Shown: piece by piece, positions 1 to 49,998 of the stretch
How the letters are laid out: every line of letters starts with the position of its first letter
Numbering within the stretch: the first letter of the stretch is position 1
Assembly (NCBI GenBank): GCA_040902515.1
Contig: JBBDXB010000002.1
Location: 1 to 49,998, forward strand
Source of the DNA: Patescibacteria group bacterium
GTDB taxonomy: Bacteria; Patescibacteriota; SICC01
Direction: 5' to 3'
Length of the DNA stretch: 49,998 nucleotides
Notes under the pieces: generated by a model
Databases searched by the model: none
What the model was told of the DNA's origin: nothing
What the model saw: the letters and a program-made list of their open reading frames with translations, nothing else
Made by a program: the position numbers and the translations under genes

Positions 1-728
1 AGGCCGGAGACCAGGTCGCGGCCGCGCATCTCCGCCTCGCGCGGCTTGTCGAGCGGCCAGGAGGAACCGATCGAGATCTTGATTTCCTCGGCCGTCCGTT
101 CGCCGAGGTGCAGGTTGAACTCGTCACGGGCGAACTTGATGATGTCACCGTTGAAGGCGTCGCCGGCCACGCGGATGCTCCGGGCCATCACCACGCCGCC
201 GAGGCTGAGCACCGCCATCTCACTGGTGCCGCCGCCGATGTCGACGATCAGCGAGCCGGTCGCCTCCTGGACGGGCATCCGGGCTCCGATCGCGGCGGCC
301 ATCGGCTCCTCGATCAGGTACACGGAGCGGGCGCCCGCCGACTGGGCGGCGTCTTCCACGGCCCGCCGCTCTACTTCGGTGACGCCGGACGGGATGCCGA
401 TTACCACGCGTGGCCGCGGGAAGATCGTGAAGCCCTCCTTGTGGACCTTCTCGATGAAGTACTTGAGCATCTGCTCGGTGACCTCGAAGTCGCTGACCAC
501 GCCGTCCACCAGCGGGCGCGTGGCGACGATGTGCGCGGGCGTGCGGCCGACCATCTTCTTGGCCTCGTTGCCGATCGCCAGGATCTGGTTGGTTTGCTTG
601 TTGACCGCCACGACCGACGGTTCGTTGATCACGATCCCCCGCCCACGGACGTACACCAGCGTGTTGGCCGTGCCGAGGTCGATCCCGATGTCGCGGGAGA
701 AGTAGCCGAGGAATTCGTCGAAGATCAT
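1..728 (-). CDS. mreB: Rod-shape protein MreB (actin-like ATPase), N-terminal ~242 codons; the gene runs off the left edge of the window
   Basis: Absent from the ORF track because there is no stop inside the window. Manual reverse translation from ATG 728..726 gives [101 protein letters not shown], the MreB/actin-fold phosphate and connect motifs. Plus-strand ORFs 46..705 and 108..788 are shadows of this gene. Confidence 0.9.
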
Positions 729-837
729 GCGCGAGAAATAGAAACCGGACGCGTCGTTTGGTCCGGTGGGTTTTTCCTGATTGACTGACTAATCGTATCG
801 TTCGGGGCGTGGAGCGGCAAGGGCTGGCAACAAGGCC

Positions 838-1303
838 CTACTTTACCGCCACGTACCAGCGGACCCCCGCCCCTTGAGGATTGAACCAGTGTTTCAGGAA
901 TTTCTCCTTGTCTATCCGGAATAGCCCGAACGCGCTGTCTCGGCAGTAAAACGCCTCATCGTCATGTTCGACGATGACCGTGTAGTGTCCGTTGCCGCTG
1001 AACGCGTTCTTGTAACACACAATCACAGCGGTGCCACTGTCTATATGGTCTTCAATGTCCTGCAAAGAAGCCTTGTCCTTTTCTTCGACGATCTCCATCC
1101 CGGCCTGCTCGGCGGCTTTAACAAGGCCCTTGTTCGAAGTGCCGACCCCCGGTTTCGCGCCACAGAGTTCGATCAGTTCTTCCTCCGAGTGTGAAAAAAT
1201 CACCCTTCAGATGAAGGACATTGAGGATCGAACAAGGGCCACAGCTATACGTGGCCTCCTGGATGTGAAGATTGTGTTGTGCGTAGATGTCTTTTGGTTT
1301 CAT
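838..1303 (-). pseudogene. Papain-like cysteine peptidase (Peptidase_C39-like), reading frame broken at an A6/T6 homopolymer
   Basis: ORF 1118..1303 supplies the N-terminus with the catalytic-Cys motif QEATYSCGPCSILNVL. ORF 838..1203 supplies the rest, including the GNGHYTVIVEHD His region. The two frames meet at the run a1194..a1199. Removing one base gives a continuous ..HLKGDFSHSEEELIEL.. protein of about 154 aa. The ATG at 1303 overlaps the proS stop (ATGA). GC is visibly lower than in the flanks. Confidence 0.6.
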
Positions 1304-2541
1304 GCAGACAATCGCGCAGGGACCTTTTTCAGCTCGACCAGCTCCGCCTGATCCTCACTACGTCGCTTGAGTTCAACCGAATCCTTTTCCAGCGTCTTCT
1401 TGCTGACGGTCACGCGGTTCGGGATGCCGATCAAATCGGCGTCGTTGAACTTCACGCCGGCGGATTCGTCGCGATCGTCGTAGAGCACCTCGACCCCCGC
1501 GGACTGCAGGCCTGCATACAACTTCTCCGCCGCCCCTTTGACCGTGTTGTCGCCGCCGAGTGCCACCAGATGCACCGCGAACGGTGCCACCGCGTCGGGC
1601 CAGATGATTCCCTTGCCATCATGGTGCGTCTCGACGATCACGCCCACGCACCGGCTCGGCCCGATCCCGTAGCTCGCCATCACCGGCGCCTGGCGACCGC
1701 CCTGCTCGTCCAGGAAGCTTACACCCGCCGCTTCGGTAAACTTGGTCCCGAGTTTAAAGATGTTGCCTATCTCCGCGGCCTTGGCGGACCGCACGACCGC
1801 ACCGTTATGCTTGTCGCCCTCCTTCCCCTCGAAAATCTCCTCGTTCTGAGCGAACTTCCGATCCTCGGTGTAGTACACGGTATCCTCGCCGGCCTCGCAG
1901 AAGACCTGGAACTCGTGCGAGTACTTAGAGAACACCCCGCCGGAAGCCTCGACCACCCAGGCGTCGAGTCCGAGCCGTTCATAGACCTTGAGGTATGCGC
2001 CTTTGACCCGCTCGTAATATCGGTCGAGGTCATCCTGTGTGGCGTGGAAGCTGTAGAGGTCCTTCATCATGAATTCGCGTCCGCGCATCATGCCGGACTT
2101 CGCCCGTGGCTCGTTCCGGAACTTGACCTGGATCTGGTACGCCGCGAGCGGCAGGTCGCGATAGCTCCGGATGTGTGGCTTCGCCACCTGCGCCACGATC
2201 TCCTCGTGCGTGAATCCCAGCCCGTATTCCTTGCCGTGCTGGTCCGTGAACTGGTACATCACCTCGCGTACCTCCGGATCGTCCCAGCGGCCGCTCGCCT
2301 TCCACGGCGCCGGCGGATGCAGTGCCGCCAAGCTCAGTTCCTGCGCGCCCAGCGCATCCATCTCCTCGCGGATGATGTTCTCGACCTTACGGTACACCCG
2401 CCAGCCCAACGGGAGCAGGTTGTAGATCCCCGCTCCGAGCTGGTCGATGAACCCGCCCTGGATCAGGTACGCGGCGTTCACCGAATCGGCGTCGGCGGGA
2501 CGTTCGCGGAGCGGTTTGGCGAGGCTCTGGGAGAGGCGCAT
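1300..2541 (-). CDS. proS: Prolyl-tRNA synthetase, compact bacterial type without the INS editing insertion
   Basis: 413-aa ORF with ATG at 2541. Class II aaRS core (..FRNEPRAKSGMMRGREFMMKDLYSF.., ..SYGIGPSR..) plus a C-terminal anticodon-binding domain (..FAVHLVALGG..LYDDRDESAGVKFNDADLIGIP..). Confidence 0.93.
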   Translation of the reverse strand: MRLSQSLAKPLRERPADADSVNAAYLIQGGFIDQLGAGIYNLLPLGWRVYRKVENIIREEMDALGAQELSLAALHPPAPWKASGRWDDPEVREVMYQFTDQHGKEYGLGFTHEEIVAQVAKPHIRSYRDLPLAAYQIQVKFRNEPRAKSGMMRGREFMMKDLYSFHATQDDLDRYYERVKGAYLKVYERLGLDAWVVEASGGVFSKYSHEFQVFCEAGEDTVYYTEDRKFAQNEEIFEGKEGDKHNGAVVRSAKAAEIGNIFKLGTKFTEAAGVSFLDEQGGRQAPVMASYGIGPSRCVGVIVETHHDGKGIIWPDAVAPFAVHLVALGGDNTVKGAAEKLYAGLQSAGVEVLYDDRDESAGVKFNDADLIGIPNRVTVSKKTLEKDSVELKRRSEDQAELVELKKVPARLSA

Positions 2542-2546
2542 ACGTG

Positions 2547-3632
2547 CTACCTAATGATATCGAAATACGTGATGAAGAGTATCAGGCCGATCAGGAACGC
2601 GAAGCCGGCGGCGTGGACCAGGTGCTCGATCCGCGGACTCACGGGCTTGCCGCGCCGGAGCTTCTCGATGCCGACGAAGACCAGCCGCCCGCCGTCGAGC
2701 GCCGGAATCGGGAGCAGGTTGAAGATCGCCAGGCTCAGCGAGATGATCGCCACGAACCGAAGGAGCACCAACGCACCGAGGTCAAGGACTTCCCCGGTCA
2801 GCTTGGCGATGCCTACCGGCCCGGCGACGCCTGCCGGGACAGAGCCTTGGGTGAAGATGCCGGCGAAGACCCCACCGACGGCCGCCAACGTAAGGATGGT
2901 GATCGCGACGACTTCCTTGAGTGCGGCCCAGGGAGCTACCCACCAGGGGTAGTCGAGGCTTTGGTAGTTGTCCGTCGGAGCGATACCGACCTTGCCGGCA
3001 GACACGCCGTCCGCATCGGGGGTGACCGTCAGGGTTCGGACCTCGTCGCTGCGCGCCACTGTGACGACGGTCGGCTCCCCGGCGCGCGCCGAGAGCAGCG
3101 CGGGCACTTCGATCTGGCAGCGCACTGCTTCACCATCGATCTGCCGGATCACGTCCCCGGCCTGCATGCCCGCTCGTGCGGCCGGGCCGCCTTCGGAGAC
3201 CGCCGCGACGGTCACGTCGTTCCGGAAGGTGGCGCCGGGAATGTCGTCGGCACAGAGCGCGATCGGCGGCATCTTGAAGAGGAACCCGACCGTAAGGAGC
3301 AGGAACGCCAGAAACGCGTTCATCGCCACGCCGGCGACCAGGACCCGTGCTCGTACGCCGGGCGACTTGGATGCGAAGGACCGTTTGGACCGCTTGCCGT
3401 CGCCGTCCTCGCCGAGCATCTTCACGAACCCGCCGATCGGTAGCGGGTAGACCGAGTACGTCGTATCCCCGCGCTTGACCGCGAATATCCGCGGCACCAG
3501 CGGCAACCCGAACCCGAACTCTTCCACCTTGATCCCGTTCCGGCGGGCCACCCAGAAGTGGCCGAACTCATGCGCGACGATCAGTACGCCGATGATCAGG
3601 AGGAACGCGACGACGGTCAGGAGCGTATCCAC
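2547..3632 (-). CDS. rseP: Site-2 protease RseP/M50 family zinc metalloprotease with PDZ domain
   Basis: 361 aa, GTG start at 3632. HEFGHFWVARR (HExxH) in the first TM region, a central PDZ-like segment, and NLLPIPALDGG near the C-terminus. Confidence 0.9.
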   Translation of the reverse strand: MDTLLTVVAFLLIIGVLIVAHEFGHFWVARRNGIKVEEFGFGLPLVPRIFAVKRGDTTYSVYPLPIGGFVKMLGEDGDGKRSKRSFASKSPGVRARVLVAGVAMNAFLAFLLLTVGFLFKMPPIALCADDIPGATFRNDVTVAAVSEGGPAARAGMQAGDVIRQIDGEAVRCQIEVPALLSARAGEPTVVTVARSDEVRTLTVTPDADGVSAGKVGIAPTDNYQSLDYPWWVAPWAALKEVVAITILTLAAVGGVFAGIFTQGSVPAGVAGPVGIAKLTGEVLDLGALVLLRFVAIISLSLAIFNLLPIPALDGGRLVFVGIEKLRRGKPVSPRIEHLVHAAGFAFLIGLILFITYFDIIR

Positions 3633-3641
3633 GCCGGCCGC

Positions 3642-4328
3642 CTAGGTCCCGAACCGGCGCCCGCGGGCCGTGAAATCCTTGAGTGCGTCAGCCAGGTCCT
3701 CCGGCCGGAAGTCGGGCCACTGCTTCTTGGTGAAGTACAGCTCGGCGTACGTGCCCTGCCATGGCATGAAGCCGGACAGGCGCTGTTCTCCGCTGGTCCG
3801 GATGATCAGGTCCACGTCGGGCAGTTCCGGATCATAGAGCGCTTGCGCGAAGCTTTCCTCGGTGATCTCGTGCGGCTTCTTGCCGGCCAGTTTCTTGGCC
3901 GCCTCGACGAGTTCCGCCCGCCCGCCGTAGGAAAGAGCCAGGGTGAACGTCATGCCGGTGTTGCCCTGGGTACGTTCGGTGGCTTCGCACAGTACTTTCT
4001 GGAGCTTCTCGGGAAACCGGTCGGTCTGGCCGATCGCTCGCACGCGGATGTTCGCATGGTTCAGCTCGTTGATCCGGTTCCGGATGCCGCGCTCGAAGAG
4101 CTTGAAAAGGTATTCAACCTCGGCCGGGCTGCGGTTCCAGTTCTCGGTGGAGAATCCCCAGGCCGTGAGGTACTTCACGCCCTGGTCCGGCGCGGCCAGC
4201 ACCACCGGCCACAGCGCCTTGTAGAGCCCGTGCCAGTGGCCTTTCATCGCCGGCAGCCCGCGCAGCTTGGCCCAGCGGCGGTTGCCGTCCAGGATCATCG
4301 CGACGTGATTGGCGTGGAGCGTCTTCAT
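3642..4328 (-). CDS. uppS: Undecaprenyl-diphosphate synthase (cis-prenyltransferase)
   Basis: 228 aa. ILDGNRRWA and IRTSGEQRLSGFMPWQ..YAELYF motifs. The ATG overlaps the frr stop (ATGA, 4325..4328). Confidence 0.93.
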   Translation of the reverse strand: MKTLHANHVAMILDGNRRWAKLRGLPAMKGHWHGLYKALWPVVLAAPDQGVKYLTAWGFSTENWNRSPAEVEYLFKLFERGIRNRINELNHANIRVRAIGQTDRFPEKLQKVLCEATERTQGNTGMTFTLALSYGGRAELVEAAKKLAGKKPHEITEESFAQALYDPELPDVDLIIRTSGEQRLSGFMPWQGTYAELYFTKKQWPDFRPEDLADALKDFTARGRRFGT

Positions 4329-4849
4329 ACGGTCATCAATTCGGTCCGTTTGGCCTCGGCCATGGATTCCAATTCAGATTGGACCTTTTTGACCTCATCG
4401 TCCACTTGTTTCTTATGGCGGTTCAGCTGGTCCTCGGGCAGGTCGTCCCGTTCCGCCTTGGTGATCTTGTCGTGACGGAGCCGACGGAGCGACACCTTCG
4501 CCGCTTCCAGCTTCTCCCCGACCACCTTGACCAGCTCCGTGCGCCGTTCTTCCGTTAGCGGCGGCAGCGTGAACCGGATCTGTTGGCCGTCATTGTTCGG
4601 TTGGCCGTCGAGGCCCACGCCGCGGAGCGCCTGTTCGATCGGCCCCAGCATGCCTTTGTCCCATGGTGCTACCAGGATCACGGTGGCCTCGGGTACCGAC
4701 AACTGAGCCAGGCTCTTCAGTGGCTGAGCGGAACCGTAGGCATCGACGGGAACGTCGGCCAGGATGTCCGGATTGGCACGGCCGGTCCGGATCGCGGCCA
4801 GCTCGTTACGAAGGAATTCGACGACCTGCCTGAAGTCCGGATCAGCCAT
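4325..4849 (-). CDS. frr: Ribosome recycling factor
   Basis: 174 aa, full-length RRF-like sequence (..LRNELAAIRTGRANPDIL..V.AYGS..PLKSLAQLSVPE..). Sits in the conserved rpsB-tsf-(pyrH)-frr-uppS context, but no pyrH is present. Confidence 0.94.
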   Translation of the reverse strand: MADPDFRQVVEFLRNELAAIRTGRANPDILADVPVDAYGSAQPLKSLAQLSVPEATVILVAPWDKGMLGPIEQALRGVGLDGQPNNDGQQIRFTLPPLTEERRTELVKVVGEKLEAAKVSLRRLRHDKITKAERDDLPEDQLNRHKKQVDDEVKKVQSELESMAEAKRTELMTV

Positions 4850-5306
4850 GTTCCCCGAGTGCGTACCGGGCGAACCGGGTCACCCGGATGTTTTCGCCGA
4901 GACTGGCGATCGCCGCCTGGACTACCTGCTCGACGGTCTGCTTCTCGTTCTTGATGTAGGGCTGCGTGAGTAACTCCTTGGGGTCCTTCGGGTTTCCGGC
5001 CGCGATCTGCATGGCGATCTCCTGCGCCAGATTCCGGAAGTCGTCGCCGCGGGCGACGAAGTCGGTCTCGCAGAGCAACTCCAGAAGAACGCCGATCTTC
5101 CCCTCGCCGTGGATGTAGCTGTGCACGACACCCTCGGCCGTCTCGCGCGCCGCTTTCTTGGCGGCCTTGGTCAGACCGCGTTCCTTCAGTAGTTCCTTGG
5201 CCTTGGCGCCGTCGCCGTCCGCGTCTTCCAGGGCCCGCTTGGCGTCCATGATGCCAGCGCCGGTGTCGGCGCGGAGCTTCTGTACGTCGGCGGCGGAAAT
5301 GCTCAT
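4842..5306 (-). CDS. tsf: Elongation factor Ts, minimal 154-aa form
   Basis: Within ORF 4842..5717 the real start is ATG 5306..5304 ([32 protein letters not shown]..), the EF-Ts UBA-like N-terminus, followed by ..LLELLCETDFVARGDDF... The 137-codon upstream extension overlaps rpsB and is Arg/Gly junk. The ATG overlaps the rpsB stop (ATGA). Confidence 0.85.
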   Translation of the reverse strand: MSISAADVQKLRADTGAGIMDAKRALEDADGDGAKAKELLKERGLTKAAKKAARETAEGVVHSYIHGEGKIGVLLELLCETDFVARGDDFRNLAQEIAMQIAAGNPKDPKELLTQPYIKNEKQTVEQVVQAAIASLGENIRVTRFARYALGEHG

Positions 5307-6091
5307 GCGGTCTTCGGCTCCGCGGGTGCGTGAGTGGTTCCCGGCTTGGTCCTTTCGGTCTCCGCTTCCTTGGCGGCGGCTTCCTTCGCCGCTTTGGCCG
5401 AACGCTGGTAGGCTTCCTTGCCGGCCGATACCGAGGAAGCGATCGCCGAGACGATCAGGCTGATCGCCGAGACCGCATCGTCGTTGCCGGGAATCGGATA
5501 GTCGATGCCGGTCGGGTCCGCGTTTGAGTCCACGACTCCGATGACCGGGATGCCGAGCTTCTTCGCTTCCGCGACGGCCCACTTCTCCCGGGCGACGTCG
5601 CTCACGAACAGCGCCTCCGGAGGCGATTCGAGTTCGGCTGCCCCGCCAAGCGTGTTCTCGAGCCGATCCAACTCGCGTTGCTTCATGGCCTGCTCGCCCT
5701 TGGGGAGCTTGTCCCACTCTCCCGCCTCCTTGCCGCTCCGGAGCTTTCGGAGCTGCTCGATCCGGCGCCGGATGGTCTCGAAGTTCGTGAGGAATCCGCC
5801 GAGCCAGCGCTCGGTCACGTATGGCATGCCGATACGTTCGGCGGCGGCCCGGACCACGTCCTTGCCCTGCCGCTTGGTGCCGACGAAGAGCACCTTTCCG
5901 CCATCCTTGGCGGTGCGCTCGGCGAACGCTTGAGCCTCATGGAGGTACCCCAGCGTCTGCTCCAGGTCGATGATGTGCACGCCGCCCCGCTCGCCGAACA
6001 GGAACGTCGCCATCTGGGGGTTCCAGCGGCGGGTCTGGTGTCCGAAATGGACACCGGCCTCAAGGAGTGATTTGAGCGTGATATCGGTCAT
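5303..6091 (-). CDS. rpsB: 30S ribosomal protein S2 with Ala/Lys/Glu-rich C-terminal tail
   Basis: Start moved to ATG 6091 ([27 protein letters not shown]..), preceded by GGGGGAGGTAAAGAAGCCCTAT (strong SD). The rest is canonical S2. Confidence 0.93.
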
Positions 6092-6164
6092 ATAGGGCTT
6101 CTTTACCTCCCCCGCCGTGCTCCCGTACGGGAGAGAAGCGTGTCGCGGGGTGCGTGATGTTCCT

Positions 6165-6194
6165 ACTATACCGGGGCGGGCGTTGGACGGGCAA
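6165..6194 (-). promoter_or_regulatory. Candidate sigma70-type promoter for rpsB-tsf-frr-uppS
   Basis: Minus strand: TTGCCC (6194..6189), 18 nt, TATAGT (6170..6165). It lies about 70 nt upstream of the rpsB ATG. The leader contains a CUCCC-GUAC-GGGAG hairpin. Confidence 0.35.
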
Positions 6195-6273
6195 GCCGTG
6201 GCATCGGCCCGCCGGTACGGAGCCACGGTCCGGGACGTGCGTTTTGGGCGGTATCACGGGTATACTGGTGGGT

Positions 6274-6609
6274 ATGCAACAGAGCATCCATCCCGCCTAT
6301 CATTCCGACGCCAAGGTCCGTTGCTCGGGCTGCGGCCGTGAGTTCACGGTAGGCTCGACCGCCGAAGAGATCCGAGTCGAGCTGTGCAGCCAGTGTCACC
6401 CGTTCTATACGGGCAAGCAGAAACTGGTGGATACGGCCGGCCGGGTGGAACGCTACCGCGAGCGAGCGTCCCGCGCCAAGGCCCAGGCCGCCCGACAAAG
6501 CAGTAAGCCCGAAGCCAAGAATGGCGCGCAATCCACGGCCGACGCCGGGCCGAGCTCGGCGGAACGCCTGGAAGCGATGCGCCAGGAGCTCGAAGAGCGG
6601 TCGGGCTAA
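6274..6609 (+). CDS. rpmE: 50S ribosomal protein L31 (Zn-ribbon type) with ~40-aa C-terminal extension
   Basis: Start at ATG 6274 ([43 protein letters not shown]). CxxC..CxxC motifs are present. TATACT lies at 6261..6266, 7 nt before the ATG. Confidence 0.9.
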
Positions 6610-6619
6610 CCGGGGCGCA

Positions 6620-7669
6620 GTGGCCGTCGACTGGCAGGCACTTACGGAGGAGAACGAGGAGCTGACCCGTCAGCTTTCCGATCCGGACGTGGCCTCCGAC
6701 CGGACAAGGCTTACCCGCCTGGCCCGCCGGAAGAAGGAGCTGGACGAGTTGCTCGGGCTACGGGACCGATTGCAGACGCTCCGAGCCGCGGTCGCGGACG
6801 CCACGCAGCACGCCGCCGGAGACGACCCGACGCTGAAGGAACTGGCGCAAGAGGAGCTCCCGGCCCGGCGTGATGAATTGACGAAACTGGAGTCCCGGAT
6901 CGCCGAGCTGACCCAGACCCGCGATCCCGACGACGAGAAGCCGGCGATCATGGAGATTCGGGCGGGTGCAGGGGGCGACGAAGCGTCCCTGTTCGCCAAG
7001 GAGCTGTACGGCATGTACGTCCGGTTTGCCGAAACGCAGGGATTCACCACCGAGCTCCTTTCCACCAGCGCCTCCGGCGTGGACGGGTTCAAGGAGGTGG
7101 TCTTCCGCGTGGACGGCCCAAACGCCTTCGCGCTGCTGCGGCACGAGGGCGGCACCCACCGGGTCCAGCGGATACCGACCACCGAGTCGGGAGGGCGTAT
7201 CCATACCTCGACCGCCACCGTGGCGGTATTGCCGGAAGCGGAAGAGGCCGAACTGGCGATCAAGCCCGACGAGCTTCGAATCGACGTATTCCGGAGTTCC
7301 GGCCCCGGCGGACAGAGCGTGAATACGACGGACTCCGCCGTGCGGATCACCCATGTCCCTACCGAGATCACCGTGAGTTGCCAGGACGAGAAGAGTCAGC
7401 ATAAGAACCGGGCCAAGGCGATGCAGATCCTGCGGGCGCGGCTTAAGGCCAAGCAGGACGCGGAGGAGGCCGCGGCACGCGGCGACATCCGCCGGGCACA
7501 GGTCGGTACCGGTGAACGCAGCGAGAAGATCCGGACGTATAACATCCCGCAGGACCGGGTCACCGACCATCGCATCAAGCGCTCGTTTTCGAACGTGAAG
7601 GGCATCCTGGCCGGGGATCTGGAGCCGGTGATCGCGGCGGTCCGTGAAGAAGCCCGCCGTGACGATTGA
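6620..7669 (+). CDS. prfA: Peptide chain release factor 1
   Basis: GGQ (SSGPGGQSVNTT) and an RF1-type PxT tripeptide region (RVQRIPTTESGGRIHTS). The most plausible start is GTG 6620, just after the rpmE stop, giving about 349 aa. The ORF-track start at 6521 would overlap rpmE. Confidence 0.9.
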   Translation: MAVDWQALTEENEELTRQLSDPDVASDRTRLTRLARRKKELDELLGLRDRLQTLRAAVADATQHAAGDDPTLKELAQEELPARRDELTKLESRIAELTQTRDPDDEKPAIMEIRAGAGGDEASLFAKELYGMYVRFAETQGFTTELLSTSASGVDGFKEVVFRVDGPNAFALLRHEGGTHRVQRIPTTESGGRIHTSTATVAVLPEAEEAELAIKPDELRIDVFRSSGPGGQSVNTTDSAVRITHVPTEITVSCQDEKSQHKNRAKAMQILRARLKAKQDAEEAAARGDIRRAQVGTGERSEKIRTYNIPQDRVTDHRIKRSFSNVKGILAGDLEPVIAAVREEARRDD

Positions 7670-8444
7670 GGCGCTGCTCCGGTCCGCCCTTCCGGACCTG
7701 GCGCCACTGGATGCGGAGTTGCTCCTGGCCCGGGCCGTCAAGCGGGAACGGACCTGGCTGCTGGCTCATCCGGACGCACCGGTTCCCGAAGCGGCGGCCT
7801 GCCGGTTCGAACGCTGGGTGTCCCGACGTGCCGACGGCACGCCGGTCGCGCACCTGGTCGGCGAGAAGGAGTTCTTCGGGCGGATGTTCACGGTCACGCC
7901 GGCGGTCCTCTGCCCACGGCCGGATTCGGAGCTGCTCGTCGAACGGACACTCGCCTGGCTACACCCGGGCGATACGCTGGTGGAAATCGGGACCGGATCG
8001 GGATGCATCGGGCTCAGCGTCTGCCTGGAACGGCCCGGCACCCCGGCCATACTCACGGATGTTTCCCCGGCCGCCCTGGCCGTCGCGAAGCGGAATGCCC
8101 GTCGCCATGCCGTCCCGGATGTCCGGTTCGTCGAAGCCGACGGCTGGCCGACGGATCTTCGCACGGATCCGGTACGGACGGTAGTCGTTGCCAACCTGCC
8201 CTATCTCACGCCGGAGGAAGCCGACCGACTGCCCCACGAGCCGCGGATCGCGTTGGACGGGGGAAGCGACGGCCTGGACGCGATCCGCCGGCTGCTGCGG
8301 GACTTGGAACGCGCCGCCTGTATCCCGCGCCGTCTGCTCCTGGAGCATGCCCCGCCGCAAGCCGCGCCGATCCGGCGGCTCACCGGACGACCGGCCAAGA
8401 CGTACCGCGACCTCGCCGGCCGGGACCGGGTCACCGAATTCTGA
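7644..8444 (+). CDS. prmC: Release-factor glutamine methyltransferase PrmC/HemK
   Basis: 266 aa. SAM motif VEIGTGSGCIG, catalytic tetrapeptide region VVANLPYL (NLPY instead of NPPY), ..EPRIALDGGSDGLD... Follows prfA as usual. Start is GTG 7644 or GTG 7659. Confidence 0.85.
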   Translation: MKKPAVTIEALLRSALPDLAPLDAELLLARAVKRERTWLLAHPDAPVPEAAACRFERWVSRRADGTPVAHLVGEKEFFGRMFTVTPAVLCPRPDSELLVERTLAWLHPGDTLVEIGTGSGCIGLSVCLERPGTPAILTDVSPAALAVAKRNARRHAVPDVRFVEADGWPTDLRTDPVRTVVVANLPYLTPEEADRLPHEPRIALDGGSDGLDAIRRLLRDLERAACIPRRLLLEHAPPQAAPIRRLTGRPAKTYRDLAGRDRVTEF

Positions 8445-8458
8445 GGCTCGCGGCCCGC

Positions 8459-9562
8459 TCAGCGGACGCGCCGGCCGAGCGTCACAGGAAGGCGGCGCTC
8501 TTCCCCGCCGCGACGGATCGTCACCTGGACCCGATCGCCGGGAGAGTGGGCCGCGATCAATGACGACAGCGAGTGCTCCCGGTCGACCGCGGTCCCGTCG
8601 ACGGCCGCAATCACGTCATTCGGGCGGATTCCCGCCTGCGCCGCGGCGCTGCCCGGCACGACGGAAATCACCAGGGCCCCCTGCGATACCCCCACCTCGC
8701 GTTCCTCGGCGATCTCCGGGGTCAGGGTCACGCTCGTCACGCCGAGCTGGGCACGGACGATCTCTCCCCGTTCCTGGTAGCTATCGACCGCCTGTCGGAC
8801 CACGTCCACAGGAATCGCGAAACCGATACCTTCGGCACCTCCCGCGATCGCCGTGTTGATGCCGATGACCTGTCCGTCGAGATTGACCAGTGGCCCGCCA
8901 GAGTTCCCCGGATTGATGGCCGCGTCGGTCTGTAGGAGATTATCGAGGTTGGCGGCGGCGTCGCCGATGACCGCCCTGCCGGTGGCGGACAGCACGCCGG
9001 TAGTCACCGTGTGGTCGAACTGCCCGAGCGCGTTACCGATCGCAATCACCTGCTGGCCCACCCGGAGGCCGCTGACCTCGCCGAGCTCCACGACCGGCAG
9101 TTCCGAAGCCTCGATCTTCAGGAGCGCCAAGTCGAACACGGGGTCGGTCCCTACCACCCGCGCGCCGAAATCACGACCGTCCTCCAGAATGACGGTCGGG
9201 TTCTCCGCCCGATCCTCGATGACGTGGCGGTTCGTGACGATCAGACCGTCTGCGGTGATGATGAATCCGCTGCCCGCACCTTCCGTTCCCTCGGGCGCCA
9301 GAAGCGATGGCGCCCCCGTCACGTCGATCGACACCACGGCGGGCTCGACTTCCCGGACGGCATCGATCACGGCACTTTCCTCGGTGACCGTCACCTGACG
9401 GGCGACCTCGCCGGGCGCGGCGGCCGGACTGCCCCCGAACAGGTACGTACCGGCGGCGGCCCCGCCGACCCCGGCGGCGAATGATAGCACGACGGCAGCC
9501 GCGAAGAACTTCAGGCCGACCGGCCCGGGCGGGCGAGCATCCACCGGAACGCGCGGGCTCAC
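8459..9562 (-). CDS. htrA: HtrA/DegP-family serine protease (trypsin-like domain + one PDZ), N-terminal membrane anchor
   Basis: 367 aa. Catalytic-triad context ..TNRHVI.., ..DLALLKI.., ..GNSGGPLVN... C-terminal PDZ. The GTG start overlaps the LCP gene stop (GTGA). Confidence 0.88.
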   Translation of the reverse strand: MSPRVPVDARPPGPVGLKFFAAAVVLSFAAGVGGAAAGTYLFGGSPAAAPGEVARQVTVTEESAVIDAVREVEPAVVSIDVTGAPSLLAPEGTEGAGSGFIITADGLIVTNRHVIEDRAENPTVILEDGRDFGARVVGTDPVFDLALLKIEASELPVVELGEVSGLRVGQQVIAIGNALGQFDHTVTTGVLSATGRAVIGDAAANLDNLLQTDAAINPGNSGGPLVNLDGQVIGINTAIAGGAEGIGFAIPVDVVRQAVDSYQERGEIVRAQLGVTSVTLTPEIAEEREVGVSQGALVISVVPGSAAAQAGIRPNDVIAAVDGTAVDREHSLSSLIAAHSPGDRVQVTIRRGGEERRLPVTLGRRVR

Positions 9563-10911
9563 AGCCCCTCCGTCAGGGCGGCGGCCCCCGATACGTAATC
9601 GGTGCCGATGACCACCCGGGCATCAACGGTCGAGCCTGGCTCACGGGTCCGGGACACGACCTGCCCGCCGTAGCGCTCCTTGAGAAAGCGGACGGTGTCC
9701 GGCTTGCCGCCGTCGGTAAAGTCATAGATCACCGTCTGCTGGGCCAGTTCGGGCGCGTTACCGACCTTGGTTACCGTGACCCCGAAGGCCTTCAGTTCCT
9801 CCTGCTCGGCGCCGGCCAGTCCGCCGGAACCGCTCGCGTTCTGCAGCTCCACCCGTGCTTTCTCGGCCCGGGCGGCGGAGCTGCCGAGCAACTGTCCTAC
9901 GAACTCCCGGATCTCGGAGTAATTGCCGGCGGTAGGCAGCAGGATGTAGGCCCCGCCGGGTCCAACGCTGTCGTAGAGCAGTCCCGTGGTCTCGCCGTCG
10001 ATCACCTGATTGGTCACGTTGGCAGGCCTGATGTCACGGACGATCTCAGCCAGGCGCTGTGTTTCCTTGAGCGTAAGGTCGGTCAGCACGCGATCACCGA
10101 GGATGTCCACGAGCTGGCTGATCTTGCTAGGATTAGTCAGGAACGCGACCGAGAGCGCCTTGCTGCGGGCAGCGAGCAAGACTTCCTGTTGCCGCCGGCT
10201 GCGGTCGAAGTCGCTGGTGGTCTCGCGCGAGCGGGCGTACTTCAGCGCCAACTCGCCGTCCATGTGCGTCTGCCCCGCGGGGATATCCACGACCTGGTAG
10301 CCGTGACCGAGCGGATAGTACGGGTCGTACAGCGGCTCTTCCACATCGACCTCGATGCCGCCCATGGAGTCGATCACCTGGCGGAATCCCTCGAAATCGA
10401 CACGCACGAAGTAGTGCACGTCCAAGCCCAGGATGTCTCCGACTTTCCGCTTCAACAGCGCGGGACCGCCGCCCGGCAGCTCCTGCTCCTCGCCGATCGA
10501 ATGGACCTCGTTGATCTTCACGCTCTGCAACGAATCGGGCACTTGGACGTAGAGGTCGCGCGGGACGGAAACCATCACGGCGCGGTCGGCTTCCGGTTCG
10601 ATGCTTACGAGCTGGATGGTGTCCGCGAGATCGCCGCCATCGTGACCCTGACCGCCCACTCCGATCAGTAGGACGTTTACGCGGTCGCCGCCCTTGAGAT
10701 CCTGCTGCAGGACCTGCTGGCCGCCGACGTTCTCGGTAAAGATGCGGTCAGTCGCTGCGGAGACCTTATAGGTGAACCATCCGGAGCCGAGGAACGCGAC
10801 CGAGAAGAACAGCAGCAGCGGCACTTTCCACCACTGCCGGTGGTGGTGTCGCGACGGCTGCGGGTGGTGTTCGGGTTGCGTTGTGTCTTCAGCGGTAACG
10901 AGTCGTACCAT
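9559..10911 (-). CDS. LytR-CpsA-Psr (LCP) family cell-envelope phosphotransferase with C-terminal LytR_C-like domain
   Basis: 450 aa. One N-terminal TM, then ..VNVLLIGVGG..DLADTIQLVSI..VSVPRDLYV..KIN.. typical of LCP domains. SD GGAGGGAG lies before ATG 10911. Confidence 0.87.
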   Translation of the reverse strand: MVRLVTAEDTTQPEHHPQPSRHHHRQWWKVPLLLFFSVAFLGSGWFTYKVSAATDRIFTENVGGQQVLQQDLKGGDRVNVLLIGVGGQGHDGGDLADTIQLVSIEPEADRAVMVSVPRDLYVQVPDSLQSVKINEVHSIGEEQELPGGGPALLKRKVGDILGLDVHYFVRVDFEGFRQVIDSMGGIEVDVEEPLYDPYYPLGHGYQVVDIPAGQTHMDGELALKYARSRETTSDFDRSRRQQEVLLAARSKALSVAFLTNPSKISQLVDILGDRVLTDLTLKETQRLAEIVRDIRPANVTNQVIDGETTGLLYDSVGPGGAYILLPTAGNYSEIREFVGQLLGSSAARAEKARVELQNASGSGGLAGAEQEELKAFGVTVTKVGNAPELAQQTVIYDFTDGGKPDTVRFLKERYGGQVVSRTREPGSTVDARVVIGTDYVSGAAALTEGL

Positions 10912-11006
10912 CTACTCCCTCCGAGGCCCTATGATACCGCGGATGCCCGTCCCAGGCGAGCACGGAGAGTGGCCCGGCAGTAGGCCCTGCGCTACCCTTG
11001 GTACGT

Positions 11007-11714
11007 ATGTCAAAAGAAAGACAACCACGGCCGCCCCATCGGCAGACGCCGAAACACCCCGACCCCGCGGAGAATCCCGCGTACGCGTCGATTCCCGCCG
11101 AACCGGAACAGCCGGAACGCTCCGAACGGATCCTGCATGTGATCTGGGAGGTCACCAAGACCGTCGCGTTCATCGTGCTGGTCGCGGTAGTCGTCCGGGC
11201 GTTCCTGGTCCAGCCGTTCTTCGTGCAGGGCGAGAGCATGGAGCCGAACTTCGGGGATGGTAACTACCTGCTGGTAAACCAGCTGGCCTACACCTTCGGC
11301 GAGCCCAAGCGCGGTGACGTGGTCGTCTTCCGGGCGCCGCCCGAGCCGGAGACCAACTATATCAAGCGCGTCGTGGGGTTGCCGGGCGAGACGGTCCAGA
11401 TCCGGGACGGCAACTTCCGCATCGTCAACGGAGAGAACCCCGCCGGTTTCACGCTGGATGAGCCGTATGAAGTCGAGGGCACGGTCACGCGTCCCGACGG
11501 TGACCAGACCACCTGGGAGCTCGACGGCGACGAGTACTTCATGGTCGGAGACAACCGGCACCCCGGCAAGTCTTCCGACTCCCGGGCCTGGGGCCCGGTC
11601 GAGGAGCACTACCTGATCGGTAAGGCCTGGCTCCGGGTGTACCCCCCGGCGGAATTCGGCACCGTTCCCCACCGCCCGCAGGCGATGCTGCCCGTGGCGG
11701 TGCTGCGTCCCTGA
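11007..11714 (+). CDS. lepB: Signal peptidase I
   Basis: S26 motifs ..VQGESMEPNF.. (Ser) and ..YIKRVVGLPGE.., ..GDNRHPGKSSDSR... The ORF-track start at 10998 is a TTG. ATG 11007 is preferred (MSKERQ..). Confidence 0.88.
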   Translation: MSKERQPRPPHRQTPKHPDPAENPAYASIPAEPEQPERSERILHVIWEVTKTVAFIVLVAVVVRAFLVQPFFVQGESMEPNFGDGNYLLVNQLAYTFGEPKRGDVVVFRAPPEPETNYIKRVVGLPGETVQIRDGNFRIVNGENPAGFTLDEPYEVEGTVTRPDGDQTTWELDGDEYFMVGDNRHPGKSSDSRAWGPVEEHYLIGKAWLRVYPPAEFGTVPHRPQAMLPVAVLRP

Positions 11715-11735
11715 CGCCGGCCGGGTTGGCCGGGC

Positions 11736-12545
11736 CTATCCTTCCGAACGGAGCCGCTTCACGATGGTTTCCAGTTCCCCGGCGGAATGGTACTTGATCG
11801 TCAGCGATCCGCCGCCGGCGCTTCCCCGTACGGTGACCCGGGCACCGAGGTCACGTGCCAAATCGGTAGCCCACGCGGGCTGCGGCGAGGCCGCGACCCT
11901 CGAGGTGCCGGTTTTTGCGGCACGCTCCGCCGCGCGGACCGACAACCCGTTGGCGATGATCTTCCCGAGCAACGCTTCCCGGCGTTCGGGTGCCGCCGCC
12001 AGGATCGCCTGGGCGTGTCCGGCGGATATCCGGCCTTCGTCCAAGGCACGTCCGGCATCGGCCGGCAGCGTCAGCAACCGGAGCGTGAGCGCGATCTTCG
12101 AGCGGCCGATGCCGAGGCGCTTCGCCAGTTCTTCCTGGCTCAGCCCGGATTCCGACAACAGGCGTTCGAACGCCCGGGCTTCCTCAAGGGGCGAGAGATT
12201 GCTGCGCTGGAGGTTCTCGATCAGGGCAAGTTCGAAGTGGCGCTGCGCCTCGTCGCTGCGGATGAAGACCGGCACGTGGGACAGCCCGGCCAGCTTGGCC
12301 GCACGGAGGCGTCGCTCACCGGCGATCAGCCGGAATCCGCCACCGTCTTCGGAAACGACCAGCGGCTGAAGGATGCCATGGTGCCGGATACTGGCCGACA
12401 GGGACTCGATTTCCGCCTCCCCGAAACGTTCCCGGGGCTGGGTATCGGGGAGCTGGATATCCACCACCGCCACTTCCTGGCGGGGCTGGGTATCAGGGAG
12501 GAGCGCCTCAAGCCCTCTGCCGAGACCGCGTTTCGGCGCGCTCAT
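11736..12545 (-). CDS. parB: Chromosome partitioning protein ParB/Spo0J
   Basis: 269 aa. N-terminal KRGLGRGLEALL, ParB box ..LIAGERRLRAAKLAG.., HTH region. Confidence 0.92.
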   Translation of the reverse strand: MSAPKRGLGRGLEALLPDTQPRQEVAVVDIQLPDTQPRERFGEAEIESLSASIRHHGILQPLVVSEDGGGFRLIAGERRLRAAKLAGLSHVPVFIRSDEAQRHFELALIENLQRSNLSPLEEARAFERLLSESGLSQEELAKRLGIGRSKIALTLRLLTLPADAGRALDEGRISAGHAQAILAAAPERREALLGKIIANGLSVRAAERAAKTGTSRVAASPQPAWATDLARDLGARVTVRGSAGGGSLTIKYHSAGELETIVKRLRSEG

Positions 12546-13278
12546 GGATTTCCTCCGTTAAATGGGTATAGGCCGTCGCTCCCGACGACATGCCGTCGAA
12601 ACTCATCACTGATTCACGGAATCCCGGCGCTTCGGCCAGCCGGACGCTCCTGGGTATGACCGTGCGGAATACGCGGGAACCGAAGTGACGGCGGACATCG
12701 TCGCCCACCTGGCGGGCCAGGTTCAGGCGGCGATCAAACATAGTGAGGACAATTCCCATCAGGTCGAGTTCGGGGTTCAGGCTGCCGCGCACTTTCTCGA
12801 CGGTCCCCGTCAGCTTGGCAAGCCCTTCCAGGGCATAGTACTCCGCCTGGAGCGGGACCACCACGAACCGACCAGCGACCAACGCGTTCAACGTCAGGAA
12901 GCCGAGTGACGGCGGGCAATCGATGATCACGTACCGGTAGCGGTGGCCGGCCAAGGCCGCCGAGAGCCGGGTGTAGCGCCCCTCTGCGGACGCCAGTTCC
13001 ACCTCGGCGCCGGCCAAGTCCTCCGTCGCTGCCAGCAGGTCGAGACCGCGGCATCGACTGGCCCGGATCACGCGCCCGACGGACCGCCCCCGACAGAGGA
13101 CGTCGTAGGCCCCTTCGGACGGCACGTCCGCAGCCAGGACGCTGGTCGCGTTCCCCTGCGGGTCCGCGTCGATCAGCAAGGTCGGACGCCCGCGCTGCGC
13201 CAAGGAGGCCGCCACGTTCACGGCGGTGGTGGTCTTGCCGACGCCCCCTTTCTGGTTGGCGAATGCGATGACGGTCAT
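12508..13278 (-). CDS. parA: Chromosome partitioning ATPase ParA/Soj
   Basis: 256 aa. Deviant Walker A: ANQKGGVGKTTTAVN. Overlaps parB by 38 nt. Confidence 0.93.
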   Translation of the reverse strand: MTVIAFANQKGGVGKTTTAVNVAASLAQRGRPTLLIDADPQGNATSVLAADVPSEGAYDVLCRGRSVGRVIRASRCRGLDLLAATEDLAGAEVELASAEGRYTRLSAALAGHRYRYVIIDCPPSLGFLTLNALVAGRFVVVPLQAEYYALEGLAKLTGTVEKVRGSLNPELDLMGIVLTMFDRRLNLARQVGDDVRRHFGSRVFRTVIPRSVRLAEAPGFRESVMSFDGMSSGATAYTHLTEEIHERAETRSRQRA

Positions 13279-13327
13279 ATCGGTATTTTCTCCATCCTAC
13301 CGCTCCGCTTTCCGGGGAGCGAGCGGA

Positions 13328-13621
13328 TCACGACGTGACGATCTTGGTGACTTTGATCCGAGTACCGGACTGCCGGTGACCGTTCTTCACCCGGGAGCGC
13401 TTCTTTGGCTTCATCTTGAAGACGACCAGTTTGGGACCCCTGGTTTCCTCGACCGCTTCCGCCCGGACCGTTCCCTTGCCGCGGGTCACCGACCCGTCCG
13501 CGGTAACGGCCAGTGCCGGAAAGCTCAGATTCTTGCCATCAAGCTTCTCGACGACCAATTCGTCGCCCTCCTGGACGCGGTACTGCTTTCCGCCGGTCTC
13601 GATGATCGCGTGTGTTGCCAT
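13328..13621 (-). CDS. rplU: 50S ribosomal protein L21
   Basis: 97 aa, MATHAIIETGGKQYRVQEGDELVVEKL... No rpmA (L27) follows it in this window. Confidence 0.93.
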   Translation of the reverse strand: MATHAIIETGGKQYRVQEGDELVVEKLDGKNLSFPALAVTADGSVTRGKGTVRAEAVEETRGPKLVVFKMKPKKRSRVKNGHRQSGTRIKVTKIVTS

Positions 13622-13629
13622 ACCAAATC

Positions 13630-13659
13630 AGTGTAGCCGGTTACCTGCCAGGCATGCAA
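13630..13659 (-). promoter_or_regulatory. Candidate promoter giving a leaderless rplU mRNA
   Basis: Minus strand: TTGCAT (13659..13654), 18 nt, TACACT (13635..13630), then 8 nt to ATG 13621. No SD. Confidence 0.5.
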
Positions 13660-13679
13660 AACCCTCCCCGTCGGCATCG

Positions 13680-14795
13680 CTAGCCGGCGAAGGTCGGCGC
13701 GTCCACCCGGCGCGAGCGGCTGCTGGCGATGCTTTGCAGGATACCCACGGCCAGCAGCAACATCAGGATGCTGGTACCGCCGTAACTGACGAACGGCAGC
13801 GGGATGCCGGTGACCGGCATGATGCCGGTGTTCATGCCGATGTTCACGACGGTCTGGATCAGAACGATCAGCATGATGCCCATCGCCAGCAGATAGCCGA
13901 AGAAGTCATGGGCTCCGCGGGCGATCGCCAGCGAGCGGTAGATCACGACCGCCAACAATCCGAGTAGCAGGAGCGCGCCGAAGAATCCGAGTTCCTCGGC
14001 GATCACCGCGAAGATGAAGTCCGTGTGTTGGATCGGCAGGAAGTTGAGCTGGCTTTGTGAACCGGACCCGAGCGTCCGTCCGAAGATGCCGCCGGACCCG
14101 ACCGCGATCTGCGCCTGCTGGACGTTGTATCCCGCGCCCAGCGGATCGGCCATCGGGTCGATCAGCGTCATGATCCGGCGTTTCTGATAATCCTGCAGCA
14201 GCCACAGCCAGGCCACGGGCAGCAGCGCGGTGACGACTCCTGCGGTCCAGACGAAGAAGCGCTTCGGGAGACCCGCGGCGATCGTCATGCCGAGCCACGT
14301 ACTCATCAGCACCATCGCCGTGCCCAGGTCGGGCTGGGCGGCCACCAGTAGCACGGGAGGCATGGTGTAGGCCAGTGACTTGAAGAACGTCCGTGAGGTA
14401 TCGAGGGTCTTCTGGTGATCGGCGAATACCTTCGCGAGCACGACCACCATCACGAGCTTGGCGAACTCGGACGGCTGGAACTGGAAGAATCCGAGGTCGA
14501 TCCAACGGGTGGCGCCGAGCGCCGAGACGCCGACCAGCTCGACGAGGATCAGGAAGAAGAGCGAGAGCAGGTACAGCGCTCCGGCGGTCCGGCGGAAGAC
14601 CCGGTAGTCGCTGACACCGATCACCGCGACGATGCCGAGTCCCAGTAGGGCGATGAAGAGCTGCTGGACGGCGTCACTGGCACCGCCCGAACCGGCATCG
14701 CCGAACGTGATCGCGAAGATGACCGCGACCGAGAAGGTCAACAGCAGGACCACGGCGGCCTGCAGGAACCAGTCGAAATACCGGATCCGTTCCAT
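13680..14795 (-). CDS. SEDS-family peptidoglycan glycosyltransferase (RodA/FtsW)
   Basis: 371 aa, about 10 TM segments. Conserved ..PSEFAKL.., ..QPDLGTA.., ..GSG.SQ..FLP..HTDFIFA..EELGF.. motifs. Confidence 0.88.
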   Translation of the reverse strand: MERIRYFDWFLQAAVVLLLTFSVAVIFAITFGDAGSGGASDAVQQLFIALLGLGIVAVIGVSDYRVFRRTAGALYLLSLFFLILVELVGVSALGATRWIDLGFFQFQPSEFAKLVMVVVLAKVFADHQKTLDTSRTFFKSLAYTMPPVLLVAAQPDLGTAMVLMSTWLGMTIAAGLPKRFFVWTAGVVTALLPVAWLWLLQDYQKRRIMTLIDPMADPLGAGYNVQQAQIAVGSGGIFGRTLGSGSQSQLNFLPIQHTDFIFAVIAEELGFFGALLLLGLLAVVIYRSLAIARGAHDFFGYLLAMGIMLIVLIQTVVNIGMNTGIMPVTGIPLPFVSYGGTSILMLLLAVGILQSIASSRSRRVDAPTFAG

Positions 14796-17700
14796 CAGGC
14801 GCGCCGCAGTGAGATCGTCAGTGGTAGTCCGGACACCTGCACCCGTTCAGCCTCGGGTCCCGTCTCCTCAAGCGCAAGCGGGCGAGCCAGGGTCTCGTCT
14901 TCGATGAGCCGGCGGTGGGCGTCGAGCGCGCGCACCAGTTCCGGCGCGTCGGTAGCAAGCGTGAGCTTGATCCGGTCATCCACGGACAAGCCGCGGGACT
15001 TCCGAAGCTCCTGGACGTGACGGATCACGTCGCGGGCGTATCCTTCCTGCCTGAGCGCGTCGGTGAGCTCCGTATCGAGCGCGACCACGAAATGCTCGCT
15101 GGAGCATACGGCCAGCTCGCCGCCATGTTCGTAGACGAACTCGACGCCGTCCGGCGGAAGACGATGACCCGCGGCGGTGATGGCGCGGCCCTGCACCCGG
15201 TACTCGCCCTGCTTCAGGGCGCGGATCACCCGCTGGGCCTCCGATCCGAGCGCCGGACCGAGCACCGCCGGCACGGGACGGGGAACCTTCCGGATGAGTT
15301 TCCCTTCCCGCTCGACGAAGCGGACTTCCTTGACGTTCAGTTCCTCGGCGATTATCCGAACAATCTCATTGCTCTTCTTTCGACCGCTGCGGTCGATGAC
15401 ACGGGCCAGTGCCAACGGCTGACGGACCTTAACCCCGGCCTCTCCCCGGGCCGCCAGCCCCAGCCGGACGATCTCCCGGGCGTCAGTCATGGTATGTGCT
15501 AACCGGGCGCCGGCGGGAGTCGTCTTCCCCGCCCGCGGCCAGGTGGCCAGATGCGCGCTCCCGCCGGTAAGTTCCCGGTGGATGTGGTCGGTCAGGAACG
15601 GTACGAATGGCGCTGCCAGACGCGTGAATACGCAGAGCACGTGATGGAGCGTCGCGTACGCCTGGCGTTTGTCGGCGTCGGATTCGCTCTTCCAGAAGCG
15701 CCGCCGGCTGCGGCGGACGTACCAATTCGAGAGATCGTCGAGTACTGCGGAAAGCTCCCGGGAGGCGGCCATCAGGTCGCCCTGCTCGAGCCCGGACGTG
15801 ACCGTCCTGACCGCGCCGTCCATTCGGGCCAGGATCCAGCGGTCCATCAGGTGTCTCGGTGCCCGCGGGCGTCCCGACACCTCCCAGCCGTCGACGCTGG
15901 CATACGTGGCGAGGAATACGTACGTATTGTAGAGCGTCCCCAGGAACGATTGTGACAGCTCGGCTACGTCCCGTTCCGCGAACCGCAGGTCGTCGCCGCG
16001 GACTACCGGCGATTGCACCAGATACAGCCGCATCGCGTCCGCGCCGTACTTCGAGAAAACTTCGCTCGGTTCCGGATAGTTCTTGAGCCGCTTGGACATC
16101 TTCTTGCCGTCCTCCGCCAGGACCAGTCCGGTCGTGACCACCTGCTCGAACGCCCGCGAACCCTGCAGTGCCACGCCAAGCACGTGTAGCGTATAAAACC
16201 ATCCCCGCGTCTGGTCGAGCGCCTCCGCGATGAAGTCGGCGGGATAGCGCTGCGCGAACTCACGGCGATGCTCGAACGGGTAGTGCACCGAGGCGTACGG
16301 CATGCTACCCGATTCGAACCAGCAATCCAGGACGTCCTCGATCCGCCGGGCTTCCTCGCCGCAATCCGGACACGGGAACGTGATACCGTCCACGAACTGC
16401 TTGTGCAGGTCGCGTGGTGCCTTCCCGGAAAGCCGCTTCAGCTCCTCGCGTGACCCGATGACCGTCACGTGGTCGTTGTCACACTTCCAGATCGGAAGCG
16501 GGTTGCCCCAGAAGCGGTTGCGGGAGATCGCCCAGTCGCGGGCGCCTTCCAGCCACTTGCCGAACCGCCCGTCCCGCACGTGGGCCGGCATCCAATCGAT
16601 CTTCCGGTTCTCGGCAAGCAGCTGCCGCTTGACCTTGGTGACCGCGACGAACCAGGAGTCGGTCGTGTAGTTGAGCAGCGGCGTGTCGCAGCGCCAGCAA
16701 TGGGGATAGCTATGTGTGAACCGCTCCTTACGGACCAGCCTTCCCTCCGCCGCAAGGTCGGCGATGACGGCGGCATCCCCCTCCCCATGCGCCTTCATCC
16801 CAACATGGCGTCCGAATTCCTCCGTGAACCGCCCGATGATGTCCACGTGCCGGACGAACGCCGCGCCCTCCCGCTCCCCGATCGCATTGTCCTCCTCACC
16901 GAATGCGGGAGCCACGTGCAGCACGCCGGTCCCGTCCTCGGCCGTCACGGCATCCGACGCGACGACCTCATGGTGCTTCCCGGACAACCCGTCCATCGGG
17001 AACGGCGGTTCGTACCGGCGGCCGACGAGGCTGTCCGCCTTCACGGATTCTCGCACCTCGACATCATCGCCGAATACGGCGGTTACCCGGTCTGCCGCCA
17101 CAACGTAGTACTTTCCGTCGTGACGCACTTTCACATACCCGATCTTCGGCCCGACGGCCAGCAGCACGTTTCCCGGTAGCGTCCACGGGGTCGTCGTCCA
17201 GGCCACCAGTGCCGTATCCGGGTCGTCAGCGAGCGGAAACGCCACGTAGACCGATTCATCGACCCGGTCCCGATATCCCTGCGTGACTTCGAAATTCGAG
17301 AGCGGCGTGGCGCAGCGCGGGCAGATGTGCATCGCCTTGCGGCCCTCGTAGAGCAGCCCTTTCTCCCAAAGCGTCTTCACGACCCACCAGATGGATTCCA
17401 TGTACTGCGGATCCATCGTCTTGTAGTCGTTCTCGAAGTCGATCCAGCGCCCGAGGCGCTCCGTCGTCTTCTGCCACTCCTTGGTATGCCGGAGTACGAT
17501 CGATCGACAGGCGTCATTGAAGGTGGCGACGCCCATCTTGAGGATGTCGGGCCGTCCCTTGATGCCACGTTCCTTCTCCAGCTCATACTCGACCGGGAGG
17601 CCGTGGCAGTCCCAGCCGAACCGGCGCTCGACGTACCGGCCCTGCATCGTCCGGAACCGCGGGACGATGTCCTTGATCGTCCCCTGCAGCAGATGGCCGT

Positions 17701-17878
17701 AGTGCGGCAGGCCCGTCGCGAACGGCGGACCGTCGTAGAACGTGAACCGCTTACCCTTCTCGGTCCGTTGCAGGGATTTCCGGAACGTCTGCTCCCGCTT
17801 CCAAAGCCGCAGGATCCGCTCTTCCAGCTTCGGGAATGACGTGACCGGTTTCGGGGTGGAAAGTCGTTTCTTCTCCAT
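14795..17878 (-). CDS. ileS: Isoleucyl-tRNA synthetase (type 2, long C-terminal domain)
   Basis: 1027 aa. HIGH region PHYGHLLQG, KMSKS region KKMSKRLKNYP, CP1 editing domain. ATG at 17878. Confidence 0.96.
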   Translation of the reverse strand: MEKKRLSTPKPVTSFPKLEERILRLWKREQTFRKSLQRTEKGKRFTFYDGPPFATGLPHYGHLLQGTIKDIVPRFRTMQGRYVERRFGWDCHGLPVEYELEKERGIKGRPDILKMGVATFNDACRSIVLRHTKEWQKTTERLGRWIDFENDYKTMDPQYMESIWWVVKTLWEKGLLYEGRKAMHICPRCATPLSNFEVTQGYRDRVDESVYVAFPLADDPDTALVAWTTTPWTLPGNVLLAVGPKIGYVKVRHDGKYYVVAADRVTAVFGDDVEVRESVKADSLVGRRYEPPFPMDGLSGKHHEVVASDAVTAEDGTGVLHVAPAFGEEDNAIGEREGAAFVRHVDIIGRFTEEFGRHVGMKAHGEGDAAVIADLAAEGRLVRKERFTHSYPHCWRCDTPLLNYTTDSWFVAVTKVKRQLLAENRKIDWMPAHVRDGRFGKWLEGARDWAISRNRFWGNPLPIWKCDNDHVTVIGSREELKRLSGKAPRDLHKQFVDGITFPCPDCGEEARRIEDVLDCWFESGSMPYASVHYPFEHRREFAQRYPADFIAEALDQTRGWFYTLHVLGVALQGSRAFEQVVTTGLVLAEDGKKMSKRLKNYPEPSEVFSKYGADAMRLYLVQSPVVRGDDLRFAERDVAELSQSFLGTLYNTYVFLATYASVDGWEVSGRPRAPRHLMDRWILARMDGAVRTVTSGLEQGDLMAASRELSAVLDDLSNWYVRRSRRRFWKSESDADKRQAYATLHHVLCVFTRLAAPFVPFLTDHIHRELTGGSAHLATWPRAGKTTPAGARLAHTMTDAREIVRLGLAARGEAGVKVRQPLALARVIDRSGRKKSNEIVRIIAEELNVKEVRFVEREGKLIRKVPRPVPAVLGPALGSEAQRVIRALKQGEYRVQGRAITAAGHRLPPDGVEFVYEHGGELAVCSSEHFVVALDTELTDALRQEGYARDVIRHVQELRKSRGLSVDDRIKLTLATDAPELVRALDAHRRLIEDETLARPLALEETGPEAERVQVSGLPLTISLRRA

Positions 17879-18060
17879 GGGATGACCTCGCGGTTGCGAG
17901 GACCCTGCCGGGCGGTACCACCTCGGTTCCCTCCAAACGAGGGCGCTTCGTTGACGGCGATGACGGGCCGCGGCCGTCCGGGTCTACTGGCTCGTCCGCG
18001 GACGAGGGTTCTTCCGGAAGCATCTCCCGGTGATGGCCGGGGTCAGGCGCTTCTCTAGGC
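17879..18060 (-). promoter_or_regulatory. T-box riboswitch (tRNA-Ile sensing leader of ileS), translational SD-sequestering type
   Basis: Minus-strand RNA contains:
- a T-box sequence AACCGAGGUGGUACCGCCC (17929..17910)
- an antisequestrator GAGG-[UGGUACC]-GCCC-GGCA-GGGU-CCUC
- a competing CCUCGC-AACC-GCGAGG hairpin that buries the SD GAGG, 7 nt before the AUG, with no U-tract
- a preceding CCCUC-GUUUG-GAGGG (Stem III-like) hairpin
- a short 5' hairpin GAAGC..CCCGG-CCAUCA-CCGGG..GCUUC presenting AUC+A (18034..18031)
- an AGAGA motif at about 18051..18055. Confidence 0.82.
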
Positions 18061-18070
18061 TCAGGATAAT

Positions 18071-18625
18071 CTATTTCCGTTTCCGGGTCGAACGCCGCGT
18101 GGAGCCTTTCGTCTCGAGCACCACCCATTCGTTCTTGTCGATCACCGAGTTGGGGATGACGTGGACCCTCCCGTCCGGCGTCCGGATGCGCGTCTTCCGG
18201 GCCGTCATGCCCACCACGTAGCCGACGGTCCCCTTCTCCCCCGCCCGTACCTTCGCTCCCGGTTGGAAGTTCCGGTCGGCGGCCAGGGACAGTCCCGACA
18301 AGGTGTCCGCCACCAGCGGCGCGATCCCCGTCGAGACGAAGAGGGCCACGATCACCGACGAGCCGGTCACCGCCACCAGGACGTCGTCCAGGCCGAGCTT
18401 CTGGAGCAGTACCAGAAAGAGGACCACCCAGAGAAATGCGCGCGTCAGGGAGTACAGGAGCATTGCCAGTGCCTTCGGAACGTTGCTCGCCCGGAGCACC
18501 GAGGCGAGGATGAAGATCGCCAGCTCCACCAGCAGATAACCGATCAGGAGCGTGATCAGGAACTCCGGCAATCGGTCCCAGAAGTTCTGGCCGACGATCT
18601 CCAGTCTCGAGACGAACGCTTCCAT
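18071..18625 (-). CDS. Small-conductance mechanosensitive channel family protein, truncated 184-aa form
   Basis: Three TM segments, then the MscS pore/beta-domain signature ..IAPLVADTLSGLSLAADRNFQPGAKVRAGE..GYVVGMTARKTRIRTPDGRVHVIPNSV... The large C-terminal vestibule domain is mostly missing. TAGGAT lies 8 nt before ATG 18625. Confidence 0.82.
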   Translation of the reverse strand: MEAFVSRLEIVGQNFWDRLPEFLITLLIGYLLVELAIFILASVLRASNVPKALAMLLYSLTRAFLWVVLFLVLLQKLGLDDVLVAVTGSSVIVALFVSTGIAPLVADTLSGLSLAADRNFQPGAKVRAGEKGTVGYVVGMTARKTRIRTPDGRVHVIPNSVIDKNEWVVLETKGSTRRSTRKRK

Positions 18626-18763
18626 ACCCGTCTATCCTACCCGTCCGTCCATCGGGAAGTCCAAGCAAGGGTTCGTCCGGATCACCGCCGGAGAGGGCCG
18701 GATCGTCGTCCTCGTCGGACTCCGGAAGCAGGGCCACCTCGATCGCCGCCAATTGGTCTGCGC

Positions 18764-19033
18764 TCAGCCGAGTGTCCGGATCGCCAAGCTCGTGAGGATC
18801 TGCAGTACCACCAGGGCTAAGATCGGCGAGAAGTCGATCCCAACCATCGGCGGCAGGATTCGCTGGAACGGCTTCAGGATCGGTTCGGTCACCTCCATCA
18901 GGAACCGGCCCAACGCGCCGCTCGGATGCGGATTGATCCAGCTCATCAGCACCCTGATGATGATCAGGATCTGCAGCGTGAAGCTCAGGATCTCGATGAA
19001 CTGGACCAGGAACATCCGCGTCATGGTTTCCAT
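18764..19033 (-). CDS. yggT: YggT/Ycf19-family small membrane protein
   Basis: Start moved to ATG 19033 (METMTRMFLVQFIEILSFTLQILIIIRVLMSWINP...PILKPFQRILPP..GIDFSPILALVVL), 89 aa with 2 TM. The upstream part of ORF 18764..19135 is Trp/Arg-rich junk. Confidence 0.8.
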   Translation of the reverse strand: METMTRMFLVQFIEILSFTLQILIIIRVLMSWINPHPSGALGRFLMEVTEPILKPFQRILPPMVGIDFSPILALVVLQILTSLAIRTLG

Positions 19034-19802
19034 CTTCCCTTGCCCGCCGGTCGGTTGCAATCGGGCGGACTGCCGGATCCGGCTCCGCCGGAGCTGCTTC
19101 CGACTCACTGACGGCCAGCGCCACCCAGGGGTCATCCGCGCCGATATCCCTTCGCCGCAGGGCGATTTCCGCGGCCAGCCGGCGGTCCAGCGGCTTCCGC
19201 TGAGCGCGGAGCCGGACCAGGAGCGTTGCCAGGTCTACCGGCAGCGCGGCGGGCGCCACGTCCGGATGTCTGTCGCCGTCTTCCGGCACCGTGACATCCT
19301 GCGGCAGGTGGTCCGGTCCGGAATCGTCCGGGAACAGGCCGGGGTGACGCTCGCTCCGGCGCGTCGGGGGTCGCTCGGAACGGGTGTCGGCGTGAGCCCG
19401 AGGAGGGGTTTCCGGCCGGTGGTGCCGGTCGGGCGATGTCCCGCCGCCCCGCGGAGGCTCATCGTCCCGTTCCTCGTCCTTACCCCGCCGGATCTTTGAC
19501 AGGATCTCGGACCGCTTGCCCATCGGATCCCGCGCGAATTCGGCCAGGTCCGTCTCGAGGTCGCCGTCGTAGTAGGCCCCCGGTTCCGCGAGCAAAGTGA
19601 ACGCCTCCGCCTGGGTGTCCTCGCGCAGTCCGGGAATTTCCGCGACGCTACCCCAGAATTGCCCCGGGTCCCGGACCTCGAGGTTACTGCTTCGGATATT
19701 CCGGACGATGACCTCGCGGTCGGCTCCCGCAAGCGGCAATCCGGCGATCAACTCCTCTTTCGAAGCGGTGTGTAAGGTTTCTGTTTCAGGACTGATTGGC
19801 AT
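19034..19802 (-). CDS. Hypothetical acidic/Pro-rich protein, first gene after the cobalamin riboswitch; 3' end unresolved (no in-frame stop until 17751)
   Basis: ATG 19802 lies 16 nt after the riboswitch terminator. Third positions are GC-rich and residue composition is balanced (MPISPETETLHTASKEELIAGLPLAGADREVIVRNIRSSNLEVRDPGQFWGSVAEIPGLRED..). The coding signal fades where the frame enters yggT (about 19033). The end coordinate is where the coding signal stops, not a stop codon. Confidence 0.4.
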
Positions 19803-19818
19803 ATGTGGTTGTTTGATT

Positions 19819-19841
19819 AAAAAACGCGCCATCAGGGCGCG
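19819..19841 (-). terminator. Intrinsic terminator, expression platform of the cobalamin riboswitch (and only visible terminator after nrdJ)
   Basis: Minus strand: CGCGCC-CUGAU-GGCGCG followed by UUUUUU (plus-strand a19819..a19824). An alternative CAGGG-AAUCGCG-CCCUG helix overlaps its 5' arm. Confidence 0.75.
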
Positions 19842-19990
19842 ATTCCCTGACCTATCGACCGTAGGTCGGAACATGTCGCGGACGAACCGGTACTCTGGCT
19901 TACCTCGCGCCCGTCAGGGCGCTCGGATCACAGTGGCGGGACCGCGGCCGATTCTCACGGCGCTTCCCCGGCTCCATCCGTTTCCATCAA
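19842..19990 (-). promoter_or_regulatory. Cobalamin (B12) riboswitch aptamer
   Basis: Minus strand: GGAAACGGAUGGAGCC-GGGGAA(19969..19964)-GCGCC-GUGAGAAUC(19958..19950)-GGCCGC-GGUCCCGCCACUGU(19943..19930)-GAUCCGA-GCGCCC-UGAC-GGGCGC-GAGGUA-AGCCAGAGUACCGG(19900..19887)-UUCGUCCGCGACAUGUUCC. This matches the conserved core and the B12 box of the cobalamin riboswitch family, with a P1-like closing helix. Confidence 0.8.
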
Positions 19991-20019
19991 GGGTTATTAA
20001 AAGGACTGCTCGGGCAGGG

Positions 20020-22407
20020 TCAGCCGCACGCGGAGTAGCCGCAGGTATGGCAGACCTTGCACCCGGACGCGAACTCGAGCGGGCCGCCGCAGTCGGGGCA
20101 AATCCCGGCAAGGTTGGTGGCGTCCTGCTGGGACGCTTCCGCGGCCCCGGCGATGGCCTGGGCCTTGGCGTCGACTTCCGCTGCCTGGGCCTTGGCGTCT
20201 TCCGGTAACGCCGACTGCTGCTCAGCGCCACCAGTCTCCGGAAGTTCCAGCTTGGGGTAGAGGTAATCCTCGATCGTCTTGCCGATCGCGTCGGCCACGG
20301 ACGTCACCTTCCGGTCGCCGAATCCGTAGGGTTGGTCGGTGATGCCCCGGAGCGATTTGATGATCAGCCGCGGCGCCACACCGGCCCGGAGGCTGTGCGA
20401 AATCAGGCGGCAGATCGCCTCGGTCATGGAGGCGCCCAGGCCGCCGGCCTTGCCAAGCATCGCGAACACTTCGAGCAGATTACCGTTCTCGTCGGTGTTC
20501 ATGGTGACGTACATCTTGCCGTAGGCGGTCATCTGGCGTACGGTCACGCCCTTCAGCTTGCCGGGACGTGGCGCCAGGATGCCACGGGCCATCTCCCCCG
20601 GTTTCGCATCGCCGGCAGCCTCCGCCGGCTGCTCTTCTTTCTTCTCGTCGGAGACGCGCGTCAGCACCGCGTCACGGCTGCCGTCGCGATAGAACGTGAC
20701 GCCCTTGAGGCCCATGTCGTAGGCGGCCTCATACAGCTCCTTCACCTGCTCGACCGTGTAGGAGTTCGGCGCGTTCACGGTCTTCGAGATCGAACTGTCG
20801 GTGTAATCCTGGATCTTGGCCTGTACCTTCACGTGGTCCATCGGCGTCAGGTCGTTCGAGGTCACGAAATAATCGGGTATGTTGCCGGCCTTGGCATCCT
20901 CCGGATGCTCGTCTTTCCAGGCCTTGAAGAGCGGATGGTAGAGGATGTGCTCGCCGGTCCGGTCGGTACGCTTCATCGCGAAGTCGTAGACCGGCTCGAT
21001 GCCGGAGGACACGCCGGAGAGCAGCGAGGTCGTCCCGGTGGGGGCCTGGGTCAGGACGACCGCGTTGCGGATACCGTACGTCGCGATCTTGTCCTGGACC
21101 TCTTTCGGGAGCCGTTTGATGAACCAGCCCTGCATGTACTTGCTGCGATCGAACATCGGGAACGGCGCCTTCTCCTTGGCGATTTCCGCCGATTCGTCGT
21201 AAGCGGCGTCACGGATGGTCTTGTAGATCTTGTCGATCACGTCCAACGATTTGTCGGAACCGTAGCGGAGCTTCATCTTGATCATCGCGTCACCAAGACC
21301 CATCGTGCCGAGACCGGTGCGGCGGGTGCCCATCTGCTGCTCCTCGTTCTCCTTGAAGAAGTAGTAGTTGGCATCCACGACGTTGTCCAGCGCGCGGATC
21401 GCGACGCGGGAATGGTCGGCTAGGGACTCGTAGTCCATCTCGCCCTCTTCGGTAACAAACGCGGAGAGGTTGAGCGCGCCGAGATTGCAGACCGCCCAAG
21501 CACCGAGCGGCTGTTCGCCGCAGGGGTTGGTGGAGATCAGCTGCTCGTAGTACCAGGTGTTGCTGCGCTTGTTCGAGCGCTCCATGAAGTGCAGTCCCGG
21601 CTCGGCGGACGCGTGGGCGCTCTCGCAGATCTTGCTCCAGACTTCCTTGGCCTTGACCGTCTTGTAGTGCTTGCCTTCCCACTTGAGCTCCCAGTCACCG
21701 TCCTCCTTGACTGCCTTCATGAAGCCGTCGGAGATGCAGACGGAGATGTTCGCACCGAGCAGGCGCTTGAGGTCACGCTTGGCGCCGATGAACTCTTCCA
21801 CGTCCGGGTGGTCGTCGTTGAGCATCAGCATCAGCGCACCGCGCCGGCTCCCGCCCTGTTGGATCACCTCATGGGTGGCGACCGAATAGAGCTCACCCCA
21901 CGGGATCGGACCCGAGCTGGTGCCGTTAACCGTCTTGATGTGGCTGCCGCGCGGACGGAGTGAACTGAGGTTCACGCCGACGCCGCCGGCCCGGCACATG
22001 ATCTCGGTCATCGCCTTGAGATTATCGAGGATGCCGTCCCGCGAATCCGTCGGTGACGGGATCACGAAGCAGTTATAGAACGTCACTTGGTGTCCGGTCC
22101 CGGCTCCGGAAAGGATCCGACCGGCCGGCACGAACTTGAAACCCTCCATCGCCTTGTAGAACCGCTGCTCCCAGTGCTTCCGCTTGGCCGGCTCCTCCAC
22201 GAGGGCGAGCGCCTTGGCGACGCGGCCCCACATCTGCTCGGGGTACGCTTCCATCGGGTTGCCCTCCTGGTCCTTCCAGGCGTAGCGGTCCAAGAATACC
22301 TTCTTCCGGATGCCGTCGAGCTCGGTACCCTTCTCCACCGGCACGGGCCGTTTCAACGCGGCCTGCTTTAGGTTTTTCGGGGGTTTTTGAATGGTGGCTT
22401 CGGGCAC
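20020..22407 (-). CDS. nrdJ: Adenosylcobalamin-dependent (class II) ribonucleotide reductase
   Basis: 795 aa. N-terminal ..KKVFLDRYAWKD.. and the core ..NPCGEQPL.. are typical of class II RNR. Cys-rich C-terminal tail CPDCGGPLEFASGCKVCHTCGYSACG. GTG start at 22407 with SD AAAGGAGCATC. Confidence 0.95.
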   Translation of the reverse strand: MPEATIQKPPKNLKQAALKRPVPVEKGTELDGIRKKVFLDRYAWKDQEGNPMEAYPEQMWGRVAKALALVEEPAKRKHWEQRFYKAMEGFKFVPAGRILSGAGTGHQVTFYNCFVIPSPTDSRDGILDNLKAMTEIMCRAGGVGVNLSSLRPRGSHIKTVNGTSSGPIPWGELYSVATHEVIQQGGSRRGALMLMLNDDHPDVEEFIGAKRDLKRLLGANISVCISDGFMKAVKEDGDWELKWEGKHYKTVKAKEVWSKICESAHASAEPGLHFMERSNKRSNTWYYEQLISTNPCGEQPLGAWAVCNLGALNLSAFVTEEGEMDYESLADHSRVAIRALDNVVDANYYFFKENEEQQMGTRRTGLGTMGLGDAMIKMKLRYGSDKSLDVIDKIYKTIRDAAYDESAEIAKEKAPFPMFDRSKYMQGWFIKRLPKEVQDKIATYGIRNAVVLTQAPTGTTSLLSGVSSGIEPVYDFAMKRTDRTGEHILYHPLFKAWKDEHPEDAKAGNIPDYFVTSNDLTPMDHVKVQAKIQDYTDSSISKTVNAPNSYTVEQVKELYEAAYDMGLKGVTFYRDGSRDAVLTRVSDEKKEEQPAEAAGDAKPGEMARGILAPRPGKLKGVTVRQMTAYGKMYVTMNTDENGNLLEVFAMLGKAGGLGASMTEAICRLISHSLRAGVAPRLIIKSLRGITDQPYGFGDRKVTSVADAIGKTIEDYLYPKLELPETGGAEQQSALPEDAKAQAAEVDAKAQAIAGAAEASQQDATNLAGICPDCGGPLEFASGCKVCHTCGYSACG

Positions 22408-22432
22408 GATGCTCCTTTCTATGTATTAGTAT

Positions 22433-22939
22433 TTATGCCAATTGCCGGTCCCGCGAACGGGAATCCTGCTTACCCAAGACTTTTTCTTGCTTGCCGAGGA
22501 CTTTCTTGATTTCCGCGTCCAGCTCCGAAAGGTCTGCAAACTCACGATACACACTGGCGAAACGGATGTATGCGATGTGGTCGAGCTTCTTGAGGTGCCG
22601 CATGACCGCTTCGCCGATGCGCCGGACCGCCACTTCGGCTTCACCCTGGCTCCGGATCTCCTGTTCGGACCGGATTATCACCCGTTCCAGGGCCGTCTCG
22701 GAAACAGGACGTTTCTCGCAAGCCCGGCGGATTCCGCGGGCCAGTTTCTCACGTGAGAAAGGCTCACGGTGGCCGTCTTTCTTCACGACGCTGAGCAGCG
22801 GGGTCTCGATGCGTTCGTAGGTCGTGAAGCGGAATCCGCAACGTTCGCACTCCCGGCGGCGGCGGATCGCCGGCTCCGCCTCTACGTCGCGTGAGTCAAT
22901 CACGCGAAGCGAATCGGTTTGGCACTGTGGACATTCCAT
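22433..22939 (-). CDS. nrdR: Transcriptional repressor NrdR (Zn-ribbon + ATP-cone)
   Basis: 168 aa. MECPQCQTDSLRVIDSRD..RRRRECERCGFRFTTYERIE followed by an ATP-cone. The C-terminal tail contains a tandem KVLGKQ(E/D) duplication. Confidence 0.95.
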   Translation of the reverse strand: MECPQCQTDSLRVIDSRDVEAEPAIRRRRECERCGFRFTTYERIETPLLSVVKKDGHREPFSREKLARGIRRACEKRPVSETALERVIIRSEQEIRSQGEAEVAVRRIGEAVMRHLKKLDHIAYIRFASVYREFADLSELDAEIKKVLGKQEKVLGKQDSRSRDRQLA

Positions 22940-23002
22940 AACAAAGGGATTTTTTATCCTTATCGGACTCCGTGGTCAATATGGCGGGAGCGGTACGTGG
23001 AA

Positions 23003-23050
23003 CCACTAGATATAGGATAGCCTGCTCACACTAGCTACCATATTTAGCGT
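23003..23050. promoter_or_regulatory. Two tandem NrdR boxes upstream of nrdR-nrdJ
   Basis: CCACTAGATATAGGAT (23003..23018) and CTACCATATTTAGCGT (23035..23050) match the remembered palindromic consensus acaCwAtATaTwGtgt at 12/16 and 11/16. Centre-to-centre spacing is 32 bp (three helical turns). A candidate promoter TTGACC (23057..23052), 18 nt, TAGTGT (23033..23028) straddles box 2. Confidence 0.55.
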
Positions 23051-23157
23051 GGGTCAAGGATGTGAACGGCTTGGTTGTTCGTCCATCTAGCTTGTCCGGG
23101 TACTTTCGCGACTAACTGAACAACCGTTCTAAATACCCGTTCATGCGAAACGGACGG

Positions 23158-23192
23158 GGAAAAGAAGAACACCGCCATCCGGGGCGGTGTTC
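23158..23192 (-). terminator. Intrinsic terminator after ftsZ
   Basis: Minus strand: GAACACCGCC-CCGGAU-GGCGGUGUUC (10-bp stem) followed by UUCUUUUCC. Begins 21 nt after the ftsZ stop. Confidence 0.7.
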
Positions 23193-23212
23193 TCAGTGGT
23201 TCGTTGGGAACG

Positions 23213-24328
23213 CTAGTTCATTTTCCGGCGGATGAATGCCGGAACGTCGAGTTCGTCGGAGTCCGCCTGCTCAGTATCGGGCGCATCCGCGCCAGCGGCC
23301 GCGTCGAACGCCGGCGCTGCCGCGGCACCCGCGCTGGCGGTATCCTGCGTATCGTCACGCCGGGTGACTTTCCGGGTTTCGCCGGCGAATCCGGTGGCGA
23401 TGACCGTGATCTTGATCTCGCCCGCCAGTTCCTCGTCGATGACCGCCCCGAAGATGATGTTGGCATCCGGGTCGGCCGCATCGGTGATGACCTTCGCCGC
23501 CTCGTCGATCTCGTGCATGGTAAGGTCGTTGCCGCCGGTGATGTTGAAGAGGATGCCCTTGGCCCCGTCGATCGCCAGCTCCAGGAGCGGCGAGTCGATC
23601 GCGCCGGTAGCGGCCTCGATGGCCCGGTTTTCACCGGTACCGTGACCGATTCCCATCAGTGCGGAGCCGGCGTTGGCCATCACGGCCTTCACATCAGCGA
23701 AGTCGACGTTGATCATGCCGTGCTGGGTAATCAGGTCGGCGATGCCCTGCACGCCCTGGCGCAGCACGTCGTCGACGACCGAGAAGGCGTCGAACATAGA
23801 GGTCTTCTTGTCGACCACCTGGAGCAGGCGGTCGTTCGGGATGGTGATCAGCGTGTCTACGCGGTCCTTCAACTCCTCGATGCCGGAATCGGCGATCCGC
23901 CGGCGGCGCTGGCCCTCGAAGCCGAACGGCCGGGTGACCACGCCGACGGTGAGGGCACCGACTTCGCGGGCGATGTCAGCTACCAGGGGTCCCGCGCCGG
24001 TGCCGGTACCGCCGCCGGCCCCGTAGGTGACGAAGATCATGTCCGCGCCACGGAGCGCCTCGGCGATCTCGCCGCGGTCCTCTTCGGCAGCCTTGCGGCC
24101 CATCTCCGGATCCGCGCCGGCGCCGAGACCACGGGTGGTCTCCTTCCCGATGTGGATCTTGAGCGGGGCCTGCGAGTTGTGCAGGGCCTGCGCATCTGTA
24201 TTGATCACGATGAATTCGATGCCCCGCATCTGGGATTGGAGCATCCGGTTTACCGCCGCATTGCCGGAACCGCCGACGCCGACGACCTTGATCCGGGCAA
24301 AAGTCTCAATTTCTGGCTTAACTTCCAT
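23213..24328 (-). CDS. ftsZ: Cell division GTPase FtsZ
   Basis: 371 aa. Tubulin signature [15 protein letters not shown] and N-terminal [16 protein letters not shown]. Confidence 0.96.
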
Positions 24329-24364
24329 ACTTTGGGTGACCTTGTTTAATGACTGGTCAGTGTA

Positions 24365-25606
24365 CTACGGCAAAAACCGTTTGACAACTGACCTCACGCT
24401 ATCAAGGTATTGTGCACCCGGCAAGCCACTGAACCCTTTTGTTGTTCTGGTCTGTTCATGACTCTCCAGGCCCCACAGCATGAGTCCGATTGACGTGGCG
24501 AAAGACGGATCGTCCACCTTGTCCACCATCCCCTTGAGGTCGGACGGAAAGCCGACCTGGGCAGGCAGTCCGAGATAATCCTTGGCGAGGTCGACCAGCC
24601 CCGGCAACTTCGCTCCCCCGCCGGTGAGGACGAGACCTGCCGGAAGCTTGCCGTTACGATCCAGCTCCTTGAGCTTCTTCTGGACGTGGCTGAGAATCTC
24701 GGTCATCCGCGCCTCGACGATCTCCGCGATCAGCTTTTTCGCGACCTTGTTCTCGTCGCCGTGCGCCAGGGCCCCGATATCCACGGTTTCCTTGCCACGC
24801 ACGTCCTTCGGAAGCGCGTGGCCGTACTCCAACTTGACCCGCTCTGCGATGTCCGTGTCCGTCTTGAGCCCGATCGCCAGGTCGTTGCTGACGTGGCTGC
24901 CGCCGATCGGAATCACGGCCGAGCCGTACACATCGCCTTCCTCGAAGATCGCCAGATCGGACACGCCGGCACCGATGTCGAGTAATGCCACCCCCAGCTC
25001 CTTCTGACGTTTGCTGAGCACGCCCTGGGCGGCGGCCAGCCCGGAAAGCACCATGCTCTCCACTTCGATTCCCGCCTGGTATACGCATTTACCGAGGTTC
25101 TTGATCTGCGGCGTCGCCGCCGAGATCACGTGCGCTTCGACCTCCAGACGGATGCCGTTCATGCCGACCGGGTCCTTGATCCCTTCCTGGCCGTCGACGA
25201 TATATTCGCGCGGGATGACGTGGATGATCTCCTTGTTCGCCGGCACGGCGACGGCTTTGGCCGCCTCGACCGCCCGGCTGACGTCCTCGGCACCGACTTC
25301 GGAATCGGCCCGGGAAACCGCTACGACTCCGCGCGAGTTCTGGGATTCGATGTGACTGCCGGAGATGTTCACGAACGCATTGCCAACGGAGGCGCCAGAG
25401 GTGCGCTCCGCCTCCTCGACGGCCGCCGCGATTGACTTCACGGTCTCCTCGACGTCGATGACGTTGCCCCGACGGAGTCCCGCGGCAGGCGCGACCCCCA
25501 CGCCGATGATCGAGGGATCCGGATCTTCTCCGGCGATTTGCCCGATCGTAACCCGGATGAACTCCGTGCCGATGTCGAGTCCTACGACGATGTGTTCCCG
25601 TGCCAT
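24365..25606 (-). CDS. ftsA: Cell division protein FtsA
   Basis: About 413 aa, actin-fold (..VVGLDIGTEFIRV.., ..LDIGAGVSDLAIF..). Immediately upstream of ftsZ. The ORF-track start at 25609 is a TTG. ATG 25606 is preferred. Confidence 0.93.
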   Translation of the reverse strand: MAREHIVVGLDIGTEFIRVTIGQIAGEDPDPSIIGVGVAPAAGLRRGNVIDVEETVKSIAAAVEEAERTSGASVGNAFVNISGSHIESQNSRGVVAVSRADSEVGAEDVSRAVEAAKAVAVPANKEIIHVIPREYIVDGQEGIKDPVGMNGIRLEVEAHVISAATPQIKNLGKCVYQAGIEVESMVLSGLAAAQGVLSKRQKELGVALLDIGAGVSDLAIFEEGDVYGSAVIPIGGSHVSNDLAIGLKTDTDIAERVKLEYGHALPKDVRGKETVDIGALAHGDENKVAKKLIAEIVEARMTEILSHVQKKLKELDRNGKLPAGLVLTGGGAKLPGLVDLAKDYLGLPAQVGFPSDLKGMVDKVDDPSFATSIGLMLWGLESHEQTRTTKGFSGLPGAQYLDSVRSVVKRFLP

Positions 25607-25648
25607 CAAAAAATTCGCTCAGCGAGCCAGTTTGTATTCTCCTTCACT

Positions 25649-26038
25649 TTAGGCTGCGAGTTCGAGCGCCGCAAGCAGCCGGGGTCCGAGGACCAGCGCA
25701 CCGACCCCTACAGCGACGAGCGCCGCCAGCAGCACCGCGCCGGCCAGCGCGTCCTTGATCCGCCGGACCTTCTCGTGATGTTCGGGATGGATGATGTCCA
25801 GGAAGTCTTCGACGACCGTGTTGATCACCTCCGCGGTCAGGACGAGTCCGATCGCCAGGAGGATGATCGCGAATTCCGCCCCGGAAATCCCAAGGATCAG
25901 TCCGGCCAGGATTACCAGCGCCGTTGCCGCCACGTGGATCCGCAGGTTCTGTTCGGTGCGTATGACGTGCCAGACGCCACGTGCGGCGTAGCGGAAACTG
26001 CGCGGTAGACGCTTGATGTCGAGATCCTTAACCATCAC
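25649..26038 (-). CDS. dgkA: Diacylglycerol/undecaprenol kinase (DAGK_prokar family)
   Basis: 129 aa, 3 TM. ..FRYAARGVWHVIRTEQNLRIH.. and ..LTAEVINTVVEDFLD.. motifs. Start is GTG 26038 or ATG 26035. Confidence 0.85.
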   Translation of the reverse strand: MMVKDLDIKRLPRSFRYAARGVWHVIRTEQNLRIHVAATALVILAGLILGISGAEFAIILLAIGLVLTAEVINTVVEDFLDIIHPEHHEKVRRIKDALAGAVLLAALVAVGVGALVLGPRLLAALELAA

Positions 26039-26450
26039 TTGTTTCCATCATAATACGCGCCGTGCGTTCGGCCATCGCTCCCGCGCCTGCGTCCGTCCCG
26101 TCCTCGTGTCCCAGCAGGTGCAGGACGCCGTGGATAACGGTTTCCTGGAGCCGATCCTCAAGTCCCCGGCCGTCGCGGTCGGCATACCGCCGCACGACCT
26201 CGGGGCAGATCACCACTTCCCCGCCAGCACCGTGCGGGAAGGAGGCGTCGAATGGATAACTCAGTACGTCGGTCGGTCGGTTGATATCGCGATGGGTGGC
26301 ATTCAACTGCCGGATCGCATCCGGCCCCACGAACGACACGCTGATCCGTTCGGCTGCTCCGTCCTCGGCCCTGACGGTCGTACGGACCAGCCGCTCCACC
26401 TCTGCCGCGGGCAGGCCGCCAGGACCGCTGACCTCGACCTCAACGGCCAC
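26028..26450 (-). CDS. ybeY: Endoribonuclease YbeY (rRNA maturation)
   Basis: HGVLHLLGHED zinc motif. Start set to GTG 26450 (MAVEVEVSG.., 140 aa). The longer ORF-track N-terminus overlaps the upstream gene and is Arg/Ser junk. Confidence 0.87.
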   Translation of the reverse strand: MAVEVEVSGPGGLPAAEVERLVRTTVRAEDGAAERISVSFVGPDAIRQLNATHRDINRPTDVLSYPFDASFPHGAGGEVVICPEVVRRYADRDGRGLEDRLQETVIHGVLHLLGHEDGTDAGAGAMAERTARIMMETSDG

Positions 26451-28467
26451 GCCGCTTGGGATACTTGATCCGTTTGTGCAGGTCACCCACCAGTCCCTCC
26501 ACGAATGCTTCCTTGATCGTCGTGAGCTCCTTCGTCGACAGCGGCGCCTCGTCGAGCTGGCCGTCCTCGATGCGGTCATTGATCAGCCGGTGCACCAGGG
26601 CCCGGATCCGCTTCTCGTCCGGGGTCGACAGGGTCCGCGAGGCGGATTCCGCCGCGTCCGCCAGCATAATCAGAGCGGTCTCCTTGCTGCGCGGCCGGGG
26701 GCCAATGTAACGGTAGTCAGCTTCTTTCGTCCGCCGGTACCGCTTTCGGGCCGCCTGCCAGAAGAATTCCATGCGGGTGGTCCCGTGGTGTTCCGGAATT
26801 GCCGCCGCGACCTGGTCGGGCAGCCGTGCTGCGTGAGCCAACGCCAGTCCCTCGGAAATGTGTGCCCGCAGCACATCCGCGCTCTCCTTGGGCTCCAGCC
26901 CCTGATGCGGGCTCCTTTCGTCACGGTTATTCTCGACGAAGAATTCCGGCATCGTGATCTTCCCGATGTCGTGATACAGCGCCTGCACCCGGGCCAGCAG
27001 CGGATCGGCGCCGTCCAGGCGCTTCGCGACGTTCTCTACCATCGAGGCCATATGTACCGAATGCGAGTAGGTTCCCGGCGCTTCCGCTGCCAGGCGCCGG
27101 AGCAACGGACGGCGCGGGTTCTCAAGCTCCAGGAGCTGCAGGAAGGTGACGACGCCGAGCGGCCCGGCCAGGAACGCGGCGCCCGCGAACGTGATCGTCG
27201 AGAGAAGCGCCCCGTTCAGGGCGGCGGCGACCGCGAACTTCGGCAGGTTGGCGGGATCGAAGTTGGCCGCCAGGAGACTGAATCCGACCATCCCCACGAA
27301 GACGACCACTCCGCCGATGGCACCGGCCCGGAGGAATGACTGGATATCCGTAAGCCGTCGATGCGTGGCCACGACCACGGTACTGGCCGCTAGGTGGATA
27401 AAGAGGAGTTCAAAGGAGGCGCCGGCCGCCAGTCCGTACAGTGCGGCATAGCTAAGTCCGGCTACCAATGCTGGGCGACTGCCGTAAAAGACCGACACCA
27501 GAAGCGGCACGGCGGCCACCGGGATGACGTAGGCAAGGATCGGCTGCGGCGGCACGATCAGTACGGCGCCAAGCACCAGGCCGATCGCCGTGATGATCAG
27601 CCCGGCGGCGAGTCGTCGGGGGTGTTTGGCGCCGGCCAACCCTGGGCTGAACCGGAGCAGGACAGCGGTGAAGATAAGCACCAGCAGGAACACTGCGATC
27701 GTCTTCTGATAGTCGAAGGATGGGCGGGTCAGGCCGAGTGCCTCGAGCCGCTCCACGTCGAACGGCGTCACGACCGTGCCCTGCGCCAGCACGACCTGAT
27801 CCCGCTCGACGGTATAGCTCACGGGCTGGACCGAGTCCCGGGCCTCATCCTTGGCCCGCTGGGTCGCCTCTTCGTCGATCAGGTAATTCGGTACGAGCAA
27901 CCGTTGCCCGAGCACCACGACGCTGCTACGGACAGACGGCGGGAGGTCGCGCGGTAGCCGGGAGGTCACCAGTTCCCGGCTCTGTGCCAGGCCTTCCTGG
28001 GTAATGCGGGTGTCCTGAAGCCTGTCGAGGATGTCCCGGGTGACCGTGGTAGCGCGCTGCCAATCTCGATCGCCCAGCGCCAGGATCGTTCGCGCCTCGT
28101 CTTCCCGGACGTTGGGCAGCACCTGCGCCATACGGTCGATCCGCTCACGCTCCGCGGCGCGGCTCCCTCGGATATCCGAGACGGCCTCCAGGGTGGCGTT
28201 CAATTTGGCTTGTTGCTGGCTGGAGGCGGTGAGGTCCCGGCGATAGACCGGCGACACCTGCTCCGCGACCCGCCGTTCGGCCTCTTCCGTCTTCAACTTG
28301 CTCTGGTATGTCAGCGTCCGCGGCGACTTGTACGTCTGGTTGGCGACCTCTCCGGATTCGATCCGTCCCGACCCGGTAGTCGGTTGGGTAATGATCACCG
28401 TCAGGGCGATCGAGACTACCGTGACCAGTCCTATGAGGGGCAGCCGGCGTCGCAGGTAGGAACGCAT
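26440..28467 (-). CDS. 7TM-receptor-with-intracellular-HD-hydrolase family protein (PgpH/YqfF-like)
   Basis: 675 aa. N-terminal TM, a large extracytoplasmic domain, seven clustered TMs, and a C-terminal HD domain (..HSVHMASMVE..LYHDIGKI..). Classical yqfF-ybeY-dgkA neighbourhood. Confidence 0.85.
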   Translation of the reverse strand: MRSYLRRRLPLIGLVTVVSIALTVIITQPTTGSGRIESGEVANQTYKSPRTLTYQSKLKTEEAERRVAEQVSPVYRRDLTASSQQQAKLNATLEAVSDIRGSRAAERERIDRMAQVLPNVREDEARTILALGDRDWQRATTVTRDILDRLQDTRITQEGLAQSRELVTSRLPRDLPPSVRSSVVVLGQRLLVPNYLIDEEATQRAKDEARDSVQPVSYTVERDQVVLAQGTVVTPFDVERLEALGLTRPSFDYQKTIAVFLLVLIFTAVLLRFSPGLAGAKHPRRLAAGLIITAIGLVLGAVLIVPPQPILAYVIPVAAVPLLVSVFYGSRPALVAGLSYAALYGLAAGASFELLFIHLAASTVVVATHRRLTDIQSFLRAGAIGGVVVFVGMVGFSLLAANFDPANLPKFAVAAALNGALLSTITFAGAAFLAGPLGVVTFLQLLELENPRRPLLRRLAAEAPGTYSHSVHMASMVENVAKRLDGADPLLARVQALYHDIGKITMPEFFVENNRDERSPHQGLEPKESADVLRAHISEGLALAHAARLPDQVAAAIPEHHGTTRMEFFWQAARKRYRRTKEADYRYIGPRPRSKETALIMLADAAESASRTLSTPDEKRIRALVHRLINDRIEDGQLDEAPLSTKELTTIKEAFVEGLVGDLHKRIKYPKRRGR

Positions 28468-28471
28468 GGTC

Positions 28472-28921
28472 TCAGGCGCCCAGTCGTTCCTTGACCAGCT
28501 TGGCGACCGTACCCTGGTCGGCGCGACCGGCGGTCTTCGATTTCAACGCGCCCATCACCTTCCCGATGTCGGAAGGTCCCGCGGCACCCGTCGCGACAAC
28601 CGCGGCATCGACCAGCTCCGCCAGAGCCTCGTCCGAAAGCGGCTCGGGAAGGTAGCAAGAGATCACCTCCGCTTCACGCTGCTCCTGCTCGGCCATCTCC
28701 GGCCGCGCGGCCGCCGCTTCCGCTGCCTCCTGCCGCTGCTTGAGTTGCCGGGAAAGCACGGCGGTCACCGCCGTGTCGTCGAGCGGTTTTCCGGACTCGA
28801 TCTCCGCGTTCTTAAGCGCGGCGACCACCGAACGCAGGACTGTCCGCTCCGGTTCACGCCTGGTTTTCATGGCGCCGGTCAGGTCGTCATGGATGCGTTC
28901 GTACAGACTCACGAGTACCAT
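28472..28921 (-). CDS. GatB/YqeY domain protein
   Basis: 149 aa. ..LTGAMKTRREPERTVLRSVVAALKNAEIE.. and ..DIGKVMGALKSKTAGRADQGTVAKLVKERL.. are typical of YqeY. Follows rpsU as in Firmicutes. An alternative GTG start at 28912 would overlap the rpsU stop as GTGA. Confidence 0.85.
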   Translation of the reverse strand: MVLVSLYERIHDDLTGAMKTRREPERTVLRSVVAALKNAEIESGKPLDDTAVTAVLSRQLKQRQEAAEAAAARPEMAEQEQREAEVISCYLPEPLSDEALAELVDAAVVATGAAGPSDIGKVMGALKSKTAGRADQGTVAKLVKERLGA

Positions 28922-29118
28922 CCCATGCGCTTGGCCCGCGCCTCACGGCGCCGCTCCTGTCGAATCGCTTCCTCGCGCCGGGCTCGGCGGTTGGGTTTCG
29001 TCTGATGGAATCGGTTCTTCTTGGCCAGCGACAGCACGCCGCTCTGGATCACCTTCCGGTTGAAGCGCCGGATCAGGTTCTCGGTCGATTCGTTGTCCTT
29101 CTTTTGTACGTATGTCAT
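28909..29118 (-). CDS. rpsU: 30S ribosomal protein S21
   Basis: Start moved to ATG 29118 (MTYVQKKDNESTENLIRRFNRKVIQSGVLSLAKKNRFHQTKPNRRARRE..), 69 aa. SD GAGGGGGTGA lies upstream. Confidence 0.92.
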   Translation of the reverse strand: MTYVQKKDNESTENLIRRFNRKVIQSGVLSLAKKNRFHQTKPNRRARREEAIRQERRREARAKRMGWYS

Positions 29119-29131
29119 AACAATCACCCCC

Positions 29132-29461
29132 TCAAACCAGGGACAGGCGCTCCGGACCGCCGAGCACGTGCACGTGCAAGTGCGGGGCGTCGGCCTGGAT
29201 TCCCGTGTTAATGACGAGCCGGAACCCTTCCGGTGAACGCTCACTCCCGACATCCCGCGCCACCGTCAGCAAGTGCGATAGCAGCGGATCATCGTCGGGC
29301 ACGTCGGTGATCGCCTCGTAATGCGTCTTAGGGACGACCAATACATGGACGGATGCTTGCGGACTGGTATCGGCGAACGCTACCGCCTGCTCGTCCTCAT
29401 GGAGCAAGTCGGCATCGGTCTTTCCCTTCGCGATGCTGCAGAATACGCATTCCTCGGTCAT
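29132..29461 (-). CDS. HIT-family (histidine triad) nucleotide hydrolase
   Basis: 109 aa. CVFCSI.. N-terminus and HLHVHVLGG triad. TATACT lies 7 nt before ATG 29461. Confidence 0.9.
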   Translation of the reverse strand: MTEECVFCSIAKGKTDADLLHEDEQAVAFADTSPQASVHVLVVPKTHYEAITDVPDDDPLLSHLLTVARDVGSERSPEGFRLVINTGIQADAPHLHVHVLGGPERLSLV

Positions 29462-29494
29462 CCGTGACAGTATATCGCGTTATCAGGCGTCACT

Positions 29495-30811
29495 CTAGCC
29501 GGATGCGGGCCGGCTGACGTCCCTAGGAAGCCGGGATTGCACTTCGGCGACCGCTTCCTTGAGCGGCACGGTCTCCTGCATGCCCGACGACATGTCGCGG
29601 ATGATGATGCTGTTTTCCATCGCTTCCTTCTGGCCGATGATCAATGCCAGCGAGACACCGAGTTTATCGGCTTGGCGTAACTGTGAGCGGATTCCCTCCT
29701 TACCGAACGAGGCCGTCACGGAAACGCCGGATTTGGTGAGGTCGCCGAGCAAGCCGAACGCGTGCCGCTTCGCCACGTCGCCGAGCTGGATCAGATAGAC
29801 CTGCGAGCGTTTGCTGTAGTGCTTCGGCCCGCGTTTCGCCTTGAGCGCCTCGACGATCCGGTAGATGCCACACCCGGCTCCGACCGCCGGGGTGGCCACT
29901 CCCCCCAGGGACTGGATCAGGCCGTCGTACCGGCCGCCGCCGATCAGCGATGCATCGGCTCCGCCCGGTCCCCAGAACTCGAATACCGTACGGGTGTAGT
30001 AGTCGAACCCGCGGACCAGATGAGGGTTGAGCTCGTAATCGATACCGGCCTGGTCGAGATACTCCAGCACGGCGGTGAGATGCTCCCGGTCCTCGGGGAC
30101 AAGCTGGTCGACGAGCGGCGGGATTTGCTCGACCACCTCGCGGGTGGCGGGATCCTTGGTGTCCAGCAGGCGGAGCGGATTCTCCTTGAGCTGACGGCGG
30201 GCGTCATCCGACAGCCGCTCTTCGTGCGACACGACGGTATCCGTGATCAGTTTCCGGATGGCCTTTTGGGATGCCGGACCGCCGAGCGAGTTGATCTGGA
30301 CCGAGGGACGGTCGATCTCAAGCTCCTCCAGCATCTGCCAGCAGGTCAGGATCACCTGGGCGTCCAGCGCCGGGTCGGAGGAGCCGAATGCCTCCAGACC
30401 GAACTGCTCATGTTCCCGGAATCGCCCCGCCTGGGGACGTTCGTAGCGATACATGTCCTCGCAATACGCCAGCTTCACCGGTTGCGGAAGGCTTCCCATC
30501 CCATGTTCCAAGTAAGCCCGTGCCACGCCGGCCGTTCCTTCCGGCCGTAAGCTCACGGATTCGCCGGAGCGATCCTCGAACGTGTACATCTCCTTGTGGA
30601 CCAGCTCCGTCGCCTCGCCCACGGACCGGGTGAACAACTCCGTCCGCTCCAGTACCGGCATCCGGATCTCGGCGAAGCCATGCCGTTCGGCGATTTTCCA
30701 GAACGCCTGCTCGACGTGACGGTACGCGGCGGCATCATCACTGAGGATGTCGCGCATGCCACGGAGCGTCTGGAAGCGCCCGTCGGAAGCTGGTGGTTGT
30801 GATTCGCTCAT
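29495..30811 (-). CDS. hisS: Histidyl-tRNA synthetase
   Basis: 438 aa. Class II motifs (..LRGMRDIL.., ..YRYERPQAGRFREHEQFG.., ..GGGRYDGL..) and an anticodon-binding domain. Confidence 0.95.
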   Translation of the reverse strand: MSESQPPASDGRFQTLRGMRDILSDDAAAYRHVEQAFWKIAERHGFAEIRMPVLERTELFTRSVGEATELVHKEMYTFEDRSGESVSLRPEGTAGVARAYLEHGMGSLPQPVKLAYCEDMYRYERPQAGRFREHEQFGLEAFGSSDPALDAQVILTCWQMLEELEIDRPSVQINSLGGPASQKAIRKLITDTVVSHEERLSDDARRQLKENPLRLLDTKDPATREVVEQIPPLVDQLVPEDREHLTAVLEYLDQAGIDYELNPHLVRGFDYYTRTVFEFWGPGGADASLIGGGRYDGLIQSLGGVATPAVGAGCGIYRIVEALKAKRGPKHYSKRSQVYLIQLGDVAKRHAFGLLGDLTKSGVSVTASFGKEGIRSQLRQADKLGVSLALIIGQKEAMENSIIIRDMSSGMQETVPLKEAVAEVQSRLPRDVSRPASG

Positions 30812-30855
30812 GTTCCACCGTCCAGCTTATGGGTGCGGGCCCGGGCAGGCAACGG

Positions 30856-31770
30856 CTACGCACTTTCCCAGCGGGCGGAGACGAGGCGCGATGGGTCCGG
30901 AAGCTTCTCCAACTGCCCGCACGATTGCCGATGGATCGTGATCGTCTTGTGCAGCGTAACGTAGCCGACGATGGCCGCCAGGGGGCGCGGTCCGCAGCAT
31001 GCGGCGAACGTGGTCGGCAGCATCAGGTCCTGCCCGATCACCACCCGGAAACGGCCGGCTGCGGACGGGCGTCTCCGGGAGCGGGTCGGCGGGGTGGCGG
31101 CCAGCCCGAGCGCTTTGGCCAACGCCGTCTGGGTGACCCGGCCTTCGCCGAGCGCCGCCAGGACATCGTCGTCGGAGGACGCCCCGGCGGCGGCGCGCAA
31201 TCGCCCCCATTCGTCCTTCGAGAGACGGCCCGGGCGACGGTAGCGCCTGAGCAGTTCGGACAGGAGCTGCCGGCCTTCGGATACCGTCACGTCACGATCC
31301 TGCTCCCTGAAGAAACGTCGGATCGCATTCCGCGCGTGTCCCGTCCGGACCGTCTGCAGCCACCCCCGCTTGGGAGCCGCGGCCACACCGTATCCTTCCT
31401 TGTAGCGGCTGGGCACGAACGTCTCGACCGCACCGCCGAGACGCCCCAGCACATCAGCCAGAAGCGCGGCGGCCGTCAGGCCGTCGGCGTCGTAGTCGCC
31501 ATGCACCACGATCCGCTCGTTGCCCGCGATCGCCTTCCGGATCGTCCGCACGGCGGCGTCCATCCCCGAAAGTAGTCGCGGGTCATGAAGATCGTTCGCG
31601 TAATCCGGGTTCAGGAAGCCCTGTGCCGCCTTGAGCGTAGTGATCCCCCGGTTGTAGAGCAGCTGGGCGATCGGCCGAGGATACCGGGAAAACCGCCGTA
31701 AGAATGCCTCCGGGACCGGCTCGGAGCATTCCCAGCGACGCGTCGGTTCGGCTTTTTTTGTCGTAACCAC
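30856..31770 (-). CDS. Chimeric ORF: RecJ N-terminal fragment (DHH motifs I-II) fused in frame to the RelA/SpoT C-terminal helical + conserved-Cys (zinc-finger) region; no catalytic domains of either parent
   Basis: Residues 1-129: ..PIAQLLYNRGI..FLNPDY..LHDPRLLSGMDAAVRTIRKAI..ERIVVHGDYDADGLTAAALL..FVPSRYKEGYGV (RecJ). Residues about 133-304: ..RGWLQTVRTGHARNAIRRFFREQDRDVTVSEGRQLLSELL..DDVLAALGEGRVT..VVIGQDLMLPTTFAACCGPRP..IVGYVT..TITIHRQSCGQLEKL..RLVSARWE (RelA/SpoT post-TGS region). The junction is at about 31360..31386. GTG start at 31770. Confidence 0.7.
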   Translation of the reverse strand: MVTTKKAEPTRRWECSEPVPEAFLRRFSRYPRPIAQLLYNRGITTLKAAQGFLNPDYANDLHDPRLLSGMDAAVRTIRKAIAGNERIVVHGDYDADGLTAAALLADVLGRLGGAVETFVPSRYKEGYGVAAAPKRGWLQTVRTGHARNAIRRFFREQDRDVTVSEGRQLLSELLRRYRRPGRLSKDEWGRLRAAAGASSDDDVLAALGEGRVTQTALAKALGLAATPPTRSRRRPSAAGRFRVVIGQDLMLPTTFAACCGPRPLAAIVGYVTLHKTITIHRQSCGQLEKLPDPSRLVSARWESA

Positions 31771-31824
31771 GTTGATTTTTTGTGCGAAATGAGGTATGGT
31801 AGCGTATCTCTTATTATACGCGTT

Positions 31825-32373
31825 ATGTCTGCAGAAAAATCACAAGACGGTTACGAAAGGTCCGGCGAGCAACTCGCCCTTGATCCGGAGCTCTGGCCGG
31901 ACGGCATCGCCCAGCGGCTGGAACGTAGCGCGGACCGTTTCGAGGCGGATATCCACCGGATCGGCGCCGAGGCGCCGCAAGGCCTGGAACAGTATGTCGA
32001 ACAATGGTCCGAGCTGGAACAGTACCTCTCGGACATCCAACGGCTGGAGCGCATGCGCGGCCGGAACGACCATTTCGAGTTCGCGGAAGGGTTCGTCGCG
32101 GAAAGCGGCCAACAGTCGCGTCGGAAGGCCATGCGACACATGCGCCGCAGCGACCGCCTGCAAAGCCAGCACCGGACCGACGAATCCCGGAAAGCGTTCT
32201 ACGATAAGAACGAGACCATCGGGCAGAACATAGCCGTCAAGCGGCTCGGACGGCTCCAATGGGCGTACCGCCCCGGCAATCGGGAGCGTTTTGACGAGAT
32301 GCTGGTCAGTGCGACGGAAAGCCTTCTACGGGAAGAGGAGCGGGCCTGGCAGGGGCGTCAGGAAGCCGCCTAG
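31825..32373 (+). CDS. Hypothetical charged helical protein (182 aa), no recognisable family
   Basis: ATG 31825 (MSAEKSQDGYERSGEQLALDPELWPDGIAQRLE..). Third positions are GC-rich. TATTAT lies 7 nt upstream. It is the only plus-strand gene in a long minus-strand run. Its TAG stop shares the palindrome CTAG with the secF stop. Confidence 0.55.
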   Translation: MSAEKSQDGYERSGEQLALDPELWPDGIAQRLERSADRFEADIHRIGAEAPQGLEQYVEQWSELEQYLSDIQRLERMRGRNDHFEFAEGFVAESGQQSRRKAMRHMRRSDRLQSQHRTDESRKAFYDKNETIGQNIAVKRLGRLQWAYRPGNRERFDEMLVSATESLLREEERAWQGRQEAA

Positions 32374-33281
32374 GCGTTCCGCTTGGCCGCCCGCTTGTCT
32401 GACCACCGTTGCCACGTCACGAGCAGTGGTGCGGCGTTGAAGATCGATGAGTACGTACCGATCGCGGTGCCGATCAGGAGCGCCAGCACGAATCCCTGCA
32501 GCGATTCACCGCCGAAGAAGTACAGCGCGAAGAGAACCAACAGGACCGTCACGGAGGTGTTGATCGAGCGCACCAGCGACTGGGCGATCGAATAGTTGAC
32601 CGTCTCCGGGAACGAGCCGCCGATCCGCTTCACGAGGTTCTCTCGGATACGGTCGAAGACGACGATCGTGTCATGCACCGAGTAACCGATCACGGTCAGG
32701 AGCGCCGCGACGAAGTTGATGTCCACCGCGACGCCGGCGAATTTCCCGAGCAGTGCGAAGACGCCGAGCGTGAAGAGGACGTCATGAAGCAACGTGACGA
32801 TCGTGGTCGCCCCGAACCGCCAGCTCGAGGCCGGCTTCGGCACGTTCCGGAACGCGTACGCGATGTACATCAGGATCAGGAGCGAACCAAGCCCGACCGA
32901 AAGGATCGCCTTGTTCCGAAGATCCCGGCTGATCGCCGGCCCGACCGATTCGAAACGAAGCTCTTCGGTCCCTTCCCCCAACCGTCCTTCGATCTGCGCC
33001 AGCAGCCGGTTATGCTCCTCGGGATTGAGCTCGCTGACCCGTATCTGGAACGTGTCGTCCGAGGTTTCCTGTACGATCGGGTCACCGAAGGGACCTTCGG
33101 CCGCCTCGCGGACCTCGTCGCTGTCCGCGCCGGCCGGCACCTGCAGTTCGAGGAGCGAGCCGCCGGTGAAGTCGATGCCGAGCTTGAGCCCAAGCGTGGC
33201 CAGGGCGATGGTGCCGGGAATCACCAACAGCACGGAGATGAGGTACCACCACTTCCGGTAATTGACGAGCTTACGCAGCAT
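32370..33281 (-). CDS. secF: Protein translocase subunit SecF
   Basis: 303 aa, 6 TM, N-terminal ..YRKWWYLISVLLVIPG..GIDFTGG... Confidence 0.93.
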   Translation of the reverse strand: MLRKLVNYRKWWYLISVLLVIPGTIALATLGLKLGIDFTGGSLLELQVPAGADSDEVREAAEGPFGDPIVQETSDDTFQIRVSELNPEEHNRLLAQIEGRLGEGTEELRFESVGPAISRDLRNKAILSVGLGSLLILMYIAYAFRNVPKPASSWRFGATTIVTLLHDVLFTLGVFALLGKFAGVAVDINFVAALLTVIGYSVHDTIVVFDRIRENLVKRIGGSFPETVNYSIAQSLVRSINTSVTVLLVLFALYFFGGESLQGFVLALLIGTAIGTYSSIFNAAPLLVTWQRWSDKRAAKRNA

Positions 33282-34623
33282 CGGTGCCCTCCTTGGCCGT
33301 CCGGACTTTCCCCCCGGTATCCCAAAGCCGGGGCCGCTCGGCGAAGCGGGTCCGGACCGCCGCCCGCATCAATGTGCGGGTCACCGTGATCGCGGAGAAG
33401 AGCGAGACCAGGACGCCGAGTGCCAGTACGACCGCGAATCCCTTGATCGTCGAAGTACCAAATGTGAACAGCACGATCGACATCAGGATCGACGCGGCGT
33501 TCGAGTCACGGATCGAGGTGAACGCCCGGGAGAATCCCGTCTCCAGAGCCGCTGGAAGCGTCCTGCCGTCGCGGAGCTCTTCGCGCATGCGTTCGAAGAT
33601 CAGGATGTTCGCGTCAACCGCGATGCCGATCGACAGGATGAACCCGGCGATGCCGGCCAGGGTCAGCGTCACCGGAATCAGCTTGAAGAGGCTGACCATC
33701 ACCGCTGCGTAAAGCAGCAATGCCAGGACCGCCAGCACGCCGGGCAGCCGGTAGTACGCGATCATGAACGCGGCGACCAGCAGCAGGCCGACCAGTCCGG
33801 CGGCCAGGCTCTGCTCGACCGATTCCTGGCCGAGCGTCGGACCCACGGTCCGCTGCTCGACCTGCTCGACCGGTACCGGCAGCGCGCCCGCGTTCAACTG
33901 GAGCGCGAGCTGTCGCGCCTCTTCGATCGTGAACTGACCGGTAATCACGGCGTTACCGTCGGTGATCTCCTGGGAGACGCGCGGTGCGGAGATGATCTGG
34001 CCGTCGAGCACGATCGCGATCGGCTTGCCGACGTTCCGCTGGGTCAGCTCCGCGAACTTCTCGGCACCCTCGCTATTGAAGGTGATATTGATTTCCGGCT
34101 CGCCGGTCTGCTGATTGAACCCCACCGCCGCCCGCTTGAAGTCGGCGCCGGTCAGGCCCGTCTCCTCCTTGTAGGCGGCCAGCGGATCAGGGTTCGCCGG
34201 ATCGGCCGCGGGATCCTGCTCCCGGAACTCCATCTTCACCGTCGCCCCGATGATTTCCGAAGCTTCCTCCACGTCCGTCACGCCCGGCAGCTCCACGATC
34301 ACCCGGTAATCGCCGGCGGACCGATTCGCCTGGACGAGCGGTTCCGATACACCAAGCGCATTCACCCGCCGTTCGATCACGTCCACCGCTCCATCCAACG
34401 CTTCCGAGCGTTCTCCTTCCGGTACCTTCGACATGTCCGCCTGGTAGACCAGGTGCGAACCGCCTTCAAGGTCAAGCCCCTCGTGGACCTTGAGTTCCCG
34501 CTGGTAGTCGATGCCGAGCGGCTTCAGGTTGATGTCCGGACCGGAGGGCCAGGCCACCAGTCCCGCCAGTACCGCGGTCACCAGGATGCCTGCCAGCGCC
34601 AGTCTGATTTTCTTGCGTGTCAT
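33271..34623 (-). CDS. secD: Protein translocase subunit SecD
   Basis: 450 aa. N-terminal TM, a periplasmic-type domain (..LGLDLEGG..), and a C-terminal 5-TM bundle. Overlaps secF by 11 nt. Confidence 0.93.
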   Translation of the reverse strand: MTRKKIRLALAGILVTAVLAGLVAWPSGPDINLKPLGIDYQRELKVHEGLDLEGGSHLVYQADMSKVPEGERSEALDGAVDVIERRVNALGVSEPLVQANRSAGDYRVIVELPGVTDVEEASEIIGATVKMEFREQDPAADPANPDPLAAYKEETGLTGADFKRAAVGFNQQTGEPEINITFNSEGAEKFAELTQRNVGKPIAIVLDGQIISAPRVSQEITDGNAVITGQFTIEEARQLALQLNAGALPVPVEQVEQRTVGPTLGQESVEQSLAAGLVGLLLVAAFMIAYYRLPGVLAVLALLLYAAVMVSLFKLIPVTLTLAGIAGFILSIGIAVDANILIFERMREELRDGRTLPAALETGFSRAFTSIRDSNAASILMSIVLFTFGTSTIKGFAVVLALGVLVSLFSAITVTRTLMRAAVRTRFAERPRLWDTGGKVRTAKEGTDAA

Positions 34624-34624
34624 C

Positions 34625-35689
34625 TCAGAGGAATCGCTTCCGGCCGTCCTGTTTGAGTTTCTCCACCACCTTCTTCACGTCTTGCGAGCGGTCCTTCGGG
34701 CAGATCAGAACGGCGTCTTTGGTGTTAATGATAACAAGATTCTCGACGCCGATGGTGGCCACCAGCTGTTTCGGTGAATACACGAAGCAGTTCTTGGTAT
34801 CGATATCCACGTATTCGCCCTCGAAGACGTTATCATTTTCGTCGTGTTCAAGGACGTCATGGAGGTCCGCCCAAGAACCGACGTCAGCCCAGTCGAAGGA
34901 AGCTGGAATTACCGCGAGGTTATCCGATTTCTCGAGGATGCCGTAGTCGACGGTCTCATCCGGCAGTCCCAGGTATGCCTTCGAGACGGCCTCCTTCGTG
35001 CCGTTTCCGGCAGCCATCTGTTTGATGAACGCCGCGTGGACCGGCAGATGCGCCTCGTATTCATCGCGGAAGACGCCGAACGGCGCCGCGCACATTCCGG
35101 CGTTCCACAGGTATTTGCCGCTCTTGAGGTAGCCGCGCGCGGTCACCTCACTGGGTTTTTCTATGAATTGCTTGATTTCGAAGACGTCGAATCCGTCCAG
35201 ATTTCGGAGGCGGGAGCCGGTGTTGATGTACCCGAATCCGGTGGAGGGATACGTCGGCTGGATGCCGAGCGCCACCAGGCGCTTCTCCAGCTTGGCCGCC
35301 TCCATCCACGCCCGGAACGTCCGTTGGAATTCCCGCGTTTCCTGGATCAACTGGTCGGCCGGCAAGAAGACGATCACGTCTTCATCTTTCGCCCGCCGGG
35401 TGGCGGCACCGAGGGCTAGCGCCAGCGCGCCGGCAGTGCCTTTCCGGTCCGGCTCCACCACGATGTTCTCGGATGGAATCTCCGGAACCTGCTGCCGGAG
35501 AAGGTCGTCATGCGAAGCCTCGGTGACGCAGTAGACTTGTTCGGCCGGCAGGGCGAGACGCTTCACGGTTTGTTGGACCAGCGTCACGCCGCCGTTCAAT
35601 TCGAGAAGGTGTTTTGGGTGTTTGCTGCGGGAGCGGGGCCAGAGCCGGCTGCCGGAGCCGCCGCAGAGGATGATCGCGTAGGTTTTCAC
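34625..35689 (-). CDS. Mannose-1-phosphate guanylyltransferase-like NDP-sugar pyrophosphorylase
   Basis: 354 aa. N-terminal AIILCGGSGSRLWPRSR..PKHLL. GTG start at 35689. The stop lies 1 nt from the secD ATG. Confidence 0.86.
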   Translation of the reverse strand: MKTYAIILCGGSGSRLWPRSRSKHPKHLLELNGGVTLVQQTVKRLALPAEQVYCVTEASHDDLLRQQVPEIPSENIVVEPDRKGTAGALALALGAATRRAKDEDVIVFLPADQLIQETREFQRTFRAWMEAAKLEKRLVALGIQPTYPSTGFGYINTGSRLRNLDGFDVFEIKQFIEKPSEVTARGYLKSGKYLWNAGMCAAPFGVFRDEYEAHLPVHAAFIKQMAAGNGTKEAVSKAYLGLPDETVDYGILEKSDNLAVIPASFDWADVGSWADLHDVLEHDENDNVFEGEYVDIDTKNCFVYSPKQLVATIGVENLVIINTKDAVLICPKDRSQDVKKVVEKLKQDGRKRFL

Positions 35690-35740
35690 TCCGCCATTAT
35701 TCCATAAGATCCCGTCGGATGGGTCGTGTAGCGTAGGGGT

Positions 35741-37150
35741 ATGCCCTGCTACGCGACCGTGCCGCTCGCCGTCACCCGTCGAGAGACGTACACGTACCGC
35801 TCCGAGATGCCGCTCCGGCGCGGGGAGGTGGTGCGTATCCGGTATGCCGGCCGGGAGCGTACCGGCGTGATCTGGAACTCCGCGGATGCCGATCCACGGG
35901 CGGTCGAAGTCAGTGATCGTACCGGAGAGCGCCTCCCCGACTGGCAGCTCCGGTTCGCGGAAGAGCTCGCGAAACGCTTCCTGGCGCCGCTAGGCCAGAC
36001 GTTGAGACTGTTTTTGCCGGAGTGGCGAGACGGTGATTGCGCACCGAAACGAACGAACCCCGGTGAATCCCGCCTTTCCCTGCTCGCCAGCACGGACCCC
36101 TGGCCGGAATACGCGGAAACGGTCTCAAAGGCACGCGGGCAATGCCTGGTGCTCGTTCCCGAAGCACGGCTGGTACGCGACCGGATTCCCGACGCGATCC
36201 CTTTCACTGCCACGATGCCGATCGCGGCACGGCGTGAGGCATGGAAGCGCGTAAGTTCGGATACCCGTGCGGTGGTCGTCGGCACCCGATCCGCCCTCTT
36301 CCTACCATGGTGCAACCTATCCACGATAATCGTGGACCAAGAAGACGAATTAGGCTATGTGAACGACCGCACTCCCCGCTACCACGCTCGGGAAGCCGCC
36401 CTGCTCCTTGCCGCACGACAGGGTGCCAGCCTGCTGCTGTCGTCGGTCGCACCCGGCCTGCGCGCCTGGGCGGCAGCCGGACAACCCGCATTGCCTGAAC
36501 CGGAACTCGTGCATCCCGGCGTGATCGGTATCCGTAACGTCTCCGGTCGCGATGTCCTGCCCTACGGACTGGCGGAACGGATACGGGAGACCGACGGCGA
36601 GGTCCTGGTGCATGCCACGATCCGCCACGTCGGCGGGATCCGCGACGCCCTGAAGCGGGCAGCTCCCGGTGCGCGGGTCCGCGTAGCCGGCCAACCGGCG
36701 CTCTTCCGTGACCGCCGCTACGCACTGGCTGTCGCGCTCGACTTCGATGCCCTTTTGTCCCGTCCGGGATACGCCGTTACCGAACGCGCGGTTTCGTTGG
36801 CCCGGAAGCTCGCGGCCCGGGTGGTGCCGGGCGGCCGGCTGCTGGTCTATACCGCGCATCCCGACCACCCCGCCCTGGCCGCGGCGGCGAGGACCTACCG
36901 CGCCTTTCTGGAAGCCGAGCTTGCCGAACGACGGACGCTCCGTCTTCCTCCGGCCGGACCGTTGGTCCGCATCGAGACCACGACGGCGGACGGACCGAAG
37001 GTCCTGGAGCAACTCGAGGCCCTCGGGGTACCGGAACGCAGTGCCAAAAGTACGCGCTCCGGTGACCGCGCCACCATCCTGGTGAAATGGGATCCTGCCA
37101 CGCTCAGGCCCCTGATCGCTCCCGAACGGCGCATTTCCGTCGACTACTGA
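35741..37150 (+). CDS. priA: PriA-like primosomal protein N', degenerate (no Walker A, DEAH -> DQED, no Cys-rich Zn region)
   Basis: 469 aa. The N-terminal 3'-DNA-binding domain pattern (..YTYRS..L.RGEVVRIRY.GRERTGVIW..) and the motif II neighbourhood TIIVDQEDELGYVNDRTPRYHAREAALLLA identify the family. Where GxxGSGKT is expected the sequence is LLASTDPWPEY. Confidence 0.78.
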   Translation: MPCYATVPLAVTRRETYTYRSEMPLRRGEVVRIRYAGRERTGVIWNSADADPRAVEVSDRTGERLPDWQLRFAEELAKRFLAPLGQTLRLFLPEWRDGDCAPKRTNPGESRLSLLASTDPWPEYAETVSKARGQCLVLVPEARLVRDRIPDAIPFTATMPIAARREAWKRVSSDTRAVVVGTRSALFLPWCNLSTIIVDQEDELGYVNDRTPRYHAREAALLLAARQGASLLLSSVAPGLRAWAAAGQPALPEPELVHPGVIGIRNVSGRDVLPYGLAERIRETDGEVLVHATIRHVGGIRDALKRAAPGARVRVAGQPALFRDRRYALAVALDFDALLSRPGYAVTERAVSLARKLAARVVPGGRLLVYTAHPDHPALAAAARTYRAFLEAELAERRTLRLPPAGPLVRIETTTADGPKVLEQLEALGVPERSAKSTRSGDRATILVKWDPATLRPLIAPERRISVDY

Positions 37151-37163
37151 GTACACTGGACAT

Positions 37164-37688
37164 ATGACGACAGGACCCCACCAGCTCGTCCCTTCGGATG
37201 ACCCGGTCCTCCGGAAAGTCGCGTCGCGAGCGAAGGATGCCCGCCAGGTCGCCGACTTGGCCGAGGCCCTGTTGACCAGCATGCGGCAGGAAGGCGGCGT
37301 GGGAATGGCAGCGCCCCAGGTCGGTCAAAGCGTCCGCGTGTTCGTGACCGGCGTCGGGGAACAGCAGGTCTTCGTCAACCCGGAAATCACCGAACGCTCA
37401 GACGAACTGATCTGGTGGGAAGAGGGCTGCCTGAGCCTGCCGCGCCTCCTCGGTGACGTACGACGACCAAAGGAGGTCACCATACGGGCGATCGACGCAC
37501 AAGGAACGCCGTTCACCGTCCGGGCGGATGGGCTCTGCGCGCGCGTGATCCAACACGAGATCGACCATCTCGACGGCATCCTGTTCCCCGACCGCATGGA
37601 AGACCTGTCCAAGCTCCGCACGCTTACCGACAAGGAGTGGCAGAGCCGGTTCGAAGGCAATGAACAGCTCCGCGAAGAGGAGATGTGA
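37164..37688 (+). CDS. def: Peptide deformylase
   Basis: 174 aa. Motifs GVGMAAPQVG, EGCLSLP, QHEIDHLDG. TACACT lies 6 nt before the ATG. Confidence 0.93.
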   Translation: MTTGPHQLVPSDDPVLRKVASRAKDARQVADLAEALLTSMRQEGGVGMAAPQVGQSVRVFVTGVGEQQVFVNPEITERSDELIWWEEGCLSLPRLLGDVRRPKEVTIRAIDAQGTPFTVRADGLCARVIQHEIDHLDGILFPDRMEDLSKLRTLTDKEWQSRFEGNEQLREEEM

Positions 37689-38608
37689 TGAGAGTCGTAT
37701 TCCTGGGGACGCCGGCGTTCGGACGGACGATACTGGAGCGGGTCCTGGAAGCCGGGTGGGAGGTCCCGCTGGCAATCAGCCAACCCTCTCGGACGGTCCA
37801 GCGGCGCGGGCGATCCAGCGAGCCCGTGCCGAGTCCGGTCACGACCGCGGCCCGGGAGCACGGCGTTGACATCGAGGAGCCAGACCGGTTGGACGCGGTG
37901 CTCCCCGATCTGCGAGAGCTCTCCCCGGACGCATTCGTGGTCGCTTCATTCGGACGGTTGGTTCCCCGTGAACTCCTGGAGCTGCCGGCGCCATGGGTCA
38001 ACGTTCACGCCTCCCTCCTGCCCCGGTACCGCGGCGCCTCGCCGATCCAACAGGCGATCATCGACGGACAGGCCGGGACGGGCGTGAGCCTGATGCGGAT
38101 GACCGAGGGGCTCGACGAGGGACCCGTCTATGCCGTCCGGCCGGTATCGATCGCCGGCGACGACACGGCCGGCTCCCTGTCAGAAAAACTGGCGGATGCC
38201 GGAGCCGGACTCCTGGTCAAAACTCTTCCCGGGATCGTCCGGGGTTCCCTTGAGCCGAAGCCACAGCCGGAGGACGGCGTCTCATATACGACGAGGCTCA
38301 CCAAGGCATCGGGCACGATCGACTGGTCGCAGGGTGCGGAGACCCTGGAGCGTTTCGTCCGGGCCATGCAGCCGTGGCCGGGAGCCCGGACCGCGGCCGA
38401 CGAAGCCACGGTGACGATTACCGCGGCTTCGGTCGCCATGGCGGCACGCGACCCGGAAGCTCCGGGGACCTTCGGCGCTCAGCCGCCACTCATCGTGAGC
38501 GCCGGGAACGGTCGCCTGCGGGTCGACCGTCTGACACCGGCCGGAAAACCGGAGATGCCGGGAGACGACTGGCTGCGCGGACGACGGCGCGGCGGCCGGT
38601 TCGACTGA
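37688..38608 (+). CDS. fmt: Methionyl-tRNA formyltransferase
   Basis: About 306 aa. ..VVFLGTP.F.. and ..NVHASLLPRYRGASPIQ.. motifs. ATG 37688 overlaps the def stop. The ORF-track start at 37685 is a GTG. Confidence 0.93.
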   Translation: MRVVFLGTPAFGRTILERVLEAGWEVPLAISQPSRTVQRRGRSSEPVPSPVTTAAREHGVDIEEPDRLDAVLPDLRELSPDAFVVASFGRLVPRELLELPAPWVNVHASLLPRYRGASPIQQAIIDGQAGTGVSLMRMTEGLDEGPVYAVRPVSIAGDDTAGSLSEKLADAGAGLLVKTLPGIVRGSLEPKPQPEDGVSYTTRLTKASGTIDWSQGAETLERFVRAMQPWPGARTAADEATVTITAASVAMAARDPEAPGTFGAQPPLIVSAGNGRLRVDRLTPAGKPEMPGDDWLRGRRRGGRFD

Positions 38609-38623
38609 ACCCGCAGGCGGACG

Positions 38624-39598
38624 TCATCGCGGCGGCAGTACGGACCAGGTATCGTCCGGATTCTGTGCAAGACGGCCCGGCACCGAGAAGCCCGCGGCCT
38701 GCTTGTGTCCGCCGCCGCCGAGCGTCCGGGCGAGCCGGTTCACATCGATCGTCTCGTTGCGCGTACGCAGGCTCCCTTTGACTTCCCCGTTCCCGAGGTC
38801 GGTGAGCAACATCATCGCCGGTACGCCGGGAATCGCGTTCAGGAAGTTAACCAACCCCTCGATGTCGTCCTGGTTAGCACCGCATTCGGCCAGATCCTCC
38901 GCCGTCAGTACGGTCGAGACGACGCCGCCCGCCTGCGGGTGTTGGTCAATCCGCGACATCGCCCGCCCCCAGAGCCTGAGTTTGGGAATCGAACTGTGGT
39001 AGAAACAATGCTTGATGATCGCCCGGTTGTCGGCGCCGGCGCGCAGCAGGGCGGCGGCGGCCTGGTATGTCGTGGACTTGGTGTTCTGGTTCTGGAACGC
39101 CGAGGTGTCGGTGACGATACCGGTCAGCAGCGCCGTCGCCGACGGACGCGAGAACCGCCATCCGCCTTCACGGGCAAGCTCATACACCATCTCGGCCGCG
39201 GATGATGATCGGTCGTCATAGACGGCCAGCCGCCGGTCACGGGGAAGTGTGCGCTTGGGGTGGTGGTCGATGTCCACGACGGGCATCCGCTTGGCCAGTT
39301 TCGCGATGTCCAGGGCGCTTTTTTCATCGGTCGGACAATCGAGCACGACCAGTAGGTCCGCCTTCCGGAAGTCGGGTCGTTCGGTGAACCGCTCGCTGCC
39401 GTGTAGAAAGCGATACTGGGAGGGAACGGGGTCCACGCAGGCGAACTGGACTTCGGCACCCTGTGTCTCCAGGAGCAGCCCCAGACCCAGTGTCGAACCG
39501 ATCGCGTCACCGTCCGGACGGTCGTGGCATACCAATACCGGAGCCCTCGCCTGCCCAAGAGTGCTGATCGCCCCCAGGAGACGAGGCCGCGGGATCAT
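38624..39598 (-). CDS. nrnA: DHH/DHHA1 phosphoesterase, NrnA-like oligoribonuclease/pAp phosphatase
   Basis: Start moved to ATG 39598 (MIPRPRLLGAI..), 324 aa. Motifs ..CHDRPDGDAIGS.., ..VDIDHH.., ..GGGGHKQAAG... The ATG overlaps the rbfA stop (ATGA). Confidence 0.87.
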   Translation of the reverse strand: MIPRPRLLGAISTLGQARAPVLVCHDRPDGDAIGSTLGLGLLLETQGAEVQFACVDPVPSQYRFLHGSERFTERPDFRKADLLVVLDCPTDEKSALDIAKLAKRMPVVDIDHHPKRTLPRDRRLAVYDDRSSSAAEMVYELAREGGWRFSRPSATALLTGIVTDTSAFQNQNTKSTTYQAAAALLRAGADNRAIIKHCFYHSSIPKLRLWGRAMSRIDQHPQAGGVVSTVLTAEDLAECGANQDDIEGLVNFLNAIPGVPAMMLLTDLGNGEVKGSLRTRNETIDVNRLARTLGGGGHKQAAGFSVPGRLAQNPDDTWSVLPPR

Positions 39599-39912
39599 CT
39601 CTGCAGCAGTTCGGTTATCCGCCCGGCGTTGACTGCCCCTTCGTCCTTGCGGACCCGCAGCTTCGGCGTGAACTTGAGCGTGATCCGTTCGGCGACGTGT
39701 CGCTGCAGTTCGGGCAGTGTCTCCCCCAGTGCCCGCCAGGCTTCCTCGGTCTCCGGGATGATGCTTACCCAGCAATCGGCCTGCTTGAGATCCGCGGTGA
39801 CCTCTACCGCGGTCACGGTCACGAGGCCGTCCTCGCTCACCCCCCGCTTGGCAAGGGCGACGTTAAGCTCCCTGGCAAGCAACGCGTTGACCTTCTCCAG
39901 TCTCGCACTCAT
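39595..39912 (-). CDS. rbfA: Ribosome-binding factor A
   Basis: Start moved to ATG 39912 (MSARLEKVNALLARELN..), 105 aa. Overlaps the infB stop (ATGA). Conserved infB-rbfA order. Confidence 0.9.
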   Translation of the reverse strand: MSARLEKVNALLARELNVALAKRGVSEDGLVTVTAVEVTADLKQADCWVSIIPETEEAWRALGETLPELQRHVAERITLKFTPKLRVRKDEGAVNAGRITELLQR

Positions 39913-41672
39913 GGCAGTTTCCGCTTCTTTTCGAGTCGCCGGAGCAACGTAATCCGCTGGCCTTCTTCGACCCGTGGACCGACGACCGTCAGGCCGCACT
40001 CCGTTCCGGCGGACACTTCCTGGACCTCTTCGTCGACCCGGCGCAACGTCTTCACTTTGCCCTCCGTGTCGGTCCCGTCCACCCGGTATTCCGTTCCGGG
40101 CACGAACTTTCCATCCTCAACCTTACAGCCGATGATCTGGCTCTCCTTGGTGGTCCGGAAGATCGCCAGGACGGTCCCCTTCCCGACCTCGTTGACGATA
40201 ACCTCAGGCGGCAGGAGCGCTTCCAGCGCCGATTTCAGGTCGTCCAGCAGTTCGTAAATCACGTCGTAGGTGGCAATCCGGATGTCGAGTTGCTGGGCCA
40301 GCTTCTTCGCCGCCGGTTCGACCCGCGCCTTGAACCCGACGATCATCGCTTTCGAGCTCTCCGCCTGGCGGATGACCGATTCAGTGATCGAGCCGATGCC
40401 GGTGTGTACCAGTTGGACTGCGACTTCGTCCTGGGGAATCTTCGCCAGGCTGCCTTCGATCGCCTCGAGCGAACCTTTGACGTCGGTCACCAACACCACG
40501 GGGAGCTGCGTCACCTTTCCGGCATCCACCGCCCGTTTGATAGCCTCCATGGACAACGCTGGCTTTTCCACCCGGCGGGCATGGCGCCGGCGCATGTTGG
40601 CGCTCGCCCGTTTCCTTGCCTCCTGTTCGCTGCCGGCCCCGGTTACGCCGGCCCCGAAACTCGGTGCGCCGGACAGTCCGGCGACTTGCGCCGGAGTGCC
40701 CGGTCCGGCCGCTTCGAGCCGTTTCCCGCGCCAGTCCTCCATCAGCCGGACACGGCCGGTAACATCCTCGATCACCAGGTGGTCACCGACCCGAAGCGTC
40801 CCGTTCTGGACCAGAATCGTCGCCACCGGCCCCTTGGCCCGGGACAGACGCGATTCGATCACTACGCCGGAGAGATCGCCTTCGGCATTCCCGACCGGCT
40901 TGGCGATATCGGAGACCAGCAGCACCATCTCAAGCAGCTCGGGAATACCCTGTCCGGTCTTGCTCGACGTCTCGACGAAGACGGCGTCGCCACCCCAGTC
41001 TTCCGCGACCACGTCGAGCTCCGCCAGGCCCTGCTTGGCCTTGTTAGGATCGGAACCCTCGGCATCGACCTTGGTGACCGCGACCACGAACGGCACGCCG
41101 GCCGCCTTGATGTGCTCCACCGCCTCCTTGGTCTGCGGCTTCACGCCGTCATCCGCGGCGATGACCAGGATCGCGACGTCAGTCATCTTGGTGCCATGGG
41201 CGCGCATCGCGGTAAAGGCCTCGTGTCCCGGCGTATCCAGGAACGTGATCGGCCGCTTCTTGCCACCGCCCTTCGGCATGGCCTCAACCTGGTAGGCGCC
41301 GATGTGCTGGGTGATGCCGCCGGATTCCCCCGCCACCACGTCCGTCTGCTGGATCGCGTCGAGCAGCGAGGTCTTGCCGTGGTCCACGTGCCCGAGCACG
41401 GCTACGATCGGCGGCCGGGGCTGGCCTTCGGTCGGTTTGCGGGAGACATCGGCTGTTTCCGTCTCGTCCGGCAGTCGCTCGACCGCCACCCCCAGGTCCC
41501 CGGCGATGATCGCCGCGGTCTCATAGTCGATATCCTCGTTTATCGTCGCCATCACGCCGTTTTTCATGAGCTCTCCCATCACGGCCGGAACGGGTTTGCC
41601 GATCGCTTCGGCAAGCTCTTTCACCGAGACGACGCCCGGAAGCTTCACGACGGATTGTGCTGATTCAGCCAT
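39909..41672 (-). CDS. infB: Translation initiation factor IF-2 (short N-terminal region)
   Basis: 587 aa. G-domain motifs GHVDHGKTSLLD, DTPGHEAF, VTKVD. C-terminal IF2 domains. Confidence 0.95.
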   Translation of the reverse strand: MAESAQSVVKLPGVVSVKELAEAIGKPVPAVMGELMKNGVMATINEDIDYETAAIIAGDLGVAVERLPDETETADVSRKPTEGQPRPPIVAVLGHVDHGKTSLLDAIQQTDVVAGESGGITQHIGAYQVEAMPKGGGKKRPITFLDTPGHEAFTAMRAHGTKMTDVAILVIAADDGVKPQTKEAVEHIKAAGVPFVVAVTKVDAEGSDPNKAKQGLAELDVVAEDWGGDAVFVETSSKTGQGIPELLEMVLLVSDIAKPVGNAEGDLSGVVIESRLSRAKGPVATILVQNGTLRVGDHLVIEDVTGRVRLMEDWRGKRLEAAGPGTPAQVAGLSGAPSFGAGVTGAGSEQEARKRASANMRRRHARRVEKPALSMEAIKRAVDAGKVTQLPVVLVTDVKGSLEAIEGSLAKIPQDEVAVQLVHTGIGSITESVIRQAESSKAMIVGFKARVEPAAKKLAQQLDIRIATYDVIYELLDDLKSALEALLPPEVIVNEVGKGTVLAIFRTTKESQIIGCKVEDGKFVPGTEYRVDGTDTEGKVKTLRRVDEEVQEVSAGTECGLTVVGPRVEEGQRITLLRRLEKKRKLP

Positions 41673-41726
41673 ACCTTATAGCGTACCAGCCATGAGGGCT
41701 CGTACATAACGGGAAGCGGCCTTGCG

Positions 41727-43031
41727 CTACCCGGTCGTATCCTTGATCTTCTTGGCGCTGACCTTACCGATGCCCGGCAGTTCCTCAAGTTCCTCGAGCG
41801 TGGCGGCCTTGAGCTTCGCCAGGTCTCCGTAGCCCGCTTCCGACAATTTACCGAGGATACCCTCCGGAAGTGCCGAGAGATCCTTGGCGGCATCGGATGA
41901 TTTGCCGGCCGGCACGGCGGCCGCCTTCTTCACGGCCTCTTCCGGATTCTTCAGTCCCTTGATGGACAGCGCGATCCGGTGTGCGTCGGGATCGATCGCC
42001 AGGACGAGGAACTCGTACTCCGAGCCGACCTCGACCACCTCGGTGGGGTTCTCCACGTGCTCTTCGGCGAGCTCCGAGACATGGGCCAAGCCGGCGATGT
42101 CGTCGCCCAGGTCCACGAACGCCCCGAACGGCGTGACCCGCTCGACGGTGCCTGTCACCTTCTGCCCTGGCTTGTACTTCGCGGCCGCCTTCGCCCACGG
42201 GTCTTCCTTGAGTCGCTTCACCGAAAGGGATACCTTCGCTCCCTCGATGCCGACGATCTTGGCCTCGATCTCCTGGCCGACCGACAGGTGGTCGCGCGGA
42301 TTGTCGACCCGGTTCCAGTCGATCTCGGAGATGTGGATCAGACCCTCCAGGCCGTCGTCGAAGCTGACGAACGCGCCGAAGTCCACCACGCCCGTGATCT
42401 TGCCCTTCACTACGTCGCCTTCCGAATACTTGGCGAGCGATTCCACGGTCTCGTGCGTACGGGCCAGCTTTTCGGAAAGAATCAGCTTGTTCTCGACCTT
42501 GTCGAGGTCGAGGATCTGCACCTTGAGCGGCTGGCCGATGAACTGACGGAGTTTCTCCAGGATCAGGTCGCGGTCGCCGCCGGACACACGCGGGTAGTGC
42601 TCCGGGACCAGCTGCGATACAGGCAGGAACCCGCGGATCCCGTCCACGTCGAGCAGGAGCCCGCCGGTGTTGGCATCCGTAACGGTCGCCTCGAACGCTT
42701 CCTTGGCGTCGAGCCTGGCCTCCAGGTCCGTCCAGGTGCGGTCCCGCTGCGCCCGGCGGATGGAAAGGATCACGTATCCATCATCGTTCTCCAGCGTCAG
42801 AACCGAGGCGTAGACGGTATCGCCGACGGCAAGCTTCGTGAGCGTCCGCTGGTCACCGATTTCGCGGGCCGGGACGTAGCCGGTCGCCAGTCCCTTGATG
42901 TCGACCCAGAGTTCGCTCTTGCTCTTGGTGACGACGTTGGCTTCGATCACTTCGCCGGGAGCGAGTCGAATCGGTGCCGCGTTCTCAAGCAGCGTCGCGA
43001 ACGATTCCTTGCTTTGGGATTTGGCGGCCAT
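41727..43031 (-). CDS. rpsA: S1-repeat RNA-binding protein (ribosomal protein S1-like, four S1 domains) with C-terminal helix-hairpin-helix
   Basis: 434 aa. Four S1/OB repeats (for example ..GDVVKGKITGVVDFGAFVSF..GLIHISEI.., ..GQKVTGTVERVTPFGAFVDL..GLAHVSEL..). The tail ..LEELEELPGIGKVSAKKIKD is HhH-like. Confidence 0.85.
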   Translation of the reverse strand: MAAKSQSKESFATLLENAAPIRLAPGEVIEANVVTKSKSELWVDIKGLATGYVPAREIGDQRTLTKLAVGDTVYASVLTLENDDGYVILSIRRAQRDRTWTDLEARLDAKEAFEATVTDANTGGLLLDVDGIRGFLPVSQLVPEHYPRVSGGDRDLILEKLRQFIGQPLKVQILDLDKVENKLILSEKLARTHETVESLAKYSEGDVVKGKITGVVDFGAFVSFDDGLEGLIHISEIDWNRVDNPRDHLSVGQEIEAKIVGIEGAKVSLSVKRLKEDPWAKAAAKYKPGQKVTGTVERVTPFGAFVDLGDDIAGLAHVSELAEEHVENPTEVVEVGSEYEFLVLAIDPDAHRIALSIKGLKNPEEAVKKAAAVPAGKSSDAAKDLSALPEGILGKLSEAGYGDLAKLKAATLEELEELPGIGKVSAKKIKDTTG

Positions 43032-43129
43032 GTTCGTTCAGAATAATGAGCCCCGGCACGTCCAGGGCGTGGTGATTAACGGTGGTTACTACGGAACCAG
43101 TGTACTGAGGCAGGTGCAGGCACGCAAGA

Positions 43130-44806
43130 CTACGAGACGGACGGTTGCTTCTTGAGCGTCTTGAGGTGGCGGGAGCGGTGGCGGCTGTATTTCGCGTGAT
43201 CGAGGCCGAAACGGCGAATCATCTTGCTGGCGTATTCCGCGCCGAGGTAGTGCGGCATCAGGGCGTAGCTGGCCCCATGCCGGTAGAGCGCCTCGGTCTG
43301 GGCCACGCTGTGCGAAAGTGCCATAACTACGGCATTCTTGTTGTTCTGCCGGACGGTCTTCACGAGCAGCAGGTTGCTCTCGAAGTCGGGAAGCGTCGAG
43401 ACGACGATCCGGGCGGACCCCACCCCGATGTCCTGGAGAAACTCGACGTCCGTCGCATCGCCATACCGGCAATCAACGCCGCGCAGTTCGAGCTTCCGGA
43501 TTACTTCGGGGTCGAAGTCTATCACCGTGACGCGAAATCCTTTTTCGTTGAGCGTGTGGAAGAACTGATGTCCCACCCGGTGGTACCCGAACAAGATCGC
43601 CTCGTTCTCCTGCTCGCGTTCGGACTGCTGCGGCGAAGGGTGTCGGAAACGGATCCGGCGGGACAGGAACCGGTACAGCTGGTCCGAGTACGTGATCATG
43701 TAGGTAGAGCCGGCGATGGTGATCAGGCCGACCAGCGTGACCAAGGACACGATGTTATCGGAAAGATGGCCGACCTCGTGGCCGAGCGCGACCAGGATCA
43801 ACGAGAATTCACTGATCTGCGCCACGGTCAGTCCGGCCTGGAAGCCGATCCGGCTGCTGTAGCCGAGCCGGGTCATCAGCCAGTACACGACGATCGGATT
43901 ACCGACCAGTACGAATACGGAGAGCACCAGGGCGAGCGGAAGTTCGGCGAGGACATCGCCGATATTCATTTGCGCCCCGAGCAAGATGAAGAACAGTACG
44001 ATGAAGAAGTCCCGGAGCGGGCGCATCCGCGAGGCCACCTCCGTGGCATAGGGGGAGCTCGCGAACGCGATGCCGGCGATCAGGGCCCCGACCTCGACCG
44101 AGAAGTCCGCCAGATAGAACACGGAAGCGATGCCCAGTCCCCAGGAGATCGAAAGCAGGAAAAGCAGCTCCTGGCTTTTGGCAGCCAACCGGGTCAGCGG
44201 CGGTAGGACGAACCGACTGGCGAGATACGCCGCCAGGGTGAGGCCCGCTCCCTTGAGTGCCGTGACGCCGATAAGCTGCTCGTAGCTCATACCCTGCTGG
44301 CTCGTCGCCGTCGAGATGAAGACCAGCGCGAGCGTGGCGACGATATCCTGCACCAGGAGGAATCCGATCGCGATCTGCCCGTACAACTTGTGGGTATCAC
44401 CCCTGTCGGACAGGAGCTTCAGGATGATGATCGTGCTACTGAACGTCAGGGCAACCGCGACGTAGAATGCCTCGAGCATCGCCAGGCCGAGTGCGGTAGC
44501 CAACCCGAATCCGATCACCGACGTAAAGATCACCTGGCCGAGGCCGGTGATCACGGAAATCCGGCCGACCGATCGCAATGCCTGCGGCCGGAGCCCGAGC
44601 CCCACGATGTACAGCAACATGATGATGCCGATCTTCGAGAAGAGCTGCAGCGCGTCGTACGACTGGATCACGTTGAACAAGAACGGCCCGGCGATGATAC
44701 CGGCGACGATGTAGGCCACCACCAGCGGTTGGCGGACCGCCTGCAATAGGAAGGCGATGGCGGTCGCCAGAAGCGTGATGACGGTGAGTTCGAGTAGTGC
44801 GGACAT
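43130..44806 (-). CDS. Monovalent cation:proton antiporter-2 (CPA2/Kef-type) with C-terminal RCK/TrkA-N domain
   Basis: 558 aa, about 12 TM. Na_H_exchanger-like N-terminus (..PLVVAYIVAGIIAGP..), then ..ILFGYHRVGHQF.. Rossmann-like RCK domain. Confidence 0.87.
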   Translation of the reverse strand: MSALLELTVITLLATAIAFLLQAVRQPLVVAYIVAGIIAGPFLFNVIQSYDALQLFSKIGIIMLLYIVGLGLRPQALRSVGRISVITGLGQVIFTSVIGFGLATALGLAMLEAFYVAVALTFSSTIIILKLLSDRGDTHKLYGQIAIGFLLVQDIVATLALVFISTATSQQGMSYEQLIGVTALKGAGLTLAAYLASRFVLPPLTRLAAKSQELLFLLSISWGLGIASVFYLADFSVEVGALIAGIAFASSPYATEVASRMRPLRDFFIVLFFILLGAQMNIGDVLAELPLALVLSVFVLVGNPIVVYWLMTRLGYSSRIGFQAGLTVAQISEFSLILVALGHEVGHLSDNIVSLVTLVGLITIAGSTYMITYSDQLYRFLSRRIRFRHPSPQQSEREQENEAILFGYHRVGHQFFHTLNEKGFRVTVIDFDPEVIRKLELRGVDCRYGDATDVEFLQDIGVGSARIVVSTLPDFESNLLLVKTVRQNNKNAVVMALSHSVAQTEALYRHGASYALMPHYLGAEYASKMIRRFGLDHAKYSRHRSRHLKTLKKQPSVS

Positions 44807-44826
44807 GGGAACGTAAAAATTGCTTT

Positions 44827-44855
44827 ACCATAACAAAAAAAGGCGCTCCTGTCAA
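44827..44855 (-). promoter_or_regulatory. Candidate promoter of the CPA2 antiporter gene, -35 embedded in the terminator loop
   Basis: Minus strand: TTGACA (44855..44850), 17 nt, TATGGT (44832..44827). The ATG at 44806 lies 20 nt downstream. No SD. Confidence 0.5.
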
Positions 44856-44861
44856 GGCGCC
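44835..44861 (-). terminator. Intrinsic terminator after the BNR lipoprotein gene
   Basis: Minus strand: GGCGC-CUUGACAGGA-GCGCC followed by U7 (plus-strand a44835..a44841). Starts 14 nt after the stop at 44875. Confidence 0.7.
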
Positions 44862-44874
44862 GATCGGGCAGCCC

Positions 44875-45978
44875 CTAGCGTGCTTGCGGATTGATATTCA
44901 CTCGCGGGAAGCCGGGCATGAGCTGCTCGAACGCGGTGAAGTCCCGGTAATGCCCGCCGGCATACAGGCGCTCGGAGGATACCGCCGCCAGGTCGGTGAC
45001 GTTCCGTACCAGATCCAACTGCCGGGGCGTGAAACGCTCCCCTTCCGGAGGAACCCGGTAGACCACCGCTCCGCTGGCGAAGAATACCTGCGGCCCCTCG
45101 ACGGCGACCGCCTGGACCCGGCCGGCGTTCTCAGGGAACGGATTGCCGATGCCTCCCCAGCTCCGCCCGAAATCACGGGTCAGGAAGAGCCCTTCGTCCG
45201 TTCCGAGATACAGCCCGCCGTTTCCGGTCTCCATGTCCCAGACCGTCTGCGACCCCCTGGGCAACCCGGTGTTCACGGGGGTGAAGGTGTTCCCGCCGTC
45301 AGGGCTGTGGAAGACTCCACTGCCGAACGTGCCGGCGAACAGGTGCGGGCCGCTGGACGCCAATACGGTCACGGCCGCTTCCGTCGAGAATATGCGCTGC
45401 CAGGTGCTGCCTCCGTCCCGCGAGCGATACACGTTCCCTTCCTGGTCCCCGACGTAGACGGTATTGGGATCCGGACCGAACGCAACGGATGTCGCACCGC
45501 GCCGCGGCACCGATCCGGTAAAGACGGCCTCGAACGAGCGCCCCCCGTCCGTGCTGCGGAATACCTTGCCGTATCCCTGGGCGACACCGGCCACGTACAC
45601 CGCTTCCGGAATCCGGGCATCGGTGCCGATCTCCTGGACCGCCACGGCGTCCGTATCGGGAAGCGCCTCCGTGATATCTTCCCATGACCGCCCGGCGTCC
45701 GTACTGCGATAGAGGTTGTCCTCCGTCCCGGCGAAGACCCGCTCCGGCACTTCCGGATTCACGCCCACAGCCGTCACCGAGAGCGGCGGGTAGGTATCCG
45801 GTTCCTCCACCTCGGGGTCCGTCAGGTCGGGAATGGCGCGCCAGTCCCCGCCACTGTCCTCCGTGGTGAATACGCCGGACTGGTCGGGTGTACGGTCCAA
45901 GCAGCCTGTGCTCATGAGCACCGCGCCGATGACGATCAGCGAACCGAGAACTTTGCTGGGGAGAGAGCTGGTTTCCAT
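44875..45978 (-). CDS. BNR/Asp-box repeat beta-propeller lipoprotein (Ycf48/sialidase-like fold)
   Basis: Start moved to ATG 45978 (METSSLPSKVLGSLIVIGAVLMSTGC, a lipobox-like STGC). Six Asp-box-like repeats (TEDSGGDW, STDAGRSW, STDGGRSF, SRDGGSTW, SPDGGNTF, TRDFGRSW). The ORF-track ATG at 45993 lies inside the predicted -10 box. Confidence 0.8.
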   Translation of the reverse strand: METSSLPSKVLGSLIVIGAVLMSTGCLDRTPDQSGVFTTEDSGGDWRAIPDLTDPEVEEPDTYPPLSVTAVGVNPEVPERVFAGTEDNLYRSTDAGRSWEDITEALPDTDAVAVQEIGTDARIPEAVYVAGVAQGYGKVFRSTDGGRSFEAVFTGSVPRRGATSVAFGPDPNTVYVGDQEGNVYRSRDGGSTWQRIFSTEAAVTVLASSGPHLFAGTFGSGVFHSPDGGNTFTPVNTGLPRGSQTVWDMETGNGGLYLGTDEGLFLTRDFGRSWGGIGNPFPENAGRVQAVAVEGPQVFFASGAVVYRVPPEGERFTPRQLDLVRNVTDLAAVSSERLYAGGHYRDFTAFEQLMPGFPRVNINPQAR

Positions 45979-45988
45979 GGAACGCAAA

Positions 45989-46017
45989 ATCATAGCTTAG
46001 TTAAGTGCTTTTTGCAA
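45989..46017 (-). promoter_or_regulatory. Candidate promoter of the BNR lipoprotein gene
   Basis: Minus strand: TTGCAA (46017..46012), 17 nt, TATGAT (45994..45989), then 10 nt to ATG 45978. Confidence 0.5.
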
Positions 46018-46038
46018 CAGGGTACATTTGCCGGGGTC

Positions 46039-46067
46039 TTGACATGGAGCTTATTTTTAGCTATGAT
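46039..46067 (+). promoter_or_regulatory. Candidate promoter of the small-membrane-protein operon (divergent from the BNR promoter)
   Basis: TTGACA (46039..46044), 17 nt, TATGAT (46062..46067), then 12 nt to ATG 46080. The spacer is AT-rich. Confidence 0.55.
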
Positions 46068-46079
46068 AAGTCAATTTTC

Positions 46080-46394
46080 ATGGAAACACTCAAAGACATC
46101 TTCGCACCGACTGCCCGGAAACTCTTCCTTACGCTGGTCGTGACTTTCTTTGCCCATATCTACATCACCGTATCCCAATTCCGCCAAAGCGCCAGTGAGG
46201 ACCTCTCGGGTATTCGGGAATTCTGGCTTACCAACCTGGTGAACGGGCTCCCCTACCTGGAAACGGAGAGTGTCGTCCTGAAATTCCTGACCTTCTTCGC
46301 GATCAGTTACGTGCTGGTCTGGGCACTGTCGCGCACCATCGAATTCAGCGGCGGCGTCCGGACGACCTTGGCCAAGAAAGCGAGAAAATCATGA
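46080..46394 (+). CDS. Hypothetical small membrane protein A (104 aa, 2 TM, basic C-terminal tail)
   Basis: METLKDIFAPTARKLFLTLVVTFFAHIYITV...VVLKFLTFFAISYVLVWAL..AKKARKS. The ORF-track start at 46005 would lie upstream of the promoter. GC is lower than in the flanks. Confidence 0.6.
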   Translation: METLKDIFAPTARKLFLTLVVTFFAHIYITVSQFRQSASEDLSGIREFWLTNLVNGLPYLETESVVLKFLTFFAISYVLVWALSRTIEFSGGVRTTLAKKARKS

Positions 46395-46687
46395 GCCGCG
46401 ATTCACTGCATTTGCTGCTGACCATGCTGCTGGGGACGGGGGTCATCGTCGCCCTGGTCCTGATCGCCCTGGTAGTGACCTATCCCGGCATCGTCAGGCA
46501 GTCCGCCGTAGGAGCCGAATTCTTCCTGGCGAACCTCGGCACCACCAGCTCCCGGATCCAAGATCTGACCGGTTTTCGCCCGATCGCCGATACCCTGCTC
46601 TTCTTGGGCTCCTACGTACTCGTGTCACTAATCATGTGGGGACAGGCCGCGATCCGAAAGTACCTCCGGATACGCCCACACTTCTAA
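46391..46687 (+). CDS. Hypothetical small membrane protein B (98 aa, 2 TM), architecture similar to protein A
   Basis: The ATG overlaps the stop of protein A (ATGA). LHLLLTMLLGTGVIVALVLIALVV and IADTLLFLGSYVLVSLIMWG are TM segments. Shares the ..SYVLV.. TM2 pattern and a basic tail with protein A. Confidence 0.6.
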   Translation: MSRDSLHLLLTMLLGTGVIVALVLIALVVTYPGIVRQSAVGAEFFLANLGTTSSRIQDLTGFRPIADTLLFLGSYVLVSLIMWGQAAIRKYLRIRPHF

Positions 46688-46691
46688 GACC

Positions 46692-46922
46692 ATGGAACGG
46701 AACTTCCAACTCAACACGACCCCGCGCAGAATCCTGGCTGCCGCGCTCCTTTCCGGCGGCATCGTGTTCGCCGTGAGCACCTTCGCCCAGACCTCGTACG
46801 TGCAGACCCAGAAAGTACAGCTCGAATCCGCCGAAGGCCGGCACTGTGAAGAATGGACGTACGTCCGGACCAACGGGGAGATCACCGTGGACTGTGAACG
46901 GTGGGCGGCCGAAGAGGGTTGA
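46692..46922 (+). CDS. Hypothetical small secreted protein C (76 aa; signal peptide, ~45-aa mature part with two Cys)
   Basis: MERNFQLNTTPRRILAAALLSGGIVFAVSTFA/QTSYVQTQKVQLESAEGRHCEEWTYVRTNGEITVDCERWAAEEG. Starts 4 nt after protein B. Confidence 0.55.
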   Translation: MERNFQLNTTPRRILAAALLSGGIVFAVSTFAQTSYVQTQKVQLESAEGRHCEEWTYVRTNGEITVDCERWAAEEG

Positions 46923-46947
46923 CGCCAGGCTATTTACATGGTAAGAT
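46919..46947 (+). promoter_or_regulatory. Candidate promoter of the LPXTG surface-protein gene
   Basis: TTGACG (46919..46924, overlapping the protein C stop), 17 nt, TAAGAT (46942..46947). The downstream AGTTCAATTTTC repeats the sequence found after the -10 box at 46062. Confidence 0.5.
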
Positions 46948-46986
46948 AGTTCAATTTTCGAAAACTAACACCGCGAAACAAAACCT

Positions 46987-49353
46987 ATGCACGCACTGAC
47001 CAACCATTTCACGAGCCTTGCCCACTGGGTCAGAGGCTCCCATACGCATCTGTTGATCGCCGGACTGGCCGCGGTCGCATTGATTTCCGCGGCGCTCACG
47101 TTCGCCGCCGGACCGGATCCCGCGAAAGACGAGGTCTCCATCGAAGTCCCGGCAGCGGGTGCGATCGAACGGGAAGACTTCCCGGTCGAGGTCACCTTCA
47201 AGCCGAAGCAGGGCCGTCAGACATTCAGCACGCACGTCTACCTCGACGGGCGGCTGATCGACGTACGGACCCAGAAAGGCAAGAAGTTCGACGGCAAGGA
47301 AACCGTCACCTACGGTTTCCAATACGGTAACACCCGTTCGGGAGCGAACGCCGTGACCAACACCCGCTTCGACCGGCAGCTCCTCCGCCCCGGTGAACAT
47401 GAAGTGAAGGTCGTGGTACGGAACGGCGTGCAGCCAGGTGTCGCGCAGAGCAGCGAAGAGGTGGCTGCGGAAGACTCCCACCGCTTTACCGTCGATGATG
47501 TGAAGAGCGTGACGACCGCCCAGGAGGACCCGATCACCATCAAGGCCAAAGATCTGGCCAAGTCTCCGGTGGTCGACCGGAGCGACACCAGGATCGCCCG
47601 GGAGCAAGCCCAGGCTGCGACCGGCAGCCTCACCTCTCCGGATACCATCGCCAACGGCCTGGGTGCCCGGAACCTGTTGAGCCCCTTCGTCGAGACGGCG
47701 AAGGCCCACCAGGGAGACCACGGGAATATCCGGCTGATCTCGGCCATCGACAGTAACCGGAACGGAAGCGCCAATGCCCGCCTGGGCAACGTCCAGTTCT
47801 GGGTGAACAAGCTGAACTCGGGCATGAACTGCCACGGCTACCCGCTCGACAGCAACAACACCCTGCGGATCACCACTCCTGCCGGCGGTGCCAACATCGG
47901 CGAGACCCTGGTCAGGAACTGCCCGACCTTCCTGCCGACCGACGGCACGTTCGCCGGTCCGGGACAGCTCTACCGCGTCCGCCTGATCATGCCGGCCGGC
48001 CACGAGATGGTGAAAATCAACCCGATCGGCCTAAACGGGCTGGTGAAGGATTACCAGCCGAACCCCGCCGGCCAGTCCGGCCCGTACATCGACTTCCATC
48101 TGCCGAAGAACCGGACGGTCGAAATCCGCTGGGTGATCGGCAAGATTCCCCCGCCTCCGGCTCCTCCGGCGCCTCCGGCTCTGCCCGGGAACGTGGCTTC
48201 CTGCAGCAATGGCGCGGCCCCCTTCTACCGGCTGAACAAGATCGCCGGCGCCAAGGGAGACCACTTCTACACCCTGAGCGCCAGCGAACGGAACAATGCC
48301 ATCACGTCCCATGGATACAAGTACGAGGGCGTGGCAGGCTACCTGTTCCCTAACCAGAAGCCCGGTACGGTGCCTTTCTACCGGCTCTGGAGCCCCACGG
48401 CCATAGATCACTTCTACACGACCAGCGCGGAATGGCGGGACCGGGCCGCGGCCAATGACGGCTATACCTACGAAGGAATCGCCGGGTATCTCTACCCGAA
48501 CCAGGCGGCCAACACCGCTCCCCTCTACCGCTCGTACAGCCACGGTGCCGCCGACTACTTCTACACCATGAGCGCCGCGGAACGCGACAGTGCGGCCAAG
48601 AGCGGCTGGGGCTACCAGGATGTCGCGGGCTTCATGTTCGCCTCCTGCCCGCCGGCACCCGAGCCGGAACCACAAGCACCGCCTGACTCCGACGGTGACG
48701 GCGTACCGGACGACAAGGACGCCTGCCCGAACGAACCGAAGGGTCCGGACGGCACGGCCGACGGCTGCCCGAAGCTCACCTCCTTCGATCCGAACGCCCC
48801 GTTCCTGGCCCTGACCAAGGTCTCGGCGACCGAAGCCGAAGTGGACGCGTTCGCCCTTGAGTTCGACGGCACCCGGCCGAACGGTGCGATCGACACGCTG
48901 ACCGCGACGGTCGACGGTACGGTGACCGACACGGTGAAGGTCAACGAGCAGCCCGCGAACGTCAGCGAAGACGAAGCCGCGAGCAAGGACCTGGAAAGCG
49001 CGACGATCCGGAACCAGCCCCTGAAGATCGGTAACATCGAAGACGGCAAGGCCCACACGGTCGAGCTGGCCGCCACCACCGAGGACGGCAACCAGGAGAC
49101 CGTGACCTTCAAGGTCGAGCCGGCGGCGGCCGAGATCCCGACGCCTCCGGAAGATGAAGGGGAAGCCGTCGAAGCCCCCGTTCCGGTCCCGGCCACCGGT
49201 GCCGTCAAGGCGGTGACTAATGCCGAGGATGACTTCTCCGCCCTGCCGAAGACGGGTCAAGCCGGCCTGATCGCCTTCCTCGTCTTCCTCCTGGCCAGTG
49301 CCACCTACTACGGCACCCAGTTCTACCGGGAACGGAAGGCCAAGCGAAGCTAG
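46987..49353 (+). CDS. Large cell-surface protein with sortase (LPXTG) anchor
   Basis: 788 aa. Domain order: N-terminal signal/anchor (..HLLIAGLAAVALISAALTFAAG), Ig-like N-terminal region, poly-Pro linker (PPPPAPPAPPALP), three HFYT-type repeats, a thrombospondin-type-3-like Asp-rich motif (DSDGDGVPDDKDACPNEPKGPDGTADGCP), and a C-terminal LPKTG (49243..49257) followed by a hydrophobic stretch and RERKAKRS. Confidence 0.86.
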   Translation: MHALTNHFTSLAHWVRGSHTHLLIAGLAAVALISAALTFAAGPDPAKDEVSIEVPAAGAIEREDFPVEVTFKPKQGRQTFSTHVYLDGRLIDVRTQKGKKFDGKETVTYGFQYGNTRSGANAVTNTRFDRQLLRPGEHEVKVVVRNGVQPGVAQSSEEVAAEDSHRFTVDDVKSVTTAQEDPITIKAKDLAKSPVVDRSDTRIAREQAQAATGSLTSPDTIANGLGARNLLSPFVETAKAHQGDHGNIRLISAIDSNRNGSANARLGNVQFWVNKLNSGMNCHGYPLDSNNTLRITTPAGGANIGETLVRNCPTFLPTDGTFAGPGQLYRVRLIMPAGHEMVKINPIGLNGLVKDYQPNPAGQSGPYIDFHLPKNRTVEIRWVIGKIPPPPAPPAPPALPGNVASCSNGAAPFYRLNKIAGAKGDHFYTLSASERNNAITSHGYKYEGVAGYLFPNQKPGTVPFYRLWSPTAIDHFYTTSAEWRDRAAANDGYTYEGIAGYLYPNQAANTAPLYRSYSHGAADYFYTMSAAERDSAAKSGWGYQDVAGFMFASCPPAPEPEPQAPPDSDGDGVPDDKDACPNEPKGPDGTADGCPKLTSFDPNAPFLALTKVSATEAEVDAFALEFDGTRPNGAIDTLTATVDGTVTDTVKVNEQPANVSEDEAASKDLESATIRNQPLKIGNIEDGKAHTVELAATTEDGNQETVTFKVEPAAAEIPTPPEDEGEAVEAPVPVPATGAVKAVTNAEDDFSALPKTGQAGLIAFLVFLLASATYYGTQFYRERKAKRS
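48217..48645 (+). repeat. Three tandem ~47-aa protein repeats (DUF5648-like 'FYRL..DHFYT..E...A...GY.YEG.AGY' units) inside the surface protein
   Basis: APFYRLNKIAGAKGDHFYTLSASERNNAITSHGYKYEGVAGYLFP / VPFYRLWSPTAIDHFYTTSAEWRDRAAANDGYTYEGIAGYLYP / APLYRSYSHGAADYFYTMSAAERDSAAKSGWGYQDVAGFMFA. Confidence 0.75.
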
Positions 49354-49368
49354 CCGTCCCAGCCAAGC

Positions 49369-49403
49369 GAAACGCCCCTCGTCTTGAGGGGCGTTTTCGT
49401 TTC
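49369..49403 (+). terminator. Intrinsic terminator after the surface-protein gene (possibly bidirectional, also closing the rRNA operon)
   Basis: GAAACGCCCCUC-GUCUU-GAGGGGCGUUU followed by UCGUUUC. On the minus strand the same hairpin is followed by UUUCGCUU, about 30 nt after the 5S 3' end. Confidence 0.72.
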
Positions 49404-49432
49404 ATAACCCGAGGGCGTGCTTGTCGGCAGTA

Positions 49433-49549
49433 CGCCGGTGACGACCTACTCTCCCGAGCCCTAGCGGCCCAGTACCATCGGCGCTGCGGGGCTTAACGGC
49501 CGTGTTCGGAATGGGAACGGGTGTGGCCCCCGCGCTGGAGTCACCAGCG
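49433..49549 (-). rRNA. rrf: 5S ribosomal RNA
   Basis: Reverse complement reads GCUGGUGACUCCAGCGCGGGGGCCACACCCGUUCCCAUUCCGAACACGGCCGUUAAGCCCCGCAGCGCCGAUGGUACUGGGCCGCUAGGGCUCGGGAGAGUAGGUCGUCACCGGC. It shows the universal CCGAACACGG..GUUAAGC..GCGCCGAUGGUACU..GGGAGAGUAGG pattern and a terminal helix I pairing. Ends are +/-3 nt. Confidence 0.9.
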
Positions 49550-49645
49550 TGCTGACGACAAGTTCGGTTAACAGACCGGCACTGCTGCCGGCACTGTCAG
49601 TCAAGGCTACGCGAATGCAAGCACTCGCGAAAGGATAAATACATG

Positions 49646-49998
<353 letters not shown>

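Follow-up and report, generated by a model that had tools for sequence, protein, structure and literature searches.

A cobalamin riboswitch situated just past the gene of a B12-dependent ribonucleotide reductase (RNR) is best explained, with a probability of about 0.7, as a B12-OFF terminator that lies within or closes the nrdR-nrdJ operon, gating one overlapping gene (ORF A) and not the three-gene membrane module that an initial annotation had suggested. The element lies on the minus strand of the window, the whole 49,998-nt stretch of Patescibacteria DNA analysed here, and was compared with loci from relatives labelled Patescibacteria or Saccharibacteria.

The nrdR-nrdJ operon and its riboswitch

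The cluster order ftsA-ftsZ-nrdR-nrdJ-...-ileS-ftsW contains the riboswitch block. The operon and its regulatory RNA comprise the following features:

23003..23066, minus strand: promoter-like site TTCACA-18-TATGGT (23066..23037), with which two NrdR-box-like 16-mers overlap (starts at 23050 and 23018, a distance of 32 bp)
22433..22939, minus strand: nrdR, repressor of RNR genes (Pfam Zn_ribbon_NrdR and ATP-cone)
20020..22407, minus strand: nrdJ, adenosylcobalamin-dependent class II ribonucleotide reductase (Pfam; NCBIfam TIGR02504, 570 bits against a cut-off of 400)
19994..20000, minus strand: TTAATAA motif (TTAAYAA in relatives) between the nrdJ stop and P1, in 10/10 nrdJ loci
19868..19996, minus strand: cobalamin riboswitch aptamer (RF00174; orthologous matches in 8 relatives; covariation)
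19849..19867, minus strand: platform hairpin GACCUA-CGGUCGA-UAGGUC (covarying stem, near-invariant loop; 98% paired, 3 compensatory pairs)
19845..19849, minus strand: CAGGG, proposed 5' half of an antiterminator, pairing with CCCUG (19836..19832), which overlaps the terminator 5' arm
19819..19841, minus strand: intrinsic terminator CGCGCC-CUGAU-GGCGCG-U6 (6 GC pairs, loop of 5; in all ten loci)

The identities of nrdR and nrdJ given initially were upheld by Pfam and NCBIfam. A terminator-like hairpin follows ftsZ, and the promoter-like and NrdR-box-like sites upstream of nrdR likely mark the start of the nrdR-nrdJ transcription unit; the NrdR-box consensus known from the literature is matched at 11/16 and 12/16 positions. 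The consensus scan returned no promoter-like or NrdR-box-like site near the riboswitch. A promoter made of CTGACC/TAATAA as -35/-10 between nrdJ and the aptamer was rejected because the spacing of these elements varies from 0 to 28 nt among relatives. A separate promoter may still be located in this interval, which extends over 230 nt in L012 and where the TTAAYAA motif is conserved.

The aptamer was detected with cmscan as a match to RF00174, a member of Rfam clan CL00101, at 19996..19868 on the minus strand (E 8.8e-5 for the whole window). The window's own score is marginal, 33.1 bits barely passing the gathering threshold (GA) of 31.5. Higher RF00174 scores were obtained for aptamers likewise placed in L001 (42.7 bits), L002 (42.9), L003 (50.0), L004 (39.4), L011 (43.3) and L012 (46.6), and the best model for L007 and L008 is the sister family RF01482, at 43-46 bits, near but below its GA of 50. 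The riboswitch occupies an unchanged position downstream of nrdJ in nine of the ten nrdJ loci. The exception is L005, where the aptamer is missing and the terminator and all genes, ORF A included, are retained. In the window the aptamer begins 24 nt past the nrdJ stop, and in L004 this distance is 0 nt, the nrdJ stop abutting the riboswitch leader.

The core motifs quoted by the initial annotation (GGGGAA, GUGAGAAUC, GGUCCCGCCACUGU, AGCCAGAGUACCGG and the hairpin GCGCCC-UGAC-GGGCGC) were all recovered in the window. The core sequences GGGAA, GUGAGAAUC, GGUCCCGCCACUGU and AGCCAG(A/G)(G/A)UACCGG, the B12 box among them, are near-invariant across nine loci. The aptamer is of a short form, its P6 region being a mere 18-nt hairpin. 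In the covariation analysis of nine sequences, 91.8% of the cells are paired, compared with 81.4% in shuffles (0/500 reach the observed value) and 24-40% in slid controls, and double-sided changes occur in 13 pairs. Such changes affect 8/9 pairs of P1/P3; P4 is paired throughout (100%), 2 of its pairs being compensatory. From this conservation and covariation, we take the element at 19996..19868 to be a genuine cobalamin riboswitch and a predicted cobalamin sensor. The initial proposal of such an element past nrdJ, with a minus-strand RF00174 match expected within 19800..20020, is thus supported by the score above GA, the orthologues and the covariation.

The expression platform also agrees with the early description: the GACCUA-N7-UAGGUC hairpin (19867..19849) and the terminator (19841..19819) are both conserved, and the start codon of ORF A at 19802 lies 16 nt after the U-tract (6-16 nt across the ten loci). 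In L003 the terminator displays the compensatory change CACGCC/GGCGUG. The platform hairpin is a candidate kissing-loop (P13/L13-like) element, its loop being CGGUCGA and the L5 loop of the aptamer GGUCCC. Complementarity of the platform loop with the P4 3' strand UCGGCCG was considered as well; it is not kept in L007, L012 and the metE riboswitches and is therefore probably a coincidence. These metE riboswitches, uncovered by a scan of metagenomes with the riboswitch DNA pattern, belong to unrelated bacteria (L013-L015, L017), and their leaders share with the window the aptamer core, the hairpin CCUA-CGGUCGA-UAGG followed by GGGA, and the terminator. The same scan yielded no new member of the clade except L018, whose sequence around the match is identical to that of L008.

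The ON/OFF design assumed initially, with CAGGG/CCCUG pairing and terminator mutually exclusive, is maintained in nine genomes. As read by eye genome by genome, from which we infer the antiterminator, a G-rich stretch is able to pair with a terminator arm in all nine loci despite differing sequences, and the GGG of CAGGG is unchanged in the five closest genomes; in the window this alternative pairing comprises 5 bp only, and the minimum-energy prediction favours another fold. When B12 is bound, the terminator at 19841..19819 would form and the transcript would end just after nrdJ. Without B12, CAGGG would pair with the terminator 5' arm, allowing RNA polymerase to continue into ORF A, the gene directly gated. 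If a separate promoter is absent, ORF A would be made when NrdR derepresses the RNR operon while NrdJ lacks its cofactor, B12.

ORF A and its extension over yggT and mscS

The region downstream of the terminator comprises the following features:

17751..19802, minus strand: ORF A and its extension (the long ORF), 683 codons and a stop; the unique part is 19802..19034
18764..19033, minus strand: yggT, 89 aa with 2 TM segments (PF02325, 6e-20, 71.9 bits against a cut-off of 27), nested in the long ORF
18626..18763, minus strand: yggT-mscS spacer, evolving as coding in the long-ORF frame only
18071..18625, minus strand: gene of a mini-MscS-like channel, 184 aa (PF00924, 1e-9), overprinted by the long ORF
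17895..18079, minus strand: short T-box-like ileS leader with AUC specifier and GGUGGUACCGCC core, read through by the long ORF

ORF A, which has no Shine-Dalgarno sequence, is under purifying selection and is taken to be a genuine, fast-evolving and clade-specific orphan gene that is unannotated. Compared with L002, 46/59/105 substitutions are found at codon positions 1/2/3. All three indels are in frame. The pN/pS ratio amounts to 0.34-0.42, and to 0.18-0.37 in the N-domain. The product consists of a small helical N-domain, an acidic/Pro-rich linker and a conserved LLxRLRAxR helix, and three motifs are common to 10 genomes. No signal peptide or TM segment could be read from its sequence.

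Searches of ORF A against Pfam, NCBIfam, PADLOC and PDB profiles returned no useful homologue, and no match was found among 5.8 billion clusters or 1.84 billion representatives, exhaustive phmmer included. A profile built from the 10 members retrieved a single match, P0029, and a metagenome scan with ORF A peptides retrieved none. Because of its overlap with two conserved genes, the family goes unseen among 5.8 billion protein clusters. The AF2 model obtained from the single sequence reaches a pLDDT of 55, and its best Foldseek match in the PDB has an E value of 1.3. By eye, the N-domain suggested a ComEA-like helix-hairpin-helix, a reading that no tool supported and that was dropped. An identity with SepF or DivIVA was rejected too: ORF A occupies the SepF position in the cluster, yet it lacks a Pfam match and an N-terminal amphipathic helix.

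The two genes that follow are those described initially, a YggT-family protein and a 184-aa MscS-like protein lacking most of the vestibule. The PF00924 match of the latter (pore-lining helix and beta-domain) covers residues 104-162 (38.6 bits against 20.2) and the protein, 173-205 aa long in relatives, ends about 20 residues past the beta-domain; the canonical full-length architecture with a C-terminal alpha/beta vestibule domain is absent according to the NCBIfam MscS models, whose cut-offs of 321-596 bits are far above the 18-25 bits obtained. The initial view that the genes fall outside the classical B12 regulon also held, as ORF A is without family match and neither YggT nor MscS is known as a B12 protein. 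The picture of three separate genes proved correct for yggT and mscS and incomplete as a whole, because ORF A overprints both.

ORF A has no stop codon of its own in 10/10 genomes. In the window none occurs before 17751, and the frame continues at -1, crossing yggT, the spacer, mscS and the T-box leader and running 127 nt into ileS, with 825 nt of dual coding covering two complete conserved genes. The long ORF is found in 10/10 nrdJ loci, the -1-frame run spanning yggT in all ten genomes and mscS in 8/10, and the mscS proteins of genomes sharing the overlap are merely about 50% identical. A sequencing error behind the missing stop was ruled out because ten independent assemblies lack it. A programmed frameshift fusing ORF A to YggT is needless and would leave the open frame downstream unexplained. 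The ileS leader stays below the GA of the T-box model RF00230 (93 bits), scoring 21.1 in the window and 39.5 in L007, while six loci conserve its GGUGGUACCGCC core and AUC specifier hairpin; we take it to fit the short ileS T-boxes of Actinobacteria, which act on translation.

Translation of ORF A would carry on in the -1 frame over yggT, the spacer and mscS (the last in most genomes), and its product would be an acidic protein of 550-680 aa that is probably disordered. Within yggT and mscS the tail is under weak constraint at the amino-acid level, and translation itself, or the plain lack of stops, may be what matters there.

Related loci and alternative readings

The long ORF might be a mere by-product of composition (high GC3, and second codon positions rich in T in membrane-protein genes), ORF A being short, ended by some unrecognised means, or untranslated past yggT. 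Chance -1-frame runs do exist, examples being 416 codons in ileS of L005 and 331 in ftsW, and the weak constraint on the tail is compatible with such an origin. The open-frame test within the window alone gives P of about 0.003-0.04, and within-gene permutation about 0.04. The result becomes convincing once relatives and controls are added, using stop-codon resampling calibrated on 9 control genes (observed/expected 0.56-1.33). In six genomes, overprinted mscS contains 0 stops in the long-ORF frame against 23.4 expected, whereas mscS of the four genomes in which ORF A is absent or ends earlier contains 19 against 16.7 in the same frame, counts in which, as for co-occurrence, the lineages are not statistically independent. 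The corresponding values for the read-through frame of yggT are 0 against 5.9 when overprinted (8 genomes) and 2 against 2.3 otherwise. The effect persists in L007 at a GC content of 53%, where T3 is 0.07 in mscS against 0.22 in its other genes. The spacer bears a coding signature in exactly the long-ORF frame (pN/pS 0.26-0.44 against 0.94-1.66 in other frames), and its lengths of 138, 63, 87, 78, 96 and 81 are multiples of 3 wherever the ORF runs on, the length being 256 otherwise. In addition, mscS shows a reduction in pS of about 20%, confined to comparisons in which both genomes are overprinted. We consequently regard compositional origin as quite improbable.

The role of the riboswitch is constrained by its inheritance. 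ORF A is present in 10/10 nrdJ loci and in 0/3 class I RNR loci, one of which, L006, is closest to the nrdJ locus L007. In these three relatives, yggT-mscS directly follows nrdB without riboswitch and without ORF A; ORF A and the riboswitch hence travel with nrdJ, and yggT and mscS are independent of both. That nrdJ, riboswitch and ORF A were lost together may reflect one replacement event of adjacent DNA and is for that reason weak evidence for a functional link. Of the riboswitch-ORF-yggT-mscS arrangement whose recurrence the initial annotation proposed to check, the riboswitch recurs in 9/10 nrdJ loci and the ORF in all ten; yggT-mscS exists elsewhere without the riboswitch. According to that annotation, B12 would repress a membrane module of ORF, YggT and mini-MscS importing or handling corrinoids for the B12-dependent RNR. 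B12 transporters are frequent among riboswitch-controlled genes, the only RNR in view depends on B12, and no known B12 transporter was found within the 50-kb window; Patescibacteria and Saccharibacteria, the labels of these relatives, are known for reduced genomes, and such organisms would have to import B12. The module is nevertheless very improbable in view of the class I relatives that keep yggT-mscS without riboswitch, of L005, where the aptamer was lost and the genes remain, and of the absence of any B12-related family or domain in the proteins, ORF A being devoid of signal peptide and TM segment. Moreover, yggT sits at its usual division-cluster place between ftsZ and ileS, and the ftsA-ftsZ...ileS-ftsW surroundings are division and housekeeping genes, a context that the initial annotation had itself named as speaking against the module. 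Its more conservative alternative was that the element acts for nrdR-nrdJ alone as a B12-conditional operon terminator; in this reading, what follows would be incidental read-through and ORF A a neutral passenger. The short distance from the nrdJ stop, the lack of a promoter-like site before the aptamer and the terminator retained alone in L005 are in line with this proposal, and a conditional terminator is indeed part of the explanation retained. Transcript ending, however, requires no ligand sensor, and the proposal does not explain that ORF A starts so close to the U-tract in all ten loci under purifying selection, that its frame is actively held open for 150-430 codons more, or that it vanishes along with nrdJ and the riboswitch. 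It is accordingly judged unlikely as a complete account.

Comparison with known systems and significance

The proposed gating of ORF A by a B12-OFF terminator was compared with described arrangements. In Streptomyces, which has nrdRJ and nrdABS, a cobalamin riboswitch precedes the B12-independent isozyme. A cobalamin riboswitch is also reported in the nrdAB 5' UTR of the nrdJ-bearing Pseudomonas aeruginosa (PMC12528414). The logic of riboswitches preceding B12-independent isozymes, the metE leaders above included, is like that proposed here, the downstream gene being off when B12 is present, and the nrdAB(S) leaders of bacteria also having nrdJ have the link to RNR and NrdR in common with the window. 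Here, in contrast, the switch is located 3' of the gene of the B12-dependent enzyme and not upstream of a B12-independent substitute, and the gated gene is an orphan without enzyme-like features. In Listeria and Enterococcus, B12 riboswitches determine how long the regulatory RNAs Rli55/EutX and AspocR become, and there likewise aptamer and terminator gate an element that is neither transporter, biosynthetic gene nor isozyme. The output of these systems is a non-coding RNA, whereas a protein-coding ORF under purifying selection would be gated here.

In the dcw cluster of Firmicutes and Actinobacteria, ylmG/yggT lies between ftsZ and ileS. The window resembles this cluster in that respect, with ftsA upstream and ftsW/rodA downstream, and departs from it by the RNR operon, the riboswitch, ORF A and the mini-MscS gene in the positions of sepF and divIVA, neither of which is recognisable in the cluster. 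Among the long overlapping genes of bacteria and phages, the overlap is comparable to olg1 and olg2 of P. aeruginosa, of 957 and 1536 nt (PMC8850804), which are also long ORFs in another frame of annotated genes, missed by gene callers and revealed by open-frame and selection evidence. These genes are antisense inside one gene, whereas the ORF A frame is on the same strand at -1 and traverses two genes, a spacer and an RNA leader.

A search of the literature found no paper mentioning both a B12 riboswitch and Patescibacteria or Saccharibacteria. The present analysis places a B12 riboswitch in bacteria bearing these labels, and in a wiring unlike the textbook one: after the gene of a B12-dependent enzyme and before an orphan, where the textbook neighbour would be a transporter or a B12-independent substitute. 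The analysis brings to light a gene family almost wholly missed by standard annotation and offers a natural test set for the upkeep of overlapping genes, namely ten genomes with the overlap, four mscS copies without it and one aptamer deletion. If the long ORF were indeed translated as one polypeptide, it would be among the longest same-strand gene overlaps known in cellular genomes, invisible to gene callers. As to function, we would guess, with low confidence, at a response to B12 shortage or to NrdJ failure. More specifically, and tentatively enough that we hold it to be doubtful, one 550-680-aa polypeptide running through yggT/mscS could be a B12-starvation effector tying dNTP failure to the overlapped division and envelope genes in bacteria unable to make B12. 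If ORF A does answer B12 shortage, it would give access to the way in which host-dependent bacteria deal with losing a cofactor that has to come from others.

Cobalamin riboswitch and its expression platform

The gene identities proposed by the initial annotation of the window, made from the sequence alone, were confirmed by Pfam, which recognised nrdR, YggT, a protein with the MscS beta-domain, and nrdJ as a class II enzyme containing a TSCPD domain; the NCBIfam match likewise identifies nrdJ as B12-dependent. Apart from nrdJ, no B12 gene was found in the window. Related loci were collected using peptides of the unannotated ORF located downstream of nrdJ (ORF A), which led to two MAGs (L001 and L002), and mini-MscS homologues, which led to nine more loci. 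The ten nrdJ loci, window included, share the order ftsA-ftsZ-nrdR-nrdJ, an interval of 1-1.6 kb, then yggT-mscS-ileS-ftsW. In three relatives, a class I RNR (nrdA and nrdB) occupies the position of nrdJ, with yggT starting 7-30 nt after nrdB.

Features of the window
23003..23066, minus: promoter-like site 5' of nrdR; two NrdR-box-like 16-mers, spaced by 32 bp, overlap it
20022..20020, minus: nrdJ stop; the riboswitch and its platform lie between it and the ATG at 19802
19996..19868, minus: RF00174 cobalamin riboswitch, 33.1 bits (gathering score 31.5), E 8.8e-5
19802..17751, minus: long ORF beginning with ORF A, 683 codons, frame open throughout

An Rfam scan of the whole window produced three matches only, namely 23S rRNA, 5S rRNA and RF00174. 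The 5S rRNA gene and the 3' end of the 23S rRNA gene occupy the window edge (49433..49998, minus strand). The minus-strand cobalamin match anticipated by the initial annotation was therefore obtained, the individual features it had named are present between the nrdJ stop and the ATG, and its terminator, CGCGCC-CUGAU-GGCGCG-U6, was picked up by a consensus scan. The score of the window is marginal when taken alone. A cobalamin-clan match is nevertheless found directly 3' of nrdJ in nine of the ten nrdJ loci, with scores in the relatives of 39-50 bits for RF00174 and 43-46 bits for RF01482. In a nine-sequence alignment, 91.8% of the P1/P3, P4, P5 and platform-hairpin pairs are paired, versus 81.4% in shuffles (0/500 reaching the observed value) and 24-40% in slid controls, and double-sided changes occur at thirteen pairs of our own assignment. 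Judged by these comparisons, the relatives establish the riboswitch RNA with certainty.

The stretch from the nrdJ stop to riboswitch helix P1 contains a TTAAYAA(A)C motif (19994..20000, minus strand). It is kept in all ten nrdJ loci (the window, L001-L005, L007, L008, L011 and L012), even in L005 which has no aptamer, overlaps the nrdJ stop in L004 and precedes P1 by about 170 nt in L012. It may be a promoter element, a processing site or something else.

The expression platform starts 3' of P1 with a hairpin whose loop, CGGUCGA, is almost constant across loci and whose stem covaries, GACCUA/UAGGUC being replaced by GACGUA/UACGUC in L008, GACCCA/UGGGUC in L011 and CCCUA/UAGGG in L012. It is followed by a G-rich segment and by the terminator with its U-tract. 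Every lineage allows the G-rich segment to pair with the 5' terminator arm, and these pairings, of differing sequence, appear to follow one common design. The antiterminator is the predicted minimum-energy fold in L007 only.

Candidate antiterminator pairings, read by eye
Window: CAGGG/CCCUG
L007: CCAGG/CCUGG
L008: CUCGG/CCGAG
L012: GGGAAGGCG/CGCCUUCCC

A metagenome pattern search located the CCUA-CGGUCGA-UAGG-GGGA hairpin, together with a terminator, upstream of metE in unrelated bacteria (L013-L015 and L017). As metE is a classic B12-repressed gene, the platform is probably of the standard OFF type; the ON/OFF switch proposed initially is supported by both the mutually exclusive pairings and this metE-type hairpin. 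The four metE-upstream elements (L013 773..857 for instance) are cobalamin riboswitches from hosts of 64-67% GC, and a related element precedes a CobU/CobP-like gene in L016.

A natural deletion of the aptamer core is observed in L005 (5755..5826), a close relative of L004, where the P1 5' strand (GACGAGTGGTGCCGG) runs almost immediately into the terminator GCGCC-TCTAT-GGCGC-A-T5. The P1 strand and the terminator are kept, and ORF A, yggT and mscS are intact.

A probable overlapping gene behind the riboswitch

Searches of the protein collections assigned ORF A to no family and yielded no homologue. Compared with L002, ORF A displays 46, 59 and 105 substitutions at codon positions 1, 2 and 3, and all three of its indels are in frame. 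Its pN/pS is 0.34-0.42 (0.18-0.37 over the first 115 codons). Common to the ten genomes are a start of the form M(x)SPETxT, the motif EPGxYYDGD and the helix LLxRLRAxR, with overall identity decreasing to about 22%. No Shine-Dalgarno sequence was found at the ORF A start, and the AUG lies 6-16 nt 3' of the U-tract in every genome. Gene callers missed ORF A in five loci; in L005 the frame selected was wrong, and in L012 yggT was passed over in favour of the long ORF. This pattern of conservation indicates that ORF A is a real gene overlooked by annotation.

ORF A has no stop of its own in any of the ten nrdJ loci. In the window, the long ORF crosses, in the -1 frame, yggT, the yggT-mscS spacer, mscS, the ileS leader and 127 nt of ileS. 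Both yggT and mscS are crossed in eight loci; in the other two the ORF is shorter, terminating at the start of mscS (L008) or 58 nt inside it (L012). High GC3 opens such frames by chance fairly often, as illustrated by a 416-codon run in ileS of L005. Synonymous codons were therefore resampled from the usage of each genome, a procedure calibrated on nine control genes (observed/expected stop ratio 0.56-1.33).

Stops in the -1 frame, observed and expected from resampling
mscS, overprinted (six genomes): observed 0, expected 23.4
mscS, not overprinted (four genomes): observed 19, expected 16.7
yggT, overprinted (eight genomes): observed 0, expected 5.9
yggT, not overprinted: observed 2, expected 2.3

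In L007, whose GC content is only 53%, mscS contains none of the 8 expected stops; T3 is 0.07 in this gene versus 0.22 in the other genes of the locus. The yggT-mscS spacer displays a pN/pS of 0.26-0.44 in the frame of the long ORF versus 0.94-1.66 in the other two frames, and its length is a multiple of three where the ORF runs on (138, 63, 87, 78, 96 and 81), compared with 256 in L008, where it does not. Synonymous divergence of mscS relative to ileS and ftsW is lowered by about 20% only if both copies are overprinted (ratio 0.78 versus 0.94-0.96). Stop depletion, spacer pN/pS and lowered mscS divergence together argue that selection keeps the -1 frame open and that the spacer is read as protein; within yggT and mscS the second frame appears only loosely constrained. 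The first ORF of the initial annotation thus stands as a gene behind the switch, but not as a stand-alone one, since it overprints yggT and mscS without a stop of its own.

The tail of the long ORF is acidic and has many Pro and Gly but few hydrophobic residues, with a net charge of -22 to -45 where both genes are crossed. The protein seems to be cytoplasmic, mostly disordered and rapidly evolving. Between the close genomes L004 (5905..6621) and L005 (5827..6630), ORF A displays a pN of 0.55 and a pN/pS of 0.80, with an ileS pN of 0.08, and despite this fast divergence its frame is open over more than 600 codons in both.

The mscS-ileS spacer (17895..18079, minus strand), through which the long ORF reads, resembles a short T-box leader, with a GGUGGUACCGCC core, a specifier hairpin CCGG-CCAUCA-CCGG containing the Ile codon AUC, and the ileS SD located in a CCUCGC..GCGAGG hairpin. 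This leader is common to six loci and scores 21 bits versus an Rfam gathering score of 93. IleS itself (14795..17878, minus strand) is unusually divergent between the clade of the window and L003-L005 (pN 0.27 versus 0.04-0.11 in ftsA, ftsZ and nrdJ), which hints at a separate history of ileS, by replacement or transfer.

Association with nrdJ and proposed function

The arrangement of riboswitch, ORF, yggT and mscS recurs in nine of the ten nrdJ loci. Riboswitch and ORF A are absent from all three class I RNR loci, where yggT and mscS are conserved, and all downstream genes are conserved without the aptamer in L005. These patterns indicate that YggT and MscS are independent of the riboswitch and that ORF A and the riboswitch accompany nrdJ. 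The corrinoid uptake function initially suggested for YggT and MscS is weakened accordingly, and by the division-cluster context as well; the initial observation is thus confirmed, its interpretation only in part. The class I locus L006, whose mscS contains 9 stops in the -1 frame, is nearest to the nrdJ locus L007 (ileS 71%, mscS 62%), so that the class I state seems nested among nrdJ loci. Since nrdJ, riboswitch and ORF A lie side by side, one replacement event could account for all three being absent, and a functional link of ORF A and the riboswitch to nrdJ is therefore only suggestive. In L010, another class I locus, the nrdB call is split into two ORFs of 198 and 131 aa (288..1276), owing either to a frameshift or pseudogene or to an assembly error.

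A terminator-like hairpin is located 3' of ftsZ (about 23160..23192, minus strand), ahead of the promoter-like site. Most relatives have NrdR-box-like sites 5' of nrdR, and the scan of these loci detected none near the riboswitch. In L004, nothing separates the nrdJ stop codon from the riboswitch leader. The simplest reading is a single operon comprising nrdR, nrdJ, the switch and ORF A; an alternative promoter may exist at the TTAAYAA motif or inside nrdJ. With a single operon, ORF A would be expressed once NrdR is released from the operon and B12 is lacking. Because of this regulatory logic and of the co-occurrence with nrdJ, our working guess is that ORF A could respond to B12 shortage or to NrdJ failure.

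The RNA belongs to the cobalamin riboswitch family, and its wiring, after nrdJ and before an orphan gene, is unusual. Known RNR-linked B12 riboswitches are located upstream of the B12-independent enzyme, as in Streptomyces. PMC12528414 describes a riboswitch with this arrangement. No literature linking cobalamin riboswitches with Patescibacteria or with YggT was found. Long overlapping genes have been reported in Pseudomonas (PMC8850804), and the overlap of ORF A is similar; unlike those, it lies on the same strand, spans two whole conserved genes and is kept across deep divergence. The main new result is this hidden overlapping gene, probably gated by the riboswitch.

Follow-up and report, generated by a model that had tools for sequence, protein, structure and literature searches.

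In the 49,998-nt stretch of Patescibacteria DNA analysed here (below, the window), the place between the secDF genes and hisS that in relatives is taken by complete recJ and rel genes is occupied by a single intact reading frame, in which the N-terminus of RecJ continues, in frame, into the C-terminal part of a long RelA/SpoT protein (Rel). It appears quite likely that this frame is the scar of one very recent deletion, a remnant without function and too young to have decayed. The host belongs to the high-GC Saccharimonadia (Patescibacteria/CPR) and has a tiny genome, and the ORF itself, an ordinary product of genome reduction, is of modest value. What the locus captures, at nucleotide resolution and in a CPR bacterium, would be a one-step loss of RecJ-dependent repair and recombination together with the stringent response, and a sister lineage without the deletion, 93.6% identical in DNA, is available for comparison.

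Composition of the chimeric reading frame

Neither stops nor frameshifts interrupt the ORF, and the same protein is called on three further contigs (for coordinates, see Table 1). The initial annotation had recognized it as an in-frame fusion of a RecJ N-terminus with a Rel C-terminus, and both halves, for which a failure of profile searches had been allowed for, could be placed both with profiles and with solved structures. Specifically, in a search of the NCBIfam profiles, residues 32-130 correspond to positions 3-100 of the 546 in the RecJ profile TIGR00644 (E 9e-26), and residues 131-303 to positions 426-605 of the 687 in the spoT_relA profile TIGR00691 (E 1.9e-18); as a whole, the chimera stays below the cut-offs of both families, with 90.2 bits vs 396.9 and 66.2 bits vs 499.2, respectively.

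The RecJ-derived part comprises the N-terminal helices and strands one and two of the DHH domain. It aligns with residues 1-134 of the intact 580-aa RecJ of three relatives (L007, L042 and L067; see below), and residues 9-129 align to the solved RecJ chains 8y30, 1ir6, 2zxo and 5f54; the Pfam DHH profile gives a sub-threshold, partial match (profile positions 1-41 of 125). DHH motif I (DxD) is the only RecJ catalytic motif left. Motif II, with which the ORF had also been credited, is not there: TVDCG and TDHH lie beyond the breakpoint in the relatives and, like the DHHA1 domain and the OB fold, are absent from the chimera by Pfam and alignment, the missing portion amounting to 77% of the RecJ protein. 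In solved RecJ structures, the core sheet of the DHH fold has roughly five strands. An AlphaFold2 model of the chimera, built on a 16-sequence alignment and of low confidence (mean pLDDT 52.5, with 70-89 in the RecJ part and <50 in the Rel part), suggests that the DHH fold is incomplete in the RecJ stub, with two strands left.

The Rel-derived part passes the gathering threshold of Pfam RelA_AH_RIS (PF19296; residues 140-244, 45.4 bits vs 23.8), and residues 133-302 can be aligned with E. coli RelA 471-658 and with B. subtilis Rel in the ribosome complexes 5iqr, 5kps and 6htq. The zinc ligands C258, C259, H280 and C284 (nt 30919..30999) are invariant in the alignment of Rel C-termini. Just as had been noted from the letters, nowhere in the chimera is there a Pfam match to the hydrolase (HD, HD_4), to the RelA_SpoT synthetase or to TGS, the domain that reads the A-site tRNA's CCA end.

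Table 1. The chimeric ORF, its parts and its surroundings (positions in the window)
Feature	Position	Strand	Basis or remark
Chimeric ORF, 304 aa + stop, GTG start	30856..31770	(-)	Profile searches
recJ-derived 5' part, codons 1-129	31384..31770	(-)	TIGR00644; alignment to intact RecJ; PDB RecJ chains
DHH motif I HGDYDADG, aa 90-97	31480..31503	(-)	Columns H90-G97 invariant vs intact relatives
Deletion junction ...GGATACGGTGTG / GCCGCGGCTCCC..., aa 129/130	31383..31384		blastn alignment to L005 ends at 31383
rel-derived 3' part, codons 130-304 + native rel stop	30856..31383	(-)	TIGR00691; L005 Rel alignment
Alpha-helical (AH) domain of Rel, aa ~133-221	31108..31374	(-)	Pfam RelA_AH_RIS; 6htq chain x residues 69-160
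Zinc-finger/ribosome-intersubunit (ZFD/RIS) domain, aa ~244-302	30865..31041	(-)	6htq chain x residues 199-256; RelA 5iqr
TATAAT, -10-like element upstream of recJ start	31813..31818	(-)	Alignment; putative promoter retained by the chimera
rel-hisS spacer, TTGCCT-17 nt-TAAGCT, then hisS ATG	30812..30855	(-)	Alignment; putative promoter function
hisS, intact downstream neighbour, synteny anchor	29495..30811	(-)	Profile search
Conserved hypothetical ORF divergent from recJ, synteny anchor	31780..32373	(+)	Also L007 5810..6322 and L042
secF (32370..33281) and secD (33271..34623), upstream synteny anchors	32370..34623	(-)	Profile search

The -10-like element upstream of the start sits in a CGTATA(A/C)T block that is kept in the window, L007 and L042, and with which L067 aligns only through a gap; a consensus scan gave no sigma-70-type promoter near the ORF. 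Because the chimera retains the upstream region and the start of recJ together with the native stop of rel, it is probably still transcribed and translated.

Ancestral locus and breakpoint

At the syntenic site, L007 and L042 carry the intact order secD-secF-orf-recJ-rel-hisS, with a RecJ of 580 aa and a Rel of 628 aa encoded by overlapping genes. By Pfam, both proteins are complete in domains, RecJ with DHH, DHHA1 and OB (in L007, DHH at 92-245, DHHA1 at 363-454 and RecJ_OB at 469-576) and Rel with HD, SYNTH, TGS and AH/RIS. The secDF-recJ-rel-hisS order is typical of Firmicutes, as known from the B. subtilis map; the literature yielded nothing usable on secDF-recJ-relA-hisS synteny. A metagenome scan with the chimera added one more distant intact locus, L067, with 59% identity to the RecJ part, in which an intact recJ is followed by a rel that matches residues 2-481 and 575-627 of the L007 Rel; the scan found no second chimera and no recJ closer than that of L067 by which microhomology at the breakpoint could be defined.

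Two lineages close to the window by HisS, L005 (98% identical) and L001/P0002 (93%), both still have rel, in L005 with HD, SYNTH, TGS and AH/RIS; their contigs stop before recJ, and the comparison there is confined to the rel side. L005 and the window share 93.6% nucleotide identity over 11.9 kb, and the alignment ends exactly at 31383; the DNA homology of L001/P0002 with the window begins abruptly at CCGCGGCTCCCAAGCG, the same motif at which the L005 alignment ends. In protein, the Rel part is ~94% identical to the L005 C-terminus (~175 aligned residues with 10 substitutions and one codon missing) and 83% identical to P0002. The junction, which the initial annotation had bracketed within 31360..31386, falls between 31384 and 31383, just past the last TGS residues of the L005 Rel (...EILRGP/AAAPKR), and its exact nucleotide is ambiguous by ~3 nt if the ancestral recJ read GTG GCC, as that of L067 does.

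Since the relatives are intact at this locus and the L005 alignment stops exactly at the junction, the data support a single deletion of ~2.7 kb, from inside recJ to inside rel, as the event that would have made the chimera, in line with what had been proposed from the flanking gene order. The ancestor would have had recJ (~580 codons) followed by rel (~628 codons, encoding HD, synthetase, TGS, AH and ZFD, natively without ACT). With the deletion, codons ~135-580 of recJ and codons 1-~458 of rel (L007 numbering) would have gone, and codon 129 of recJ would have come to adjoin the first residues that follow the TGS of rel. The joining was presumably illegitimate or mediated by microhomology, a few shared bases at the most, and the frame would have been kept by chance, with a prior of 1 in 3. 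Repeat-mediated deletion was considered and rejected: in the intact relatives, no repeat common to both breakpoints links recJ and rel.

Two apparent signs of decay turned out to be ancestral to the clade and were rejected as such. The ORF does end where an ACT domain should begin, as initially remarked; this end is not part of the deletion, because intact Rel proteins of the clade (L007 and L042, 628 aa; L005; P0002; P0138) likewise end right after the ZFD, without ACT. Similarly, the reported change of PGD to PLA is present, and does not mark a degeneration of the chimera, PLA being found in the intact Rel of L005 and PLV in that of L001.

A search of 5.8 billion clusters and 1.84 billion representatives returned no protein other than that of the window itself (P0001) that covers residues 1-304, and the same architecture was not found elsewhere among these representatives. 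One candidate for a RecJ-Rel fusion, P0137 (1848 aa, three matched stretches), was rejected as a triple tandem RecJ. The chimera is restricted to one population, every contig that carries it being 100% identical. The 50-kb window contains no second RecJ or Rel, and among the Rel N-termini of the protein collection none exceeds 67% identity to that of L005. From the genome of the window, (p)ppGpp metabolism is almost certainly gone.

Constraint and the competing readings

All 65 sites that are invariant in four intact Rel C-termini are kept in the Rel part, and 51 of 59 invariant sites are kept in the RecJ-N part. In three-taxon estimates, dN/dS of the Rel part is ~0.15-0.20 on the window branch, as derived from 9 polarised changes, vs ~0.28 on the intact L005 branch; the RecJ part has no close relative for such a comparison. 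On the window branch, the Rel part has accumulated ~5 nonsynonymous changes vs ~32 expected under neutrality since the split. Thus, the chimera displays no neutral decay in the form of stops, frameshifts or raised dN/dS. As far as can be judged from these substitutions, the low dN/dS would fit equally well a deletion younger than ~20% of the window branch (roughly at most 0.02 synonymous substitutions per site) and purifying selection.

When considering what such an ORF might be, its source, a metagenome assembly, invites the suspicion that a recJ fragment was falsely joined to a rel fragment during assembly or binning, and a mis-join had been raised at the outset. This appears exceedingly improbable: contigs from GCA_040903945.1, SRR27977660 and SRR27977661, i.e. 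one contig of a GenBank MAG and the Logan assemblies of two different SRA runs, each assembled singly (three further assemblies, two read sets), all reaching >5 kb beyond the junction on at least one side, are 100% identical to the window through it. Because the RecJ and Rel homologies abut within ~3 nt, there is no shared k-mer via which a de Bruijn mis-join could have come about; intact relatives contain no recJ/rel repeat, synteny with relatives holds on both flanks, and a near-identical intact allele was not assembled. The initial annotation had left the choice between a recent relic and a retained module, possibly with a new function. In the latter case, the AH and zinc-finger (RIS) part, predicted to bind the A-site finger, would be kept by selection and might work as a ribosome-associated factor devoid of catalysis, the RecJ stub providing a leader for expression and solubility. 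The intact frame with its native start region and stop, the full sets of zinc ligands (4/4) and invariant Rel sites and the low dN/dS all speak for such a module, as does what is known of the ZFD, which docks on the ribosome with its CC motif in the A-site finger, and of the C-terminal domains (CTD) of E. coli RelA, which alone can act non-enzymatically on ribosomes (PMC7058999). Engineered, non-catalytic CTD fragments of RelA/Rel with the ZFD can interact with ribosomes (Turnbull 2019; Takada 2020, PMC7058999); however, these fragments include TGS and usually RRM, and the chimera has neither. Missing from it are the contacts through which TGS and ACT/RRM stabilise the binding of ribosome and tRNA. 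Binding to the A-site finger is known for full-length proteins or CTD constructs only (PMC7058999), and for the chimera it is predicted by analogy. Furthermore, recency explains the low dN/dS just as well, an in-frame outcome is what chance gives in one case out of three, the RecJ stub is probably an incomplete fold, and selection would have had almost no time to act, given that the nearest relative has an intact rel. The confinement of the architecture to a single population, with no homologous chimera elsewhere, and the rel still present in that nearest relative favour the young relic over the retained module, which appears unlikely.

Counting against a relic are the lack of relaxed constraint, the intact zinc ligands and the retention of both the frame and the -10-like element. 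The frame might have been kept for the sake of hisS, the ORF being a spacer that is translated without a break, from the start of recJ to the stop of rel, and so would spare the essential downstream hisS a transcriptional polarity. This would agree with the co-directional, closely spaced chimera-hisS-HIT-rpsU-yqeY order, in which the gap to hisS is 44 nt, and with the recJ-rel overlap seen in L007 and L042, a hint that the two are expressed together. However, the TTGCCT-17-TAAGCT motif before the hisS ATG, conserved in five genomes out of five, is compatible with a promoter of hisS's own, an operon and Rho-dependent polarity are conjectural in this lineage, and avoidance of polarity would account for the survivorship of the allele, not for a function; the explanation is very improbable. 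A bolder proposal, and quite an unlikely one, is that a gene has just been born, namely, a stably expressed protein in which the RecJ stub precedes AH and ZFD and which docks on the A-site finger in a newly (p)ppGpp-free cell. The roles suggested for it are those of a non-enzymatic ribosome-associated factor or of a translated spacer needed for hisS expression; if it were real, it would amount to a natural experiment on Rel regulatory domains acting alone.

Relation to known systems

With RecJ (TIGR00644; 1IR6 and 2ZXO from T. thermophilus, 5F54 from D. radiodurans, and 8Y30), the chimera shares the N-terminus, motif I and P-x-R-x-x-EGYG, as well as the syntenic position and the upstream region of the gene, and it differs by the missing TVDCG and DHH motifs, DHHA1 and OB fold. 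With long RelA/SpoT proteins (TIGR00691; 5IQR/5KPS, 6HTQ), it shares AH and ZFD/RIS with an intact CC..H..C, and with the Rel of L005, its closest relative, also the stop codon and the downstream hisS, while the HD hydrolase, synthetase and TGS domains set these proteins apart from it. Because only two DHH strands and motif I remain, and hydrolase, synthetase and TGS are gone, the chimera, judging by its sequence, cannot be an exonuclease and cannot make, degrade or sense anything by the known Rel mechanism; it would be able to do neither RecJ's job nor Rel's. The biologically relevant event would be that the 5'-3' ssDNA exonuclease RecJ and the synthesis and hydrolysis of (p)ppGpp were lost at once in the host population. 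Should this population be followed or cultured, it would provide, together with its sister lineage, a natural pair of Rel-null/RecJ-null and wild-type cells in near-identical backgrounds.

A joint absence of this kind has been reported in the same class: the saccharibacterium 'Candidatus Teamsevenus rhizospherense' lacks recJ and (p)ppGpp synthesis, both of which are present in most other Saccharibacteria (Starr et al. 2018, PMC6031116). The two missing functions are the same as here, and the absence alone is reported there, a breakpoint or remnant not being described (PMC6031116). By analogy, that joint absence is consistent with a one-step loss of adjacent genes, so that adjacency and one deletion would offer a mechanistic explanation for it. 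Long RSH enzymes without ACT/RRM are known as well, among them Francisella tularensis RelA and those of Elusimicrobium and Methylotenera (Atkinson 2011, as cited in PMC7058999). In the Saccharimonadia clade, intact Rel resembles them in ending right after the ZFD; all these enzymes are otherwise complete, whereas the chimera consists of only the last ~175 residues of Rel and the RecJ stub. The locus also carries a warning for automated annotation: an intact ORF that passes the RelA_AH_RIS threshold could be recorded as a RelA/SpoT-type gene.

Composition of the fused frame and the ancestral locus

The initial annotation read this ORF as an in-frame fusion of the N-terminus of RecJ (a 5'-3' ssDNA exonuclease) with the C-terminus of Rel (a long RelA/SpoT-type (p)ppGpp enzyme), and profile and structure comparisons bear this out. 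Residues 32-130 correspond to positions 3-100 of the RecJ equivalog TIGR00644 (E 9e-26) and residues 131-303 to positions 426-605 of the 687 of spoT_relA TIGR00691 (E 1.9e-18), both NCBIfam scores being far under the whole-protein cut-offs, as expected of fragments. In Pfam, RelA_AH_RIS exceeds its gathering score, DHH is sub-threshold and limited to profile positions 1-41 of 125, and no HD, RelA_SpoT synthetase, TGS, DHHA1 or RecJ_OB match is found, in agreement with the claimed absence of hydrolase, synthetase and TGS domains. Among solved structures, residues 9-129 align to the RecJ chains 8y30, 1ir6, 2zxo and 5f54, and residues 133-302 to E. coli RelA 471-658 and to B. subtilis Rel in the ribosome complexes 5iqr, 5kps and 6htq. 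Taken together, these assignments show that the chimeric make-up is real, far beyond chance. Of the two DHH motifs originally read in the RecJ part, motif I is kept (HGDYDADG, aa 90-97) and is the sole survivor, since the TVDCG and TDHH motifs of intact relatives fall beyond the breakpoint.

Features of the window and of the loci of relatives (L-numbers)
Feature	Locus	Position	Strand	Remark
Chimeric ORF	window	30856..31770	-	304 codons, uninterrupted, GTG start
rel-hisS spacer	window	30812..30855	-	aligned with L005, L001, L007, L042
recJ start region	window	31741..31790	-	compared with relatives
secF-recJ intervening ORF	window	31780..32373	+	always opposite strand
Same	L007	5810..6322	-	
Same	L042	3004..3729	-	
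Intact Rel	L007	8066..9952		
Intact Rel	L042	5292..7178		
Intact Rel	L005	22..1563		
Rel	L067	7661..9400		tblastn with L007 Rel
Cobalamin riboswitch (marginal match)	window	19868..19996	-	33.1 bits vs gathering 31.5
707-aa ORF	window	17751..19874	-	no Pfam match
Ribonucleotide reductase	window	20020..22407	-	class II (B12-type) features
PriA-like ORF	window	35741..37150	+	469 aa
Short PriA form	L007	1093..2466	-	46% identity
ORF with DUF5648	window	46987..49353	+	788 aa
5S rRNA gene, 23S rRNA gene 3' end	window	49433..49998	-	window edge

When one genome per species was searched with HisS, the product of the adjacent gene, the best matches were Saccharibacteria/Saccharimonadia MAGs of the Patescibacteria (CPR), HisS identity being 98% in L005, 93% in L006, 78% in L007 (locus on an 810-kb contig) and 76% in L042; L006 and L001 are one 2767-bp contig under two accessions. 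The proposed ancestral order is complete in L007 and L042, where the genes run manC, secD, secF, an opposite-strand ORF of 170-240 aa, recJ (580 aa; DHH, DHHA1 and OB in Pfam), rel (628 aa, overlapping the end of recJ; HD, synthetase, TGS and AH/RIS) and hisS, and the metagenome contig L067 has an intact recJ followed by rel. Of about 60 further CPR loci retrieved, none carries either gene within 10 kb of hisS, and the 50-kb window has no second recJ-like or rel-like gene elsewhere. The ORF between secF and recJ carries a common ...ERLERSADRFE... motif and matches nothing in Pfam or NCBIfam. The L067 Rel is matched only by residues 2-481 and 575-627 of L007 Rel, its alpha-helical (AH)/linker region between TGS and the zinc-finger domain (ZFD/RIS) being highly divergent or partly missing.

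The ORF does end where ACT/RRM should begin, as initially noted, but this is not specific to the chimera: the intact Rel proteins of L005, L001 (P0002), L007 and L042 and the collection protein P0138 stop there too. By these sequences, Rel of this Saccharimonadia clade is natively ACT-less, like the known ACT-less Rel of Francisella, Elusimicrobium and Methylotenera (PMC7058999). The supposed change of PGD to PLA was likewise rejected as a sign of decay; it is lineage variation, intact Rel reading PLA in L005, PLV in L001, PGE in L007 and PPGP in L042. Intact Rel of the clade (~628 aa) ends right after ZFD/RIS, many other Patescibacteria have a Rel of ~500 aa with HD, SYNTH and TGS only (Pfam annotation of the collection matches), and the regulatory tails of CPR long RSH enzymes seem to be systematically shortened.

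The deletion and its junction

The suggested origin, one deletion from inside recJ to inside rel, proved correct. The continuous 11.9-kb alignment of L005 with the window (93.6% identity) ends exactly at window 31383, upstream of which L005 goes on into rel (TGS, synthetase and HD parts) and the window has recJ codons; L001 homology likewise begins abruptly at CCGCGGCTCCCAAGCG, and L007 and L042 keep both genes. At the junction (...GGA TAC GGT GTG / GCC GCG GCT CCC...) the conserved RecJ ...EGYGV meets Rel ...(GP)AAAPKR, the first residues past the TGS domain. About 2.7 kb was lost, which in L007 numbering comprises codons ~135-580 of recJ and 1-~458 of rel. Because recJ of L067 reads GTG/GCC at the matching site, microhomology of up to about 3 nt is possible; no longer repeat joins both breakpoints in intact relatives, which suggests illegitimate or microhomology-mediated joining. 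The chimera is a new case of a deletion-generated fusion remnant of genome reduction, a well-known kind of event.

A mis-join of recJ and rel fragments during assembly is most improbable. The identical protein is found on the GenBank MAG contig GCA_040903945.1 (11.5 kb) and in single-run Logan assemblies of the SRA runs SRR27977660 (11.0 kb) and SRR27977661 (6.3 kb), all three contigs matching the window at 100% identity from end to end. Moreover, RecJ homology gives way to Rel homology within a few bases, leaving no shared k-mer to mislead a de Bruijn assembler, and the protein collection of 5.8 billion clusters, in which these assemblies are included, yielded no intact recJ or rel allele that is nearly identical.

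The biological event proper is that a CPR population lost RecJ together with (p)ppGpp metabolism in a single step, both being still present in its nearest relatives. The same two functions, recJ and (p)ppGpp synthesis, are missing from another Saccharibacterium, unlike most of its class (Starr et al. 2018; PMC6031116), and a single deletion of adjacent genes would be a simple explanation for that joint absence.

Age, constraint and product

Searched exhaustively with phmmer, 1.84 billion cluster representatives gave 14,912 matches. Among the 150 best, the window's own protein alone spans residues 1-304, and each of the others is confined to one half, at about 10-131 or at about 130-304. Any further chimera, matching in both parts, would be expected high in this ranking, and P0160 and P0197, with two matched stretches each, score within the range of RecJ-only matches. 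P0137 (1848 aa), the only listed match with three stretches, was rejected as a RecJ-Rel chimera, being a triple RecJ; its unusual architecture (three tandem RecJ-like units with 3 DHH, 2 DHHA1, 3 RecJ_OB and a weak Toprim match) is unrelated to the window.

Because rel persists in the sister lineage L005, the deletion is younger than the L005-window split (dS about 0.14). For the Rel part, the window and L005 show a pairwise dN/dS of 0.20, and comparisons with L001 give 0.15-0.16; the values for hisS are 0.04-0.06. Branch lengths derived from these values for three taxa are dN 0.012 and dS 0.085 on the window branch (ratio about 0.15), and on the L005 branch the ratio is about 0.28; if neutral since the split, the Rel part should have about 32 nonsynonymous changes, and about 5 are inferred, equal to the background expectation. 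All 65 sites invariant in four intact Rel C-termini are retained, as are 51 of 59 in the RecJ part (within the range of intact genes), and the AH-ZFD linker has one single-codon in-frame deletion. The low dN/dS of the window branch and the kept sites suggest either that less than about a fifth of this branch has passed since the deletion, by a rough Poisson bound, or that the remnant remains under constraint. A module retained under constraint would fit the low dN/dS and the 65 Rel sites, which fit a recent deletion equally well; as the allele is known from one 100%-identical population only and an in-frame outcome has a prior of one in three, we regard such a module as unlikely and favour, with good confidence, a very young relic. 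The idea that the frame was preserved to protect hisS expression is weakened by the rel-hisS spacer, in which TTGCCT, 17 nt and TAAGCT, about 13 nt ahead of the hisS ATG, are invariant in five of five genomes, a conservation exceeding that of the flanking coding DNA; this motif may serve as the promoter of hisS, whose leader would then be very short.

The CGTATAAT block upstream of recJ is kept in the window and conserved in L007 and L042 (in L067 the alignment is gapped at this point), and with this region retained the chimera is probably still expressed. The recJ ATG of L007 and L042 is TTC in the window, whose GTG start lies six codons downstream of that TTC, near the ATG of L067. The product would comprise a RecJ stub with only two DHH strands and an AH-ZFD module; the two strands are those of the AlphaFold model, which is poor overall but has a pLDDT of 70-89 in the RecJ part. 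We know of no output for a product that lacks TGS, RRM and a catalytic domain. In full-length enzymes the A-site finger of 23S rRNA receives the CC motif of ZFD, and fragments of the RelA CTD are able to act on ribosomes non-enzymatically (PMC7058999), so that some residual ribosome affinity is conceivable. That the chimera is a new protein which binds ribosomes, or a spacer whose translation hisS expression requires, appears quite unlikely.

Other features of the window

The marginal cobalamin riboswitch match lies directly upstream of the 707-aa ORF and directly downstream of the ribonucleotide reductase gene. The PriA-like ORF comprises the PriA 3'-DNA-binding domain only, without a Walker A motif and with DQED in place of DExH; this short form is conserved in L007 and L067 (33% identity in the latter), so that a PriA relative devoid of the helicase part seems to be present in the clade. 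In the 788-aa ORF beside the rRNA genes, the only recognisable part is DUF5648 (aa 421-549).
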